Origin: Nitrospirota bacterium
GTDB taxonomy: Bacteria > Nitrospirota > UBA9217
NCBI GenBank assembly: GCA_963840455.1
Contig: CAWIYV010000011.1
Location: 320,001 to 384,000, forward strand
Direction of reading: 5' to 3'
Length of the DNA stretch: 64,000 nt
Part shown: piece after piece, positions 1 through 64,000 of the stretch
How the letters are laid out: every line of letters begins with the position of its first letter
Position numbering within the stretch: position 1 is the first letter of the stretch
Position numbers and translations under genes: made by a program
The notes under the pieces: model-generated
What the model saw: the letters and a program-made list of their open reading frames with translations, nothing else
The model's database searches: none
What the model was told of the DNA's origin: nothing

Positions 1-36
1 CAGCTCCCTCTTGCACCGTTCACTGCCCTCTTTCGC

Positions 37-1359
37 CTACCCGCCTTCCCGCAGCTCCTTCAGCTTCCGGTAGAGGGTCGCGCGGGAGACCTCGAGCGCA
101 TCGGCGACCTTCTTCATGTCGCCGCCCGATTCGCTGATGAGGGTCTGGAGATATTCCTTCTCGAGGTCCTTCAGGCCCTTCGGCCGCTTCTGGCCGCCGG
201 ACTCGCCGGCGCCGATCCCCGGGAAGTGCTCCAGTGCCAGCGCTCCGCCGCGGGCGAGCAGCACGGCCCGCTCCATCACGTTTTTTAGCTCGCGTACGTT
301 CCCGGGCCATGCATAGGACCGCAGCAGGTCCATCACCTCGGCAGGGACCTGTTCTGCCGTGTATCCCGAACGCGACAGGAAGTGTTCAACGAGCTCGGCG
401 ATATCTGCGGGCCGCTCACGGAGCGGCAGCAGAAGGATCGGGAACAGGTTGATGCGGAAGAAAAGGTCGTTCCGGAACCGCCCCTTCTTCACCTCGTCGG
501 CAAGATCGCGGTTCGTGGCGCATATGAGACGGAAATCGCTCTGCCGGCTGTGGGTCTCGCCAAGCCGCCGGTAGGTCTTCTCCTCGATGACCTTGAGGAG
601 CTGGGCCTGCACCGGCAGGTCCATGTCGCCGATCTCATCGAGGAACAGGGTCCCTCCGTCGGCGACCTCGATCAGGCCCTGTTTATTCTGGTGCGCTGAC
701 GTGAAGGCCCCTTTGGTGTGGCCGAAGAGTTCGCTGGCAAGAAGGTCGCCCTGCAGCGTGGAACAGTTGAGATCGAGCAGCGGCCCTGTCTTCCGTGTGC
801 TGTGCCCGTGGATCCAGCGCGCGCAGACGCCTTTGCCGGTCCCGGTCTCGCCCTGCAGGATCACGGGAGAGTCATTCTCCGCCATGAGGGCCAGGGCCTC
901 CCTGACCTTGGCCATGGCGGGGCTCCGGCCGAAGCAGGGCTCTTCGTCCTGCTTTTTCAGACGCTGCGTCAGCCGGTCGGACCGTCGGAGCGCAGAGAGC
1001 TCAAGGCTCTTGCGCAGGAACACATGGAGCCCGTCCATGTCCACGGGCTTCACCAGGAAGTTGTCTGCTCCGAGCCGCATGGCCTCCACGGCCGTGGGAA
1101 CGTCGCCCTGGCCGGTGATGACGATGATGGCGATCTCGGGCTGCTCCTCGCGGAGCGACCGGATCCACTCGAGGCCGTTCCCGTCGGGGAGGTTCAGGTC
1201 CAGAAGGATCGCGTCGAACCGGCGGGACATCACCGACCTGCGCGCCTCGGCCAGCGTTCCGGCCTCGGCGGTCTCATACCCGGCCTTCGCGAAGTACCGG
1301 GCATAGCCGAACAGCACTGCCGGTTCGTCATCCACCATCAGGAGGGTCTTTGCAGTCAT
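37..1359 (-). CDS. Sigma54-dependent NtrC-family response regulator (REC-AAA+-HTH)
   Basis: REC domain (LLMVDDE, DLNLPDG), Walker A GETGTGK, GAFTSA variant of GAFTGA, LFLDEIG, WPGNVRELKN, C-terminal Fis HTH. ATG at 1359 with GAGGAG RBS overlaps the kinase stop. Confidence 0.95.
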   Translation of the reverse strand: MTAKTLLMVDDEPAVLFGYARYFAKAGYETAEAGTLAEARRSVMSRRFDAILLDLNLPDGNGLEWIRSLREEQPEIAIIVITGQGDVPTAVEAMRLGADNFLVKPVDMDGLHVFLRKSLELSALRRSDRLTQRLKKQDEEPCFGRSPAMAKVREALALMAENDSPVILQGETGTGKGVCARWIHGHSTRKTGPLLDLNCSTLQGDLLASELFGHTKGAFTSAHQNKQGLIEVADGGTLFLDEIGDMDLPVQAQLLKVIEEKTYRRLGETHSRQSDFRLICATNRDLADEVKKGRFRNDLFFRINLFPILLLPLRERPADIAELVEHFLSRSGYTAEQVPAEVMDLLRSYAWPGNVRELKNVMERAVLLARGGALALEHFPGIGAGESGGQKRPKGLKDLEKEYLQTLISESGGDMKKVADALEVSRATLYRKLKELREGG

Positions 1360-4300
1360 CGTATCTCCTCCGGGACCGGCAGCACAACTGAGACCGTGCA
1401 CCCCGGCTGCGGGTCGTTGTTGGCGAGGCTGATGGTCCCGCCGTGCTTCTCGATGATGTGCTTCACGATGCTGAGGCCCAGGCCGGTGCCGCCCCGGCGC
1501 GTGGTGAAAAAGGCGTCGAAGACGCGCGGCAGGATGTCCGCCGCTATGCCGGCGCCCTGGTCAACCACGCGCACCTCGGCCTTCCCGCCTGCGGGCGGCG
1601 GCACTTCGATGCGGACCGGCGAGCCTTCGGGGCTGTGCTGTGCAGCGTTATCCAGCAGGTTGATGAACACCTGCTGGAGCTTCTTGGCATCGGCAAGGAT
1701 GTAGGTCCCTTCCGCGGGCCCGGCCAGGGATGCCACGACCTCCCGGCCCCTCCCGTGCTTCGACTGCTTCCAGGCGTCCACCGAGATCGCCACGATCTCC
1801 GTCAGGGGCTCTGTGCGCAGCTTCGACTGCTCCACGGGCTTGCCGAGCTCCAGAAGGTCGTTCATGAGCGTCGTCAGCCGGTCCACCTGCGTCCGCATGT
1901 GCATCATGAAGGTCTTGTACTCGGGGTTGTCCCCCACCTCCTGGTCCAGCGCGTCAGTGAGCGCCATGATGGCGTTCAGCGGGTTCCGGACCTCGTGGGC
2001 CACACCGCCTGCCAGGCTCCCGATGACCTCCATCTTCTGGGCCTCCCGGAGCCTCGCTTCCAGCTTCGTCCTCTCCTCCTCGGCCTGCTTGCGTTCGGTG
2101 ATGTCCCGCACCACGTGGATCAGGCCCACCATCTTCCCTCCCGGCTCAACGCGAGGGATGGCGCGGATCTCGAGGTGCCTGCCGAGATGGGGTTCATACA
2201 GTTCGTGGACGCTCGGCTCCCCGGAGAACAGGCTCCGGCAGCTCGGGCAGTTCGCAGGCGGACCGTCGGTGCCGTGGTACAGCCGGTAGCATTTCACCTT
2301 CCCCATCTCGAGCCAGGGGAGGCCGAGGATCTGGGCAGCGGACTTGTTCGACCGGATAATGTTGAAGTTTTCGTCGTGGATCGTGATCATATCGGTGATG
2401 GTGTCGAAGGTGTTCTCCCAGTCCTGCTTCCCCTGCGAGATGGCGTTCTCGATCTTCCTGCGTTCGGTGATGTCCTGCACCATGGACAGCGCGCCGGTGA
2501 CCGTACCATCGGCGGATTGGAGCGGCGTATTGTACCAGCTGCAGAAGATCTTCCTGCCGTCACGGGTCACGTTCTCGTTCTCGCTGTGCGCGGTCGTGTC
2601 CCCCGTAAGGAGACGCTTCCACACACCCGCCACATGGTCGCGGGCCTCCGGCGGCACGATCAATTCATCGGCGTGTTTGCCGATTGCCTCGTGCGCAGAA
2701 TAACCGAAGATCGTCTCCGCCGCGGGGTTCCAGAGCTCGACACTGAAATCCGGGTTCCAGAAGATGAATCCCAGCGGCATCCGGTCAATGAGGAGCTGGA
2801 GCCGCTCGCGGCTCCGGCGCACCTCCTCCTCCGTCCGTTTCCGCTCGGTGATGTCCGTGATGATGCCCCGCAGACCTGCGGGTTTGCCGTTCCGGGTGAC
2901 CAGGGACGACGTAATGATGATGGGGAACCGGCTTCCGTCCTTGCATATCGCCTGGTACTCGTTCGAGCCGGTCTGTTCGCCCCGGAAGATCCGCTGGATG
3001 ACGTCGAGTGCCCGCTCACGGTCGTCAGGCGCGATCATATGCAGGGCGTGCAGGCCGCCAGCCAGGTCTTCGTGGCCGTAGCCGAACCGCTCGAAGCCGC
3101 TGCGGTTCACGAACGTCAGGACCCCGTGCACGTTCGCCTCGAAGACCGGCTGGGGAAGGAGGTCGGCCAGCTCGCGGAACCGTACCTCGCTTTCCCGAAG
3201 CTGGTTCATCCACTGGGCCTGCTGTTCATCGGCGTGTTTACGCTGGGATACGTCGCGAAAAATCCCCATGACGAATTTCCGGCCGCCGCTCTCGAAGACA
3301 TTCGAGCTGATATCTACCCAGACGCGCTTCCCGTCCTTCCGGCAAACAACGCTGTCCGTGGACATCTCTGTCCGCTGCTGCTCGCTCACCTCGTTGAACC
3401 GGCGGCGATACTCCGCTTCCTGTTCGGGCGGGTGAAGCCTGGTCTGGTGCATGCCGATGATCTCGTCCCGGGTCGCGCCCAAGAGCTCGCAGGCCTTCAC
3501 ATTGCAGTCCGTCAGAATGCCGGTCCCTCCGTCGGTGACGAAGATGGCGTCGCTGGCGCTCTCGAAGAGACCGCGGTATTTTTGCTCCGATTCCTGCAAG
3601 GCCTCGATCATGTTCCGCCGGTCCGTGATGTCCTCGGACACGCTGACCAGTCCGAGCGGCTCACCCCGCATGTCGCGCACCGGCACGGAGCTGATGGTCA
3701 CCGGGAACAGCGTGCCGTCGCGCCGGACATTCACTGCCTCCCGCGTGAAAGGGCTGCTCCCGATGAGGTTCCGGGCCATAAGCTCCCGGAGGTTCGGCCC
3801 GCTCCGCTGCATCGGCGGCGCGAGCAGGCGCGCGTCCCTGCCGAGCAGTTCGTCCACGGTGTAGCCGTGCATCTTCGCCTCGGCGGCGTTCATGAAGATG
3901 ACCTTGCCGTCCAGGTCGGCAATGGTGATCCCGAGCGGAAGGGACTGCACGGCGGTCCGGAAGAGCCGGAGCCCGTCCTCCATCCGCCTGCGGCTGCCGA
4001 TCTCCTCTATGACCACGGCAAAATGCCGGATACTGCCCGCGGCATGCCGCACCGGAGAAATCGTCAGGCTGATCCAGACAGGAAAACCGTCCTGTCGGAC
4101 CGCCCGGATCTCGAGGGACCTGGCCAGGGCGCCGCCCATGAGGACCTGCTGCAAGCTGGTCTGAACATCCGCGATGTCCTCGGGATGGGTGATGTCCAGG
4201 AGGGACCTTGCGAGCAGCTCCTTCCTGCTGTAACCGACGATCTCGTAGAGCGTCTCGTTGGCCCGGATCCAGCGGCCGGCGGGGGAGAGGTGTCCGACCC

Positions 4301-4481
4301 CGAGCGTAATAAGGTCGAAGGTCTCGTGGAACAGGGCCTCGAGGTCCCGCGGGGAAACGATCCGCTTTGGCCTCGATGCGGACGCTGGTTTTCTCGCGTC
4401 GACCTTTCGCTTCGACGGGGACGGCGATGCGGTCGTGCCACGCTTCCCCGTTGATGGCTTCTTCTTTTGTTTATCTTTCAT
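1356..4481 (-). CDS. Multi-PAS sensor histidine kinase
   Basis: Repeated PAS/PAC units (DITERK linkers), H-box AHEVRNPL, N-box NLLDNA, G boxes DQGAG and GTGLGL. Start codon uncertain (MKDKQ used). Confidence 0.93.
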   Translation of the reverse strand: MKDKQKKKPSTGKRGTTASPSPSKRKVDARKPASASRPKRIVSPRDLEALFHETFDLITLGVGHLSPAGRWIRANETLYEIVGYSRKELLARSLLDITHPEDIADVQTSLQQVLMGGALARSLEIRAVRQDGFPVWISLTISPVRHAAGSIRHFAVVIEEIGSRRRMEDGLRLFRTAVQSLPLGITIADLDGKVIFMNAAEAKMHGYTVDELLGRDARLLAPPMQRSGPNLRELMARNLIGSSPFTREAVNVRRDGTLFPVTISSVPVRDMRGEPLGLVSVSEDITDRRNMIEALQESEQKYRGLFESASDAIFVTDGGTGILTDCNVKACELLGATRDEIIGMHQTRLHPPEQEAEYRRRFNEVSEQQRTEMSTDSVVCRKDGKRVWVDISSNVFESGGRKFVMGIFRDVSQRKHADEQQAQWMNQLRESEVRFRELADLLPQPVFEANVHGVLTFVNRSGFERFGYGHEDLAGGLHALHMIAPDDRERALDVIQRIFRGEQTGSNEYQAICKDGSRFPIIITSSLVTRNGKPAGLRGIITDITERKRTEEEVRRSRERLQLLIDRMPLGFIFWNPDFSVELWNPAAETIFGYSAHEAIGKHADELIVPPEARDHVAGVWKRLLTGDTTAHSENENVTRDGRKIFCSWYNTPLQSADGTVTGALSMVQDITERRKIENAISQGKQDWENTFDTITDMITIHDENFNIIRSNKSAAQILGLPWLEMGKVKCYRLYHGTDGPPANCPSCRSLFSGEPSVHELYEPHLGRHLEIRAIPRVEPGGKMVGLIHVVRDITERKQAEEERTKLEARLREAQKMEVIGSLAGGVAHEVRNPLNAIMALTDALDQEVGDNPEYKTFMMHMRTQVDRLTTLMNDLLELGKPVEQSKLRTEPLTEIVAISVDAWKQSKHGRGREVVASLAGPAEGTYILADAKKLQQVFINLLDNAAQHSPEGSPVRIEVPPPAGGKAEVRVVDQGAGIAADILPRVFDAFFTTRRGGTGLGLSIVKHIIEKHGGTISLANNDPQPGCTVSVVLPVPEEIR

Positions 4482-4616
4482 AGATCGAGAAAAAGACGAA
4501 AGGCAATTGGACACTGATAAGCGCGGTTTGGTCAGGTCAAGATTACAAGGATGCAGGGAATGCGCCTGCACCAGGACCTATCCGCCTTGATCCGATGCCC
4601 TTTATTTCTGTTAACC

Positions 4617-5858
4617 TTATAGGAACTCCTCGAAATAATCCAGGTCCTTGTGGAACGTTTCCTCCAGCGACGCCAGCGCGACGAACGCGGCGATCGTGCA
4701 GATGGTCCCGACAGTCAGGGCGCTTCCTTCGAGGCCGAGGTCCGGCTTGAAATACTGGAACAGCAGGGTGATGGGCACGACCATGCCGCGCACGAAGTTG
4801 GGCACTGTGGTAGCGACGGTGGCGCGCAGGTTCGTGCCGAACTGTTCGGCGGCAACCGTCACGAAGATGGCCCAGTAGCCGACGCTGAAGCCGAGCGCGC
4901 AGCACACGCCGTAGAAGAATTCCGGGCTGCGGCTGCCCTGCAGGAAGTAGCAGGCCACTGCCCCGATGGTCAGGAGCATGTAGAGGAAGACCACCTTCTT
5001 CCTGCTCCTCAGCACCTGGCTCAGCAGGCCGCTCGACAGGTCGCCGAAGATGAGACCGAGATAGCAGTACATCACCGCGTTCCCTGCCGAGACCGGCCCG
5101 GTCGTGCCGAAGGACTTCGCGAACTCCGGCGAGAAGGTGATCAGGATTCCGACGACGAACCAGATCGGGACGCCGATCAGGATCGAGTTGAGATAGCGGA
5201 AGAAGCGCTTCCGGTCCGTGAAGAGCGCCAGCATCATGCCCCTGCCCACAGCTGTCTTTTCTTCCATGGCGCGGAACATGCCTGATTCTGCCACGCGCAG
5301 TCGCGTGATAAGCAGGAGCAGTCCGAGGATGCCGCCGATGATGAAGGCGACCCGCCAGTCATAGGCCTTGGCGATCATGTTCGCCAGGATGGCGCCGGAC
5401 ACGCCCACGGACGCCACGAGCATGGTGCCGTAGCCCCGAACGCTCTTGTGCAGCACCTCGGACACGAGCGTGATCCCCGCGCCCAGCTCCCCGGCAAGGC
5501 CGATGCCGGCGATGAAACGCAGGGCGTAGTAGGCTTGGATCGACGAGATCATCCCGTTCGCCATGTTCGCGACGGAGTACAGGAAGATCGAGCCGAACAT
5601 GATCTTGAGCCTGCCCTTCCGATCGCCCAGGATGCCCCAGATGATCCCGCCGACCAGCATGCCCGCCATCTGCATGTTCAGGAGGTCAACTCCGTAGTCG
5701 GTCAGTTCCTTGCCCGAAATACCGAGCGACTTGAGGCTCGGCACCCGCACGATGCTGAAGAGCACCAGGTCGTAGATGTCGACGAAGTAGCCGAGCGCGG
5801 CGACGATGACCGGCAGGCTGAAGACGCGGCGGAAGGTGCTGGCGGGACTGTGGTCCAC
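4617..5858 (-). CDS. MFS transporter
   Basis: About 12 hydrophobic helices, motif-A-like GILGDRKGR, GYFVDIYD N-terminus. Confidence 0.9.
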   Translation of the reverse strand: MDHSPASTFRRVFSLPVIVAALGYFVDIYDLVLFSIVRVPSLKSLGISGKELTDYGVDLLNMQMAGMLVGGIIWGILGDRKGRLKIMFGSIFLYSVANMANGMISSIQAYYALRFIAGIGLAGELGAGITLVSEVLHKSVRGYGTMLVASVGVSGAILANMIAKAYDWRVAFIIGGILGLLLLITRLRVAESGMFRAMEEKTAVGRGMMLALFTDRKRFFRYLNSILIGVPIWFVVGILITFSPEFAKSFGTTGPVSAGNAVMYCYLGLIFGDLSSGLLSQVLRSRKKVVFLYMLLTIGAVACYFLQGSRSPEFFYGVCCALGFSVGYWAIFVTVAAEQFGTNLRATVATTVPNFVRGMVVPITLLFQYFKPDLGLEGSALTVGTICTIAAFVALASLEETFHKDLDYFEEFL

Positions 5859-5995
5859 AAAATCTCCTAGGGATAGTCAACTTGCGGCAGGTTTTCGATA
5901 ACTACAGATCCAAGTCTGATCCCCTACAATCTGGCTCCTTTTGGTTCTTTCCAATGCTTATTGTCTCTTTGGTCAGACTTGTTTCTCTTCCCCCT

Positions 5996-6325
5996 TTACT
6001 CCATTGAGTTCAGCAGCTTGTAATACTCCATGAGCGTTCGATAGGATTCCATCGATGCCTGGTACAATATCCAGCTCAGCGCAAGAATCACGATCGTGAG
6101 CCCGATCTTCCATTCCCGCGACGTATTCGGTCGCCACCAGATCAGCGGCAACGCCAGCGGTCCCACACAAAGGACCGCGATGATGATAGAGGACTTCCGG
6201 AAATACCATTTGATGGCGTTTTCCTTCTGCCGCGGGCGGGAGGATGCATCGAGAAACTCGCCGCAGTGCTTGCACTTTATTGCCGCTTCCTGGATCTCTT
6301 CGGCGCAATAAGGACACTTCTTCAT
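5996..6325 (-). CDS. Zinc-ribbon membrane protein
   Basis: CPYCAEEI...CKHCGE zinc ribbon followed by two TM segments. Confidence 0.8.
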   Translation of the reverse strand: MKKCPYCAEEIQEAAIKCKHCGEFLDASSRPRQKENAIKWYFRKSSIIIAVLCVGPLALPLIWWRPNTSREWKIGLTIVILALSWILYQASMESYRTLMEYYKLLNSME

Positions 6326-6385
6326 GATTATTCCTTCGACCATCGTTGGAGACGTTATTTGTCACAATGAACTGTTGGGCGGTAT

Positions 6386-6434
6386 TGAAGCTCCCCGCAG
6401 CAGGCTGCGGGAAATGCGCCCGTTCCTGGGTTCA
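6386..6434. repeat. Hairpin repeat family C (short copy; IS200/IS605-like MITE remnant)
   Basis: CCCGCAGCAGGCTGCGGG hairpin then AATGCGCCCGTTCCTGGGTTCA; matches 28181-28223 and the reverse complement of 17752-17790. Confidence 0.6.
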
Positions 6435-6444
6435 CCCCCGCATT

Positions 6445-7059
6445 TCAATCGAGTGCGAACGTTCCGGTCCTGAGACTCCCGCCGCGACGGTAGACGCTGA
6501 CAACAACCCCCTTGCTGGTGGTGTTCGATCTCACGAGCGTCAGGGTGGCCGGCATTGCGCCGGCGCCGAAGAGCCGCTTACCGGTCCCAAGGACCACCGG
6601 AAAGGTCAAGAGCCGGTATTCATCGATGAGGTCTTTCTCGATCAGCGTTTGGGCAAGGCCGCAGCTACCGTGAACCTGCACCTCACGTGAAAAGCGCTGC
6701 TTGAGGTCGATCACGTCTTTCACGACATCTCGAACATGTGCGGCTCCACTCCAGCTGAACGTGGTCCGTGTGCGCGAAGCCACGAACTTCGGAAGCGAAT
6801 TCAGTTTGCTGGCAATAAGATCGCCGGGGTCAGTGATCCGTGGCCAATAGGCCGAGAATATGTCGTAGGTCGTCCGCCCCAGAAGGAAGGCGTCAGCCTT
6901 CGAGAAGATCTCGACCATGGTCTTCCCCATATCGGCGTCGGCATGGGGCACGAGCCAGCCGCCATGAGGAAAGTTCCCGCTCCGGTCCTCGCCCGGACCG
7001 CCGGGTGCCTGCATGACCCCATCAACTGTCAGGAAGGTCGTCAAAGTCAGCCCAGCCAT
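6445..7059 (-). CDS. Dihydrofolate reductase/RibD C-terminal family protein
   Basis: TVDGVMQAPGG, LLGRTTY, GS..LAQTL, PVVLGTGKRLF motifs. Confidence 0.9.
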   Translation of the reverse strand: MAGLTLTTFLTVDGVMQAPGGPGEDRSGNFPHGGWLVPHADADMGKTMVEIFSKADAFLLGRTTYDIFSAYWPRITDPGDLIASKLNSLPKFVASRTRTTFSWSGAAHVRDVVKDVIDLKQRFSREVQVHGSCGLAQTLIEKDLIDEYRLLTFPVVLGTGKRLFGAGAMPATLTLVRSNTTSKGVVVSVYRRGGSLRTGTFALD

Positions 7060-7184
7060 GAGATCCTCCGATCCTGGGACCGCCTGGGGTCAGAAATGGG
7101 TATCTAAGATTTGATCAGTTGTCCTCTTGCTTTCGTGGCTTCATCTGTTCATTTCATCTGATCCTTGCCGCTCCGCCCTTTTCG

Positions 7185-7589
7185 TCAGATGAACGACACT
7201 TGCTTCGTCGCCGCGGAGACCACGAAACTGCGGTCGTTGTTCGATTTGGGATCGGCGGGAAAAACGAAGAATCCCGGCCTGTCGGGCTGGTAGCCCTGGG
7301 TCGTCCCGATCAGGGTCTCGTTGTCCTTGAAGACCACCTTGATCTTCCGGCCGCCCAGGTTCCTCGTCGGGTCGAACTCCTTTTTTTCGTTGTATTTGGG
7401 GTCGCCTTCGAAGTCCTTCACGAAGAACAGGGCCTTGCAGTCCTTGATATTGACCCTCAAAGGCGGCGATCCCGGCTGCGCATCGCCCGGTGTGAGGTGA
7501 AGCACATCCTTGTTCGGCATGAAATCGGCGGTAAAGCCCTTCATGACGTTCCCGTTTTGGAAGCGCACGACGATCTTATTCTGGACCAT
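7185..7589 (-). CDS. Conserved hypothetical protein (duplicated small beta domain)
   Basis: Good RBS (GAGGAGG); internal repeat KIVVRF..G / KIKVVF.D.E; KALFFVKDFEG motif. Confidence 0.75.
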   Translation of the reverse strand: MVQNKIVVRFQNGNVMKGFTADFMPNKDVLHLTPGDAQPGSPPLRVNIKDCKALFFVKDFEGDPKYNEKKEFDPTRNLGGRKIKVVFKDNETLIGTTQGYQPDRPGFFVFPADPKSNNDRSFVVSAATKQVSFI

Positions 7590-7663
7590 GGTTCCCTCCT
7601 CATGCCCCGGTCAGAGCCTATAAGATTTTATGAGGCATGATCAATGTACAGCTGTCCACGCGA

Positions 7664-8344
7664 TCAGCGCCTATATTTTTCAGCTGCCGCCTCGATTGCC
7701 GATCTGACGCTTGGAGTGATGTTCGTGAACTTGATCCCATACAGAAAAGCATTGGATGTGGCTTCCTTCTGCTCAACCCGTGTGATCTCGCCGTATCCGG
7801 TGACGTGCGTTCCGCTGGGAAGAAAGAACGAGAAAAATATCCCGTCGCCTATAGAGAGAGGCTCCTCCGCTTTGATGAGCATCCCGCTGACGCTGATATT
7901 TTCCGTCCAGAACTGGAGCGGCGTATTCTTGAACTTGCCTTCAATGCCGATAGCGAGCGCGGCCCGGTAGTTCATCCTCGGCGCGATATTGAGAAACCGC
8001 TGCACCTTCAGGTGAAGGAGGGCAGGCTCGATTGGCAGGGTAACGACGGCATTGGGACTGCACAGTTTGCAGTGTTCCCGGTTGGCGAGGGTGTCCTCGC
8101 AGCAGATGATCGTGGACAGACCCTTCAGTTCATCGCTTTTCCTGATGATCCTGAAGAATTCCTCGCTCTTGAGGCCGGGCAGGTCAAGCTGCGTGAAGAT
8201 GAGATCGATCTTTTCCTCTCTGCAGATCTTCAGCATCTCGTCGTTCGTGGCCGCGGCGAGGACCACGATCTCCGCGCGGTCGAACAGGCTGCCCTTCTCC
8301 CGGAACAGGTCTTTCAGGCCTTTTGCGATCAGCACTTTTTTCAT
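7664..8344 (-). CDS. Pseudo-receiver + PilZ domain protein
   Basis: Receiver-like N-terminus lacking the phospho-Asp; PilZ motifs RMNYR and NISVSG. Paralog of 26832-27524. Confidence 0.8.
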   Translation of the reverse strand: MKKVLIAKGLKDLFREKGSLFDRAEIVVLAAATNDEMLKICREEKIDLIFTQLDLPGLKSEEFFRIIRKSDELKGLSTIICCEDTLANREHCKLCSPNAVVTLPIEPALLHLKVQRFLNIAPRMNYRAALAIGIEGKFKNTPLQFWTENISVSGMLIKAEEPLSIGDGIFFSFFLPSGTHVTGYGEITRVEQKEATSNAFLYGIKFTNITPSVRSAIEAAAEKYRR

Positions 8345-8482
8345 CGTCCGTTCCGCTCCTCTCAACTGACCGCTGCTAGGCCCTTTCATGACGGTAAAAT
8401 GTAGGATGGGCCCATGACACGCGGCTTCACGGGTCCCCTTCGAGGCGATCCCGTTCATTCGTATTAGCACTCACTGCGAACA

Positions 8483-8557
8483 TGCACCCTGAAGGGTGCA
8501 GCTGCCTTGAAACAGATCAAGAGAATAGCCTCTGGTAGCCGCAGGCTTGAGCCTGCG
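8483..8557. repeat. GTAG-type REP doublet
   Basis: TGCACCCTGAAGGGTGCAGCTGC (8483-8505) and GTAGCCGCAGGCTTGAGCCTGCG (8535-8557) palindromes. Confidence 0.55.
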
Positions 8558-8611
8558 AATAGGCGTTCATGAACTGCCCTCTGAGTCCCCTGTGGCAGAA
8601 TTGTGCTCTCG

Positions 8612-11600
8612 CTACACCTTCTTCGCCCCCTGGTACGCCCGTGCCTGGTGCATGAAGGCCTCGAGGCGCGTTATGGTCTGGGTGTCCTGCTGGCCCTCGT
8701 AGGCAAGGGAGAGCAGGGGGATGTTGTCGTGGTCCTCGCGCATGCGCTTGAGCAGGGCACCGGCGACGGTGCCAGGCATGCACGAGAAGGGCATGACGTT
8801 CACGATGCCTGCGACGCCGCGCTTTGCGTAGTCCACGGCCTTGCCCACGGACAGTGCGGCCTCGCCCTCGAAGGAGTGGTGCACGTACGGCAGGGCGCGC
8901 TGGAGCGTCGTTCCGATGCTCGGCTCGTGCAGGCTGCGGAGGTTGCCGTTGAAGCCTGACAGGAGCCGGTGCTCGTCGCGGTCCTGGAACCATCTGGTCA
9001 CATAGGCCTTCGTCAGGTCCTTCCATGCCCGGTTCATCTTCGCCGCCACCTTCGCGGTCTCGTTCACGTACAGGAACCATTCGCCGATGGGCGCCACCCA
9101 GGCTTCGCCGTTGAGCCGCTCGATTTGGCGTACCACGTCCTCGTTGCCGAACCGGTTGGCACGGATGTAGATCTCGCCCACCACACCGATGACCGGCTTG
9201 TTCCGCTCGGTGATCCCCATCGCCATGAACGCCTGATACACATCCTTCAAGACCGGCAGCGGGTCCTGCCGCTGTTCGATGGCACGGGTCACGTCCGCGA
9301 GCGCCTGCTGGTAGATCCGGTCGGCCTCGCCCTTCTTCTTCTCATAGGGCCGGTGCTCCCACAACGCCTTCTGCAGCATGTCCACGCTGACCACGCCCTG
9401 CCAGAGCAGTCGCAGGAAGTCCTTCCCCACCATGCCCAGTTCGCGGTACACGCTGTCGTCCTGCATGGGCGCCACGATCGGCACCTCGGGGAGGCCGATG
9501 CTGTCCAGCACGAGCCGGTGGTAGCGGTTGTACTGGCCGAACCTGCAGGGCCCCTTGCCCGAGGGCATGAAGAAGGCGCTCCTCGCAGGATCGAAGCTGG
9601 GCCGCCTCGTCGCCTTGATCATGTCGCCGGTCGTGAGCGCCAGGGGGAAGCATTCCCTGCCCGAGCTGTGCTGCTTGCCGATGCGCACGGTCTCTGCGTC
9701 GGACTCGGGCAGCACCTCGGACTCCACGCCGCAAGCCCGGAAGGCCGCGGCGAGCGCGTGGGCGTGGTCGGCCATGGGCGGCAGGAAGACCTTCCTGCGG
9801 TGATGCGCCGCCTTCTGGCGGGGGGGTACGGTCCTGCTCTGCCTTGTACGACCGGCGTTCTCGAGGCTGTCAAGGAACGCCTCGATGCGGGTGATGGCGC
9901 CGGCATCGGCGCTGTGCTCGTCGATCTCGAGCTGGAGATAGGGCTTGCCGCCCATCTCCTCGCGGAAAAAATGGGAGATGAACGAGTCCGGCCCGCAGCC
10001 GAAGTTCGTGATGTACACCGGGAAGAGGTCCGGTCGGTCCTTGAGGAACCGAGCTGCAGCAAGGATCTTCCTGCCCGAGCGCCAGTACATCTCCTCCATG
10101 CCTGCGTGGTCGACCCCGTGCAGGGGCAGGAGGTCCAGCGGGATTGCCTGCACGCCCAGGTCGCGGACCTTTGCCGGCAGGTTCATGTTCATGCCCGCGT
10201 CGCAGGTATTGTAGGTCCTGCCGAGGAGCACCAGCGCCCGCCTGCCGGGCGCGAGAGCCGCCAGCGTCTCTTGGCCGAGCTCCTTCACCGCTTGGCTGGC
10301 GCGCTCCTGGGCCTCCTGTGCGAGGCGCGCTGCTGCGACGGTCTCCCGGGCGCCCTTGCCAAGGGCCTTGCCGACGGCCTTGACGCTGGCCAAGAACTGC
10401 CGCTCGTCCTGGAGCCGCAGGACGGCCTCGATGACCCTGGTCTCGCCGAACTTCAGAGCTCCCCTGGCCAGATAGGGAAGCGCCTGGGCGTAGGGGCACG
10501 CCTGGGAGTATTTGCCATCCTTGTCCGTTGCAGGGAACCGGACGAAGCTCGGAAGGAACAGGACATCCACCTTCTTATCCAGCAGGTCCTGGATATGGCC
10601 GAGCGCCACCTTGGCGGGGAAGCAGGTCTCTGCCACGGAGGCTTCGATCCCGCGGTGCGCCAGCGAGCGGTTCGTCTTGTCGGAGAGAACAACGCGGAAG
10701 CCCAGCTCCTTGAAGAAGGTCTGCCAGAAGGGCAGCTCATCGTTCAGGTACAGCGACCGCGGGATGCCCACGATCGGCCCGTCCATTGGCTGCTTTGCCG
10801 CGATCGCCGCGGCAATGCGCTGTTCCCGCAGGGCGAAGAGATCGGCCAGCTTCCCCCCTCCCTCCCTCCCCTTCTTCAGGTCATACTTCTCGCACCTGCT
10901 GCCGTAGAAGAGCGGCTGCTCGCCCTCGAAGACCACGCGTCGTATATCGCAGCGGTTCGCGCACTCGGCGCACTGGAAGGTCGAGACGGTGTACGCGCGC
11001 TTTGATAGGTCAAAGCCCTTGAAGCTGCTCGGCCCGCCATGACCGTTGCGCAGGGCAAGGATGGCCGCACCGATGGCGCCGGTAACCTCGTGGTGCGGCG
11101 GCACCGTGACAGGCCTGCCCGTCACCTTCTCGAAGGCGGACACGACCGACTTGTTCGCTGCCACGCCGCCCTGGAAAAAGATGCGGCTGCCGACCTTCTT
11201 GCCGGCCACGACCTTGTTCAGGTAGTTCTGGACGATGGAGTAGGCAAGGCCGGCGGTCAGGTCCGGGAGGCCCGAGCCCCGGTTCATCCAATGCACCAGG
11301 TCGGATTCGATGAAGACCGTGCACCGGTCGCCGAGCCGGCAGGGCGCCGATGAGCAGAGGGCCTTGTCCGCGAACTCCTGCTTGATGCGGATGCCGAGGC
11401 GCTCGGCCTGCTCCTCGAGGAACGAGCCGGTACCGGCGGCGCAGGCCTTGTTCATCTCGAAATCCACCACTGCACCGTCCCGGAGGCTGATGAACTTCGA
11501 GTCCTGGCCGCCGATCTCGAAGATCGTGTCCACGGCCGGGTCGATAGCAGCGGCAGCCGTTGCCTGGGCCGTGATCTCATTCCGCACGAGGTCGGCGCCG

Positions 11601-12781
11601 ATCATGTCGCCCGTGAGGTAGCGGCCCGAACCCGTTGTTGCTGCGCCAAGGATGCGGACGCGATGGCCGATCTCATCGCCCACCTCGGCCAGGCCCTGTT
11701 TCACCGCCTCGATGGGCCTGCCGGCGGTCGGAAGGTAGCGCTTGGACAGCACGCGCATCTCCTTGTCGATCACCACCACGTTCGTTGACACGGACCCCAC
11801 GTCCACACCGAGGTACGCCTCGACCAGCCCATCGCCTGCGGGGACCGCGTCCCGGTCCGGGTTCGGCATGATGCGCAAAGGGTGTGTGAGCGGCTCGCTG
11901 CTGCCACTCTCCTGCACACGATCGGCGATGCGGCTTGCGGCGAGCCCGGCGGCGCCCCGGTAGGGGATGTTCTGTTCAGGATGTTCAAGGGCAATGAGCG
12001 CCGCGCCGATGGCTCCGGATGTATTGAAGTGGTCCGGCACCGACAGGTCGCTCTCGGACAGGCCGACGAGCTCCCGGAAGGACCGCTGCATGCCGGGGTT
12101 CGCTGCCACACCACCGAGGAACAGCATTGGCGCGATGTACTTCCTGCCCTTGCCCACTGTGGCCTTGAAGTTCCTGACCATGGCGTGGCAGAGCCCGGCC
12201 ACGATGTCGTGGTTCGGCGTGGCGATCTGCTGGAGATGGATCATGTCGCTCTTGGCGAAGACGCTGCAGCGTCCGGCCACGGCAGGAGGGTTCTTGGACT
12301 TGAGGGCGATGGAGCCGAACTCTTCGATGGTGAGGTGGAGGCGGTGCGCCTGCTGGTCGAGGAAGGAGCCCGTGCCGGCGGCGCAGGCGGTGTTCATCGA
12401 GAAGTCATCGATGCGGGTCCGGCCGTCGCGCTCGCGGCCCAGGCTGATGAGCTTGGCGTCCTCGCCGCCCATCTCGATGATGGTCCGGGCATGAGGATGG
12501 AAGGCCCCGGCAAAGGCCGCTTGGGCGAGGATCTCGTTCACGAAGACAGCGCCGAGTTGCACGGCGATCGGCTTGCCACCGCTGCCGGTGATGCCGGCAA
12601 CAGCGATGCGGCCCTCGGGAAACTGCTCAACAAGCTTCGCGAGCTCGTCCCGAAGGGTCTGAGCGGGGTCTCCCTTGATACGGGCATAGGAATCAGTGAG
12701 GAGGGTCTTCCGGGAGTCCAGCAGCGCCGTCTTGACGCTGACGGAACCGATATCGATCCCGAGATAGAGGTCCTTGTTCAT
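8612..12781 (-). CDS. CoA-substrate-specific enzyme activase fusion (two BadF/BcrAD ATPase domains + DUF2229/2-hydroxyacyl-CoA dehydratase-like domains)
   Basis: GIDIGSVS and GVDVGSVST ASKHA motifs, two CAAGTGSFL [4Fe-4S] motifs, CFPAK, FGCGPD, PFSCMPG. Confidence 0.92.
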   Translation of the reverse strand: MNKDLYLGIDIGSVSVKTALLDSRKTLLTDSYARIKGDPAQTLRDELAKLVEQFPEGRIAVAGITGSGGKPIAVQLGAVFVNEILAQAAFAGAFHPHARTIIEMGGEDAKLISLGRERDGRTRIDDFSMNTACAAGTGSFLDQQAHRLHLTIEEFGSIALKSKNPPAVAGRCSVFAKSDMIHLQQIATPNHDIVAGLCHAMVRNFKATVGKGRKYIAPMLFLGGVAANPGMQRSFRELVGLSESDLSVPDHFNTSGAIGAALIALEHPEQNIPYRGAAGLAASRIADRVQESGSSEPLTHPLRIMPNPDRDAVPAGDGLVEAYLGVDVGSVSTNVVVIDKEMRVLSKRYLPTAGRPIEAVKQGLAEVGDEIGHRVRILGAATTGSGRYLTGDMIGADLVRNEITAQATAAAAIDPAVDTIFEIGGQDSKFISLRDGAVVDFEMNKACAAGTGSFLEEQAERLGIRIKQEFADKALCSSAPCRLGDRCTVFIESDLVHWMNRGSGLPDLTAGLAYSIVQNYLNKVVAGKKVGSRIFFQGGVAANKSVVSAFEKVTGRPVTVPPHHEVTGAIGAAILALRNGHGGPSSFKGFDLSKRAYTVSTFQCAECANRCDIRRVVFEGEQPLFYGSRCEKYDLKKGREGGGKLADLFALREQRIAAAIAAKQPMDGPIVGIPRSLYLNDELPFWQTFFKELGFRVVLSDKTNRSLAHRGIEASVAETCFPAKVALGHIQDLLDKKVDVLFLPSFVRFPATDKDGKYSQACPYAQALPYLARGALKFGETRVIEAVLRLQDERQFLASVKAVGKALGKGARETVAAARLAQEAQERASQAVKELGQETLAALAPGRRALVLLGRTYNTCDAGMNMNLPAKVRDLGVQAIPLDLLPLHGVDHAGMEEMYWRSGRKILAAARFLKDRPDLFPVYITNFGCGPDSFISHFFREEMGGKPYLQLEIDEHSADAGAITRIEAFLDSLENAGRTRQSRTVPPRQKAAHHRRKVFLPPMADHAHALAAAFRACGVESEVLPESDAETVRIGKQHSSGRECFPLALTTGDMIKATRRPSFDPARSAFFMPSGKGPCRFGQYNRYHRLVLDSIGLPEVPIVAPMQDDSVYRELGMVGKDFLRLLWQGVVSVDMLQKALWEHRPYEKKKGEADRIYQQALADVTRAIEQRQDPLPVLKDVYQAFMAMGITERNKPVIGVVGEIYIRANRFGNEDVVRQIERLNGEAWVAPIGEWFLYVNETAKVAAKMNRAWKDLTKAYVTRWFQDRDEHRLLSGFNGNLRSLHEPSIGTTLQRALPYVHHSFEGEAALSVGKAVDYAKRGVAGIVNVMPFSCMPGTVAGALLKRMREDHDNIPLLSLAYEGQQDTQTITRLEAFMHQARAYQGAKKV

Positions 12782-13164
12782 ACGTCCAGTCTCCGTGGTC
12801 CAGCAGTAAGCACAGAAGGATGCGCGACGAGTGTTCAGGACTGGAAATTCATTATAGTAGGATGGGGAGAGAGTGTCAATCGGACAGATTGGGACGAAGG
12901 AGCGTGTGTCAAGATCCTGCTTTTTTTCTGCACCCCGGTTCGCAGTCCGCGCAGGCATGCATTGTTGGTCAGGGTTACATAGCTATTCGAGCATCGCAGC
13001 ACTTCCCCTCGCCCGGGAAAACGGGCTCGGCCGTGTCTGCCTGGTTTTGTGATCGCACTGGCCATGACTGCTGGCGCATGCTTGTGCGCGGTACTGCTCA
13101 CGGGATGCAGGGGCCTTTTGAAAAACAGGGATCGAGAGGCTTTTTCTGATGTTCTTAAAGCAGT

Positions 13165-13336
13165 CCCATGCGAAAATCTAGGCAGGCGACCGAGTCCGAG
13201 GGTTAAACATTTCGGATGTCTGAGCCCGCAGGGCGAGTTTCCGAAATGTACTGAGGACGACCAAGCATGCCGTAAAGGATTTTCGCCGGGTGCCCTTCTT
13301 TGGGTCACCTTTCTTTGGGCACGCAAGAAAGGTGAC
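13165..13336 (+). repeat. Structured non-coding repeat family A
   Basis: About 170 bp; near copy in reverse orientation at 27726-27900 with compensatory base changes. Confidence 0.8.
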
Positions 13337-13462
13337 AAGGAGTGAGAACCGAGATGCAAATATAAGATCGGCCACTGCGCAAAAATAACATCAGGATGAA
13401 CTATGGTTGCTGCATATCTTTCGTCCGAGAGCAACCCCTTTATTAGGATTCAGACCCTTTTT

Positions 13463-14668
13463 CTATGCCCGTCCTGACGGGAAGAGGCCCGCACTGACCT
13501 CGAACCCCTTGTCGCGGAGCGCGGCGAACACTTCCGCGAGGTGGTCCTTGCCGCGCACCTCGACGGTGAACACGACCTTCGCCCTGCCGATAGAGACGTC
13601 TGCCGTCGCCCGGTCATGGGCCACGTTCAGGATGTTCGCCCGCATCGCACCAATGATGCCGGTGACGGCGTGGAGGCTGCCGGCGATATCGTCGATGACG
13701 ACGCTGAAGACGCCGATCCGGTTGCTCGTGATGAGCCCCTTCAGGATGATCCGGTCGATGAGGGTGAAGTCGATGTTGCCGCCGCTCACGACCAGCGCCA
13801 CCCGCTGTCCGCGGAACTCCTCCGCGTTCTCCAGGAGCGCGGCCAGGGGCACGGCCCCAGCGCCCTCCACCACCAGCTTCTTGCGCTCAAGGAACAGCAG
13901 GATCGACCGGGCAATGGGGTCCTCGGCGACCGTGAACATCCGGTCCACGTGCTTTCCCATGAGCGCGAGCGTCCGCTCCCCCACCCTTCCCACGGCGATC
14001 CCATCGGCGATGGTGTTCCCCGGCACCCGGTCGCAGACCGCATGCTCCCCGAAGGAGACGCACGCTGACGGTGCGGCACTTGCCTGCACGCCGATGACCT
14101 GGGTGCGCGGCGACAGGGCCTTGATCGCCGCGGCGATGCCCGCGATCAGCCCCCCGCCTCCCACGGGCACGAGCACTGCATCGATGTGCGTGAGGTCCTC
14201 GACGATCTCGAGACCCGCGGTGCCCTGGCCCGCGATGACGGCATCGTCGTCAAAGGGGTGGATGAATACCGCGTCCCTGCGGGAGAGCGCGAAGTCCAGC
14301 GCGTCGTTGAACTTCTCCCCATGGAGGATGACCTCGGCGCCGTAGCCCCGCGTGGCCTCCTGCTTCACGATGGCCGCGGTCTCGGGCATGACGATGGTGG
14401 CCTTCTTCTCCAGCTTCCCGGCGGCATAGGCAACTGCCTGGGCGTGGTTCCCCATGGATGCTGCGATCACCTTCTCGTCCGCGACGGAGAGCAGCTTGTT
14501 GAACGCGCCCCGCACCTTGAAGGACCCGGTCTTTTGAAGATTTTCGAGCTTGAGGTACACTTCGGCGCCCGACATATTGCTGAGGGAGTTGGAGTGGATG
14601 AGCGGCGTCTTGTGGATATGGGCGGCGATGTTCGCGCGTGCCTGGCGGATGTCAGCGATGGTGATCAT
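13463..14668 (-). CDS. ilvA: Threonine ammonia-lyase (PLP) with ACT domain
   Basis: ENLQKTGSFKVRGA PLP-lysine motif, ASMGNHAQ, PVGGGGL, SGGNID, C-terminal ACT domain. Confidence 0.93.
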   Translation of the reverse strand: MITIADIRQARANIAAHIHKTPLIHSNSLSNMSGAEVYLKLENLQKTGSFKVRGAFNKLLSVADEKVIAASMGNHAQAVAYAAGKLEKKATIVMPETAAIVKQEATRGYGAEVILHGEKFNDALDFALSRRDAVFIHPFDDDAVIAGQGTAGLEIVEDLTHIDAVLVPVGGGGLIAGIAAAIKALSPRTQVIGVQASAAPSACVSFGEHAVCDRVPGNTIADGIAVGRVGERTLALMGKHVDRMFTVAEDPIARSILLFLERKKLVVEGAGAVPLAALLENAEEFRGQRVALVVSGGNIDFTLIDRIILKGLITSNRIGVFSVVIDDIAGSLHAVTGIIGAMRANILNVAHDRATADVSIGRAKVVFTVEVRGKDHLAEVFAALRDKGFEVSAGLFPSGRA

Positions 14669-14734
14669 GGTTTTTATTATTTTCAGCGCCCCCTTCGAGG
14701 ACCGGAACATCGTCGCCTATACGTCCCGCGCCGG

Positions 14735-15049
14735 CTACTTGCCGTAGAGATGGACCGTGTACTGACGCCAGATGGTCAGGACGCTCAGGTACTCCAGGTC
14801 GGCATAGTAGAGCTCCTTCAGGCCCTTCTCCCGGGCGACGTCGCCCAGGGCCGTATCGCCCCACATGATGCCGAGGTAGGATAGCTGGATATGCTTTATC
14901 TCGCTCTGCCCTTCGGTCCCCGTGATCGGCGTCTCCCGCTGGTTGATCGTCAGCGGCTGCACAGTATGCGTGTAGAGGATGCCGGCCGTACAGCCCGCGC
15001 CGATCAGGATAAGGGCCAGGACGGCTGTTATCCGCGCGAATGTTCCCAT
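14735..15049 (-). CDS. TRL-like family lipoprotein
   Basis: Lipobox GAGC, WGD motif, ends T.HLYGK; paralog of the adjacent gene. Confidence 0.7.
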   Translation of the reverse strand: MGTFARITAVLALILIGAGCTAGILYTHTVQPLTINQRETPITGTEGQSEIKHIQLSYLGIMWGDTALGDVAREKGLKELYYADLEYLSVLTIWRQYTVHLYGK

Positions 15050-15060
15050 GGCAGCCTCCC

Positions 15061-15357
15061 TCAATCCCCGTACACGATCGTCGTGGTCTTCGTATAGAGC
15101 CCGAACAGGACGAAAAGTGTTTCACGGTCCATATGGTTCACGGTCATGAGCCCGCCCTGCTTGGCCGCCGCGGATGTGCTGGCATCGCCCCAGGCGATCA
15201 GCCACAGGACGGACTCCATCGAGGCTTTCCCCTGCTTCTGGCCGAGGACCGTCTTGTTCAAATCGGTGTCGTAGGGCGTCAGAACATGGGAATAGACGCA
15301 CCCGCTCAGAACGCACACAACCAGAGTAGCCACTACTACATACACGATCCTTTTCAT
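15061..15357 (-). CDS. TRL-like family lipoprotein
   Basis: Lipobox LSGC, AWGDAS..AAAK.GG, TTIVYGD end. Confidence 0.75.
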   Translation of the reverse strand: MKRIVYVVVATLVVCVLSGCVYSHVLTPYDTDLNKTVLGQKQGKASMESVLWLIAWGDASTSAAAKQGGLMTVNHMDRETLFVLFGLYTKTTTIVYGD

Positions 15358-15486
15358 GATGACCTCCTCAGCGAACAGGATGAACCGGCAAGGCAGAAAA
15401 AAAGCCGCGCGGCCGCGCGTATATTCTTAGTATAGCATAGGGATGAGATCCGCCGGGATGAGCCGCGGGAAAAGGAGGGAAAAACG

Positions 15487-16548
15487 TTACAGGCCGGCGG
15501 CCTCCATGCATTCGAGCAGTCGGAACTGCACCCGGCTGCGATGAAGGTTGTGGCCCGGCCGGCTGACCCTGAAGTAGGTGTCGCCGCGAAGGTGGTCCGC
15601 CAGGAAGCGGATGCCGAGTTCGAAGGTGATGACCTTCACCGAAGCGGGCAGCAGCTCGGCCTCGGCAGGGGTCAGGAAGGAGCGCGCCTCGTCGAGATAG
15701 CCGCGACTCAAAGCCGCATAGCGGGAGCGGTCGAAGACGACCTTGTCCAGGTCTGGTGCGTCCTCACCAGCGGGATTCGCGGCAGAGCGCACGCAGTCGC
15801 CGAAGTCGAAGTGCACAATGCCCGGTTTCACCGTGTCAAGGTCGAGCATGCACAGGGCCTTCCCCGTGGCAGCATGGACCATCACGTTGTTCACCTTGGG
15901 ATCGTTGTGCACCACGCGCACCGGGACCCTGCCGCTTGCCATGAGGTCCGTGAGCAGCGGTACCAGCGTTCTTCTCGCCCGCACGAACGCGACCTCGATC
16001 TTTGCCGCCGCGAACCGTCCCTGCGCGTCGAGCCGGATGGCATCGTCGAGCTCGGCGAGATAGCGCGGCGTGTGATGGAACCCAGGCAGTGTGTCGTGCA
16101 GCCGGTCAGGCGCCAGGTCGGACACCAGCGCCTGGAATCTCCCGAGGCCGCGGCCCACTTCATAGGCATGGGCATTGTCCTGCACCATGTCGAAGACGAG
16201 GCCTTCCTCGATGAAGTGGAACATGCGCCAGTACTCGCCGGCACCGTCGACATGGAACGTCCTGCCGTCGCGGGCGCGCACGAGAGCGGGCGTGACAACC
16301 GCGGGGTCGCTGATGCCCTCCCTCCGAAGCCGGGCCTGCAGGTGCTCCGTCACGACCTCCACGTTGGCCATCACCAGGTCCGGCCGTGAGAACACGTTCT
16401 TGTTGATGTGCTGGAGGATGAACTTACGGATGATGCCGCGGTCGGAAAACCCGCACAGGAAGGTCTCGTTGATCAGGCCCGAGCCGAAGCGCCCGGTCTT
16501 GACCAGTGTGCCGGGAACCATGAAATGGGGAAGGACGGATTCAAGCAT
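15487..16548 (-). CDS. Aminoglycoside phosphotransferase family kinase (N-acetylhexosamine-1-kinase-like)
   Basis: G.GLINET, HNDPKVNN, LDLDTV, DFGD kinase motifs. Confidence 0.88.
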   Translation of the reverse strand: MLESVLPHFMVPGTLVKTGRFGSGLINETFLCGFSDRGIIRKFILQHINKNVFSRPDLVMANVEVVTEHLQARLRREGISDPAVVTPALVRARDGRTFHVDGAGEYWRMFHFIEEGLVFDMVQDNAHAYEVGRGLGRFQALVSDLAPDRLHDTLPGFHHTPRYLAELDDAIRLDAQGRFAAAKIEVAFVRARRTLVPLLTDLMASGRVPVRVVHNDPKVNNVMVHAATGKALCMLDLDTVKPGIVHFDFGDCVRSAANPAGEDAPDLDKVVFDRSRYAALSRGYLDEARSFLTPAEAELLPASVKVITFELGIRFLADHLRGDTYFRVSRPGHNLHRSRVQFRLLECMEAAGL

Positions 16549-16699
16549 AATGGTCGGTCAACTTCACAAGAATATATGATAGCTCTTTCACCGCAGAGGT
16601 CGCAGAGCACGCAGAGAAGAGATTATCTTTGTTCTTAAAGCAGCGGCTGTGCACAGCATGCAGGGCTTCTGAAATAAATGGTTTACGTCTTTCCCCATG

Positions 16700-16990
16700 T
16701 CCCGCACGTCCCCGGAGCGGCCCTATGAAATTCTTGGGCACCCGTCTTGGCCTACGGCATCGTCCCGACAGGCAACTCAAGGAGCGAGCGCATTCCCGGC
16801 AGTTCTTTCCGGGAATTGCGAGCGATTAGGATAAACATACATCCCTGAGGATCGAAGCTCCATGCTTTTAGCTTCAGGGAGCTTAAACGAGCATGTCCGA
16901 GGCCAGAGGCCGAGTTTGCGCGGGCGAGCGGACGTGGCCTTAAACGGGTCAGCAATTTCATTCAGGACGTGAAAGGGATGTGCAGAAAAA
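16700..16990 (+). repeat. Long-hairpin repeat family B interrupted by a family C element (about 16784-16885)
   Basis: Flanks match 27936-28115; the insert matches 17752-17900. Confidence 0.75.
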
Positions 16991-17053
16991 CACCTCAACG
17001 ATAGCGCGATGAACCGCCAATCGTGGAGAGATGGAATCCGAATGAATGATAGA

Positions 17054-17686
17054 TTATTTCCTTCCGATAATAAGAAACACCGGGAACTCCCGCCTGCCCT
17101 TTCCCTCGATCTCCTTCGCAACGACCGCCGCAGTCACATCGCGGACCGCGGAGAGGCCCGCTTGCTCAAAGAGGCCTTTGACCCGCGGCCGGTCGAAGCC
17201 GAGATGGAGGACGCCGGTGTTGTCCCCGTGGAAGGATCCGTCCTCGGTATCCAGGTCGGCAACAGCGAGGGTCCCGCCCGGCAGCAATGCGGCGGCCAGC
17301 TGCGCGATCAGCGCCGCGGGGTCCGGCACATGATGGAGCGTCATGCTGCTCACGATGAGATGGTACCGGCCGTCCACCTTCCCGCCTTGCTCGAGATCCA
17401 CGAACTGCGTCCGCACGTTCCCGAGTTCCCGGTCCCGCACCTTGGACGCAAGGACATCAAGCATGCCCCGGGAGCTGTCCACGCCCGTGATGCTCCTGAC
17501 CAGCGGCTGGAGCTTGAGCGTTACCAGGCCCGTGCCGCAGCCGAAATCGAGGGCGTCCTGGCCCTTCGCGGGCGAGACCTCCCGGATCATCGCGTCGGCA
17601 ACGTCCTGGGCAAGCTTCACCCTGCCGGGGTTCGCGTCCCACTGCGCCGCTTCTTTGTCGAAGTCCTTTCGTTCCTCGTGCTTCAT
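17054..17686 (-). CDS. Class I SAM-dependent methyltransferase
   Basis: LDFGCGTG motif I, GVDSS..ML, SMTLHH. Confidence 0.92.
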   Translation of the reverse strand: MKHEERKDFDKEAAQWDANPGRVKLAQDVADAMIREVSPAKGQDALDFGCGTGLVTLKLQPLVRSITGVDSSRGMLDVLASKVRDRELGNVRTQFVDLEQGGKVDGRYHLIVSSMTLHHVPDPAALIAQLAAALLPGGTLAVADLDTEDGSFHGDNTGVLHLGFDRPRVKGLFEQAGLSAVRDVTAAVVAKEIEGKGRREFPVFLIIGRK

Positions 17687-17751
17687 TTCTTTCCCGCCTC
17701 TCCCGCAAACTGGTGTGCAACGGCCGCAGTATACCATGAAGGCCCACGGGA

Positions 17752-17905
17752 ATCCAGGAGCGAGCGCTAACCCCGTAGCTTGCTGTGGGGTCTTGCCCCC
17801 AGCGGTTATGAGTGGAACCGCGAGTGCAGGGGGTTAGCAAGCGATTAGAATAAACGATGACCTTGAGGATCGAAGCTCTCTCCAGCTTGCTGCAGGGATC
17901 ATCAA
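17752..17905. repeat. Hairpin repeat family C (IS200/IS605-like MITE)
   Basis: ATCCAGGAGCGAGCGC...CCCCGTAGCTTGCTGTGGGG...GCGATTAGAATAAA...TGAGGATCGAAG shared with the other copies. Confidence 0.65.
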
Positions 17906-18094
17906 TGCCAAGTCAGGAACAGGTTTTGACCCCGCCCGCTGATTCCTCTATAATGTGCCCAGGCTGCTGGCTTTCAGACGGCCGCGACTGAGGATCTCGC
18001 GGCAAGACATTTTCCTTCGCATTCCCCCCGAATCCGCGGTATTATTATTTACCGCGGCTGAAACGTGATCTTGCCTGTCCCCTGAAGGAGCGAA

Positions 18095-18892
18095 ATGAAC
18101 GGGTCAGTCCATCCCAGGATCGGACTTGCGTTATCAGGCGGCGCAGCCCGCTGCATCGCCCACATTGCCGTGCTGGATGTGCTGGAACAGGAAGGCGTCC
18201 CTGTGCATGCCGTCGCGGGTACCAGCGGCGGCAGCATCATCGGTGCGCTCTATGCAGCGGACATGCCGCTCCCGCAAATTCAACGGACCCTTCTGGCTAC
18301 CAAGTGGAAGGACGTACTCAAGTTTACCGTCCCCCGGACAGGACTCATAGCGAGCGAAGGGATCTATCGTTTCATGGAGGAGATCCTTCCGGTCAAGAAG
18401 TTCTCCAGCCTCTCCCTGCCCTTCGCTGCGGTCGCGACCGACCTCCATACCGGGGATAAGGTCGCCATCACGACCGGCTCCCTGGCGCGGGCGGTGCAGG
18501 CAAGCTGCAGCCTGCCGATCATCTTCACCCCCACGGAGATCAACAAGCGCCTGCTGGTCGACGGCGGTGTCGCCAGCCAGATCCCGGTCAGTACCGCGCG
18601 AGAAGACCTGGGGGCAAAGAAGGTCATCGCCGTGAATGTGAACCATAAGGCGATGGAAATGGACAGGTTCGATACCATCATCACCATCGCCGCGCACCTG
18701 TCGGCGCTCTGGGCGTCGCGGAACGCGCGGGAAGAGGAAAAGCTGGCCGATGTGGTCGTCCAGGTGAACACCGCCGGGATCCCTCTCTATGACCTGTCCA
18801 AGGCGAAAGAACTGCTGAGGCGGGGCACCGAAGCTGCGGAAGAGAAGTTGCCGGAGATCCGGGCGCTGTTGAAGGAGGCAGGGACGCATTGA
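18095..18892 (+). CDS. Patatin-like phospholipase (NTE/RssA family)
   Basis: LSGGAAR, GTSGG nucleophile elbow, DGG motif. Confidence 0.92.
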   Translation: MNGSVHPRIGLALSGGAARCIAHIAVLDVLEQEGVPVHAVAGTSGGSIIGALYAADMPLPQIQRTLLATKWKDVLKFTVPRTGLIASEGIYRFMEEILPVKKFSSLSLPFAAVATDLHTGDKVAITTGSLARAVQASCSLPIIFTPTEINKRLLVDGGVASQIPVSTAREDLGAKKVIAVNVNHKAMEMDRFDTIITIAAHLSALWASRNAREEEKLADVVVQVNTAGIPLYDLSKAKELLRRGTEAAEEKLPEIRALLKEAGTH

Positions 18893-18902
18893 CCTGGTAT
18901 TC

Positions 18903-19916
18903 ATGCCGATGACCTGGGATCCGGTAATGATATCGCTCATCATCCCCGTGCGGAATGCGGAGGCCACCATCGAAAAGTGCCTTGCTGCTGCCTTTGCTCT
19001 TGACGATGCACGATATGAAATCATCGTTGTCGATGATGCCTCGGAAGACGCCTCTGCCGCACTCATAGGGAAATATCCCTGCACGCTCATACGGCTGGAC
19101 GCCCATTCCGGCGCCGCCAGGGCACGGAACGTCGGCGCACGGCACAGCAAGGGAGACATTCTGTTCTTTACGGATGCGGACTGCCTCGTTGCGAACGATG
19201 TGCTTTCGCGGGTCCGCGCGGCATTGTACGGCCGCGACGCCGAGGTGGTCCTCGGCGGAACCTACACTTCGCTCCCCTATGACCGGGACTTCTTCAGCAC
19301 ATTCCAGTCGCTCTTCATTCATTATTCGGAGACAAAGGACAGCGAGAACCCCGATTATCTTGCAACCCACGCCATGGCTATCAGTGCGGAGACGTTCCGG
19401 AACATCGGCGGCTTTTCCGAAGATCTCGGGCCCATCCTCGAGGACGTCGAGATCAGCCATCGGCTTCGCAGGGCTGGATATCGATTGCGCATGGACCCCG
19501 GCCTTCAGGTACAGCACATCTTCCGGCATTCCCTGTTGAGATCACTCGGCAATGCCGTGCGCAAGGCCACCTACTGGACCCTCTACTCTCTCCGAAACCG
19601 GGACCTCCTTGCCGACTCCGGAGCCGCCTCGCGGGAGCTGAAGGTGAACGGCCTTGTCTGGTTGTTGACGGCGACGGTTACTCTCTTCGTCCTGGTATCG
19701 GGACAGGTACGTCTCCTCTTGATCGTGCCCCTGATCGAGATGCTAAATGTCTGGGTGAACTTGAGACTTTTCACAACGTTCCTCAAATCAAAAGGAGTGC
19801 TCTTTGCATTGGCTGCGATGCTCTATTATACGCTCCTGTATCCCGCTGCGGTCTGGATGGGGGTCCTCAGCGCGCTTGCACGGCATCTCGCACAGCGACG
19901 AACGGTGAACGCATGA
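18903..19916 (+). CDS. Glycosyltransferase family 2 with C-terminal TM helices
   Basis: SLIIPVRN, VVDDAS, ARNVG, FTDAD, ED motif. Confidence 0.9.
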   Translation: MPMTWDPVMISLIIPVRNAEATIEKCLAAAFALDDARYEIIVVDDASEDASAALIGKYPCTLIRLDAHSGAARARNVGARHSKGDILFFTDADCLVANDVLSRVRAALYGRDAEVVLGGTYTSLPYDRDFFSTFQSLFIHYSETKDSENPDYLATHAMAISAETFRNIGGFSEDLGPILEDVEISHRLRRAGYRLRMDPGLQVQHIFRHSLLRSLGNAVRKATYWTLYSLRNRDLLADSGAASRELKVNGLVWLLTATVTLFVLVSGQVRLLLIVPLIEMLNVWVNLRLFTTFLKSKGVLFALAAMLYYTLLYPAAVWMGVLSALARHLAQRRTVNA

Positions 19917-21046
19917 CGGACATTTCGCAAATGATGGCGGAGGCCGCGCAACGGGCCGTCGGCATGTATTCGCCCTTCCGGCATGTGCAGGACATCGTTT
20001 GGAAGCGACGACCCATCCAGATCACCTTCTTCGTAACCAGACGGTGCAATGCAAAATGCCCGTTCTGCTTTGCGCTCCGGTCGGTGGAGCCTGCCGGGAA
20101 TGGTTCCCCCGAGCTGTCCATCGGGGAGATACGGCGGATCTCAGCTTCGCTCGGCCCGCTGCTGTGGCTCGCATTTTCAGGAGGTGAGGTCTTTCTCCGC
20201 AACGACCTCGCGGAGATCGCGTCGATATTCTACCGCACGAACCGTCCTGCGATCATGCTCTTCCCAACGAACGGCCTCCTTCCCGAGGTGATCCGTGACA
20301 CCGTTGAGAAGGTCCTTCAAACATGCCCCAAGAGCATCATCGTCGTCAAGCTCTCCCTGGACGGGCTGGGCCCCGACCATGATAAACTCCGGAACACGCC
20401 GGGGAGCTTCGAACGGACCATGGAAACCTACCGGCTGCTCGAAGGATTCATCGATGTCTATCCCCAGTTCGAGCTCGGTGTCAACACGGTCTTCTGCTCA
20501 GAGAACCAGGACCGCATGGACGCGATCATTGATTTCGTCGCGGGCCTCGAAAAGGTCACGACGCACACCCTGTCGCTGGTCCGCGGCGATCTCGTGAACG
20601 AGCAGTACAAGAACGTGGATCACGAAAAATATCGCCGTGCCATCGATCGGCTGGCCAAGGACCTGCAGGGCGGGACCGCACGCACCTATCGGTTCCGCGG
20701 CGGCCGCCTAAAGGCCGCGCAGGACATTCTGCAAAGAAGGCTCATCTATCGCACTGTGCAGGAGCAACGAAGGGTCATCCCCTGCTACGCAGGCAGGCTG
20801 AACCTCGTTCTGCGGGAAAACGGGGACGTTTATCCCTGTGAGATCCTGTCGGAGCGTTTCGGCAACGTGCGGGACCATGACCATGACCTGCGAAAGGTGA
20901 TGCGGTCGGAGGAAGCAAGGAAGATCATCGCATCGATAAGCGCCAAGAAGTGCCGCTGCACGCATGAGTGCTATTTCATGACGAACATCCTCTTCAATCC
21001 GCGCCTGTATCCAACCCTGACCAGGGAATACCTCCGGCTCGGATGA
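19913..21046 (+). CDS. Radical SAM/SPASM domain protein
   Basis: CNAKCPFC motif, SGGE, SLDG, CYAG..GDVYPCE, CRCTHEC; ATGA overlap with the GT2 gene. Confidence 0.9.
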   Translation: MTDISQMMAEAAQRAVGMYSPFRHVQDIVWKRRPIQITFFVTRRCNAKCPFCFALRSVEPAGNGSPELSIGEIRRISASLGPLLWLAFSGGEVFLRNDLAEIASIFYRTNRPAIMLFPTNGLLPEVIRDTVEKVLQTCPKSIIVVKLSLDGLGPDHDKLRNTPGSFERTMETYRLLEGFIDVYPQFELGVNTVFCSENQDRMDAIIDFVAGLEKVTTHTLSLVRGDLVNEQYKNVDHEKYRRAIDRLAKDLQGGTARTYRFRGGRLKAAQDILQRRLIYRTVQEQRRVIPCYAGRLNLVLRENGDVYPCEILSERFGNVRDHDHDLRKVMRSEEARKIIASISAKKCRCTHECYFMTNILFNPRLYPTLTREYLRLG

Positions 21047-21103
21047 GAGCAGCCTTGTCCTTACGATCATTCTCCGTGCTGGCCGGCATCCCCGCACCAA
21101 GGC

Positions 21104-21135
21104 AAAAAAAGGGAGGCGCTCCATGGCGCCTCCCT
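21104..21135 (-). terminator. Intrinsic terminator of the porin operon
   Basis: AGGGAGGCGC/GCGCCTCCCT stem with a T-run on the minus strand. Confidence 0.75.
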
Positions 21136-21164
21136 GGTAAGACCTCAGCAAAGACTGTTGAACA

Positions 21165-22397
21165 TCAGATACGGAACTGAAGCATGGCGGTCCAGGTCGT
21201 GAAATCCTTATTCGCTGCATCCTCCTTCGAATAATCGTTTATGGAGTACTCGAGCGTCAGCCTCAGGTTCTGGCCACTGATATAATAATTGACGCCGAGG
21301 GCGGACCACTTGATCTCCTGGTCATAGATGCCCTGAAGCTGAGCAAAGTTCCATTTTTCATAGCGGCCGAAGATCTGGAGGTCAGCTCCGCCGATCTTCC
21401 CGGGAAGGAGGTAGCCCGCTTTCGCATACCATCCGTTCTTCTCTCCATTGATGCCGATGCTCCTCAGATCGGGGTCCGCACCCTTATAGGCCCCATCAAA
21501 GTCTTCCTTCAAATAGGCCCCGGAGACCGTGAACGTTCCCGCCGGCGTCGGATACTCGAAGAACGCATCATACGTATATGCCTTGTAGTCCTTCGTATCG
21601 CTCAAGCCCGCAACGTTCCCATAGACGGCGGCAGACTCGACCTGGTATCCCGCACCGACGGTCAGGACCTTTTTCTTGCCGAGATAGGTGCCCTTGTAGG
21701 TGAGCGAGTATTCGGGGTCAAGAAGGGAAACGTGGGCCCTGGCCGTGTACCGCAAGTTGCTCTTCGGATCATTGATATCATCATTGCCCTTCATTGCAGA
21801 GAGCCGGTACTGGAACAGCGCGTCTGCAATATTCCCCCAGAGGAGCACGCCGAAATCGCGGTTCAGCCGCGGCAGGTCCGTATAGACAAAATAGGACCGG
21901 TCCACGCTCAACGGTTCGAAACAGCTCTCGTTGTCCTCCCGGACCAGGGGGTCCTTGGTCAGGCCCGCGCGAAGCCGGACTGAATCGGACCAGTCCGCCG
22001 TAAAGAACGTGTCAATGATATCGAAGTTCTTTCCCGGCGTTGCCGAAACCGAGGTAGCATTGATCCGCTGATCGCCTTGATACTGGATGGCGGAGTAAAA
22101 TCCGTAGACATCGTTCAACTGGCCGGAGAGCATGAGCCGGTTTCTCTTGAAGAAGATGTCCGTCGTAGTGTCGGTCCCGTTCGGGCCCGACCCCGTGTCC
22201 CGGGACTGGAAGTACAATTGGAATGCATAGCTGAACTGGATTGAAGAGACGACCTCCGCGACCTTTTGGGCCGTCTCACTTGGTACGTTTGGTAACGCTT
22301 CCGTCTGCTGAGCCTGAACGACAGGTACGCCGCACAGGAGAAGAGCCAGCAGCAGCCACGCAGACAGCGCGTATCGTCTGGATCCTGCTTTAGCCAT
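21165..22397 (-). CDS. extI: Outer-membrane porin, ExtI-like (phosphate-selective porin family)
   Basis: Signal peptide, beta-barrel alternation, aromatic C-terminal strand; lies downstream of an ExtH-like rhodanese as in Geobacter extHI. Confidence 0.7.
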   Translation of the reverse strand: MAKAGSRRYALSAWLLLALLLCGVPVVQAQQTEALPNVPSETAQKVAEVVSSIQFSYAFQLYFQSRDTGSGPNGTDTTTDIFFKRNRLMLSGQLNDVYGFYSAIQYQGDQRINATSVSATPGKNFDIIDTFFTADWSDSVRLRAGLTKDPLVREDNESCFEPLSVDRSYFVYTDLPRLNRDFGVLLWGNIADALFQYRLSAMKGNDDINDPKSNLRYTARAHVSLLDPEYSLTYKGTYLGKKKVLTVGAGYQVESAAVYGNVAGLSDTKDYKAYTYDAFFEYPTPAGTFTVSGAYLKEDFDGAYKGADPDLRSIGINGEKNGWYAKAGYLLPGKIGGADLQIFGRYEKWNFAQLQGIYDQEIKWSALGVNYYISGQNLRLTLEYSINDYSKEDAANKDFTTWTAMLQFRI

Positions 22398-22455
22398 GAA
22401 AGCCTCCTTTACGAGCCGATCACTGTGAACAATGCACAACCATATCCAACGCACC

Positions 22456-22719
22456 CTAACACGAGCACTCGAACTGATCACGGTACTTGAGACGAGGTTT
22501 TTTCTGCGGAGGCGCCTTTTTCTTTTCCGGGGATTCCTTGCCCGTAGGCGAGAGGGCATCTCCCGGCTTCTTGTCTTTCTGGTCCTCCGTACGGGACCCC
22601 TCGTCCGGCTGCTGCGCGGCGCCGTTCTTTGAGCCCATGGCATGGCAGACATGCACCAACGGGCCTGCAGCGAACAACAATACCGCCGCGAGAGTTAGAT
22701 AGGTGATCATGTTCTTCAT
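22456..22719 (-). CDS. Small exported protein ending in CxC
   Basis: Signal peptide, low-complexity linker, C-terminal ECSC; starts 3 bp after the rhodanese stop. Confidence 0.6.
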   Translation of the reverse strand: MKNMITYLTLAAVLLFAAGPLVHVCHAMGSKNGAAQQPDEGSRTEDQKDKKPGDALSPTGKESPEKKKAPPQKKPRLKYRDQFECSC

Positions 22720-22722
22720 TAC

Positions 22723-24372
22723 CTAGTATCCCGGTGCGATGGGACCTCCGCCTCCTCCGCCGCCGCCCCCTGAACCACCTCCAACACCGAAATACACCGC
22801 GTCCTCCTCTTCGATCTCATTTGCCGTTGCGGCATAGGAATTGGGCAGCAGCGGGGTGCATCCTGCGGGGCTGTATGTGGTGACACCAGCCACGCTCGTA
22901 CTGCTAGAACAAATACTTCCGTCTAGAGCAAGGCGCTCCACTGCCCTCTTGGTGATGAAGTCCCACCGGTCTCCCACGGTATGGCCCGTAGTTGTGGCAA
23001 AAGAAACGGTCATGCCCTCACCAATCGTGTACGTTCCGGCTGAAATAGGAACACTTTGTTCGTTCCAGACCGTATTGGTCGCACTGCTCGAGAGCCACCA
23101 GCTGAACGTATCAGGCGTGCCTGAGCTGTCGATCTGGACCCTAAAGAACCTGCTCGCTGTTCCGCTGTACGCCCCCCCTGCGGTCATGTCGTTGAGGTTC
23201 AAAACGGTCCCCGTAGCCGACGTATAGAACACCGGACCCGGCGTTGTATCGAACGTGTAGACGACCAACTCACTGCGGGACGGGACATCTGTCCTCCAGG
23301 GAGAATCAGGTTGTAACATTCCACCAGGCCCCGCTGCCATCTGCCCCCACTGGCTCCAGGAACCGTCGTACAAAGAGACAGGCCAATCAAGTATCGCATC
23401 AAGAACAAAGAACGCCGAACTGGCGATCACTCCTGTCCTTCAGTACACGTGGGCAATCTTTGTGCTGTCGATGCCGATGGCATTGAACATCGCTGCAAGG
23501 ACATCGGGTGCTTTGAAACGATAGTTTTTCGTAGAATCGAACAAATCTGTGTAGAGCATTGCCTTGCCGTTCTTGAGACGGCCTTCGAAGGCCACAAAAT
23601 CGCTTCCCGGGTTGAATACCCCGCCAGTGGACCCTCGCTTGCCGGCATAGGAACCGTCGGTCGGCACGCTCCTCATGTCAACCGGAATGGCATTAGCCAC
23701 TCTGCCTTCGGCAACCTTGATCATATCGCTTAGAGAGGCCCTGAGGTCCGTACGCAACTGGACGTTTTTCTTCACGCTGTATGTGGCAGGCGTGGGGGTT
23801 GGCGGGTCGCCCGGAGTCAGACCGTATGTTGCATTCCAGGCAAAGTTGATCCCATCGAGCACCTTCAGCTTTTCCTTGGGAAAGCCCCAGTACCGGAAGA
23901 TCCAGTAGGACCTCGTAGCGGTGAGAACAGTGCCTGCGCTAGGAGAAGCCGCCCCGCTGGTCAACACGATGGTCGTATCCCTATCGATCCCAAACTTCTG
24001 GACAAGAGCGTCTATGTGCGAGCCATCGAGAACCATGGTGACATCCGCCGCCGGCCCCTCCGTACGGGTCTGGGCGATGTCGGCACTATTCACGAATTGC
24101 GCGCCCGGAATGTGGCCTGCAGTGTAGGTCGCCAAGGAGGTGACATCGAGGATGATCACCTTGTCGTACCCCGTACTGTTCACGACGCCACTGTCGATCC
24201 ATGCCTTGAGTGTTTCTGGGGAGATGAGCGTAGCAGATGTTTGAGAGGTTGTCGGTGTGTCGTAGTTGGACGTACTACAGCTGTTGATCAACAGGGGGAC
24301 TGCCAGGAGAGACATCAAGAGCGCCAAGAAAATCAATTTGCTGCCGAGCCATTGCTTTTTGATGAAAGCCAT
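22723..24372 (-). CDS. extH: Rhodanese-domain lipoprotein, ExtH-like selenoprotein (Sec at 23440-23442)
   Basis: Two in-frame ORFs joined by one TGA in the active-site context VY-U-RTG; GHIPGA, LDG, YDGSWSQW rhodanese motifs; lipobox NSC. Confidence 0.85.
23401..23439 (-). promoter_or_regulatory. Bacterial SECIS element
   Basis: Directly after UGA: AGGACAGG pairs with UUUGUUCU; upper stem CGCC-AGUUC-GGCG, loop 18 nt from the UGA. Confidence 0.7.
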
Positions 24373-24571
24373 CCTCTGCCTCCTTTCAGCGTATATGCCC
24401 CGAACGAAAACAAAAAAAACATGAGTCCCTTTTCCTTACTTCACCTCCTTTTCGTGCTGAACCATAGAAATAAATCCGCGAATTGTTCTTGAAAGGTCTG
24501 CGACGTGTAGAGAAGATATTTCATTCACCTGACACAGCACTTCATAGCTCAATGATGTCAACAATGATTAA

Positions 24572-24600
24572 AGTATAGTCTCCGGAAAAATGACTGTCAA
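24572..24600 (-). promoter_or_regulatory. Sigma70 promoter of the extH operon
   Basis: TTGACA-17 bp-TATACT on the minus strand. Confidence 0.7.
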
Positions 24601-24843
24601 GGAAATTGCTTTTTTCATCATTCGGGTGCAATATTTTGCCTAGCAGATGATATATACCTGCACTTATGATGGTCTTTCGATCTGTTTTCGCGGATCAATA
24701 GGACTCAGGAACAGAACATCCGGGCATTCTGTTGTTGTCGAGAGAAACAGAGAAAGACCGTTCTGATGCAATGGCCGCGAGAGTCTCGGATGGTGTTCAG
24801 CACAGGAAAAGTAGACCGGGTTCGCAGCATAGAGACGAATGCT

Positions 24844-26538
24844 TCACCGCCGGGTATAGACATGCACGATCGTCTTGTACCGGAATGGGTCCGATGCCAA
24901 CGCGAACCGCTTCACGACCGGCAAGGCCGCTGTCCGCTGCTGAAGGAAGGGAGGCAGGTCATTCATCGGCCCGCCGGAAATGACGACGACCGACTCCCCT
25001 CCAATCAGGACCGGGTCCCCTGCGTAATACTCCGGGTTTTGATACTCCCAGGTGAACCGCAATGACGATGTTGTCCGTTCGACACCGGCCGGCAGGGCTC
25101 CCGGACCGTATCGGTACTGAATCTTCCCCTGGGTGAACAGGTCCAAAAGGGGGACTGCCACCGCAGGATTCGCGACCGGATCGAGGAGGGGCAGCGTGAA
25201 CACTTCGACGGTATGAACCCCCGCGGAATTGAGATATTCGCCGGCCCTCTTGATGTTTATGGCGCTTGTGCTTCGCGCAAAGGGAAGATAACCAAAGAAG
25301 AGCGTGATGAGCGACGTAACCATCGTGATGGATACGATGAAGGCCCGCACTTCACGCCGCCTGATCAACTGGAGCCCATAGGCCGCCATGAGCGCAAACA
25401 TGGGAAGCACCGGCAGGAGGTACCGGAACCTCCTGATGTCAGCGAGTACCACGAGCACCAGGAGCCAGCTGACGATGAGAAAGGAAGGGTCTTTCTTTCT
25501 GAATGCTACGAAGAAGGAGCAGGCTGCCGCGAGGGTAACGAAGGGGTGGACCTGGAAAAGAAAGGTCGAGAGATAGCTTTCGCCCCAGCGTTCCAATCCC
25601 GGCAGCTGATAGCTCTTGAGCAGCGCGAACTGCTCCGAGAACACGTCGGCCTTGAAGAAAGCCGTTGCGGCGATAAGTGCGCCGGACAGCGCAAAGACCG
25701 CGAGAGAGCGGCGGACGGCGGCCGGGGCATCCTTCTTCACCGCAAGCGCCGCAATGATGCCGAGCACGGAGAGGAACAGCCAGGCCGAGTATTTACTGAA
25801 AACCGCCAGAAAGACCGCGCACGAGGCGAGCGCGGTCCTTCCGCCCCCTCCCCGGTCAAGCGCGTCCAGGAACGTATAGATCGCCAGCGTGAGGAAGAAC
25901 ATGGTGGGAATGTCCACGAGCATGAGCGGCACCTGTGCAAGCATGCATGGCATCCCGAGCAGAAGCAGTCCCGCGGAGGAGCCGATCTCCTTGCTCCAGA
26001 GCTTCCTGCCGATCAGGAAGGTGAGCAGGACGGTCGATGAGAAAAGCAAAGTCGTGAACGCCTGGATCGCGATCCTGTGTTCGCCGAACAGGGAAAAGAT
26101 CATGCCGAAGAAGAACGGCACCGCAGGCAGGTCGGTCCACGAACCGATCCCCTTCCCCCATTCCCTCACGAAGTATCCGGCACCGTAAACCTCAAGGTGC
26201 TTGGCCTGCGTGAAGTACCGCGATGCATCCATAAGCAGCTCCGGCTCTCCCCAGAGCATAACTGCCGAGACGACGGAGAGGAGAACGGGTGCAACAAGGG
26301 GGCTGCGCTCGAAGAAGGACCACCGGGCGAGCAGATAGGCGGCAAGGATGCCAGGAACGAAACGCATCAGAAGGCCGGCGGATCCTACGCCGGCGTAGAC
26401 CCACTTCCAACTGAACAGGCGGTTGTCGTCAACGGTTCGAAAGAGGTAGAGCGCGAATATCGTCACGAGCGCGGCCGCTGAGATGGCGATGAACGCACCC
26501 GTTGCGGTATCATGTGGAGTCCTGCTGTCACTTGCCAT
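24844..26538 (-). CDS. Membrane glycosyltransferase (ArnT/GT39/PMT-like)
   Basis: Many TM helices, D..RY loop, KY and RYLLP motifs. Confidence 0.8.
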   Translation of the reverse strand: MASDSRTPHDTATGAFIAISAAALVTIFALYLFRTVDDNRLFSWKWVYAGVGSAGLLMRFVPGILAAYLLARWSFFERSPLVAPVLLSVVSAVMLWGEPELLMDASRYFTQAKHLEVYGAGYFVREWGKGIGSWTDLPAVPFFFGMIFSLFGEHRIAIQAFTTLLFSSTVLLTFLIGRKLWSKEIGSSAGLLLLGMPCMLAQVPLMLVDIPTMFFLTLAIYTFLDALDRGGGGRTALASCAVFLAVFSKYSAWLFLSVLGIIAALAVKKDAPAAVRRSLAVFALSGALIAATAFFKADVFSEQFALLKSYQLPGLERWGESYLSTFLFQVHPFVTLAAACSFFVAFRKKDPSFLIVSWLLVLVVLADIRRFRYLLPVLPMFALMAAYGLQLIRRREVRAFIVSITMVTSLITLFFGYLPFARSTSAINIKRAGEYLNSAGVHTVEVFTLPLLDPVANPAVAVPLLDLFTQGKIQYRYGPGALPAGVERTTSSLRFTWEYQNPEYYAGDPVLIGGESVVVISGGPMNDLPPFLQQRTAALPVVKRFALASDPFRYKTIVHVYTRR

Positions 26539-26831
26539 AAGTGTCGTCAGGCGTCGTCTGAAGATGCCCGGTTCCGGTTTCAACCGTCTCTATCACCAGG
26601 TCCGAGCCAGTTTGGGGTCTGACTTGATTCTGTCGTCATTTCAATTGACGCTGCAGGAGGAGGATGAACAGGCTGGACGAGCGGGCAGGGCCTCCCGATG
26701 ACGTGAGAATATAGGAAATACATTGTTGAGTCAAGCGACAGGGAAGGCTGCTCCGCGTTGTTTTGGTTGGGGCGTTGTGATATATTGGCTCCTGGAATAA
26801 ATAACGATGTTCGATAGTCAGCTCCCAGAGG

Positions 26832-27524
26832 ATGAAAATGAAAAAAATTCTCATTGCCGAAGCACTCAAATCCTACATCGCAAAAGAAAAAAGTTTTCTC
26901 AAGCGCGAAGATATCACCGTTTACTCGGCTGCAACGACCGATGACATGCTGAAGATCCACCGGTCCGAAAAGGTAAGCCTGATCATATCGCAGATCGACA
27001 TGCCTGGGATGAGCGCCGAACAGCTTTGTGCGCAGATCCGGAACAACGAGGCGCTCCGGCAGGTCTCCCTCCTCATGATCAGCCCGGACACGTCGTCTGA
27101 CCGCGAGAGGGCTTCCCGCTGCAAGCCCAATGCGATCATGACCCTGCCGATCAACACGGCTCAGCTCCTGGAAAAGGTGCAGCTTCTGCTGGACATTCCC
27201 TGGCGCGGGTCCTTCCGTGTCCTGCTGAGCGTTGCCGTCGAAGGCGACGACAAGGGGAACGCGTTCTTTTGCGGTTCGGAGAACATCAGTTCTTCAGGCC
27301 TGTTGATCGAAACAGACCGGGTGATCTCGAAGAACGACCGGGTGACCTGCAAGTTCTTCCTGTCCGGCTCCGAGCAGATCGTCGTACGCGGCGAGGTCGT
27401 CAGGATCATGAAGCGTGATGCCGGGAAGAACGTCAATCAGTACGGCATCCGCTTCTTAGAGATCGACCAAAAAGCGCAGACGTCGATCGCTTCCTTCGTA
27501 AAAAAGAGGGCGAAACAGGCCTAG
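26832..27524 (+). CDS. Pseudo-receiver + PilZ domain protein
   Basis: RGSFR and NISSSG PilZ motifs; similar to 7664-8344 along its length. Confidence 0.8.
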   Translation: MKMKKILIAEALKSYIAKEKSFLKREDITVYSAATTDDMLKIHRSEKVSLIISQIDMPGMSAEQLCAQIRNNEALRQVSLLMISPDTSSDRERASRCKPNAIMTLPINTAQLLEKVQLLLDIPWRGSFRVLLSVAVEGDDKGNAFFCGSENISSSGLLIETDRVISKNDRVTCKFFLSGSEQIVVRGEVVRIMKRDAGKNVNQYGIRFLEIDQKAQTSIASFVKKRAKQA

Positions 27525-27595
27525 CGGGCCAGTTCCAAAGGTCCTTCCTTCGTTCATGCAGATCCTTTTCTCCGCCGCGCAGCATGCCCGCGCGC

Positions 27596-28223
27596 CCTAC
27601 AAACTGCAGGGAATCTTCGATCCTCAAGGAAGTTATTTATTCGGGTCTTCTGACTTTCGTGTGGGTATTACAAAGTGTCTTTAAGATTATTATGCTGAAT
27701 TATCAAGCCTCAGACGGCCTTCCCGCCGCCTTTCTTGCTTGCCCGAAGAAAGGTGGCGCCAAAGAACGGCACCCGGCGACCATTCTGATCCGTCATGCTC
27801 GGTCGTCCTCGGTACATTTCAGAAACTCGGGCTTCGCCCTCAGACAGTCTGAAATGTTTAACCCTCGGACTCGGTCGCATGACGGGAATGTTCGCATGGG
27901 GAGGAGGTCAACGGCTTTAGAAGCTTTTACCCAAATCCCGCATGTCCCCGGAGCGGCCCTACGAAATTTTGGGGCACCGGTCTTGGCCTAAGGAAGCGTC
28001 CCGAAGGGCGGACGCGAACTGTCTGAGGCCGCAGGCCGAGTTTTCGCGGCCGAGCGGACGTGGCCTTAGACCGGTCCAAAATTTCGTTCAGGCTGCGAAG
28101 GGGATATGCAAAAAAGTTTCATGATCCGGGTATTACCCACACAAAACCCGGAAGATCCAATTATTCTAATCGCTCGCTAATCCCTGCAGCAAGCTACTGG
28201 GAATGCGCTCGCTCCTGGATTCA
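27596..28223. mobile_element. Nested MITE cluster: family C element split by a TIR-bounded element (27643-28158) that contains family A (27726-27900) and family B (27936-28115) repeats
   Basis: 29-bp imperfect terminal inverted repeats (23/29 match); flanking 8-mers ATTTATTC / AATTATTC. Confidence 0.65.
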
Positions 28224-28297
28224 CGGTTATTCGAGCGCATCAGGGAAGTCACTGCGTTATCCCGCGGCATGCAGCAGCACCCTCTTCGGGAACAGAA

Positions 28298-29656
28298 CTA
28301 ATAGGGAGATTCGAAGCAGGTATTGAATCCCTTCGTCGCCTGTTCCCGATGCACTGCTTTCTGCAGCTCTTGCCCGCTGGCTTCAAGCAGGCTGGAAGTG
28401 GACAGTTGTGCCCAAGCACTGACATGCAAATGCCTGACTACTTTATTGGCGATCCTTTTTTTCTCATCTCGCGTGATAATCGCGCACGTTATGCTTTTGC
28501 GGCAATATCCGGAATGGCTGCAAGCGATATTGTGACACTTATCATCCGCAGTTATGCTTTTGGACAAATTCCTCGGCTGGTCAACATTGCAGCCTTTGAT
28601 CACTGCGACATGATATGCAAGGAGCTGCAGCGGTACAACGGTGACAAAGGGAACGAGCGCGGGATGGGTCGACGGCACCACGATCATGTCGTCCGCCTTG
28701 TCGCGGAAGGCAGCGGGTGAATCCGTGACCACAATGATCCTTCCCCCCAGCGCTTTCACCTCCGCGATGTTCGACAGGATCTTTCCGTGCATACCGTCGA
28801 TCGTTGCCAGGAATACAACGGGGACTCCATCCTCGATCAGCGCGATGGGGCCATGCTTCATTTCTCCCGCCGGATATCCATCAGCATGAATATTGGCGAG
28901 CTCCTTCATCTTGAGCGCGCCTTCGAGCGCGACGGGGTAGTTAATCCCACGGCCAACGTACAGTATGCTGTCCGCGGCCACCAGGGTCTTTGCGATCTTC
29001 TTGACCGCTTCTTCGGTTTGAAGCGCTTGGCTGATGAGCCTCGGCAGATCCTGCAAGAAGGGCATGAGCGTTTTGAGCTCGGGACCGCTGAGCTCGCCCT
29101 TCTTGGTGCCCAGGGCAATACCCAGGAGGCTCAGTGCGGCAAGCTGAGCGGTAAAGGCCTTGGTGGACACCACCCCGATCTCCAGCCCCGCACGTGTGTA
29201 GAGGACCGAATCCGCCTCACGCGAGGTCGCGCTGCCGACGACATTGCAGATCGTTAAGGTTCTCGCTCCTTTTTCCTTCGCTTCACGTTGTGCTGCGAGG
29301 GTATCGGCTGTTTCTCCGGACTGCGTAATGGTGATGAGTATTGTTCCTTTCGGGATGATCGGACACAAGTCCCCGAACTCCGAAGCGATGTCCACGGCCA
29401 CGGGGATGCGCACGAACTTCTCGATCATATACCGGCCAATGAGACCTGCATGGTACGAAGTACCGCAGGCTGCGATATGGACCCGCGCGAGATCGTTGAT
29501 CGTACCCGCGATGCCCATCTCATCCATGAGCCTGTCCGGGCTGTTGATCCACTCCCGCAAAGCATCCATGACCACCTGGGGTTGCTCGTATATCTCCTTG
29601 AGCATGAAATGATCGTATCCCTGCTTCTCATCCATTGCAGCCGTCCAGTCAACCAT
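28298..29656 (-). CDS. GlmS isomerase (SIS-SIS)-only paralog lacking the glutaminase domain
   Basis: HFMLKEIYEQP, ACGTSYHAG, TQSGETADT, EGALKMKE, EMKHGP, DQPRNLSKSIT; begins at the inter-domain linker; about 80 aa C-terminal extension. Confidence 0.85.
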   Translation of the reverse strand: MVDWTAAMDEKQGYDHFMLKEIYEQPQVVMDALREWINSPDRLMDEMGIAGTINDLARVHIAACGTSYHAGLIGRYMIEKFVRIPVAVDIASEFGDLCPIIPKGTILITITQSGETADTLAAQREAKEKGARTLTICNVVGSATSREADSVLYTRAGLEIGVVSTKAFTAQLAALSLLGIALGTKKGELSGPELKTLMPFLQDLPRLISQALQTEEAVKKIAKTLVAADSILYVGRGINYPVALEGALKMKELANIHADGYPAGEMKHGPIALIEDGVPVVFLATIDGMHGKILSNIAEVKALGGRIIVVTDSPAAFRDKADDMIVVPSTHPALVPFVTVVPLQLLAYHVAVIKGCNVDQPRNLSKSITADDKCHNIACSHSGYCRKSITCAIITRDEKKRIANKVVRHLHVSAWAQLSTSSLLEASGQELQKAVHREQATKGFNTCFESPY

Positions 29657-30009
29657 TATGATTTTCCCTTCAAGCTGGGAGACCCCATCGGGTCAGGTCT
29701 ACTTTCTTGGTGCTGCTGTACCGTAGTAACGCCTGCGGACGGTCTCCCGGTCTTTCCGATCTTATCGTCTTTCCAATTCCACCATTTCAGCAATGCAGGG
29801 TCGTGCTTTTTCCTTGACGCGTAATACACGGAGCACCGGAAAGCATACAGGACGCAGCGGTCTATATGCATGCCGCGCAGGACGCTGAGCTTATGATACA
29901 ACCGTTCCGGATCGCAGCCTTTCAGGTCCCGGACATGACGGATACCCAGATCCAGCAGGTCCCGGGCGATGCTTTTGCCCACTCCCGGGATCGTTTGCAG
30001 CTCGTGCAT
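29656..30009 (-). CDS. Helix-hairpin-helix protein (pathogenicity locus/Cdd1-like)
   Basis: LQTIPGVGKSIA, DRCVLY.FRC.VYYA, WWNWKD. Confidence 0.85.
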   Translation of the reverse strand: MHELQTIPGVGKSIARDLLDLGIRHVRDLKGCDPERLYHKLSVLRGMHIDRCVLYAFRCSVYYASRKKHDPALLKWWNWKDDKIGKTGRPSAGVTTVQQHQESRPDPMGSPSLKGKS

Positions 30010-30052
30010 CGCGACGTGTTCATAAGAACATCCTCGACGAACCGGTTCTGCA

Positions 30053-30535
30053 TTAATTGCAATTCGAAACAACCAATTGCTCCACAAACAATATTTCCTT
30101 GGTGCTTTGCACTTCAATGAACTCAAAAGGGGAGGTAAATGCTTGCGTTACCGCGCACGTACTCCCCGGCTTTGTTACTGTTATAACAATGATGACATGA
30201 TCATTGAATTCCTGAATTTCGCTCGTTGCGATGGAATAACCGCCGGTATTCCGTTGTCCCAGATCCAAGAGAACCGCTCGTTCCGTAGAAAAATCTACCG
30301 TGTGCTCTTGAACAAATTGTACATATTCGGCCAATCGCGTATTGAGCGATGCCTGATCCCTGAAAACCTCCAGTTTTCTGTTTTTATCAACCCCGCTGAC
30401 CGGATTATCTCCCGAGACAATGACCGAAAACGGAACAGTGGGAATAGGGGTCTCTGCACGTGTATCAGACAAGCACCCTGCCAGGCAGGATACGAGCAGA
30501 ACTACGAATGCTGCGTTTTTCAATTTGATCGACAT
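30053..30535 (-). CDS. PrcB-like lipoprotein
   Basis: Lipobox LAGC; G.RNTGGYSI...VTQAFTSP motif. Confidence 0.8.
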   Translation of the reverse strand: MSIKLKNAAFVVLLVSCLAGCLSDTRAETPIPTVPFSVIVSGDNPVSGVDKNRKLEVFRDQASLNTRLAEYVQFVQEHTVDFSTERAVLLDLGQRNTGGYSIATSEIQEFNDHVIIVITVTKPGSTCAVTQAFTSPFEFIEVQSTKEILFVEQLVVSNCN

Positions 30536-30637
30536 ATATGCCTCCTCTGTGACCGGCAAGGATTCAGTTCACATCTCGCACACCAGGTCCTCGATCTCCT
30601 TCGAGAAGACACCGAAGTTCACCTAGTAGCGTCATAT

Positions 30638-32272
30638 CTATTTCCAGTCAATATAGCGGATCCGGGTGATGCCCGGGATCAACCTGCCCAGGTCCCGGCC
30701 GTCCTTGCTCATGAGCCGGGCGTCGGTGTACCCCACGCTCTTGAGATAGACCAGGTACTGCCCGGTGGGATCATGGACTGGCAGCCAGTTGACCCAACCG
30801 TCGGCAAGCAGGGTACGCTCTCCAGTCCCGTCGATGCGGGACTCGATGATGTTCCAGGGAGAATAGATCGCCCAGGGGTCCTGGCTATAGTTCGTGTCCC
30901 TGGTGAACCGTTCAAAAACTGCTACCGTGTTCGTGGTTGTGGGATCATGGTCGGACGTGCCCAGCGAATTGGTCAATTGTGTGACCACTGTTCCATCAGC
31001 ATGCATGACGGCGATGCGCACCTGGTCCGGCAGAAGCGGATTGAACCGGTCGGTCTTGAACACGATGCGGCCGTCAGGCAGCCAGTCGGGATCATTGTCA
31101 TTGACACCCGGGGGCGTCAGGTCCTGTATTTCCAGGCCCGTAGCCGAGGTCATGGTCACGAGGGATGCATCCCAACCGTCGCGGAAAGAAGCATAGACGA
31201 TCTTACTGTCGTCGGGCGACCAGGCCGGGTGGCCATCCAGGATCGTGTTGGTCGTCAAGGTGGTAAGGCTGGCACCACTCACATCGACGGTATATATCTC
31301 CCATGTCGTGTAGTTGGTTGAGCTGGGACCGCCGTAAAATGCGAGCCGCGTGCCGTCGTGGGATAATGAGACGCCGTCCATGTACAGACCCGTAGTATGC
31401 GTTACGCGGGTCACGACCTTTGTGGCCGGATCGAAGGTATACAGTTCTCCCGCCGGATTCTCGTGATCGCTGATGAAAGCGATGAGGCCGGTCAGGTCGC
31501 TCGGAATCTGCGGCTGATCATGGGGCGCGGGAGCGACATAGGGCAACAGTGGCCAACCGCTGCTGTCCATGCCCACAGACATATTGGCAGGGCCACTTAG
31601 GCTGCCAACGTTCCCGGCCAAAGCCACCGGCTGGATGTTGTCCAGGAGATTGATGTTGAAGTGGGTGTTCGCGTTAAGAACGCCGTCCTCAACCTTCGCA
31701 TCCGGCGCCAGCGGGATCAGGAACTCGGCATGGTATTTCCCCGCTGAATAGGTCATTTTGCCGAGGCCGTCCCCGACAGCGTCATTATCATCATTCCCGG
31801 CGCTGACATTATGAATATCGCTGTACCCGGAGCCGTAGATGTGCTTGACAAGCCGGCGGGCGTCCTCGTTCGCATCGAACGTGCCATTTCCGTTGTTGTC
31901 GAACATGATGACGACACCGTCAAAATGCGTGCTTGAATCGAAAGGGACGAAAGGGTCAAATGTGTCCGAGATGGCATCATTCCACTCCATGGCGACGTAG
32001 AGATGCCGTTCGTCATTGACGATCGCGTATCGCAGGGTCGTCGTCCCGACCGAGGTGCCGGTCCCGAAGGTGCTCTTCATGTCGATGACCTGCGTCTGTA
32101 CCGTGGGAAATACCGAAAGGTCCACGACACCGTCGATCTCGAATTGCTCGGCAAGAGGCTTTGGCAGCGGGCCTCCGCCCGGCGCCCCCTCGCCTCCTCC
32201 TCCCGAACAGGAACCGAGGATCACAAAAAGCCCTGCGAGCAACAGCGCTGCTGCATACAAACGCTTATTCAT
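30638..32272 (-). CDS. Lipoprotein with C-terminal TolB/PD40 beta-propeller
   Basis: Lipobox LGSC; PAWSPD and PDWLPDG repeats. The ORF-track extension upstream of 32272 runs into the transposon end and is not coding. Confidence 0.82.
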   Translation of the reverse strand: MNKRLYAAALLLAGLFVILGSCSGGGGEGAPGGGPLPKPLAEQFEIDGVVDLSVFPTVQTQVIDMKSTFGTGTSVGTTTLRYAIVNDERHLYVAMEWNDAISDTFDPFVPFDSSTHFDGVVIMFDNNGNGTFDANEDARRLVKHIYGSGYSDIHNVSAGNDDNDAVGDGLGKMTYSAGKYHAEFLIPLAPDAKVEDGVLNANTHFNINLLDNIQPVALAGNVGSLSGPANMSVGMDSSGWPLLPYVAPAPHDQPQIPSDLTGLIAFISDHENPAGELYTFDPATKVVTRVTHTTGLYMDGVSLSHDGTRLAFYGGPSSTNYTTWEIYTVDVSGASLTTLTTNTILDGHPAWSPDDSKIVYASFRDGWDASLVTMTSATGLEIQDLTPPGVNDNDPDWLPDGRIVFKTDRFNPLLPDQVRIAVMHADGTVVTQLTNSLGTSDHDPTTTNTVAVFERFTRDTNYSQDPWAIYSPWNIIESRIDGTGERTLLADGWVNWLPVHDPTGQYLVYLKSVGYTDARLMSKDGRDLGRLIPGITRIRYIDWK

Positions 32273-32305
32273 AGTTCGTTCGATCCCGGATACTGGAAGG
32301 GAAGG

Positions 32306-32452
32306 TGTCGCGAGACAATTAAGTCCCAGCAAAATCGGCTCGCAACCCATTGATATTACGATACCATAAAAAACGACAAAGAAGCTAAAGTCGTCGTTTT
32401 TTCGACCGCGGAACAATTATGTCGTCGAATTTGCAGACAATTAAGTCGTCAC
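32306..32452 (+). mobile_element. Tn7-like end L1 (island boundary)
   Basis: TGTCGCGA-GACAATTAAGTC has the layout of Tn7 TGTGGGCG-GACAATAAAGTC; further TnsB-site copies near 32382, 32412 and 32436; base composition becomes AT-richer from here. Confidence 0.8.
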
Positions 32453-32578
32453 TAATTTCCAGCTGAATTTGAATCAATACCTCACTGGAGCAATACACTG
32501 AACTGGTTGCATCCTGCACAGAACAACGAAGTAAGCGCGCGAAGCTGTATTGTCACGGAGCGTCTGCATTTCGGGATT

Positions 32579-33202
32579 TTACGAGCCATTTGATGCGAAG
32601 CTTTTCCACTTTTCATTTTCAATTAATAAAGATCTGTGGATACGAATTGAACCGCATTCCTTTATGGATTTAAGTGTTCTCTTTACAGTCTCAAATACTG
32701 CTTGTGGTAGCCACGGGCTTAGTATGATTCGGTCAATGGCCTCAATAGATATTGGGAATCGATATGTCATAGGTCCCTTCTTCTTTATTCCTAAGAAAAG
32801 ACGAAACTCCTTTTCATCGCTGTATGCAGCGCGCTTTAAAAACGGAAGGGCCTTAGTTTTTGGACCAAATGATTCTAGCTCCAGAATAGTCTTGTACTGC
32901 ACTTCCTCGGCACGTAACCCAGTTACCTTGCTTGTGCTCCGCAAGAGGTTATCCTTGTCAAAAACTACGCATACGCCGCCACTTCCATGAGAAAACACTC
33001 TCCAGTGATGATATGTTTCTGGTGCTTGAGCCAGACAAAGTGCATAGGTACTCGATAAGCCCTTAGCGCGTGCATATTGCTCAATGTAGTATGAATCATT
33101 TCTATCGTCCCACGAGGAAGGATTGACTAGAACAATCTCCTTGGTCTGCAATAGGTCCACGACGTAGGGCATCTCAGTATATCTTCGAAGCATCGTTTCC
33201 AC
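32579..33202 (-). CDS. DUF2971-like protein
   Basis: P..WDDRND, LCL...E..HHW.., FLKR.AY.DEKEFR, IILSPW; RBS AAGGAGG. Confidence 0.7.
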   Translation of the reverse strand: METMLRRYTEMPYVVDLLQTKEIVLVNPSSWDDRNDSYYIEQYARAKGLSSTYALCLAQAPETYHHWRVFSHGSGGVCVVFDKDNLLRSTSKVTGLRAEEVQYKTILELESFGPKTKALPFLKRAAYSDEKEFRLFLGIKKKGPMTYRFPISIEAIDRIILSPWLPQAVFETVKRTLKSIKECGSIRIHRSLLIENEKWKSFASNGS

Positions 33203-33530
33203 CGCATAACCTCCTTATCAGCGCTGACCTCCACAATAAACTGTGCCACTTTGAGAGTCGGACCTATGGTACCCTATAATGCAGCTCACGTATTCAAGTC
33301 GATGCCATGCCAAATACCTATCACAAAACAAATCGTCATTTTCTTCTTTTCGCAGCGTAAATCTGGGGTAATTCGTAATCCGGATTCGGACGGACACTGT
33401 TTGCCCCTCGCCTCACATAGATCTCCTGCGTATGCACGTGATAGTAGGGTTTCTCTTTCCCTTCAGGAACTATGGGCGGGGTCAGTATAGCAGAAAAACA
33501 GTGTTTATTTAAGGGGATAAAGTGGACCTG

Positions 33531-33680
33531 TCAAGCCAAAATGAAGATGTCTCCCACCCATGCGTTGACACGGGCTATCATGGGCTGAATTGGCTCTCCG
33601 ATATGCTCCACACCTTTCCATCCGTCCCAATGAGCAAGTGTTCCATCTAAGTCAACACCGACCCAATCACCGTTTGACAT
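33531..33680 (-). pseudogene. Truncated HAD-superfamily protein (49 aa)
   Basis: MSNGDWVGVDLDGTLAHWDGWKGVEHIGEP...; DxDGT motif I; RBS GAGGGA; later HAD motifs missing. Confidence 0.6.
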
Positions 33681-34074
33681 TCAATCCCTCCATCCTCTCA
33701 AAGCGAGTCCTTTGATCCGGGAGACAGAACTCAGTGACTATCTCTGCTTTCATTTTCTCATCGCTGAGTATGTCCTTGCCGGCGATTACAATATATTTTC
33801 GTTTTTTTCGATCATATGCTACTCGACCTCGGAGGAGACCAGTCAATTGCTTCGGCATTCTTTTAGTCTGTTTCAATACGCTAGCAATAGAGCCCTCAAA
33901 ATGTACATTTTTCCGCGCGACATTGACGATACCATCAGCAACGGTGAAGCCAGGACAACCCTGTACATAATTGCCATATCGAATCGGAACAGGATCAGCA
34001 AACAATTCACCATTAGCAAAATAGAATATCCCGATTCGTGGAGTTCGCGCCTCGTACAGCTTTTTATGAAGCAT
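33667..34074 (-). CDS. Hypothetical protein
   Basis: 135-aa ORF, co-oriented with its neighbours, with GIFY and RGRV.YD motifs. Confidence 0.6.
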   Translation of the reverse strand: MLHKKLYEARTPRIGIFYFANGELFADPVPIRYGNYVQGCPGFTVADGIVNVARKNVHFEGSIASVLKQTKRMPKQLTGLLRGRVAYDRKKRKYIVIAGKDILSDEKMKAEIVTEFCLPDQRTRFERMEGLNVKR

Positions 34075-34243
34075 ATTCCGCTGATGAACCGCAGCCGCAT
34101 ACTTTTAAATTTGAATTTTATTGTTTTTTTTCATTCCGTATGCCTGCAAAATGTTCCAATGTCCAGCCTTGAATTGACAAGACAGGCCGGGCGCAGAATA
34201 CGTGCCCAGCCTGTCCACCTACGAGCCGTCATTTTATCGCTAA

Positions 34244-34528
34244 TTACCGTACAAAAAAATACCACAGCGCGGCCAGTGACGTTCCGCCCGGGCCGTCAAT
34301 CGCTTTTTGAATATCTTTTAGCTCCGCTATTTTCTTACCTGTTGAATCTTTAAAATACTTACCATCAAACTCACCGATTCGCTTACCTGTCGAATCTTTT
34401 ATTTTTTCGTTATCGATGTCACCAATTCTCTTGCCGCTTTTGTCTTTGATTTTCGTTCCATCTACCTGCGCCACTCTTGCACCGGTGCGGTCTTTTAAAG
34501 TTTCACCATCAAATTTGAAATTAGCCAT
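34244..34528 (-). CDS. Small beta-repeat protein
   Basis: Four 16-aa repeats (DG..IKD.TGK.I.); RBS AAGGAG. Confidence 0.75.
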   Translation of the reverse strand: MANFKFDGETLKDRTGARVAQVDGTKIKDKSGKRIGDIDNEKIKDSTGKRIGEFDGKYFKDSTGKKIAELKDIQKAIDGPGGTSLAALWYFFVR

Positions 34529-34630
34529 GTATTTTTCTCCTTTTTATTTTCTTCATTTATTCGCTGAAGTAAAACGCTGTCGAAAGAATAGGACTGTCAT
34601 TGAACTGGTACGACCAACAACAGCCAAGCA

Positions 34631-35305
34631 TTAACTTTCGTATTCAAAAGTATATTTGTTAGCGTAGGCTACAGCAACAATACTATTATCCTTGATCAAT
34701 CGCATCGTTCTATCCTGCTGCTTACCGGAAGATGCCGGCCAAATAATCATTCTCTTTACTGTATTTCCATCCCAGCTTGTTCCCTTTACAAGCAAAGTGA
34801 TTATTTTTTCAAATAGCTCTTTATGCCCCTCAATGGCCCTTGAGAAGGCTATACATTGCTTGATCAACTCGTCCAGTTTCCGATCACTTTTCAGCTCTAT
34901 TACCCATAGTGCACCGCTTGAATCAATCGCCAGTATATCATTGACGGCTTTCTTCCCGTCTTGCTCAACTCTCAATTCTGAGGTCACGAATTTTAGGTTG
35001 AGTTTTTTCCAAAAATCTGGCGGACTACCAAATATCAGCTGGTTGATTAGCCACGCTTGCAGCTCTTTTTCCGGAGTGGCTCTTTTAGGAGAGCTCAGAT
35101 TGTCTATTTTCGCTATCTTTTCTGAGGCGTTATTGGCATTGATTCCCGTCAAACCAAGTTCTGGTGTTTTATTACTGAGTGACACCAACGATACGCCACC
35201 CAACCCTCCGCGAAAATGACATTGTTTCTGTCTTAATACTTCATGATATTGCCCGTTGAGTTTGGCTGCCAACTCTATATACTGCATCTCAGGCACATTG
35301 TTCAC
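34631..35305 (-). CDS. PD-(D/E)XK nuclease-like protein
   Basis: E..LQ, SE, NDILAID, VIELK, Q motif series typical of NucS-like nucleases; RBS AAGGAGG. Confidence 0.7.
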   Translation of the reverse strand: MNNVPEMQYIELAAKLNGQYHEVLRQKQCHFRGGLGGVSLVSLSNKTPELGLTGINANNASEKIAKIDNLSSPKRATPEKELQAWLINQLIFGSPPDFWKKLNLKFVTSELRVEQDGKKAVNDILAIDSSGALWVIELKSDRKLDELIKQCIAFSRAIEGHKELFEKIITLLVKGTSWDGNTVKRMIIWPASSGKQQDRTMRLIKDNSIVAVAYANKYTFEYES

Positions 35306-35337
35306 GTTAAGCGCTCCCTCCTTGAGAAGACCAGGAT

Positions 35338-36577
35338 TTAAATTATCACCACCTGATGATCTTTTATTTCAAAAACATTATTAAATAGTTTTTTAAACTG
35401 ATCGCCATGCTCCGTGTGAATCGGCACTAGTTGTTTCGGATTCATTGCTTGTGCAAACCCTCGAAGATCCTCGACCGTCGCATGGCCGCTGGTGTGCGCA
35501 TACACAAATTTGATCTGCTTGTCATGCTGATATGCTGCTATCTGTTCAGCGCCATAGCATTCATCATTCGAGCACTTCAGGTAGCCAAGCCACTGCGAAT
35601 AAATGACGTTAACAGCTTTATCGCCTTTGTACAATTCAATAATGGGGGATTTTGACATCCTGGACAGATAGAGATATTGCTCGGGATTTGCCTTAAGCTC
35701 TTCCTTTTGAATACGATACTGATAAGCCGACCGTCTGAAATCACCGAATAGTTCCAGGATTCTTCTGGAGCACTTCATCATAATTGCGATCTGCATATAC
35801 TCGGACGTCATCCCACCCGATCCCCGGCACATTGGCGGTGACAGTACGCATCCGCTCCAGTACCCAGGCCGTATAGAGGTCGACCACAAATGTCTTCTCT
35901 GCCCTTTTACATGCGCGGTACGCTGATACAATCCGGTCGATATTCTGCGACGATGAGATCAGGAACGCGATGTTCTCCTGCTTAGCGATTGTATCATAAA
36001 TCTTTTTTTCGACGGCTTCCTCTGTTGGGAATTCATCATTTGACCGCTGCATCATGGTCCCTTCCATGAACATAACGTCGATATCCTTCGGCGGCTTCTC
36101 GATCATCTTATCAAACAGAACGCGTTTTCTGCCGTGAGCGCGAAAGTCCCCACTGTAAAAAATCCTCTTGCCTTCCGCCTCGATCAGGAACGCATATGCA
36201 TCTACTGCGGAATGATCAACCAGATACGGGGTAATAGTGAAATCGCCGATTTTAAATGGCTGCCACTTTTCAAAGTGACGGAATTCGTTCGCGAGCGGTT
36301 CTTTGCCGATAAAGATTCCGACCACATCAATCAGGCTTTTGCCGAGCTTGCCGATATAGACCGGCACGCTGTGGTCAAATGAGTCAATCAGCCCGTAATG
36401 GTCCTGGTGCGGATGGCTGATGATAATCGCATCGGCCTTTATTGATGATAGATCAAGCTTCCTACTCTCTTTACTGAGCGGCAACCCGAGGTCAAGCAAT
36501 ATGGTCGTCTTGGCGGTAGACAGCTGAATGCAGGTGCCCCCGATTTCGTTACTACCCCGATGAATGGTTATGTTCAT
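35338..36577 (-). pseudogene. MBL-fold beta-CASP nuclease (RNase J-like), split by a single +1 frameshift near 35755
   Basis: HPHQDH, DHS, SGDFR.HG and EGT in one frame, HTSGHA and PIHTE in the other; removing one G from AATCCTGGAA restores NPELFG. Confidence 0.8.
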
Positions 36578-36588
36578 GATGTTCCTTT

Positions 36589-36966
36589 TTAGCGCGGAAG
36601 TTCTTTTTTCAACCTTGCGGCATCGGCATCATATTGTCCGATCCTGGCCTGAAGTTCTTTTATCCGATCTTCCCGGCTGAGGTGTTTTGACAACCACTTC
36701 TCTTCCCGGTATTTTTCGTATTTGAGATACTCGGCCTGTTCCTGCAAATAGAGCAGCTTGCATTCACGAAAACTGAGACCAAGGATTTTTTCAATGCTGA
36801 TCGTTTCGATGTTTCTGGGATCTTCTTGTGACATGAAAGCATTATGGATATCGTAAGCGCACCCTTCACAGATTGGCGCATGAAGCAAGTCGCTCCATTC
36901 AAACACATCATCTTCATGGTCCGGACAGAGCGGACAGTGATAATTTCGGGAGACACGAATCTTCAT
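36589..36966 (-). CDS. Hypothetical protein with CxxC...CxxC zinc site
   Basis: CPLC and CEGC, coiled C-terminus; first gene after a WYL-box promoter. Confidence 0.65.
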   Translation of the reverse strand: MKIRVSRNYHCPLCPDHEDDVFEWSDLLHAPICEGCAYDIHNAFMSQEDPRNIETISIEKILGLSFRECKLLYLQEQAEYLKYEKYREEKWLSKHLSREDRIKELQARIGQYDADAARLKKELPR

Positions 36967-36989
36967 AATGACCGCCGATATCTGCTTCC

Positions 36990-37027
36990 ATTATAAATAT
37001 CACGCGTTACTGACAGCACTGTGTCAG
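36990..37027 (-). promoter_or_regulatory. WYL box 1 + -10 element
   Basis: Perfect CTGACA-N6-TGTCAG at 37010-37027; TATAAT 14 bp downstream on the minus strand. Confidence 0.7.
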
Positions 37028-37034
37028 CGTTAAA

Positions 37035-38003
37035 TTATTTTTTTGAATATACCGCCAGCATAGCTCGAAGCTCGGCTTGAACTTCTTTTCTGAACGGCAG
37101 CGGGGACAATACCTCGCAGTTCGGTCCCCAGTGATAAATCCACCGCTGAATTTCTCTGGTTCCTTGCACCGTGACACGATAGATTATTGACCCGTCCTTC
37201 TTCGTCTCAACCTTTTCGGTCGGATGCCACCTTTTTCTTGTAATCCAACGTGCAACGTCTTTACTGAATCTGAGTTTGATCTCGACCGGCTCACCATGTT
37301 TATAGATATGCCAGCCTGATTGAAAATATGCATCCATAGAGAAGTCTTTGGGGATGGCATATCTTCTGTCGGTTATCTCGATGTTCTTTATACAGTCAAG
37401 CGCGAATTGCCGAACGTCGCAGTATTTATTACAATAGGCGAGAACGTACCAAATACCGGAACTGAAAAAGAGACCATACGGATCGATCCTTCTTTCGGTA
37501 ATCTTCTGACCATGCATGGCCTGATACGTTATTTCCAGGCCGACGTTCTCATCTAAGGCCCGCTGGATGGCTTCGTACCTGTCCTCAATGTCGGCGAAGT
37601 TGTCGGCGGGGTCTATATCGAACCAGTAGTGCCCTTCAATGTTCTTGATTCGCTGGCCGGTTGCCTGACCAGAACCAGCCTTGATCTTATGCATCAAGCC
37701 TTGATAAGCTTTTGAAACGCCATGCCCCAGCTTCGAGACCACGGCCTTACTCGCCAAAACGGCCCTGATTTCGTCCGGACTCAAGTCGATCTTTTTCAGT
37801 GAGTACCCAGCCGTAAACCGGTACGAACCATGCTCTTCGTCGAAATAGATCGGGTATTCACTCGGGAAACACGCCATGTCCCGGTAGATGGTCCTCTCTG
37901 CTACACCGAAATGCTTTGCAAGCCCTTTCGGTGTTAGTGCTTTCCCGCTATCGATCAACCCGAGAATTTCAACCATCCGATTGATCCGTTTGACATCGGC
38001 CAT
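37035..38003 (-). CDS. WYL-domain transcriptional regulator (HTH-WYL-WCX)
   Basis: LA..FGVAERTIYRD wHTH; R.IDPYGL...WYVLAYC...R.F.LD.I; EVLSP..FR. ATG at 38003 with GGGGAGG RBS. Confidence 0.92.
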   Translation of the reverse strand: MADVKRINRMVEILGLIDSGKALTPKGLAKHFGVAERTIYRDMACFPSEYPIYFDEEHGSYRFTAGYSLKKIDLSPDEIRAVLASKAVVSKLGHGVSKAYQGLMHKIKAGSGQATGQRIKNIEGHYWFDIDPADNFADIEDRYEAIQRALDENVGLEITYQAMHGQKITERRIDPYGLFFSSGIWYVLAYCNKYCDVRQFALDCIKNIEITDRRYAIPKDFSMDAYFQSGWHIYKHGEPVEIKLRFSKDVARWITRKRWHPTEKVETKKDGSIIYRVTVQGTREIQRWIYHWGPNCEVLSPLPFRKEVQAELRAMLAVYSKK

Positions 38004-38033
38004 ACATGGCCTCCCCGCTTGATAAGTTACCAG

Positions 38034-38071
38034 ACTATAGCATAGTCCTATCACTGACGCAATGGTGTCAG
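38034..38071. promoter_or_regulatory. WYL box 2 between divergent genes
   Basis: CTGACG-N6-TGTCAG at 38054-38071; TATAGT 14 bp downstream toward the WYL gene. Confidence 0.7.
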
Positions 38072-38115
38072 TAGGCAAATGATAGAGTGGTCAATAACAT
38101 CTGGAGGGAATACAC

Positions 38116-39021
38116 GTGGCTGACATTTCAGAGAGCGTTGCTGAGGCCATTCTCAACAACATAAGGGAGCAGCACCCGGAACATTTGCGCGCTCATGCCG
38201 CCGTGACGATCTCGTTTATCAAAGACGTGAACACGGCATGGAATTCAGCTATCGGCATTAACAGTGAAAATGATATAAGCGACCACTTTGCCAAGGCAAT
38301 ATATGAAAGGCTTGCCGAGGATGTTATAGCAAAACCCATGGAGGCTGGAACAATCGATCTTATTTGCGAATTGTACGATGAGATCGGATTCGAGCATTTT
38401 CTCAGGGAAGGTGCGGATACTGAATGCTCCACATCGTGGCAGTTCAATAACCGCGCAAATTCGAGGTCAGCATTAGGCCGTTATTTGGAAGCGCTTGAAG
38501 ACTATAACCTTGCATGTGAAATTGTGCCCAACTGCCTGATGCACCTGCTTAACCACGCGAAGACGTTCATTGCTCTCGACATGCGTGAACTGGCCATCCG
38601 GGACGCGACGCGCGCATATGCGCAAACAGAGAATAAGCAATTCGGAACTAAAGATGATTTTATGACTATAGACGATTTCGTTGAGATTGCAGGGCTGATG
38701 ATTAATTGCGGGCGTGAAGAAAAAGCGCTGGAAGCGCTCTTGAAATTTACCCTGGCGTTCAAACGTTATCTGCCTTTCTTATCCAGGATAGATGATGACG
38801 GCTTTTGTTCAATGAGTTTAGACGGCCACTCATCACAGGTTAACATAGGATTTTTCCTCGATCAGGCTCTTGCCGTATTTCATTCCATCGGAGAAGGAAA
38901 TAACTGCGTCGTCCAGACGAGGCTAGATGTACTTGCAGGGCTATTGGATTTAACAGACAAGATCGGGGATACGAACGCCTCTCCCCCGGCAGGAGCCGGG
39001 GTTTCTTACAGAATACTATGA
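38116..39021 (+). CDS. Hypothetical TPR-containing protein
   Basis: NNRA..RSALGRYLEALEDYN.A TPR-like repeat; RBS GGAGGG. Confidence 0.7.
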   Translation: MADISESVAEAILNNIREQHPEHLRAHAAVTISFIKDVNTAWNSAIGINSENDISDHFAKAIYERLAEDVIAKPMEAGTIDLICELYDEIGFEHFLREGADTECSTSWQFNNRANSRSALGRYLEALEDYNLACEIVPNCLMHLLNHAKTFIALDMRELAIRDATRAYAQTENKQFGTKDDFMTIDDFVEIAGLMINCGREEKALEALLKFTLAFKRYLPFLSRIDDDGFCSMSLDGHSSQVNIGFFLDQALAVFHSIGEGNNCVVQTRLDVLAGLLDLTDKIGDTNASPPAGAGVSYRIL

Positions 39022-39197
39022 TATGTGATACTCGTCATCTTCCACGGCAGTTCGGAATTACTTAATTCAATCTGTGCCCGGACAGATGCAAATGCTTCCT
39101 CTATGCTTTTGCCCTCACCGATAACATGTTCAGCTTCGCATGGCAAAATCAGATCATCTCTTAAATTAACATCAACTTCAAAAAATACGGTAAACAT
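39006..39197 (-). CDS. Small hypothetical protein
   Basis: 63-aa ORF with RBS GGGGGTGA, downstream of WYL box 3. Confidence 0.5.
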   Translation of the reverse strand: MFTVFFEVDVNLRDDLILPCEAEHVIGEGKSIEEAFASVRAQIELSNSELPWKMTSITYHSIL

Positions 39198-39223
39198 ATT
39201 CACCCCCACGTTTAATGCTCTCA

Positions 39224-39257
39224 AGTATATCCCCTGTCACTGACAACAGTATGGCAG
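39224..39257 (-). promoter_or_regulatory. WYL box 3 + -10 element
   Basis: CTGACA-N6-TGGCAG at 39240-39257; TATACT 10 bp downstream on the minus strand. Confidence 0.6.
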
Positions 39258-39262
39258 TAATG

Positions 39263-39291
39263 AAAAAGGGGCCTAGATGACCAGGCCCCTT
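39263..39291 (-). terminator. Intrinsic terminator
   Basis: AAGGGGCCT/AGGCCCCTT stem with a T-run on the minus strand. Confidence 0.6.
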
Positions 39292-39583
39292 CTGAATAAC
39301 CCTATATTAAAAAACAACTTTTCAACCCGCCTTTTTCGGATACGGAAGAAACTTCGCCCCACTCTCTTGAGCCCATCTAGATAATCGCCCAGCTGCCGCC
39401 GTCGTCTTTTTATGCTCTTCAAGATTCGCGGTTCGATTGTATACGTAACTTCTCGGATCGCGCACGGCATACACAGGCAGACATTCTATGTATTTGGTCG
39501 GCTAATGGCGGACTCCTTAATCGGCGGGATTTGTTGTGATCCGAAATCCGCACAAAGCGGAATGCTGAACAGGAGGGAAGAAT

Positions 39584-39691
39584 GTAACAACTTTATTCCC
39601 TGCTAACTTTCCGGAAACGCAAAAATGTAACAACTATATTCCCTCTGCAACAACTTAGTTCCCAAAGTAACAACTTTATTCCCTGCAAACA
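39584..39691 (-). mobile_element. Tn7-like end R1 (faces left)
   Basis: Minus strand TGTTTGCA followed by GGGAATAAAGTTGTTAC-like 17-mers at 39667, 39647 and 39627 (20-bp period) and 39584. Confidence 0.82.
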
Positions 39692-39697
39692 GCAAGG

Positions 39698-39844
39698 TAT
39701 CAGAAGACCATTAAGTCCTTACAAAACCAGTCCGTAACCCATTGAATTAACTATTGCCGAAAAATCATCTAAAAAACTAAAGTTCTTACATTTTCGCGCT
39801 GCATACACTAATGTTGTCAAATTCGCAGACAATTAAGTCCTTAC
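39698..39844 (+). mobile_element. Tn7-like end L2 (terminal TGT changed to TAT)
   Basis: Colinear homolog of L1, with the same 122-bp spacing between the first and last GAC(A/C)ATTAAGTC sites. Confidence 0.75.
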
Positions 39845-40094
39845 TATTTTACAGCAGAAAATTACAGTCAACACCTCGATGAGAACACAACAAGTTAAGA
39901 GTGGTATTAAAAAGTTTATCACATATTCCCCCCCATTAGCAATCGTAATTCTGGGAAGGATAATATTAGCGAGGAAATGTGACCGATACGGAGAGGGGTG
40001 GAGCTATACCGTATTGAACATGCAGAAAGCCTCAGCTTTACCTACAACTCAGCACCGGAGCTATGTTGATAATGCTGAGAAATTCTGGTTGAAA

Positions 40095-40189
40095 CATTAA
40101 CAACGCACAAGGGGGCGCAGTAGCACAGCCGCCAGAACTGAAAAAGAAGCACGGCTATTCCCGCGTCCCTCTCAATGCTGCTGTTATAC
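40095..40189 (-). other. attC-like integron recombination site
   Basis: Minus strand GTATAAC...GGGACGCG...TGCGCCCC...GTTAATG, a 95-bp imperfect palindrome 19 bp after the gene stop. Confidence 0.55.
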
Positions 40190-40208
40190 GCTGCTTGTTT
40201 TTATTACC

Positions 40209-41477
40209 TTACAGTGCAGGCATTGGCCAGCCGAAATAGTCAATCGCGTCGCGCCAGCCATTGTTTTTTATACTTTGACAAGTTAAGCCGGGTGGTGCGA
40301 TCCCCCAATGGTTGGTAACATATTTCATTTGAGTAATATTAATGCCAAGGTGCAGGTGATCATTAGCAGTATCCCTGATTATAGCCTTCGTTTTTTTATC
40401 GATTTTATAGGCTTTTCTGATTTGACCTATAGGTATATGATTCGCTACTTTAACCTCCGAGGCTACACCTGCGTTTGCTTTCAAGTCGCTTATTATGTGG
40501 CCATAGTATCCATATAGAGACTGACCATTACAGTCATGCTTTATAACCAAGAAGGCATTGAAATATTCATCATACTCATTCTTGTATTTGTTGCTGTTTG
40601 TCCAATTAAAGACAACAATACCATCGCAAATTGGATAAACATCTGTACCTTCTGGGACCATAATATCGACACCCTCATGTTCGCCATCGCCTGGATAGTT
40701 AGGATCGCACATGCGCCAATGAAATGTATAACTAACAGAATTGTCTAAAGGGAATCTTGGCTGGGTCGTGAAATAAAGCTCCTGTATTTCAGAGTCAGAC
40801 AGGGCACGGTTGTAAATTCGGACTTCATCAATGGTGGAGTTTACGTAGCCTCCCCACGTATTGGTGCCGAGGTAATTGTAATGCGTCCACTGTGGAACGC
40901 CCCCAGTATAGGGATTTGTTCCCTTTAGCTCTCCATCAATGTATATTTTGATGCCACCGGAGCCCCATGTTCCGACAAAATGATACCACTTGCCTGCAAT
41001 CGGCTGAACCCCACTGTCTGCCCAAAGCCAATTCCAAATGGATTTGTCATAGATTCCAAAAACAAGATTGTTCGAATAATAGGGGTGAACGCCAAAGTCG
41101 ATCCCTTCAAAATTCTGATTGATCGGATTCTCTGAGATGCAAAACCACATCCATCCATTACTTGGCAATGGATTAGGTACGGAATGAAAATATACCCAGG
41201 CAGACACGGCGCCATCAGCCAAATAACCCGGATGAGGTAATTCGATATAATCATCAATGCCATCGAAGGCGTAAGCCGTGTTTTCGCGGCCAGACCTATC
41301 TCCCGCTAGAGTTGCTCCATAGACAGCACCAGTGGCCCCGTGGCCGCTCTCATCATCGGCATTGCCATTAAACGGGTAATAAGCAACTAAGCCGTCGTTT
41401 AGATCAGCCGATGCTGAGCCAACCAAGAAAGAACCGACAAACAGAGCAAAAGCTATAAATATCAGGCTCTTCATCAT
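40209..41477 (-). CDS. Secreted LamG-like jellyroll + M23 peptidase protein
   Basis: Signal peptide; GLVAYYPFNGNA...IDEVRIYNRALS; HEGVD, YGH, HLH. Confidence 0.85.
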   Translation of the reverse strand: MMKSLIFIAFALFVGSFLVGSASADLNDGLVAYYPFNGNADDESGHGATGAVYGATLAGDRSGRENTAYAFDGIDDYIELPHPGYLADGAVSAWVYFHSVPNPLPSNGWMWFCISENPINQNFEGIDFGVHPYYSNNLVFGIYDKSIWNWLWADSGVQPIAGKWYHFVGTWGSGGIKIYIDGELKGTNPYTGGVPQWTHYNYLGTNTWGGYVNSTIDEVRIYNRALSDSEIQELYFTTQPRFPLDNSVSYTFHWRMCDPNYPGDGEHEGVDIMVPEGTDVYPICDGIVVFNWTNSNKYKNEYDEYFNAFLVIKHDCNGQSLYGYYGHIISDLKANAGVASEVKVANHIPIGQIRKAYKIDKKTKAIIRDTANDHLHLGINITQMKYVTNHWGIAPPGLTCQSIKNNGWRDAIDYFGWPMPAL

Positions 41478-42100
41478 AATCCTCCCGTTTTGATTCTATC
41501 CGCAAAATACTTTAATAAGCGATGAGGCTGAACATTAGAGTCGTCGTTGACCAAAATTAATACGAATGTATGCTTGAATCGTAGAGCTGTCAACAGTATT
41601 AATTGGATAGAGAACGGTGTAGTGCACGGGTTGAAAATTGATGTATTTTCATAAATGTAAATTCAATGGCTTCAGGATGAACTTATGACCATACACTTTA
41701 GTCAGAATCCTTCACTTCATTCAGAAAAATTCATATTTAGTGGCCACCTACAACTTTACCGACGCGCTCGATTGAAAGAACCGTGAAATATAAGCTGTCC
41801 TCTGCAGCATGATGAAGTCCGGCATAGCCGCAAAGACGATAAACCCGGGCAATGAGAAATGCTTATATCTTTACAACGTCGGGCATAAACTTCGCGTCAA
41901 TCTGTCCAGCGACTGCATAATATAGGAGTCTATTATATATTTTTCTGCATTAGCAATTGTAATTCCGAGAAGAACATTTTAGATGTGGAATTTGACCGAT
42001 ACGGCGAGAAGTGAACCTTAAATACTCATGCAATGCGCTGAACAGTCATTGAAATAAGAAAGGGGTTATTGTGTGCGGACAGTCAGAAGAACAAAAGAAC

Positions 42101-42204
42101 TATCGGGAAGACAATTAAGTCCTTACGAAACCAGTCCGTAACCCATCGATTTTACTATAGCCGAAAAATCACCCGAAAAGATAAGGTTCTTACATTTTCG
42201 CCCT
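42101..42204 (+). mobile_element. Truncated Tn7-like end L3
   Basis: Near copy of the first 100 bp of L2 (GACAATTAAGTCCTTAC.AAACCAGTCCGTAACCCAT). Confidence 0.7.
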
Positions 42205-42761
42205 ACAACCATCTGTCATAGCCGGCCGCCTTTGCTATGGCCAAGTGGGTCTGATCATACCAAGCATGGGCCGATTGAACTAGTCCGCTTATCAACAGAA
42301 GGAAGATAAACAAGATGGCAAGTAGTGATTTCATTAGTGGATTATATCAGGCATTCTGGCTTATGGAAAGTAGAGATATCCCCCGTTGATTTCACGATGA
42401 AAAGTTCTTTGTGTAAACTACAACTTGTGATATAGTCGTCCAATCAAAGAGTACTTCCTATACTCCTCATAGTTGCATTTCCTTGAAACATGCTCGGTTA
42501 CATTCTGTATTTGATGGAATACCATTAAAATACCCCATTGCGTTCGTTTCTATTTTGGGTTGACACACCCATTCGCCGTTACTTGACATGCCCTGATATA
42601 GGCATACATTTGCAGCACACTTAAGTGCATTAACGTTCTGCTAAAATCGTTTTATCGGCAAACTGCTGTAATTGAACTTTTTAATAGCTAGTTAGCTAGG
42701 AAGACTACTGCTCAACGTCAACCAATAGTCCGAACGGTCAAGGCTGTTTGACTTTTTATAA

Positions 42762-44651
42762 ATGGAGAAAGTGACGATGAGAAGGATTATTGTATGGGTT
42801 GTGGGTTGCTTGATGGTTGCCATTGGTCCTGTTGCGTGTGGAGGGGGCGGAGGCGGTAGTGCAAATAGTACGAGTAACTCGCCAGGATCAATCGGTCAAG
42901 CCGGAGGTATTATTTCTTCACAAAACGGAGACGCAACTCTAAGTGTACCGCCAGGAGCTTTAACTACTGCCACAAATATAACTATAGCTCAAACTGTCGA
43001 TGGTACTCCTCCTGGTACATTTATGAGCAGTTATGAAATAACTTCCACTGGCACCTTAACATTCAATACAGCCGTCACAATCAGTCTTAGATATGATTCA
43101 AGTTTAATTCCTATCGATGTTAATGAAAATGATTTGAAGTTGGCTTATGTATCTGAGGGAGAATGGATAACTATTCCAGCCTCAACAGTAGATACTAGTA
43201 ACCACATTATAATCGGAAATATGACCTATTTCCCATTGAGTAAGGTGGAAAGCGCAAAAGCCTTGCCCAACGCGGTTTCAACGACTCCATCCAAAGTAAA
43301 AGCAATTGTTGGTAGTTCTGCGCCAGCAAATTGCAGCAATCACGGCGTTATAATAATGGGATCCTTTAATTCTGTTGATGTTTACTCTAACGGCTGCATA
43401 AAATACAATTCCTACTATAACAAAGAATACAATTGCGGCAGCGGAACCTACGATTATGTCAGTGGCAGTTGTGTAAATGGAACTTTTACCGGATTGAAAT
43501 GGGAGTGTGTCGAGTATGTGAATAGATATTACCTGTCAGTTTATGGGAAAGACATAGCTTTTCCAAGGAAAGATGCGAGAGATTACTACAATACTGCACC
43601 CTCTCGAGGTCTTGTTTCCTATCCAAATGGTACTTCTGCAACTCCCCAAATAGGAGACATTTTAGTATCGGAAGGCGATGGCAAAGCAAATAATGTTGGA
43701 CATGTGGCTATTATTAAAGAGGTAGCAACCGATCATATTATTGTTGTGCATCAGAATTGGTCTAATGCTAGCAATGATTTTGCCTCAAATTATCGTATCA
43801 GTAGAAATGGTAATTTCATTAATCCATTTAGTTCAGATAATAGTTACCCGATAAAGGGTTGGGTCCGATTACAGTCAACTTATTCCATTAGTGGCACGAT
43901 CCATTCAATAAGTAATTCTGGACCTGCACTATCCGGGGCAACAGTCTCTATTGCAGGTAAGACGGTTACCACAAGCGACACTGGGACGTTCTCTATTTCC
44001 GGAATCCCAGCTGGCACGTATACATTTTCCGTCGCTAAATCAGGCTATGAGACCTACACCAACGTGACATACCCTGTTGGTTCTAATCTGACAGGCCTTA
44101 ATTTCTACCTGACTCAGACCGTTACCTATTCCATGAGCGGCACAATTCATTCAGTGAACCTCTCAGTACCGCTGCCTGGAGCAACAGTTTCGATTGCCGG
44201 TATGACCGCGACTACTAGCAGCAGCGGGACATTCTCCATTGACGGTATCCCAGCTGGCTCGTATACATTTTCCGTCGCCAAATCGGGCTATGAGACCTAC
44301 ACCAACGCAGCATACCCTGTTGGTTCTAATCTTACAGGCCTTAACTTCTACCTGTACCTGGCGCCGCCCTTCGGTTCATTAGCGATTAATTTTTCAACAT
44401 GTGCTGCCGGGTTATCATGGGACTATTCGACTATTGATCTAGCTCATCAAAGTGCCTTGCAGGCGTGTGGTATTGGTTGCATTTTAACATACGATTATGG
44501 CAAAGGTACATGTGCTGCATTTGCAGTAGGTGCTTCTGGGTGCGGAGGTTATGGTGGATGTGATACGCTCGACGAGGCGCTATCAGGCGCAATAAGTGAG
44601 TGTAACAAATATTCCACTGGATGCTATGTAACCTTGTCGGGATGCAATTAA
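42762..44651 (+). CDS. Lipoprotein: ZU5-like + CHAP + two carboxypeptidase-regulatory-like repeats + Cys-rich (DUF4189-like) domain
   Basis: Lipobox VAC; WECVEYV.RY and GHVAI CHAP motifs; DNA-level tandem repeat 43881-44111 / 44127-44354. Confidence 0.8.
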   Translation: MEKVTMRRIIVWVVGCLMVAIGPVACGGGGGGSANSTSNSPGSIGQAGGIISSQNGDATLSVPPGALTTATNITIAQTVDGTPPGTFMSSYEITSTGTLTFNTAVTISLRYDSSLIPIDVNENDLKLAYVSEGEWITIPASTVDTSNHIIIGNMTYFPLSKVESAKALPNAVSTTPSKVKAIVGSSAPANCSNHGVIIMGSFNSVDVYSNGCIKYNSYYNKEYNCGSGTYDYVSGSCVNGTFTGLKWECVEYVNRYYLSVYGKDIAFPRKDARDYYNTAPSRGLVSYPNGTSATPQIGDILVSEGDGKANNVGHVAIIKEVATDHIIVVHQNWSNASNDFASNYRISRNGNFINPFSSDNSYPIKGWVRLQSTYSISGTIHSISNSGPALSGATVSIAGKTVTTSDTGTFSISGIPAGTYTFSVAKSGYETYTNVTYPVGSNLTGLNFYLTQTVTYSMSGTIHSVNLSVPLPGATVSIAGMTATTSSSGTFSIDGIPAGSYTFSVAKSGYETYTNAAYPVGSNLTGLNFYLYLAPPFGSLAINFSTCAAGLSWDYSTIDLAHQSALQACGIGCILTYDYGKGTCAAFAVGASGCGGYGGCDTLDEALSGAISECNKYSTGCYVTLSGCN

Positions 44652-45098
44652 TCTACGAAAGAGTCGCATACTTCTTTAGATTTAATTTAATGTAATAAAA
44701 GGATTCTTTTTTCCGATTCAGTTCCTAGAATGAGTATTCTGGGAACAAAGGAGAAAAGGCATAAAAAAGTATCTGGCAGTATGGGACTTACATTCACGGT
44801 CATCGATAAGTCAGGCAAGTCTGCCACAATTGGGATCGTTTATACATATACCGGGACTTGCTTGGTCGCATCTGCAACCCCTGGCGTCAAAAGTGTTGTA
44901 AACGGACTGGAAACACTAATGCACTGATTATTACTACGATTGTTTCCTGAACTCGCCGAATAACGGATTTCTGCAGGTTTTTGCAGATATAACCGCTTAG
45001 CATTTAAAAAGGAGGAATAGACGATGATGTCAAATATGGTGTGGGCTTTGATTTGTATGATGAGCTTACATTCAAGAATCGCTTACAGGAGATCATCA

Positions 45099-45992
45099 AT
45101 GTATTTACGAGTTATAATTGTTTTACTTTTTGCGGTCTTCATTTCAGTGCCAGGGACGGCATTTGCGGCTTCTAAAGACGCAAGCAATAGCAAAGAGACG
45201 CTCGCAAAGGTCCTCTATGCATCTCGTAATAGCGATGGGAACAAATACATTTTCAATAAAGTAGAGGTTATCGAGACCGGCAAGAACCTCGGCCATGGAA
45301 CACCCATTAAGTTTAGAATGAAGGGTATACGCGGTTACACCAGTCAGCATCAAGGATCGCTCAGCCGTATGGAAGCGGAAGCACCCTTCAACGATGTCTT
45401 TGTCGTATTCTATTCGAAGGACGAGTTCGGCAAAATAGTAGCTTGCACTGAGGGAGGATTTAATTGCGTTAAGGAAGAGGACATGAAGCAACACCAGGCG
45501 CTGCTAGATAACATGAAAAAACAACATGACATCGCAAAAAAACAAGACGCACAGGGGATAGCAGAATACGTTCAGCGACAGAGAGACGAAGAGATGCAGC
45601 GTGCTAAACAAGCAAGGCTTGAGCAAATGCGAATACAAGCACAGATCCCGTCTGTAACTCTTGGAACGTATAAGTGTTACGACGATTTTAGCGGCGTGTA
45701 CAAGAATCGCGGGGAAGCTGTACTCACAGATGTGGACATTTCTTACGTGCATGTCTTTCCAGATGGAAATCCTCAACGTGTGAAAGTTATCTTTGAGTTT
45801 AGCAACATAAATAAAATGGATTATGAAGGTAATAGCGGTGTTGTGTTCGACCTCAAACGCGAAATCTGGATGCGTGATGGCGACCGCGCGTTCGGTATTA
45901 CTTTCGCAGACGCGGCCACGAGGCATCGGTTTAATGAAGATTTGGTTAAGGCCATTGTGGCTTGGAGCAATAAACATCCAGAGCTAAAGTGA
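45099..45992 (+). CDS. Secreted hypothetical protein
   Basis: Signal peptide ending AFA; coiled middle region; RBS AGGAG. Confidence 0.7.
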   Translation: MYLRVIIVLLFAVFISVPGTAFAASKDASNSKETLAKVLYASRNSDGNKYIFNKVEVIETGKNLGHGTPIKFRMKGIRGYTSQHQGSLSRMEAEAPFNDVFVVFYSKDEFGKIVACTEGGFNCVKEEDMKQHQALLDNMKKQHDIAKKQDAQGIAEYVQRQRDEEMQRAKQARLEQMRIQAQIPSVTLGTYKCYDDFSGVYKNRGEAVLTDVDISYVHVFPDGNPQRVKVIFEFSNINKMDYEGNSGVVFDLKREIWMRDGDRAFGITFADAATRHRFNEDLVKAIVAWSNKHPELK

Positions 45993-46198
45993 GACATAAT
46001 AGATAGTTAACGCAAGGCAAAGTAGAGCCGCAAATGGAAGACTTATCACGAGAAGTAAAATAGTATAAAATGCAACCAACCCGCACAAGGCATACGATGG
46101 ACAACTCTTCCGCAGTGCTTCATATCCGCGTAGGTAATCTTGGTCGAATGAATGTTTCAAGGTGAAGCATGTAATCAGAGACATAACTTTTTTTATCG

Positions 46199-47920
46199 CT
46201 ATGCCGCAAATTTGGTATTTCCATTTAAACGAACTTCTTGTCGTCGTACTCCATAAGCCTCTTTCGATTCCGAATATTTATCAAGAACCCATTTGCATTT
46301 AGGATATCTTTCATACTTGGCCAAGATCTTGAGTCCGAGACCAGCCTCTTTGATTATGGCTGTTCGAGTAGCTCGCTTATGCGGTACGGCTATTCTGATC
46401 TTTTCAGCAGCTTTAGTTAACATCCCGCTCCAGAGTCGATCACGGCTCGCCCAATCGATATAACGAGGTGGCTTCGAATTATGACTCCATCTTCTTGCTT
46501 CCGAAAATAACCATGCTCGGTCGTTTCGTAGCAACCGGATGTAAAGCCCTTTGTTTGCTCTTGCAGCCAGTTTCCGGCTTCGGTTCGGCACTTTGCTGAG
46601 AAGTTTCAGCCATTCCTTGCGCCATTGATCTATTTTCTGCTCAGTAACCCTATAGATCGGTCTTTTTGCCTGAAGCATGTTCTTGATGGCTCTGTCACGG
46701 ACACCCATCTTTTTCGCGATAGCAAGCATAGAAAGCCCGCTCCTCCGAAGCCGCCCTGCTTCTTCCTCCCAGGTAGGCCCATATTGCATGACTTTGCTTA
46801 TGACAGGCATCTGAGGATCGCTTTCGCTGACTGCCTGGAACGTGAAATGGAACCCACAGCTACACCGAGCGGATGCGACGTATTTTCGATGCTTATGGCC
46901 TATATATATTATCGGATTTTTAATCGGATATTCTTCATCATGCTTACCATAGGGATTTGGACATCTCCATGGCCCAAGGCCGAAAGGAATCTTATCGGTG
47001 ACTTTGGCGGTGACGCTTTCCAAGAAGAGTTGAACAAGTGCATGTTCCAATGGGTGGAAGGTCTTTTTGGCCGATCTGAATATGTTTCGGAACCAGCTAC
47101 CGTTATGACCAATACGGAAATCGCATTGCAAAAGTCGAAGTAATCTATGTCCAAAGTAAGCAACGAAACCCTTTTCTAGCTTTGCCAAGGATAATTGGAT
47201 CGCACCTTCTATGTATCCGTGCTCTATCGCTTCTTTGCGGTAGATTTTGGTTATTTCTTCTCCTTCCCATCCCGGTATCTGTCTCTGCAGCATATCGCGG
47301 CTTCGACGTGCTATCATCAGAGCCTTATCATGATCACTTTTATTTAAGGCTTTAGATATATTCGCCTGGAAATCTGATGTCGCGTTCGTGGCATCAATAT
47401 AATCGTCGAAGCCTTTAGGATGCATAAGCGCCGAGGTATCAATCAATTGATCACCATGCTCGGGACAAACCAAGACTCCCGGCAGTTGATGACAACGATG
47501 CCAATAAGTTTCTCCATATTTGTCGATGTCATTTCTACTGCAAATATTGCAGAAACGAAGATGGCGTGGTCCTTTAATACGATTCGTCACTATTCCTAAC
47601 TTAAGCTGAATCCCGCTACTATTGTTTGACAATAGTTTTTTTATACATAATGCTGTGTGCTTCGCCGATGTATATCTAGAAAAGTAAGGAAATAATGTGA
47701 AACTATTAAGAAGTTCTTCCCCTTTTCTATTCCATGTCATCATAGTTTTTCTGCAAATAACGCTAAGTGAACTCTGCAATAGTGTCGTAGGTCTTGCAAC
47801 GTGCCCTGTCAATTCAGCCATAACGCCCGCAAAATTACTTGACGATATTTGCATCAAGTATCGAGTAAGAATACTATAAAACAACTCATCCTCATAAGCC
47901 TCGTTCATATACATTCTCAT
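46199..47920 (-). CDS. tnsD: TnsD-family target selector, copy 2
   Basis: EDELFYS..RY, FCNIC, YWHRCHQLPG...CPEH, GPWRCPN, CSCGF, DW..RD..W. Alternative start at 47941. Confidence 0.88.
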   Translation of the reverse strand: MRMYMNEAYEDELFYSILTRYLMQISSSNFAGVMAELTGHVARPTTLLQSSLSVICRKTMMTWNRKGEELLNSFTLFPYFSRYTSAKHTALCIKKLLSNNSSGIQLKLGIVTNRIKGPRHLRFCNICSRNDIDKYGETYWHRCHQLPGVLVCPEHGDQLIDTSALMHPKGFDDYIDATNATSDFQANISKALNKSDHDKALMIARRSRDMLQRQIPGWEGEEITKIYRKEAIEHGYIEGAIQLSLAKLEKGFVAYFGHRLLRLLQCDFRIGHNGSWFRNIFRSAKKTFHPLEHALVQLFLESVTAKVTDKIPFGLGPWRCPNPYGKHDEEYPIKNPIIYIGHKHRKYVASARCSCGFHFTFQAVSESDPQMPVISKVMQYGPTWEEEAGRLRRSGLSMLAIAKKMGVRDRAIKNMLQAKRPIYRVTEQKIDQWRKEWLKLLSKVPNRSRKLAARANKGLYIRLLRNDRAWLFSEARRWSHNSKPPRYIDWASRDRLWSGMLTKAAEKIRIAVPHKRATRTAIIKEAGLGLKILAKYERYPKCKWVLDKYSESKEAYGVRRQEVRLNGNTKFAA

Positions 47921-47933
47921 TTGCCATCCCTCA

Positions 47934-49640
47934 CTACTCATTTCTTAAACATGAACTTTGTGAATTCTGCGTTTTATCAATCGCGGCAATTTGCAATCCG
48001 AGTACTTTCTTACACTTTGGAAGCTTCTGCAGGTCGGCAATTACATCATGATAATTAAGCGATGTTTTGCTTACTATCTGACGCAATAAAATACGTGCTT
48101 TTCTATTGCTAACTGTCGATTGCAACATAGCCTTGACTAACATCTGACTCCACTGCTTATCGCGAGATGATCAATCGACCTTTTTCCCTCTAAAATTTTT
48201 TACACTTTTGCGCCGTTTATCGTTAGTAGAAAGCAGCCATTTAGAATCATGACGCTTCAATTTTCTATAGATCGATGGGTTCTTTCTAGAAGCTCCAACA
48301 TAACGCTGCTCAGAAAGAGAGTCTATTGTCGCAAGCCACTCCTTTCGCCATTGTTTAATTTGCAATTTCGATACGCTCCTAAACTTCCTTTTCAGTAGTT
48401 GGCACACTCTGGACGCATCCGTACCCATTATTTCCCCGATGGTTCTGAATGTGTACCCTTTTTTTCGCAACCTTGCTGCTTCTGATTTCCACGTGGGTCC
48501 AAACCGAGATATTCGAGCAATTATTGGCATTGCTGCATCTTGAGCATCTGTTTCAGAAAAAATGAAGCAGAACCCGCAATTACACGTTGCAAGCGCTTCG
48601 ACTTCGTTACGGTTATTGGTTCTATAAATGATCATATGTCGTTTCAACGGAAATGGCTCTTTATGATGCGCATATTTGTTGGGACATTTCCAGGGCCCGG
48701 CCGAGAATCTGACTTTATGTGATGTTCTAACTTCAGCTGTATTTTCTAAAAATGTTTGCATTAATGCGTGCGCCGCTGGATTTGCAAGAAATACGTCGTT
48801 AGTGAATAACCTTTTTATCCAATGGCAACTATTGTCAGTTAAATTTAAACCATATCTGGCAAGCAACTTATCGCCGAAATATGTTCTAAAAGCCTCCCTT
48901 ATTTTATTTTGTGAAATGTAAAGAGATCCATCAACGAATCCACGTGCTGATGCCGCCTCTCTATAGGCATTTGTCAATTCCCGCAGATGCCAACGGGTCA
49001 TTGTTCCATTAAGAATCTCTTGGCATCTCTTCGCAACAAGAAAAGCACGTTCCCTTTCTATATTGTTTAATATGGCGCCAATTTGACAGTGCTCTTCCTT
49101 TGCATTAGATGCATTCGCATAGGAGAGGTAGGCATTGTGAACTATGCGACTTTGAGTACTGATTAATTCTTCTCCATGCACAGGACATACTAAAGCACCG
49201 GACAGCTGATGAATTCGATGCCAATATGCTTCACCGTATGACTCCATATCAAGAGCCTTGCATATTTTGCAGAAGCGTAATGTACGCGGAGGTTTCAGCA
49301 AGCCCAAAAAACCTCCGGGCTTAAAGTCGCTTGTTTGCATATTACCTAATTCATAATATTCTTTATACCTAGATTTCCCAACATCATTTACATATCGCGT
49401 ATAGTATGGATACATAGTGTGGTTCTGCAATAAATCATTACTGCTCAGCCCCCAGGCAAGAAATGTCTTTTCCGCCATAATGCTGATGGATATTGGAATG
49501 TGTGCATTAACTGAAGTTAATCGATCAGTCAGCGCTATGCACAATTTACTAGGTACAATGATGCCGGCATGATCAGAGTATCGCGCATTTACGCTATACA
49601 GCAGCTCATCCGGATAAGGGATAGGCGGATATAGTCTCAT
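47934..49640 (-). pseudogene. tnsD: TnsD-family target selector, copy 1, with a premature TGA at 48171-48173
   Basis: PYPDELLYS, FCKIC, YWHRIHQL, GPWKCPN; the frame continues VD*SSRDKQW, aligning with IDWASRDRLW of copy 2. Confidence 0.85.
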
Positions 49641-49650
49641 ATTAATTCCT

Positions 49651-51201
49651 TCAATCTTTTACTTCGATCAGTCCGGCCGATGCTAATGCGTTGACGGCAT
49701 TAGCACCACCGCCTTTTTGTACTACCTCTGCAAGGCTGTCCCCTCCGCTGACACATGGTCCTTTGTCTTTGGCCGTCGCATCCAAGACCATACGAACTGC
49801 ACGCTCAGATGTAAGATCCGGATATATGTCAAATAGCGTGCCCAGAATCTCTTGAGCCTGATCTTCGTCATATTTCATCGCAACCAAAGCACAAGCAGCA
49901 CTCATGCGTTCGTATTCCTGGTCTCTTTTCTTAGCACTCGCCTCTAGCTTCCCTAATTTGGCATCGACATCGACTTGCTTGGACAGATCTCTGATTCCTG
50001 CGTCAAGGAGATCCTGGTAATTGGCAATCGCCTTTCTATTTTTTTTCCTCAAGGCTTCAAGCATTGGTTCAACAAGTTTGAACTTATCATCGGCCACCTT
50101 GATGATTTGTTCGATTGAGATACCTGGTGCCTTTGTTCTAAGGGCGTCCAATTGCGTCAATTGAAATAATCTGACAACAAGAGCATGAATTCCCTGGGTG
50201 CGTTCTCTCATTACCGTTGACAGTTCATCGGTCAACGGCACAAACTTATCGGTCCATTGGTACTTCCAGAGTCCATTTAAAAAAAACTTCCATTCTTTTT
50301 TATCCAGACAATCCCAAATGCAGGTACCGTAATCGCCTACGCGCCTTGCTTCTCTGAATGTACCCGTCAGCATCTGCATGGCGCGAGGAGTTCCGATCGT
50401 TACAACAGGAATTTTCGCATTAGCAAACGCAACGAAAAAATTCAGCATCTTGCTTTGTCCAACACCACTTGCATCAAGCAAATTCTGAATTTCATCAATG
50501 ACCAATACACCTAAATTATGCATTTCAGTAATATTGGCCACACTCGATATTAATTCATCAATCGTTCCTTTCGAACTAACCTGCTTACGATACGAAGAAT
50601 CGAGAAGAGAGTCGAGTTTGCTGAGGATACCAAGAAGCAGCTGCTTGAGACTGCCGTCCAAAGGGCAGTCGGCTTTAAGCCAAACCACCTGGGTAAACTT
50701 GAACCTTGAGTGCATTAAGACCTGTGGCAAAAATGAAAGGGTTCTATCGGCCACGGTTGATTTTCCCACGCCCGAAGTTCCAAACAAAGCAAACGATGGC
50801 GCAGTTGATGGCCCTGACTCTTCAATTGCACAGATGTCGCCATTCATTGCTTTTCGATAGCGCTCTGTTCGACTTTTCCTATATGCAGGATCTATCGGAT
50901 TGCGAAATGCATAACCTGCTCGAACAATTAGATTAATCTTTTCGATAACCTCATAGTGAGATGGCAATGGCTCCAAGTAATTATTGATACGGGTTATAAG
51001 CAATGTTCGATCTGCTCTCGGCAAGAGTCTTTCTGCTGCGGATATCCTGGGAAAGCGACCAAATTTTTCCGAAATTTCATTTGCTTCTACGAATTGCGGC
51101 AGCGCCTCTAATAGGGGATTCCCTTTATGTTCCTTAATCGTAGACTCCTTATAAATGGCTTCCATCATTGCTGAAGGCATCTCGCTATCAGTCTTCTTCA
51201 T
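49651..51201 (-). CDS. tnsC: TnsC AAA+ ATPase
   Basis: GNPLLEALP, Walker A GTSGVGKS, CP.DGS, Walker B IDEIQ, FREARR. Confidence 0.92.
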   Translation of the reverse strand: MKKTDSEMPSAMMEAIYKESTIKEHKGNPLLEALPQFVEANEISEKFGRFPRISAAERLLPRADRTLLITRINNYLEPLPSHYEVIEKINLIVRAGYAFRNPIDPAYRKSRTERYRKAMNGDICAIEESGPSTAPSFALFGTSGVGKSTVADRTLSFLPQVLMHSRFKFTQVVWLKADCPLDGSLKQLLLGILSKLDSLLDSSYRKQVSSKGTIDELISSVANITEMHNLGVLVIDEIQNLLDASGVGQSKMLNFFVAFANAKIPVVTIGTPRAMQMLTGTFREARRVGDYGTCIWDCLDKKEWKFFLNGLWKYQWTDKFVPLTDELSTVMRERTQGIHALVVRLFQLTQLDALRTKAPGISIEQIIKVADDKFKLVEPMLEALRKKNRKAIANYQDLLDAGIRDLSKQVDVDAKLGKLEASAKKRDQEYERMSAACALVAMKYDEDQAQEILGTLFDIYPDLTSERAVRMVLDATAKDKGPCVSGGDSLAEVVQKGGGANAVNALASAGLIEVKD

Positions 51202-53398
51202 TACTGTGTTACCTCCCTTTGTTTGCGTTTGGCTTCGAGTACTGCTAATTCTTCGTCGAGATAATCGTTCCCCCGTGATGCTGGCATTTCCTTCGTAATG
51301 TTGTGAACCGAGTCATTCGTCGCGTCGCTCAGATAGAATGTTTCAACCTTCCGCTGCAAGCTCTTTTCATCGGCTTTGTGCGTCCCGATATTTGCAGTCC
51401 TTTCAGATTTTGTAGCATTTGGATTACGAACGGCCTTTGTCTCCTTTGTTGCTTTGCTGACAATTTCCTCCGTGCGCTTGTCTTTTAAAAGTCTTTTGGC
51501 TTGCTTGCCATCTTCTTTCTCAACCTCGATTCTTTTCTTGTCTAAATCGAGTTCTTCTTCCTCGAATAAGGAAACGCCCAGAAGGTCGCTGCTGCTGTCA
51601 AGTAACCGACAAACCTCGAAGCCTTTTTCCATTTTGGGGTCATGAGCGTAAAGAATACCCAGATTCCGCGGATCATATGAGACATCAATTGTCCAAGTCT
51701 CTTTGCGGGCCTTAGCAAACCACTCTTCGTGAATTGCGGTATCACATGAATAGTAGGCTTTCTTGAAGTTGATGCCCTTCGCAGTGACTCTTGCTGTATC
51801 TCGTGGCATAACGTTAAGTCTTACATTATCGAGTGTCAGTCTTCTCAATTTACCGCTTCGATTCTGTATACCCCACTCCCAGAGATCCAGAGGACATGCT
51901 GTTAACCCCTCTGTGATCATTTCTGCTGGCAGTTTAAGCCCCTCAATCGTTTCTTCATTATGTTCTAGAACCGCCAAAATCACCAATTGTGTAAATTCGT
52001 ACAGATTTAATGTTGCTTTTAGCCGGTAGTCTTCTGCACCCCGCTCATTAAAGTCTTTCTCAACATAGCCGGGTGCAAATGGTCGGAATTTTGCCGGCAC
52101 AATACCAAATCTGCGTTCGACCAGAGCTTTTAAATCGGCCCTGCCTGGACTTGCATTTTCGATATCAATTTTGAGATTTTCTACGATATTTTGACCGAGG
52201 TCCACGCTCATAAGTTCGCCCCGATCTCCCATAAGGCGTCTAGGGGCATCTTGAGAGGGCCATTCATCAGCCTCAATATCTAGGTCATATTGACGGCAGA
52301 ACTCGACCTTGTCCATGACCATGTTCGTGAGCGCCATCATTGCTCCAACCCATGATGGACCTTCAAAACCGACATAAATGCCAGTTATCAGTCTACTGAA
52401 CACATCAATAACAAAATAGATAACTGGTCTTCCGACTATCCTTCTCCGGTCCTTGCTCGAGACCAAGTAAATATCCGCAATAGTAGCATCCACTTGGAAT
52501 CTATCTCCTGGGCCTTGGACATCGCCGTCAGCTCTCCCCGTTATCGGACGCTCATTCTTATCCCAGTTCCTCTGACCATGCCTTCGTCTCCGCTTCTTGC
52601 CAAATGGAAATGTCTTGCTGATGTAATACTGCAACTGCCTTAGTGATGGTTTCTTGTCATTATCGATCTGATAATCTATAATTTTGCCCTTATCATCTTT
52701 GATAGCCTTTGAGAAGAAAATGCGCACCATTCTGTCGTACGCGTCTTTCAAAGTAAACTTTTTCTTTCTCAACCAGAATTCGGCGCCTTGCTTGATCGCC
52801 TTTGTTATGTAATCACCGACTATGTTTACCCCTGTTCTCGTCTTATCCTTCCTAGGCGCCCCCAATTTTACGTCCTCTCTTACCCGACGCACTCGATCGG
52901 GATCCTTTATCGTGCCGCACTTATGATAATCGGGACGGAGCGCCTGATATGTCATGCCGCGCTTCCAATAGCGCCTTAACATGTCAACGATCGTGTCATA
53001 TGAACTGTTAACTTCATTCATTCTTTGGCGTATCAAATTCTTGCGAGAGCTTTTTATGAGGATTAGGCTCTCATTATCGCCATTGATTAATGGTTCGATC
53101 AATTCATATCGTTGCCGGTGCATCGCTTCGTTTTTGGGATTTGCCTTCCCAACCATAAAGCAGTCCCACGGATCCTCAGGCTCAATGAATAACGACCATG
53201 CTCCTGGTTCAATTGGGTTTGCAAATCACCTCTTGATAATTTAAAGGGCCATGAATGGTCATCGATCCGGCAAAGCCATATTGTTGAGCTGAAGGAATCT
53301 ATCGAAACGACTCGTAGGAGAACCTTATTGTTGCTGTCACTCAAGTACTTATCTAGTAGCAACATCCGAACAACTATTAATTTGCCATTATCCTTCAT
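51201..53398 (-). pseudogene. tnsB: TnsB DDE transposase, frameshifted near 53185
   Basis: FQVDAT, GRP.IY..IDVFSR, GDRGE, VERRF; the N-terminal ~70 aa lie in another frame (ORF 53099-53431) and rejoin at IEPEDPW. Confidence 0.88.
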
Positions 53399-54221
53399 GA
53401 TTAAATGCCCCTTTCGCGAGTTCAAACTCACTTATTGGCAGGTCAGAAAGTCTTGATAAGTTCAGATTCGTTAAAATTCGTTTGCACCAAAGAAGGCGAC
53501 GAAGAGCTGCCAGAGAGTCACCTTGCGGGTAGCCACTCTGTTCGTCAATAACACCACAAGCCTTTTTTATAGGAATATAAGGTTCAACTGACTTAATGAG
53601 TGGAATTTCCCGACAGAGTGTTTCATCAATAATCGAATTTTGCCGATTAATAAGATTTGTCTCCTTATCGAATATCCAAGCGAGATTAGATGTAAACTGA
53701 TTCTTTAATTGCTGATCAGTAAGTATCTTCCATTCCACTTTACGGCATTCCCAGAATCGGCGTTCTATCTCGAGTTTCTCGAGTGTGCGTTTATCACTCA
53801 GACTTTCAGCTTGCTTGACAGTCCGAGCGATCAGCTCTGTCCCGTTTTTTGTCTTTACGGTAAGGAGGAAATCAATGGTTAATACCCAGAGAGCTCCGCT
53901 TAGTGGGTCAACTGGATATTTAACACCACAGCGTGCAGCTATTTCTACTGTTTCTCGCCGATCAAGAAGCGGGTACTGTTCACGTATGTCGATGACCCTA
54001 TCATCCCATTCAAAGAGAAGAAATGCATAATACTCATTGTCAGAAAGGAGGTGATGTTGCCTGCTTGCCTTAATGCCAAATGGTCGATGCACGCGGCCTA
54101 ACGAAGGGACATCGGAAACCTTATGCCAAGGTTTGTAGTTCGGACCATCCCCTTTGCCTCGACCTTCCCGGATAAAGCGACGAATGCGCGCTTCAGTCAT
54201 ACTGTATTTTTTTCTCGCCAT
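53388..54221 (-). CDS. tnsA: TnsA endonuclease
   Basis: EGRG.G.G..YKPW, HLLSDNE, DIREQYPL, T.DFL, EKLEIERRFW. Confidence 0.95.
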   Translation of the reverse strand: MARKKYSMTEARIRRFIREGRGKGDGPNYKPWHKVSDVPSLGRVHRPFGIKASRQHHLLSDNEYYAFLLFEWDDRVIDIREQYPLLDRRETVEIAARCGVKYPVDPLSGALWVLTIDFLLTVKTKNGTELIARTVKQAESLSDKRTLEKLEIERRFWECRKVEWKILTDQQLKNQFTSNLAWIFDKETNLINRQNSIIDETLCREIPLIKSVEPYIPIKKACGVIDEQSGYPQGDSLAALRRLLWCKRILTNLNLSRLSDLPISEFELAKGAFNHEG

Positions 54222-54235
54222 GGTGTCTCCTTAAA

Positions 54236-54466
54236 TTATGAGGATTCATTGCATTTTTTCAGGCATTTTGTTAGTGCTTTCATGGCTGCTAAATCGGATG
54301 GTCTGTTAAAACTTATGTCCGCTGCTAAAACACTACGAGTATGCGAATCAACAAGCGTTAACAGCCATGGCCTGCCGAGCTGACCATTATCAGAGACTAG
54401 TTGAATATCGATTCTCGATACATCCAGCAGTAGTTTCCGATCCTGTTTGTTTGTAAGCAAGCTCAT
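54236..54466 (-). CDS. 76-aa protein resembling the first half of a TnsB/rve catalytic core
   Basis: LDVSRIDIQLV...GRPWLLTLVDSHTRSVLAADISFNRPS parallels TnsB VDATIADIYLV...GRPVIYFVIDVFSRLITGIYVGFEGPS; G-rich RBS; ends 14 bp before tnsA. Confidence 0.65.
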   Translation of the reverse strand: MSLLTNKQDRKLLLDVSRIDIQLVSDNGQLGRPWLLTLVDSHTRSVLAADISFNRPSDLAAMKALTKCLKKCNESS

Positions 54467-54700
54467 CACCCCCCCTTGATAATATGCAATTACATACATA
54501 ATTTACATATAATACATACTATTTGTCAACATAAAACATATTTACATGCTTATTAAATTATAACATATTGATTTAATTATTATTTTCTTTATTCTGATTG
54601 CTTATGAAGGACTGATCTTTGACGTTTAAAAGTGTATGAAATCCAATAATAGGTGTTTAATACATATTGTTTACATAGATATTTACACAGAAGAGAAACT

Positions 54701-55453
54701 ATGCTATCGTTGCGTATGCTTAAGACCGCAAGACTATTTTATGGTTATACTCAAGAAGAGCTGGCACAAAAAATTGGCAAATCTCAGCGGTATTACACCC
54801 AGATCGAGAATGGACCATCCAAATCAGCTCCTCTCATTAAGAAGCTTTCAAGTATTCTTCAGATGAAGGAATCTTACTTGGGGTCCTCTGCTGAATACAT
54901 CGAATACCCATTTGTGGCCGATTTTTACCTGTTTTGTTTAACTGAAAAAGAGCTATATGATTTGTATAGAAAGATAGTGGAAGATATATGTTCGAAATCT
55001 GAGTTTGTAGACGTTCTTTTTCTGCTGGTCAGGCCTTCTTTGATTGGCGTAATGCCAAGGCTTGGCGGATATCCCGTAATTTACGTTGCCATCCGGGATG
55101 ACAGGGATACGATCTTTCTTTTTAGGAGAAAGCTGAAAACAAGAAGGTATGCTCTGGCGACTTCCGGAAGAAGCAGCGAAATAGCGGAAGATGCTGTCAA
55201 CATGGATGGTTCAAAGAAGCTGAGTAGTAGACAAGTCGAAGTCAAGACATTCTTTAGGTCTGATACCTTTCGAGATATGTTGCAGTCGATAAAAGGAACT
55301 TATGTTTGTGAAATGACTAGAATGGTTACTGAGGATCTTTACCGGCGTATTGAGGAGGGATCTGTTACGCGGGAAGATATAGTCAAGTTATTCCCAAGCG
55401 TCGACTATTTCGAGAGCATGTACCGAGCACATACCAAGATAAAGAATAGATGA
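54701..55453 (+). CDS. XRE-family HTH protein with an uncharacterised C-terminal domain
   Basis: LKTAR...GYTQEELAQKIGKSQ.YY.QIENG; divergent from the tns operon. Confidence 0.8.
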   Translation: MLSLRMLKTARLFYGYTQEELAQKIGKSQRYYTQIENGPSKSAPLIKKLSSILQMKESYLGSSAEYIEYPFVADFYLFCLTEKELYDLYRKIVEDICSKSEFVDVLFLLVRPSLIGVMPRLGGYPVIYVAIRDDRDTIFLFRRKLKTRRYALATSGRSSEIAEDAVNMDGSKKLSSRQVEVKTFFRSDTFRDMLQSIKGTYVCEMTRMVTEDLYRRIEEGSVTREDIVKLFPSVDYFESMYRAHTKIKNR

Positions 55454-55617
55454 TCCCCTGTTCAGATGAGGACGAATGAGTGTATTCCCAATCCTCTTTC
55501 CTCTGATCCCTCCTGCCACCGGAGTACTGTCGCAAATGAGCTCTCAAGAAAAGACTCAAGAAGGTGCAACTTTTCTTGTTTTTTTTACCAGCCTAGTTTA
55601 TCCTCGACTTGAGTAGT

Positions 55618-55737
55618 ATGAACAATTTTTCTGAACAAGTAAGCTTCATCTGGTTCGTGGCTAATCTTATCAGAGGACTATACAAACCGAATCAGTACAG
55701 GGATGCAAAAGAAGAGATAGTCGAGACACAATTCTAG
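55618..55737 (+). pseudogene. N-terminal remnant of a second type I methyltransferase (HsdM)
   Basis: MNNFSEQVSFIWFVANLIRGLYKPNQY matches the HsdM N-terminal pattern IW..A.L.RG.Y....Y, then stops. Confidence 0.55.
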
Positions 55738-55767
55738 CCTATTAGCAACAATGTGATTTGAGGCTCT

Positions 55768-58476
55768 ATGGTCAAAAGGCAGGCACCTTCTCCCGACAAT
55801 TCTGAATTTCTGACTCGCCGCAAGTTGATCGACCCTAAACTTAACGCGGCCGGGTGGAAAGTCTTGCCTTTTGACTCTTCTCTCTCTCTTGAAAATTCCA
55901 ATAATTGTGCCATTTCTGAATACCCAACAGACAAGGGTCCCGCGGATTATGCACTTTGCGTTGATGGCAAGATTTCAGGATGATCGAGAGCAAGAGATTT
56001 TCTCTCGGTCCGCGGAATATTATGACTACAGGCTGAACGATGTTCTCACGGCGCTACTCAAATCCCTTCAATTTCCCAATAGGTTCCATGTTTCCTTTTT
56101 CTACTTTCTCAAACTCCATCGGTCTGGCATAGTGACGTCCAGCATATCGTTGAATCATTCTCAGCAGTGGACCCATCGTCACCTCCATCTGCTCTACAGG
56201 AGACTTCGAAGCGAATTTTCAACTCGGACCTGTTCACACTTCCGAAGCTCTCGATGGACAACAGCTTCCTACGGCCCTATCAAGTCCATGCAATTCGGCC
56301 ATCGAAAGGCCATCAAAAGTCAAAACAGCCGAGAATGCTCGTGGCCATCGCTCTGAGTACGGGAGAAACCTTTACCTGGTGGATGGGGATTAATTTTGAT
56401 GAAGAATCCGGGTGCTGCCAAGAGGATTCGATTCCTGGCAGATCGGCGTGTCATTGGCGGCCCAGGCAGTCCGTTCATTTGCATCCTTCGAAGCCGAACC
56501 AGGGCTCCAAGTTCGATAGCATTTACGAGGTGTACAGTCAGCGGTTTCAGACTGGGGATTTTGATGAAAGGTGAGAAGTTCGATCCCAAGGTGTTGCCTA
56601 ATAGCTATCTGACCGATCCACAGCCAGGTCATGCCTTTGTATATGTGTCCACGATCCAGCGCATGACCATCAACCTCTTTGGAAGCGGGGGTACATTCGG
56701 AGATGAAGAGGAAAAAGACGACGAAGCATCACAGATAGAGATCCCAAATCATGCGTTTGACGTAATCATTGCAGATGAATGTCACCGAGGATATACCGCT
56801 CAACAGGTAGCTGTCTGGCGCGATACATTGGACCACTTCGATGCCATCAAGATCGGCCTGACAGCCACACCCGCCGCACATACGACGACTTATTTCCGAG
56901 ATGTCGTTTATCGTTATGAATACGATGGCTGGGCCGTGCGCGAAGGCTACCTCGTTGACTACGATGCCGTGACAATTCGTTCTAATATCCGCATGGGTGG
57001 CGCCTTCCTCAAGGAAGGCGAACTCGTAGGTGTTGTTGACACGTCTACCGGCGCTGAACAAATGGACTATCTTGAAGATGAGCGTCAATACCAGACTTCA
57101 GATATAGAAGCTCGGGTCACGGTTCCAGATTCGAACCGTAAAATACTGCAAGAGCTCAAGAAGTACACGGACGAGCATGAGGCCACCTATGGCCGCTTTC
57201 CAAAAACGTTAATCTTCGCGGCAAATGACCTACAGCATACCTCTCACGCTGATCAGCTTGTGGAGACTGCGCGTACCATCTTTGGTCGTGGCGAAGCGTT
57301 CGCTACCAAGATCACCGGAATGGTTGACCGTCCACTTCAGCGTATCCGTGAGTTCCGAAATAGGCCGCAGCCCTGCATTGCTGTCACCGTGGACCTTCTT
57401 TCAACAGGGGTAGATATCCCGGATCCGAGTTTATCGTCCTTCTTCGGCCGGTTAAGTCCAGAATACTATTTGAGCAGATGCTCGGCCGGGGCACAAGGAA
57501 GGGTGTTGCCTATCCGGATAAATCGCATTTCACCGTGTTCGATTGTTTCGATGGTACTCTGCTCGACTACTTCCGGAATTCGACATCCATAACAGCAGCC
57601 TTGCCGGCTCCCAAAACCCGCTCCATCATCGATATCATCGATGACATCTGGCAAAACAAGGACAGGGAGTATAATACTCGCTGTCGTCAAGCGCCTGCAG
57701 CGAATCGAAAAGGAAATGTCCGCAAAAGCTAGATATGATTTTGCCGCCTTTATTCCTGAAGGCGATATGGGGCGTTTTGCTGAGGCGTTGACCGGAAACC
57801 AACAAGCAATTTGCCGAAACTATGAATATCCTTCGCAATCCTGTATTTCAGGATCTCCTCATTAATTATCGACGTGCGGAGAGAACGTTCGTTAAAGGGT
57901 ACGAAGCTCAGGATGTGGTTACGAGTGATCGCCTGATTCACGCCCCTGGCGGCGTTAAATACAAACCGGAAGACTATTTGTCTGCATTCGCTCAATATAT
58001 AGTAGAGCATCGCGATGACAGACCAGGCTGTGCAGATACTTCTGAACCGTCCAAAAGATTGGAATGTTAGCGCTCTTGCAGAACTTCGGCAGAAGCTAGC
58101 AGCAGCACCCATGCGTTTCAGCGAAAAGGATCTACAAAAGGCACATGCCATGACCTTTCATAAGGAGATGGTAGATATCATTTCCATGGTAAAGCATGCC
58201 GCAAAAGCGGAAGAGAGCCTATACACATCCCATGAACGAGTAGAGCGGGCTCTCATGCGGATAACCGGCAAGCAAACCTTTACCTCTGATCAGCTGGTAT
58301 GGTTAGAACGAATACGTATCCATTTGGAACAGAACCTCTCGATTGATAAGATAGATTTTGACGATCAGCCGACTTTTTCTGGATATGGCGGCTGGAGCAA
58401 GGCAAATCGAATATTTAACGACAAACTTGGAGCAATGCTGACCAAGATTACGAAGCTGTTGCTGCATAAGGATTAA
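55768..58476 (+). pseudogene. hsdR: Type I restriction subunit R, multiply disrupted
   Basis: TR..LIDP.L..AGW, ADYAL, LRPYQ, degenerate Walker A, DECHRG, GLTATP, LLSTGVD and QMLGRGTR spread over at least seven frame fragments. Confidence 0.88.
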
Positions 58477-58478
58477 CA

Positions 58479-59933
58479 ATGAGTGATATCGTCAACAAGC
58501 TCTGGGGTTTCTGCCATACACTGCGCCACGATGGCATCGATTACGGCGATTACATCGAACAGCTTACTTACCTGTTGTTCCTGAAAATGGCTGATGAGCG
58601 CGATATTAACCTTTCCAAAACAGTCTGGATCAATGAAAAGGGTAAAAAAGTCATAACTGATTGCGGATGGCCGGCCTTGCGAGATAAGTCCGGAACAGCC
58701 TTGACCGATCATTTTGTCGATGTTCTCCGTGCTCTTGGTAAGCAGACAGGAATGCTGGGCGACATTTTCAGTCAATCCATGTCTCGTTTCAATAATCCAG
58801 TAAATCTCAAAAAATTGATCGGAATGATCGATGATGAAGAATGGTCTTCCATGGATGTGGACATAAAAGGGGCAGCGTTCGAGGGCCTTCTTGAAAGAGC
58901 GGCAAGCGAGGGAAAGAAGGGGGCGGGACAATACTTTACGCCACGTGTCCTCATTCAATCAATCGTACGTGTCATGAAGCCCGATCCGCGAGGAAAGTCG
59001 GATTTCAAAATCAGTGATCCTGCCTGTGGAACTGGAGGATTTCTCGTCGTTTCCTATGAGTGGCTTGTCGAAGCGTCTAAGGGTGTTTTTGATCGGAGCG
59101 AGGCGAAGCGCATACGAAGCAAAACGTACTTCGGCCAGGACCTTGTGCCTCGTCCCCGCAGACTTGCACTAATGAATCTCTTTCTACACGGAGTCGAGCC
59201 ACACATCTATCTGGGTGATACGATCTATACACCACCTCGCGCTGAGCGATATGACGTGATCCTCACAAATCCGCCCTTCGGCACCAAAGGTGCGAACCAG
59301 GCACCTGACAGAGAAGACTTCACCATTGAAACGAGTAACAAGCAGCTCAACTTCGTTCAACATGTCATGAACATTCTTAAACCCGGTGGTCGCGCAGCAA
59401 TAGTGTTGCCGGACAACTGTCTCTTTGAAGATAAAGCGGGCGAGGTCTTTGAAATCTTGATGAAGGACTGCAACTTACACACGGTCCTGCGTCTGCCGCG
59501 TGGTACGTTCACACCTTACAGCCAGGGAGTGAAGGCAAACGTCATCTTCTTCCAAAAAGGATTACCCACGGAAGATACCTGGATATTTGACGCTCGCTCC
59601 AATGTGCCAGGCATTACAAAGAAAGACCGTCCGCTTTCGCCACTTCACTTTGCGGAGTTTGAGAAGTGCTATGGCAAAGACCCAAATGGACGGAGTAAAA
59701 GGATCGACCTCGGGGAAGAAGGTCGGTTCCGGAAGTTCTCTATATATGACATCAAAAAGCGTGATTACAAGCTCGATGTTACCTGGCTTAAGGATGAATC
59801 GCTTGACGACAGTGACGAATTGCCAGAGCCTCAGGAATTGGCGGAAGAAGCAATAACGGAACTTGAAGCGATTGTTGACGATTTGCGAGTAATCGTGACG
59901 TTGACGGAAAAGGAAGAGGGCGTGAAGAAATGA
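58479..59933 (+). CDS. hsdM: Type I RM methyltransferase subunit
   Basis: GQYFTPR, DPACGTGGF, TNPPFG; intact 484 aa. Confidence 0.95.
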   Translation: MSDIVNKLWGFCHTLRHDGIDYGDYIEQLTYLLFLKMADERDINLSKTVWINEKGKKVITDCGWPALRDKSGTALTDHFVDVLRALGKQTGMLGDIFSQSMSRFNNPVNLKKLIGMIDDEEWSSMDVDIKGAAFEGLLERAASEGKKGAGQYFTPRVLIQSIVRVMKPDPRGKSDFKISDPACGTGGFLVVSYEWLVEASKGVFDRSEAKRIRSKTYFGQDLVPRPRRLALMNLFLHGVEPHIYLGDTIYTPPRAERYDVILTNPPFGTKGANQAPDREDFTIETSNKQLNFVQHVMNILKPGGRAAIVLPDNCLFEDKAGEVFEILMKDCNLHTVLRLPRGTFTPYSQGVKANVIFFQKGLPTEDTWIFDARSNVPGITKKDRPLSPLHFAEFEKCYGKDPNGRSKRIDLGEEGRFRKFSIYDIKKRDYKLDVTWLKDESLDDSDELPEPQELAEEAITELEAIVDDLRVIVTLTEKEEGVKK

Positions 59934-61312
59934 TTGATGATCTTCCTAAAGGCTGGGCTAGCGCCAAAATCGAGCAGCTTTTCGATTTCAAATACGGCAA
60001 GGGGCTCCCGCAGGAGAAACGTAATATAAATGGTGCGGTCAAAGTGTTTGGCTCCAATGGCGTAGTGGGTGTTCACACACACGCGGTTACGAATGGGCCA
60101 ACGATAATCGTTGGCCGGAAGGGCTCGGTGGGCGAAGTTCACTTGTCATCTGAAAAGTGCTGGCCTATCGATACTACATATTATATTGATGCATTTCCTG
60201 CAGAAATGTCTCCAAATTATTGGACACTTTTCCTTAGGTCACTTCGACTCGGTCAGCAGGAAAAGTCTTCTGCAATCCCTGGTATTAGCCGTAGTGACAT
60301 TTATGACATCTATGTGCCGATTCCCCCGCTGAGTGAGCAGCGTCGTATCGAGGCAAAACTGGCGGAGATTCTTGAAAAAGGCGGTGACTGCCAAAAACGG
60401 CTGGAAAAAATTCCGGCAATTCTTAAACGCTTTCGCAAATCTGTCCTTGCCTCTGCTTGCTCGGGCCGTCTTACGGCAGATTGGCGAGATAAGAATCCGT
60501 ACGTAAAGCCATACTCAATTAAGGGACAGCAAGATAGTTCGGAGGTACGCGACGACGAGGCGATCGATCCCTCAAGTTGGCGGATAACGCAACTTGGCAT
60601 TTTGACCACACTGATAACGAGTGGTTCTCGCGGGTGGGCGAAGTACTATTCTAAATCGGGTTCTATGTTCATTCGAGCGCAGAACATAAACTCCGACGTT
60701 CTCAATTTGGATGATATTGCCTTTGTTAAGCTACCTGCCCGCACAGAAGGATTGAGGACTAAAATCCAAAAGCACGATCTCCTCGTTACGATTAGTGGCG
60801 CTAACGTCACCAAGTCCGCACTCGTTGAAGAGTCGCCAAAGGATGCTTACGTGAGCCAACATGTGGCTTTAGTTCGGCTTTCCGATGTGCGTCTGAGCAA
60901 GCTCATCTATTTTTCGATCATTAGCCCTGCACACGGAAGGAAACAGCTACTTGCTGCTACTTATGGGCAAGGTAAACCCGGACTTAATTTAGACAACATT
61001 CGTGAAATGATTGTTTCAATTCCTCCTCTCAATGAACAACAGGAAATCGTCCGACGAGTAAACGAAATGTTTGCGTTAGCCGACCAAATCGAGGCCCGCT
61101 ATGCAAAGTCCAAAGCATATGTGGACAAAATCTCTCAATCAATTCTCGCGAAAGCTTTTCGTGGTGAACTTGTACCGCAGGATCCGAATGATGAACCCGC
61201 ACATATTCTGCTGCAACGCATTCATACAATAAAAAATAGCCTTCATAACCTCTCTCCAAAGCGATCTGCGAAAAAAGGCCGTAAGCCAGCCAAGCGTTTC
61301 CAGATTTCTTAA
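59930..61312 (+). CDS. hsdS: Type I RM specificity subunit
   Basis: Two TRDs, each followed by PPL.EQ..I; SILAKAFRGELVPQDP. Confidence 0.95.
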   Translation: MIDDLPKGWASAKIEQLFDFKYGKGLPQEKRNINGAVKVFGSNGVVGVHTHAVTNGPTIIVGRKGSVGEVHLSSEKCWPIDTTYYIDAFPAEMSPNYWTLFLRSLRLGQQEKSSAIPGISRSDIYDIYVPIPPLSEQRRIEAKLAEILEKGGDCQKRLEKIPAILKRFRKSVLASACSGRLTADWRDKNPYVKPYSIKGQQDSSEVRDDEAIDPSSWRITQLGILTTLITSGSRGWAKYYSKSGSMFIRAQNINSDVLNLDDIAFVKLPARTEGLRTKIQKHDLLVTISGANVTKSALVEESPKDAYVSQHVALVRLSDVRLSKLIYFSIISPAHGRKQLLAATYGQGKPGLNLDNIREMIVSIPPLNEQQEIVRRVNEMFALADQIEARYAKSKAYVDKISQSILAKAFRGELVPQDPNDEPAHILLQRIHTIKNSLHNLSPKRSAKKGRKPAKRFQIS

Positions 61313-61659
61313 TATTATTACCGGCCCCCCCCCAAACGCCACAATCACAAGAGCATCAACAATATCTAATAACAGGAATGGCCACCATGTTGTTGATTAA
61401 TATCATTTTTAACCCTTATTTTCAGCCAGTTACAAACTAAAACATTTTTCAACCGCGCCATTCAAGGATGAAATCCATGCATACCCACGAAGATCCCGTG
61501 AATACTGACTAAATATGGAGTCAAAATACACTTGACTCCACTATATATAGTGATATATTCAGCGTGATGGATTTATTCTTGTGGTTTGATCATTTTCAGC
61601 GCTGAACACGAACATTGGATAATAGCTGCAAAGGCAGACCCTATATATCACGATATGCC

Positions 61660-61739
61660 TTACGCATGCTGCGTAAAAAGTCCTTGACTCGAGGGACTTG
61701 AACTGGTATTGTAAGGATGGGATTACGCATATTGCGTAA
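61660..61739 (+). promoter_or_regulatory. Sigma70 promoter flanked by two palindromic operators
   Basis: TTACGCA-N3-TGCGTAA at 61660-61676 and 61723-61739 around TTGACT(61684)-17-TATTGT(61707). Confidence 0.8.
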
Positions 61740-61752
61740 AAGGAGGTGTGCG

Positions 61753-62127
61753 ATGAAGTTCGGTCAGCTCTTGAAAAAGGCCCGGACTGGGGAGAAAAAA
61801 ACATTAAGGGAGGTTGCTGCCGCATCTGGACTTTCAATCAGTTTGGTATCAGACATAGAGCATGGCAGAAGAAGCGTATCCTCGTTGGAGGTTGTTGGGA
61901 AGATCGAAAAGTTCCTGAATATAACAGATGGATCTTTAGCAAAAGCAGCTCAGAAGGAAAAGAGTCTCGATGTGCCACCCGACGCAAAGGAGCTATTTTG
62001 GAAACGGGGACCTGAACTGAGCATGGCACTCTTGAGAGCATCAACCGAACTTTCAGAAGAGGCGATACACAAGCTTATCGATGAAATGCAGAAGAATGCT
62101 CAGCAGGCACAGGCAGAGGAGGATTAG
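61753..62127 (+). CDS. XRE HTH repressor (CapH/ImmR-like)
   Basis: FGQLLK.AR...TLREVA...GLS.S.VSDIEHGRR; RBS AGGAGGTG. Confidence 0.88.
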   Translation: MKFGQLLKKARTGEKKTLREVAAASGLSISLVSDIEHGRRSVSSLEVVGKIEKFLNITDGSLAKAAQKEKSLDVPPDAKELFWKRGPELSMALLRASTELSEEAIHKLIDEMQKNAQQAQAEED

Positions 62128-62130
62128 TTG

Positions 62131-62727
62131 ATGTCGGTCTCGGAACTTGCTTTCCCCGCGATGCGTGGATCTCGAATAGACAACCTTGCATTGGATCTCA
62201 TAAGAACGATCCAGCCGGACGTCCTCGCGGGAAAGTGTTTTTTTGACGTAGAGCGATTCGTGGATGTGCACCTTGAGGAGATGACAGGCATTACACCAGA
62301 CTATAGGCGTGGACTTCCCGATGGTATTTATGGATACACGCACACAGCGGAAAATAGCATGGTGATCAATTCAGACCTTCTCGAAAACCCCTTCGGCGAC
62401 AACGAACGATTTTATCGATCAACAGTAGCGCATGAGGTAGGACACTGCATCTTACACGTTCCAATATTACGACGGCAAAAGAGAGATAAGATTTTTACAG
62501 AGAACAAGAAAGAGGAAAAGGTTGCACTCTACCGTAAGACCCATTTTCCACTGTATCAGAATCCTGAGTGGCAGGCATGGCGCTTTGCGGGGGCTCTATT
62601 AATGCCCGAGGTTGTAATTAGATCATTGCGCGGCCAGGGAGCGAGTATACAGGAAGTCGCAACTCATTTTAATGTGAACGGGAGTTTTGTGGAGAGCAGA
62701 ATGAAAGCGTTAAAAATGACCACATAA
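62131..62727 (+). CDS. ImmA/IrrE-family metallopeptidase (CapP-like)
   Basis: R.T.AHEVGH (HExxH), EWQA..FA.ALLMP, C-terminal HTH. Confidence 0.92.
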   Translation: MSVSELAFPAMRGSRIDNLALDLIRTIQPDVLAGKCFFDVERFVDVHLEEMTGITPDYRRGLPDGIYGYTHTAENSMVINSDLLENPFGDNERFYRSTVAHEVGHCILHVPILRRQKRDKIFTENKKEEKVALYRKTHFPLYQNPEWQAWRFAGALLMPEVVIRSLRGQGASIQEVATHFNVNGSFVESRMKALKMTT

Positions 62728-62815
62728 AAAAAGCGTCAAGCCGTTGTTAGAGCAACGCTTGACGCTACCCCCTCTAGGGAACGAGGGGTGTCTTGACCCG
62801 GGTGGGCCAGACCAC
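62725..62815 (-). ncRNA. Predicted ~90-nt antisense small RNA
   Basis: Minus-strand TTGACA-18-(TGn)TATCTT promoter at 62851-62822 and a terminator hairpin (62732-62766) with a T-run. Confidence 0.45.
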
Positions 62816-62890
62816 ATAAGAAAGATACCATTCCTTTCGCCCACCTGTCAAGACCAATAATCTGTTTCCCAGAAAGCTGGTGATGGCCTT

Positions 62891-63004
62891 ATGGCCAAAT
62901 CCGGATCCACGGTCGTATTCCGTCCGTGGATAATCGCTAAGGGTAGGCGCTACGCGTCCGCCTGCAGCAAGGGCTTTTCCCATTCAGGTACAGAAGAATC
63001 CTGA
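62891..63004 (+). CDS. 37-aa microprotein or frameshifted remnant
   Basis: MAKSGSTVVFRPWIIAKGRRYAS...; an alternative frame continues RAFPIQV. Confidence 0.35.
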   Translation: MAKSGSTVVFRPWIIAKGRRYASACSKGFSHSGTEES

Positions 63005-63081
63005 TGGGACGGGGGAGGTCTGTGTCTCCCCCTATTCCAAGAAAGCTCGGCATTGGGAATGCTGAGCGATAGGAGATCACT

Positions 63082-63261
63082 ATGGCTAAAAATCCGCCCT
63101 ATGGAGACGGACACCGGCACGGAGCAGTAACAGGAAGGTCTCAAACGCTGAACACAAAGACCAATCTTTGGACGAAGCGCGATACTGAGACAGGTCGTTT
63201 TATCAACCAGAAGTCTGACCCGAAACCCTTCAAAGGGGTTCGGAAAGAAGGAGGCAAATAA
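63082..63261 (+). CDS. 59-aa basic microprotein (below the ORF-track cut-off)
   Basis: AGGAG RBS; MAKNPPYGDGHRHGAVTGRSQ...WTKRD..TGRF...FKGVRKE; stop 1 bp before the next ATG. Confidence 0.75.
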   Translation: MAKNPPYGDGHRHGAVTGRSQTLNTKTNLWTKRDTETGRFINQKSDPKPFKGVRKEGGK

Positions 63262-63262
63262 C

Positions 63263-63916
63263 ATGGAAAGGGACAACAAGCCCGGGCACAATCACGAGGA
63301 CCACATCACTATCATCGTGAATCAGGTCTCTCACCACATTTCGAGCAGCACCGTAACAGCAGCCTATCTCCGCGAACTTGCGGGAGCCGGAGCTGACTAT
63401 GAGGTATGGAAGGTAATCAAATCTCCTGATCCGGAAGGACAGCTGCCTGTCGATGATATGCAGGTCAAGGACAGCATTGAGGTAAAGAGCGGGGACAAGT
63501 TCAGGGTCGTCCCTCCGGGAACCTTCGGAACGGTGGCTACATTGCCGGCTGGCCAGCTTTCTCGGGAGTTGGAGCAACTCCATGAACAGGGCTGTGAAAC
63601 CGAAGTGCATGAAGACAGCAGCCTCACGATTGTCATATTCAAAAAGTTCCCTCTTCCTAAGGGGTATAACATGGAGGCAACCGATGTTCTTATAAAGGTT
63701 CCTTTGTCATACCCGAATGGACAACTGGACATGTTCTGGACCGAACCGAACCTTCGACTCGCAAGCGCCAATGGCCAGACAGCGACATCGGTCGAGCAGA
63801 TCCTTGGCAGACAATGGTTGCGGTTCTCGTGGCATCCCCAGAAATGGAACCCGGGCAGGGACAACATACTGACCTTCGTTGAGTTCATCAACAGGAGGCT
63901 CGCCCAACTGAAATGA
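63263..63916 (+). CDS. Ubiquitin-like (multiubiquitin) domain fused to a prokaryotic E2/UBC-like domain (Bub-type)
   Basis: Beta-grasp-like segment ending PGTFG, then LP.GY...L..VP..YP....DMFW and W.RFSWH...WNP motifs. Confidence 0.75.
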   Translation: MERDNKPGHNHEDHITIIVNQVSHHISSSTVTAAYLRELAGAGADYEVWKVIKSPDPEGQLPVDDMQVKDSIEVKSGDKFRVVPPGTFGTVATLPAGQLSRELEQLHEQGCETEVHEDSSLTIVIFKKFPLPKGYNMEATDVLIKVPLSYPNGQLDMFWTEPNLRLASANGQTATSVEQILGRQWLRFSWHPQKWNPGRDNILTFVEFINRRLAQLK

Positions 63917-64000
63917 GCAAAGAATATACCATACGAATCTCTGAACAAGATCTCAAGCTGTGCAGGTCGGCCGTCATGGCCGACCTGCCTAAAGAGAGCG
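63913..64000 (+). CDS. 5' part of the next operon gene (probable JAB/ThiF E1-like protein), cut by the window edge
   Basis: ATGA overlap; MSKEYTIRISEQDLKLCRSAVMADLPKES; identity inferred from context only. Confidence 0.4.
   Translation, partial: MSKEYTIRISEQDLKLCRSAVMADLPKES

What the first reader, a model, noticed from the sequence alone, without database searches (positions are those of the whole stretch)
34244..36966. Candidate new defence or DNA-damage system: Zn-finger + beta-CASP nuclease + PD-(D/E)XK nuclease + beta-repeat protein
Seen: four co-oriented genes behind a WYL-box promoter, inside a transposase-free module bounded by Tn7-like ends. The MBL protein has full beta-CASP motifs but is short for a housekeeping RNase J and is paired with a NucS-like nuclease. 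Known: WYL regulators (BrxR, CapW, DriD, PafBC) control defence or damage-response genes, and Tn7 cargo is rich in defence systems. I do not recognise this combination as a named system. The single frameshift could be decay or a sequencing error.
Basis: partly seen in the sequence, partly recalled or inferred. Interest (0 to 1): 0.75.

Follow-up and report, generated by a model that had tools for sequence, protein, structure and literature searches.

The report
Swappable two-nuclease module under WYL control
The operon is real, but its conserved core is only two nucleases (a metallo-beta-lactamase beta-CASP enzyme and an interchangeable restriction-like partner) that travel together through many bacterial phyla, have no described function, look most like a mobile defence or damage-response module, and are broken by a one-base insertion in this genome.

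Summary
The described genes are present on the minus strand. They are an HTH-WYL-WCX regulator, a rare Cys/His protein, a 412-aa-type MBL/beta-CASP gene split by one extra G, an intact PD-(D/E)XK nuclease, and a 5-fold beta-flower protein.

Comparative data change the picture.
- **Core pair.** Only MBL plus the downstream PD-(D/E)XK gene is conserved: 61 of 78 loci.
- **Fusions.** 11 of the 150 best family representatives are fusions of the two.
- **Partner swapping.** The partner is exchanged even between MBLs that are 97.6% identical.
- **Accessory genes.** The zinc-finger gene occurs in 5 loci, beta-flower in 4 and WYL in 18.
- **Distribution.** The family is large (1,007 clusters at E<=1e-30) but was not found in 40 relatives.
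- **Context.** It sits beside defence genes, mobile-element genes, UmuDC and truncated extra dnaE copies.
- **Prior description.** PADLOC 2.0 has no match for the MBL. Six literature searches found no description.

Best reading (about 0.5): a WYL-controlled, horizontally mobile nuclease defence module that is inactivated here. The main rival is DNA-damage repair (about 0.25).

The parts
38054..38071 (.). 18-bp palindrome CTGACGCAATGGTGTCAG upstream of the WYL gene. It is a candidate operator for autoregulation.
   Evidence: The pattern occurs 3 times in the window against 0.21 expected, and two of the three flank the WYL gene. Binding was not tested.
37035..38078 (-). HTH-WYL-WCX transcription regulator. 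The ORF runs from a TTG at 38078. The likelier start is the ATG at 38003, which follows GGGGAGG.
   Evidence: Pfam WYL 1.6e-19, WCX 5e-20, HTH_11 0.003. PADLOC WYL models 2.9e-41. Sequence read.
37010..37027 (.). Second copy of the palindrome (CTGACAGCACTGTGTCAG). It lies 14 nt upstream of the -10 box of the operon promoter and is a candidate operator.
   Evidence: The arms carry none of the listed differences in relatives' contigs; the only listed change inside the palindrome is in the spacer at 37021 (362 further differences were not shown).
36990..36995 (-). Perfect TATAAT -10 hexamer of the promoter in front of the zinc-finger and MBL genes.
   Evidence: In X3 and X4 contigs the sequence right after this hexamer is joined, through 23-29 other bases, to the MBL start. 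The promoter is inferred, not shown.
36589..36966 (-). 125-aa protein with a Cys/His cluster followed by a helical hairpin. It is an optional insert in the leader of the operon.
   Evidence: Invariant C11, C14, H17, C33 and C36 in 9 sequences. Only 9 homologues were found. AF2 pLDDT is 89.7 and no fold match reaches Z 8. The gene is absent from X3 and X4 contigs.
35338..36577 (-). MBL/beta-CASP nuclease gene of the 412-aa family, split by a +1 insertion (extra G at 35754-35755) between the E172 and H365 motifs.
34631..35305 (-). Intact PD-(D/E)XK nuclease. It is the swappable partner of the MBL, with catalytic E79, D123, E137-x-K139 and Q150.
   Evidence: The motifs are invariant in 46 sequences. 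AF2 pLDDT is 93.8. Fold matches are NucS Z 11.4 and SduA Z 10.5. There is no Pfam hit.
34244..34528 (-). 5-fold beta-flower protein with a hydrophobic C-terminal helix. It is an accessory third gene.
   Evidence: Pfam PF21785 at 39.3 bits against a cut-off of 38. It holds the same position in L041 and L043. The fold is described in PMC10584680 (passages read) and its function is unknown.
33667..34074 (-). 135-aa protein of no known family. It is a recurrent accessory gene downstream of the pair.
   Evidence: No Pfam, NCBIfam or PHROG hit. Homologues follow the partner gene in L042 and L044, and it travels with the beta-flower gene in L098.
33531..33680 (-). 49-aa remnant of a small HAD-like (polynucleotide-phosphatase-like) gene that follows the pair in other loci.
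   Evidence: Compare with the 111-aa L007 protein. Homologues occur in 7 of 80 loci. PHROG polynucleotide kinase 2.1e-7 for the L007 protein.

Best explanation
The locus is one copy of a widespread, horizontally mobile two-nuclease module.
- **Constant part:** a ~412-aa MBL/beta-CASP nuclease.
- **Variable part:** a PD-(D/E)XK endonuclease encoded just downstream. It is exchanged as a cassette and probably sets what is recognised.
- **Regulation:** an HTH-WYL-WCX regulator often sits beside the pair.

Proposed working (all steps inferred):
1. The WYL protein binds the 18-bp palindromes and holds the promoter down.
2. Single-stranded DNA from phage attack or DNA damage relieves this.
3. The PD-(D/E)XK partner cuts the target nucleic acid.
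4. The beta-CASP enzyme degrades it from the new ends.

I read this as an innate defence or conflict module. The zinc-finger, beta-flower, 135-aa and HAD-like genes are optional accessories. In this genome the MBL gene carries a frameshift, so this copy is probably inactive. An intact paralogous pair exists on another contig.
For: **Shown**
- Pair conservation. 61 of 78 loci with an MBL ORF have a same-strand ORF of >=150 aa starting -60 to +300 bp after it. One of the 61 is an IS transposase.
- All six multi-member partner clusters carry D-x(10-15)-E-x-K.
- Fusions. 11 of the 150 best family representatives join the MBL to a partner-type domain. They involve four partner clusters and both orders.
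- Cassette swapping. Of 123 MBL pairs at >=70% identity x coverage, only 41 have a detectable partner match. L076 and L080 MBLs are 97.6% alike with unalignable partners. X1, X2 and X3 contigs diverge from the window at 35474-35477, inside the MBL 3' end.
- Accessory-genome behaviour. The MBL family gave no match in 40 relatives at E<=1e-40, five of them in the same genus. This genome has two copies. The 80 loci span many phyla. Ten plasmid records hold the family.
- WYL genes occur in 18 loci, usually adjacent to the pair.
- Defence neighbours:
  - Wadjet JetABCD in L044, PDC-S01 in L005, SoFic in L075 and a Snf2 BrxHII/DrmD-like helicase in L046, among the 13 sampled loci.
  - Methylase and GIY-YIG genes on a Rhizobium plasmid.
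  - An AriA/AriB-like pair beside the own-genome paralogue.
  - A PDC-S31-like gene, a type I R-M system and Tn7-like genes in the window's island.
- The family is rare in viruses: 0 phage records and 3 viral contigs.
- A precedent exists for MBL nucleases as defence effectors (PMC12799240, passages read).

**Inferred**
- The order of action, the target and the role of the palindromes.
Against: - No experiment supports defence, and no known defence family matches.
- Only about 4 of the 13 sampled loci have a clear defence system within 7 kb. No control set of random loci was scored, so enrichment is not shown.
- Twelve of 80 loci carry UmuC/S24/SRAP or DnaE-type genes. HAD-like and phosphoesterase genes also recur. 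These point to DNA repair.
- WYL regulators also run DNA-damage responses, for example DriD (abstracts in the listing; PMC13004042 passages).
- The family's motif C is His. By a rule I recall from the beta-CASP literature, this is typical of RNA-cleaving members, so the substrate is open.
- The window's copy is frameshifted and cannot be tested as it stands.
Confidence: 0.5

Rival explanations
1. DNA-damage repair or tolerance cassette. The pair is induced by a WYL activator or repressor when single-stranded DNA accumulates. It then processes complex lesions such as crosslinks or blocked ends. The PD-(D/E)XK enzyme incises, the beta-CASP enzyme resects 5'-3', phosphatases heal the ends, and translesion or PHP-domain polymerases fill in. 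This is an analogy with eukaryotic SNM1A plus XPF/FAN1 plus TLS polymerases, recalled from memory.
For: - UmuC+S24 lie within 8 kb in L015, L029 and L059 (plus S24 alone in L014). SRAP is present in L015.
- DnaE-type genes lie co-oriented next to the module in 9 of 80 loci: 8 found, plus L075 by Pfam HHH_6 and NCBIfam.
- Small HAD-like polynucleotide-phosphatase-like genes occur in 7 loci.
- Calcineurin-like phosphoesterase-type third genes occur in L040 and L055, judged by sequence reading only.
- A weak MmcB-like Pfam hit was found for the L005 partner, 8e-4, below the cut-off.
- WYL regulators of damage responses are known.
Against: - Repair enzymes are not expected to swap an unalignable partner between 97.6%-identical MBLs.
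- The module was not found in 40 relatives.
- It sits in IS-, Tn7- and plasmid-borne variable regions next to defence genes.
- The adjacent DnaE genes are truncated (480-793 aa). Two of them lack about 100 model positions of the palm domain.
Confidence: 0.25
2. Selfish or element-maintenance module of mobile DNA. The nuclease pair would serve the transposon, plasmid or island that carries it. It might act as a restriction-like addiction or exclusion function, or as a processing enzyme for the element's own DNA. It would not protect the host.
For: - Both copies in this genome lie in mobile contexts: a Tn7-like island, and next to an IS.
- Transposase or integrase genes occur in 11 of 80 loci.
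- Ten plasmid records hold the family.
- The neighbourhoods are mosaic.
Against: - No cognate methylase, antitoxin or immunity gene is conserved with the pair.
- Most loci show no element genes within 8 kb.
- The module is not tied to one element type.
Confidence: 0.12
3. The four genes form one obligate four-component system. The zinc-finger and beta-flower proteins would be essential parts.
For: - ZnF, MBL and the PD-(D/E)XK gene co-occur, judged by shared contig lengths, in the closest relatives: 35,611 for all three; 124,279 and 4,634 for ZnF with the MBL side.
- The beta-flower gene follows the partner gene in L041 and L043, and lies near the MBL gene in L025 and L061.
Against: - The zinc-finger gene is in 5 loci and the beta-flower gene in 4, against 61 loci with the pair.
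- Relatives at about 90-95% identity lack the zinc-finger gene.
- L005 lacks both genes.
- Distant beta-flower homologues are not linked to an MBL gene.
Confidence: 0.05
4. Housekeeping RNA-processing paralogue of the RNase J type, with a chance neighbour.
For: - The best named sequence relatives are RNase J, at 1.9e-13 in the PDB and NCBIfam TIGR00649 3.4e-13.
- An RMMBL domain is present.
Against: - The TIGR00649 score is 48.8 against a cut-off of 400.
- The family was not found in 40 relatives.
- It is linked and fused to a nuclease partner.
Confidence: 0.03

Closest known systems
Beta-CASP branch of the metallo-beta-lactamase superfamily (RNase J, CPSF-73, SNM1/Artemis, CRISPR type VII Cas14)
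   Same: - It has the MBL fold with HxHxDH, and all positions I take as motifs 1-4 and A-C.
- The nearest solved sequence relatives are E. faecalis EF2904 (2az4, 5.9e-17) and RNase J.
   Different: - It falls far below every NCBIfam cut-off: RNase J 48.8 against 400, Cas14 51 against 800.
- It is short (412 aa) and has no extra C-terminal domain.
- It is always paired or fused with a PD-(D/E)XK nuclease.
NucS/EndoMS mismatch endonuclease
   Same: The catalytic PD-(D/E)XK domain superposes best on P. abyssi NucS (Z 11.4, rmsd 2.3, 107 residues). One homologue carries a source name of NucS/DUF91.
   Different: - There is no Pfam NucS hit for the window protein.
- Residues 1-75 are a different small domain with no structural match.
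- The family is hypervariable and mobile, unlike a conserved repair enzyme.
Shedu (SduA) anti-phage nuclease
   Same: - It has a PD-(D/E)XK nuclease domain of similar fold (SduA 8ps4_A, Z 10.5, rmsd 2.8, 133 residues).
- The non-catalytic parts vary strongly within the family.
- One partner (L027) has a weak SduA_C hit, 0.0059, below the cut-off.
   Different: - Shedu is described as a single-component system (abstract in the listing).
- Here the nuclease is coupled or fused to a beta-CASP enzyme.
- There is no PADLOC Shedu hit.
MBL nuclease plus trypsin-like protease pairs of Avs1, Hachiman, Lamassu and DRT9 systems
   Same: An MBL-fold nuclease used as an exchangeable effector module in anti-phage systems (PMC12799240 and PMC9226505, passages read).
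   Different: - Those MBLs are described as ComEC-like and are partnered by a protease.
- This one is beta-CASP and is partnered by a PD-(D/E)XK nuclease.
- No PADLOC model matched it.
WYL-regulated defence or damage operons (BrxR, CapW, DriD)
   Same: - The regulator has the HTH-WYL-WCX architecture next to its target operon.
- Palindromic sites stand at its own promoter and at the target promoter.
- ssDNA sensing by CapW and DriD is taken from the abstracts listed.
   Different: The regulated genes are a nuclease pair that is not among the systems described with these regulators. Ligand and operator binding were not tested here.

Membership tests
Beta-CASP metallo-beta-lactamase nucleases | MBL motifs 1-4 (D, HxHxDH, H, D) plus beta-CASP motifs A (D/E), B (H) and C (H/V). 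The motif scheme is recalled from the literature. | tested here: met
   D29, H55/H57/D59/H60, H122, D144, E172, H365 and H387 are invariant in 20 homologues. All are present in the window's two reading frames. Pfam Lactamase_B_2 and RMMBL match.
RNase J (NCBIfam TIGR00649) | Score above the curated cut-off of the family model. | tested here: not met
   48.8 bits against a cut-off of 400 for the N-terminal piece, and 23.2 bits for the C-terminal piece.
CRISPR type VII Cas14 | Match to the Cas14 model above its cut-off, and association with a type VII effector. | tested here: not met
   51 bits against a cut-off of 800. I did not search for cas genes or CRISPR arrays.
NucS/EndoMS (Pfam PF01939) | Sequence match to the NucS family, and the two-domain NucS architecture. 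| tested here: not met
   There is no Pfam hit at E<=0.01. The fold likeness covers only residues 78-217. The N-terminal 75 residues are unmatched, which is inconclusive for that part.
Shedu SduA (Pfam PF14082) | SduA C-terminal nuclease domain match. | tested here: not met
   There is no Pfam or PADLOC Shedu hit for the window protein. Structural Z is 10.5.
PD-(D/E)XK nuclease superfamily | Restriction-endonuclease-like fold with the catalytic D...(D/E)xK signature. | tested here: met
   E79, D123, E137, K139 and Q150 are invariant in 46 sequences. The confident model matches many PD-(D/E)XK enzymes, four of them at Z>=8.
HTH-WYL-WCX regulators | N-terminal HTH, central WYL domain and C-terminal WCX domain. 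| tested here: met
   WYL 1.6e-19 and WCX 5e-20, both above their cut-offs. HTH_11 scores 17.8 bits, below its cut-off of 25.
Beta-flower proteins (Pfam PF21785) | Score above the gathering threshold. | tested here: met
   39.3 bits against a cut-off of 38, a narrow pass. The structure was not predicted here.
Known or candidate defence systems in PADLOC-DB 2.0.0 | Any model match for the core proteins. | tested here: not met
   - MBL (window pieces, intact P0001 and the paralogue), zinc-finger and beta-flower proteins: 0 families.
- The PD-(D/E)XK protein has only a short PDC-S11 match, 2e-6 over 43 residues.
- Newer DefenseFinder or PADLOC releases were not available.
Tn7-like transposon cargo | tnsABC(D) genes, and a pair of inverted ends with repeated TnsB sites enclosing the cargo. 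| tested here: inconclusive
   TnsA, TnsB-like, TnsC and two TnsD genes lie at 46199-54221. Direct repeats and a 4x 17-mer array flank the module. No inverted end pair was found.

The most novel reading that the evidence does not exclude
The module may be a guard or decoy type of immune system. A constant beta-CASP executioner would be coupled to a rapidly exchanged PD-(D/E)XK sensor-nuclease. In several lineages the module has repeatedly captured truncated copies of the host's own replicative polymerase DnaE (PHP/palm part), which would act as bait for phage proteins that attack the replisome.

The evidence does not exclude this:
- Truncated dnaE copies lie co-oriented next to the module in 9 of 80 loci.
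- 4 of 4 genomes tested keep a full-length dnaE elsewhere.
- The L025 fragment is closer to its own host's dnaE (77%) than to the other fragments (37-49%), which suggests independent capture.
Probability: 0.07. Interest if true: 0.85.

Novelty: new variant of a known kind. Interest (0 to 1): 0.6.

Why it matters
- **Scale.** The pair defines a large protein family, with 1,007 clusters at 50% identity and E<=1e-30. It has no assigned function, and it spreads across Desulfobacterota, Acidobacteriota, Campylobacterota, Bacteroidota, Nitrospirota and alphaproteobacterial plasmids.
- **If it is a defence system.** It would add a two-nuclease architecture with a cassette-exchanged specificity partner. 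That would be a natural experiment in how immune specificity is swapped.
- **If it is a repair system.** It would be a bacterial counterpart of beta-CASP-dependent lesion processing, under WYL control.
- **Testability.** Either way the question can be tested directly with the intact paralogue in the same genome.

Tried and rejected

**Sequencing runs**
- No run holds more than 0.08 of the sampled words, and no RNA holder is listed. The frameshift could therefore not be checked against source reads, and nothing can be said about expression.
- Contigs of relatives leave 34593-34985 without cover. I draw no conclusion from that hole alone.

**Tn7 ends**
- Repeat searches and k-mer searches found no inverted end pair.

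**Zinc-finger protein**
- The best structural Z is 6.8, from helical hairpins only. It has no Pfam, NCBIfam, PADLOC or PHROG hit.

**Upstream gene**
- The gene upstream of the MBL gene is not conserved across loci.

**Promoter and terminator scans**
- Consensus promoter and terminator scans were at chance level: 8 promoter-like sites against 8.0 expected, and 2 terminator-like sites against 4.0.

**Literature**
- Six full-text searches found no description of a beta-CASP plus PD-(D/E)XK pair. One further search failed on a term format.
- Subscription journals and supplements were not covered.

**Programmed frameshifting**
- I considered it and dropped it. I saw no slippery motif at the site (sequence read), and the homologues listed are single ORFs of about 412 aa.
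Full report
**What is there**

On the minus strand of 33.5-38.1 kb lie, in order:
- an HTH-WYL-WCX regulator, 37035-38078;
- a 125-aa Cys/His protein, 36589-36966;
- an MBL/beta-CASP gene in two frames, 35741-36577 and 35338-35931;
- a 224-aa protein, 34631-35305;
- a 94-aa repeat protein, 34244-34528.

Pfam names the regulator (WYL 1.6e-19, WCX 5e-20). It names the MBL pieces (Lactamase_B_2 3e-14; RMMBL 1.9e-7). It also names the last gene, which is a 5-fold beta-flower protein at 39.3 bits against a cut-off of 38. The beta-flower fold was described in 2023 with no known function (PMC10584680, passages read).

The region lies in a low-GC island of 0.38-0.50 that starts near 32.4 kb, next to native DNA of 0.55-0.66 GC.

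**The frameshift**

Intact homologues are 412-413 aa; the closest is 96% identical over the N-terminal piece. They read '...YDEVLKKNLELFGDF...' where the window reads '...YDEVLQKNPGTIR*'. One extra G in the GG at 35754-35755 explains the break.

No public run holds the stretch itself; the largest share of sampled words is 0.08. Contigs of relatives at about 90-95% identity were laid on it. Every contig listed at that place (X1, X2 and two X3 contigs, from two studies) lacks one base at 35756-35758. The X4 piece starts at 35758 and does not bridge the site.

The insertion is therefore private to this assembly. I cannot tell a mutation from an assembly error. Two observations make real decay the likelier reading, at roughly two in three:
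- The neighbouring hsdR gene carries two in-frame stops as well as two frame changes.
- A HAD-like gene of the same module is cut down to 49 aa.

**The MBL protein**

The residues I take as MBL motifs 1-4 and beta-CASP motifs A-C are D29, H55/H57/D59/H60, H122, D144, E172, H365 and H387. The motif scheme is recalled, not taken from a call. All are invariant in 20 homologues and present in the window's two frames. The frameshift falls between E172 and H365.

The family matches no curated model: RNase J scores 48.8 bits against a cut-off of 400, and Cas14 scores 51 against 800. Its nearest solved relatives are the uncharacterised EF2904 (2az4, 5.9e-17) and RNase J.

**The partner protein**

The 224-aa protein has no Pfam family and only 97 detectable homologues. 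E79, D123, E137-x-K139 and Q150 are invariant in 46 sequences. A confident model (pLDDT 93.8, pTM 0.90) gave these structural matches:

| Match | Z | rmsd | Aligned residues |
|---|---|---|---|
| P. abyssi NucS, catalytic domain (2vld_B) | 11.4 | 2.3 | 107 |
| SduA of Shedu (8ps4_A) | 10.5 | 2.8 | 133 |
| XisH-like protein (2okf_B) | 9.2 | 3.3 | 117 |

Residues 1-75 found no match.

**What is conserved**

A scan of one genome per species returned 552 relatives of the MBL, and I kept the best 80 loci. Adding the own-genome paralogue locus gives 81 loci, of which 78 contain a clear MBL ORF. Of those 78, 61 have a same-strand ORF of >=150 aa starting within -60 to +300 bp of the MBL stop. One of the 61 is an IS transposase. 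Several of the 17 without such an ORF have contig ends or broken genes there.

The downstream proteins fall into clusters of 21, 10 (including the window's), 9, 8, 6 and 2, plus six singletons. Most have no Pfam family. There are a few sub-threshold hits to MmcB-like, SduA_C, PDDEXK_4 and NERD, and one clear DUF2779 hit. All six multi-member clusters carry D-x(10-15)-E-x-K. Profile comparison links clusters 0-1 and 2-3 at 87% probability, and the other comparisons are weak.

By iterated profiles, the zinc-finger gene occurs in 5 loci, beta-flower in 4 and WYL in 18.

**The pair is one functional unit**

Among the 150 best of 1,007 family representatives (E<=1e-30 in 1.84 billion cluster representatives), 22 are >=540 aa. 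Eleven of those carry an extension that matches a partner-cluster profile. Ten extensions are C-terminal and one is N-terminal, and they come from four clusters. One of them, P0342, is of the window's own partner type at 4.9e-53.

**The partner is swapped**

Over 54 loci, only 41 of 123 MBL pairs at >=70% identity x coverage have a partner match at E<1e-3. L076 and L080 have 97.6% identical MBLs and unalignable partners. In the window's own lineage, the X1, X2 and X3 contigs follow the window through the regulator and the MBL gene. They become unlike it at 35474-35477, inside the last ~45 codons of the MBL gene.

**The accessory genes**
- **Zinc-finger gene.** It has 9 homologues in 5.8 billion proteins, with invariant C11, C14, H17, C33 and C36. 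Its model is a small metal-binding knuckle plus a helical hairpin, with no informative fold match. X3 and X4 contigs skip 36589-36988. They join the base after the TATAAT to the MBL start through 23-29 other bases, while X1 and X2 keep the gene. L005, the closest genome locus, also lacks it.
- **Beta-flower and 135-aa genes.** These two recur after the partner gene in a few loci. They travel together in a 1.5-kb metagenome contig. More distant beta-flower genes are not next to an MBL gene.
- **HAD-like gene.** A small gene that weakly matches the PHROG polynucleotide kinase family follows the pair in 7 loci.

**Regulation**

CTGAC-N8-GTCAG occurs three times in the window against 0.21 expected. 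Two of the three flank the WYL gene, at 37010-37027 and 38054-38071. The first lies 14 nt upstream of a perfect TATAAT at 36995-36990. The second lies 50-70 nt upstream of the likely ATG at 38003. The generic promoter scan was at chance level. Binding and the ligand are inferred from what is reported for CapW, BrxR and DriD (abstracts listed).

**Distribution and context**

The MBL family gave no match at E<=1e-40 in 40 relatives, five of them in the same genus. The zinc-finger protein gave none either. This genome has a second, intact pair on contig C4 (67% identical MBL, 252-aa partner). That pair sits next to an IS and an AriA/AriB-like pair. Ten plasmid records, no phage record and three viral contigs hold the family.

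I sampled every second locus with full flanks. That gave 14 loci, of which L079 was dropped to fit the size limit, leaving 13 loci and 142 proteins. The neighbours were these:
- **Defence:** Wadjet, PDC-S01, SoFic and a BrxHII/DrmD-like helicase.
- **Mobile elements:** transposases and integrases.
- **DNA damage:** UmuC/S24/SRAP genes.

No control loci were scored, so enrichment is not shown.

**An unexpected association with dnaE**

DnaE-type genes lie co-oriented beside the module in 9 of 80 loci. Eight were found, and L075 was added from its Pfam HHH_6 and NCBIfam matches. Several are truncated, at 480, 480, 570, 790 and 793 aa. All four genomes tested also keep a full-length dnaE elsewhere. 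The fragments are 30-77% identical to their host's own dnaE. I cannot explain this.

**Reading**

Partner swapping, fusions, patchy distribution, mobile and defence contexts, and WYL linkage together favour a defence or conflict module (0.5). Polymerase, UmuDC and phosphatase neighbours keep a DNA-damage repair role alive (0.25). The other readings are less likely. Six literature searches found no description of this pair. MBL nucleases paired with proteases are a described defence effector of a different MBL branch.

Noticed in passing
window 55829-58476 (+): The type I restriction subunit gene hsdR is a pseudogene. Three same-frame pieces are separated by two in-frame stops, and two frame changes follow. 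hsdM (58479-59933) and hsdS (59930-61312) are intact.
   Followed up: partly
window 46199-54221 (-): A Tn7-like gene set: tnsA, a tnsB-like gene, tnsC and two tnsD/tniQ paralogues. The transposon ends could not be located.
   Followed up: partly
window 32290-32455, 39682-39847, 42086-42207; 39584-39683: Three direct copies of a ~150-nt repeat (mean column identity 75%) cut the island into segments. Four copies of GTAACAACTTTATTCCC precede the second copy. This may reflect stacked insertions at one attachment site.
   Followed up: partly
G000 contig C4, locus L004 8129-10602 (-): A second, intact MBL plus PD-(D/E)XK pair (MBL 67% identical), followed by a 146-aa membrane zinc-ribbon-like protein. 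It lies beside an IS transposase, an HNH protein and an AriA/AriB-like pair.
   Followed up: partly
loci L007, L025, L051, L063, L065, L067, L073, L075, L079: dnaE-type genes lie co-oriented next to the MBL module, and several are truncated extra copies of 480-793 aa. The four genomes tested keep a full-length dnaE elsewhere. The L025 fragment is 77% identical to its host's dnaE. One family representative (P0275) seems to fuse the MBL to a DnaE-like segment, judged by sequence reading only.
   Followed up: partly
window 32579-33202 (-): A DUF2971 protein that matches the PADLOC candidate PDC-S31 (7.1e-17), at the left edge of the same module.
   Followed up: no
window 61717-62727 (+): An HTH protein and a metallopeptidase-like protein that weakly match CapH and CapP, the regulators of CBASS-type systems (5.3e-9 and 1.3e-10), downstream of the R-M genes.
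   Followed up: no
locus L005 7763-7948: In the closest genome locus only the last 62 codons of the WYL gene remain, while the MBL gene and its partner are intact. This is the reverse of the window, where the WYL gene is intact and the MBL gene is broken.
   Followed up: partly
window 40209-41477 (-), 42762-44651 (+): Two secreted cell-wall hydrolase-type proteins lie in the island. One combines LamG and M23 peptidase domains. The other combines CHAP, CarboxypepD_reg and DUF4189 domains.
   Followed up: no
locus L059 5960-8004: An IetA/IteA-like AAA ATPase (PADLOC IetA 4.5e-36; NCBIfam IteA 3.2e-34, below its cut-off) and a 171-aa gene lie directly upstream of an MBL pair. A WYL gene and an S24+UmuC pair lie downstream.
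   Followed up: no
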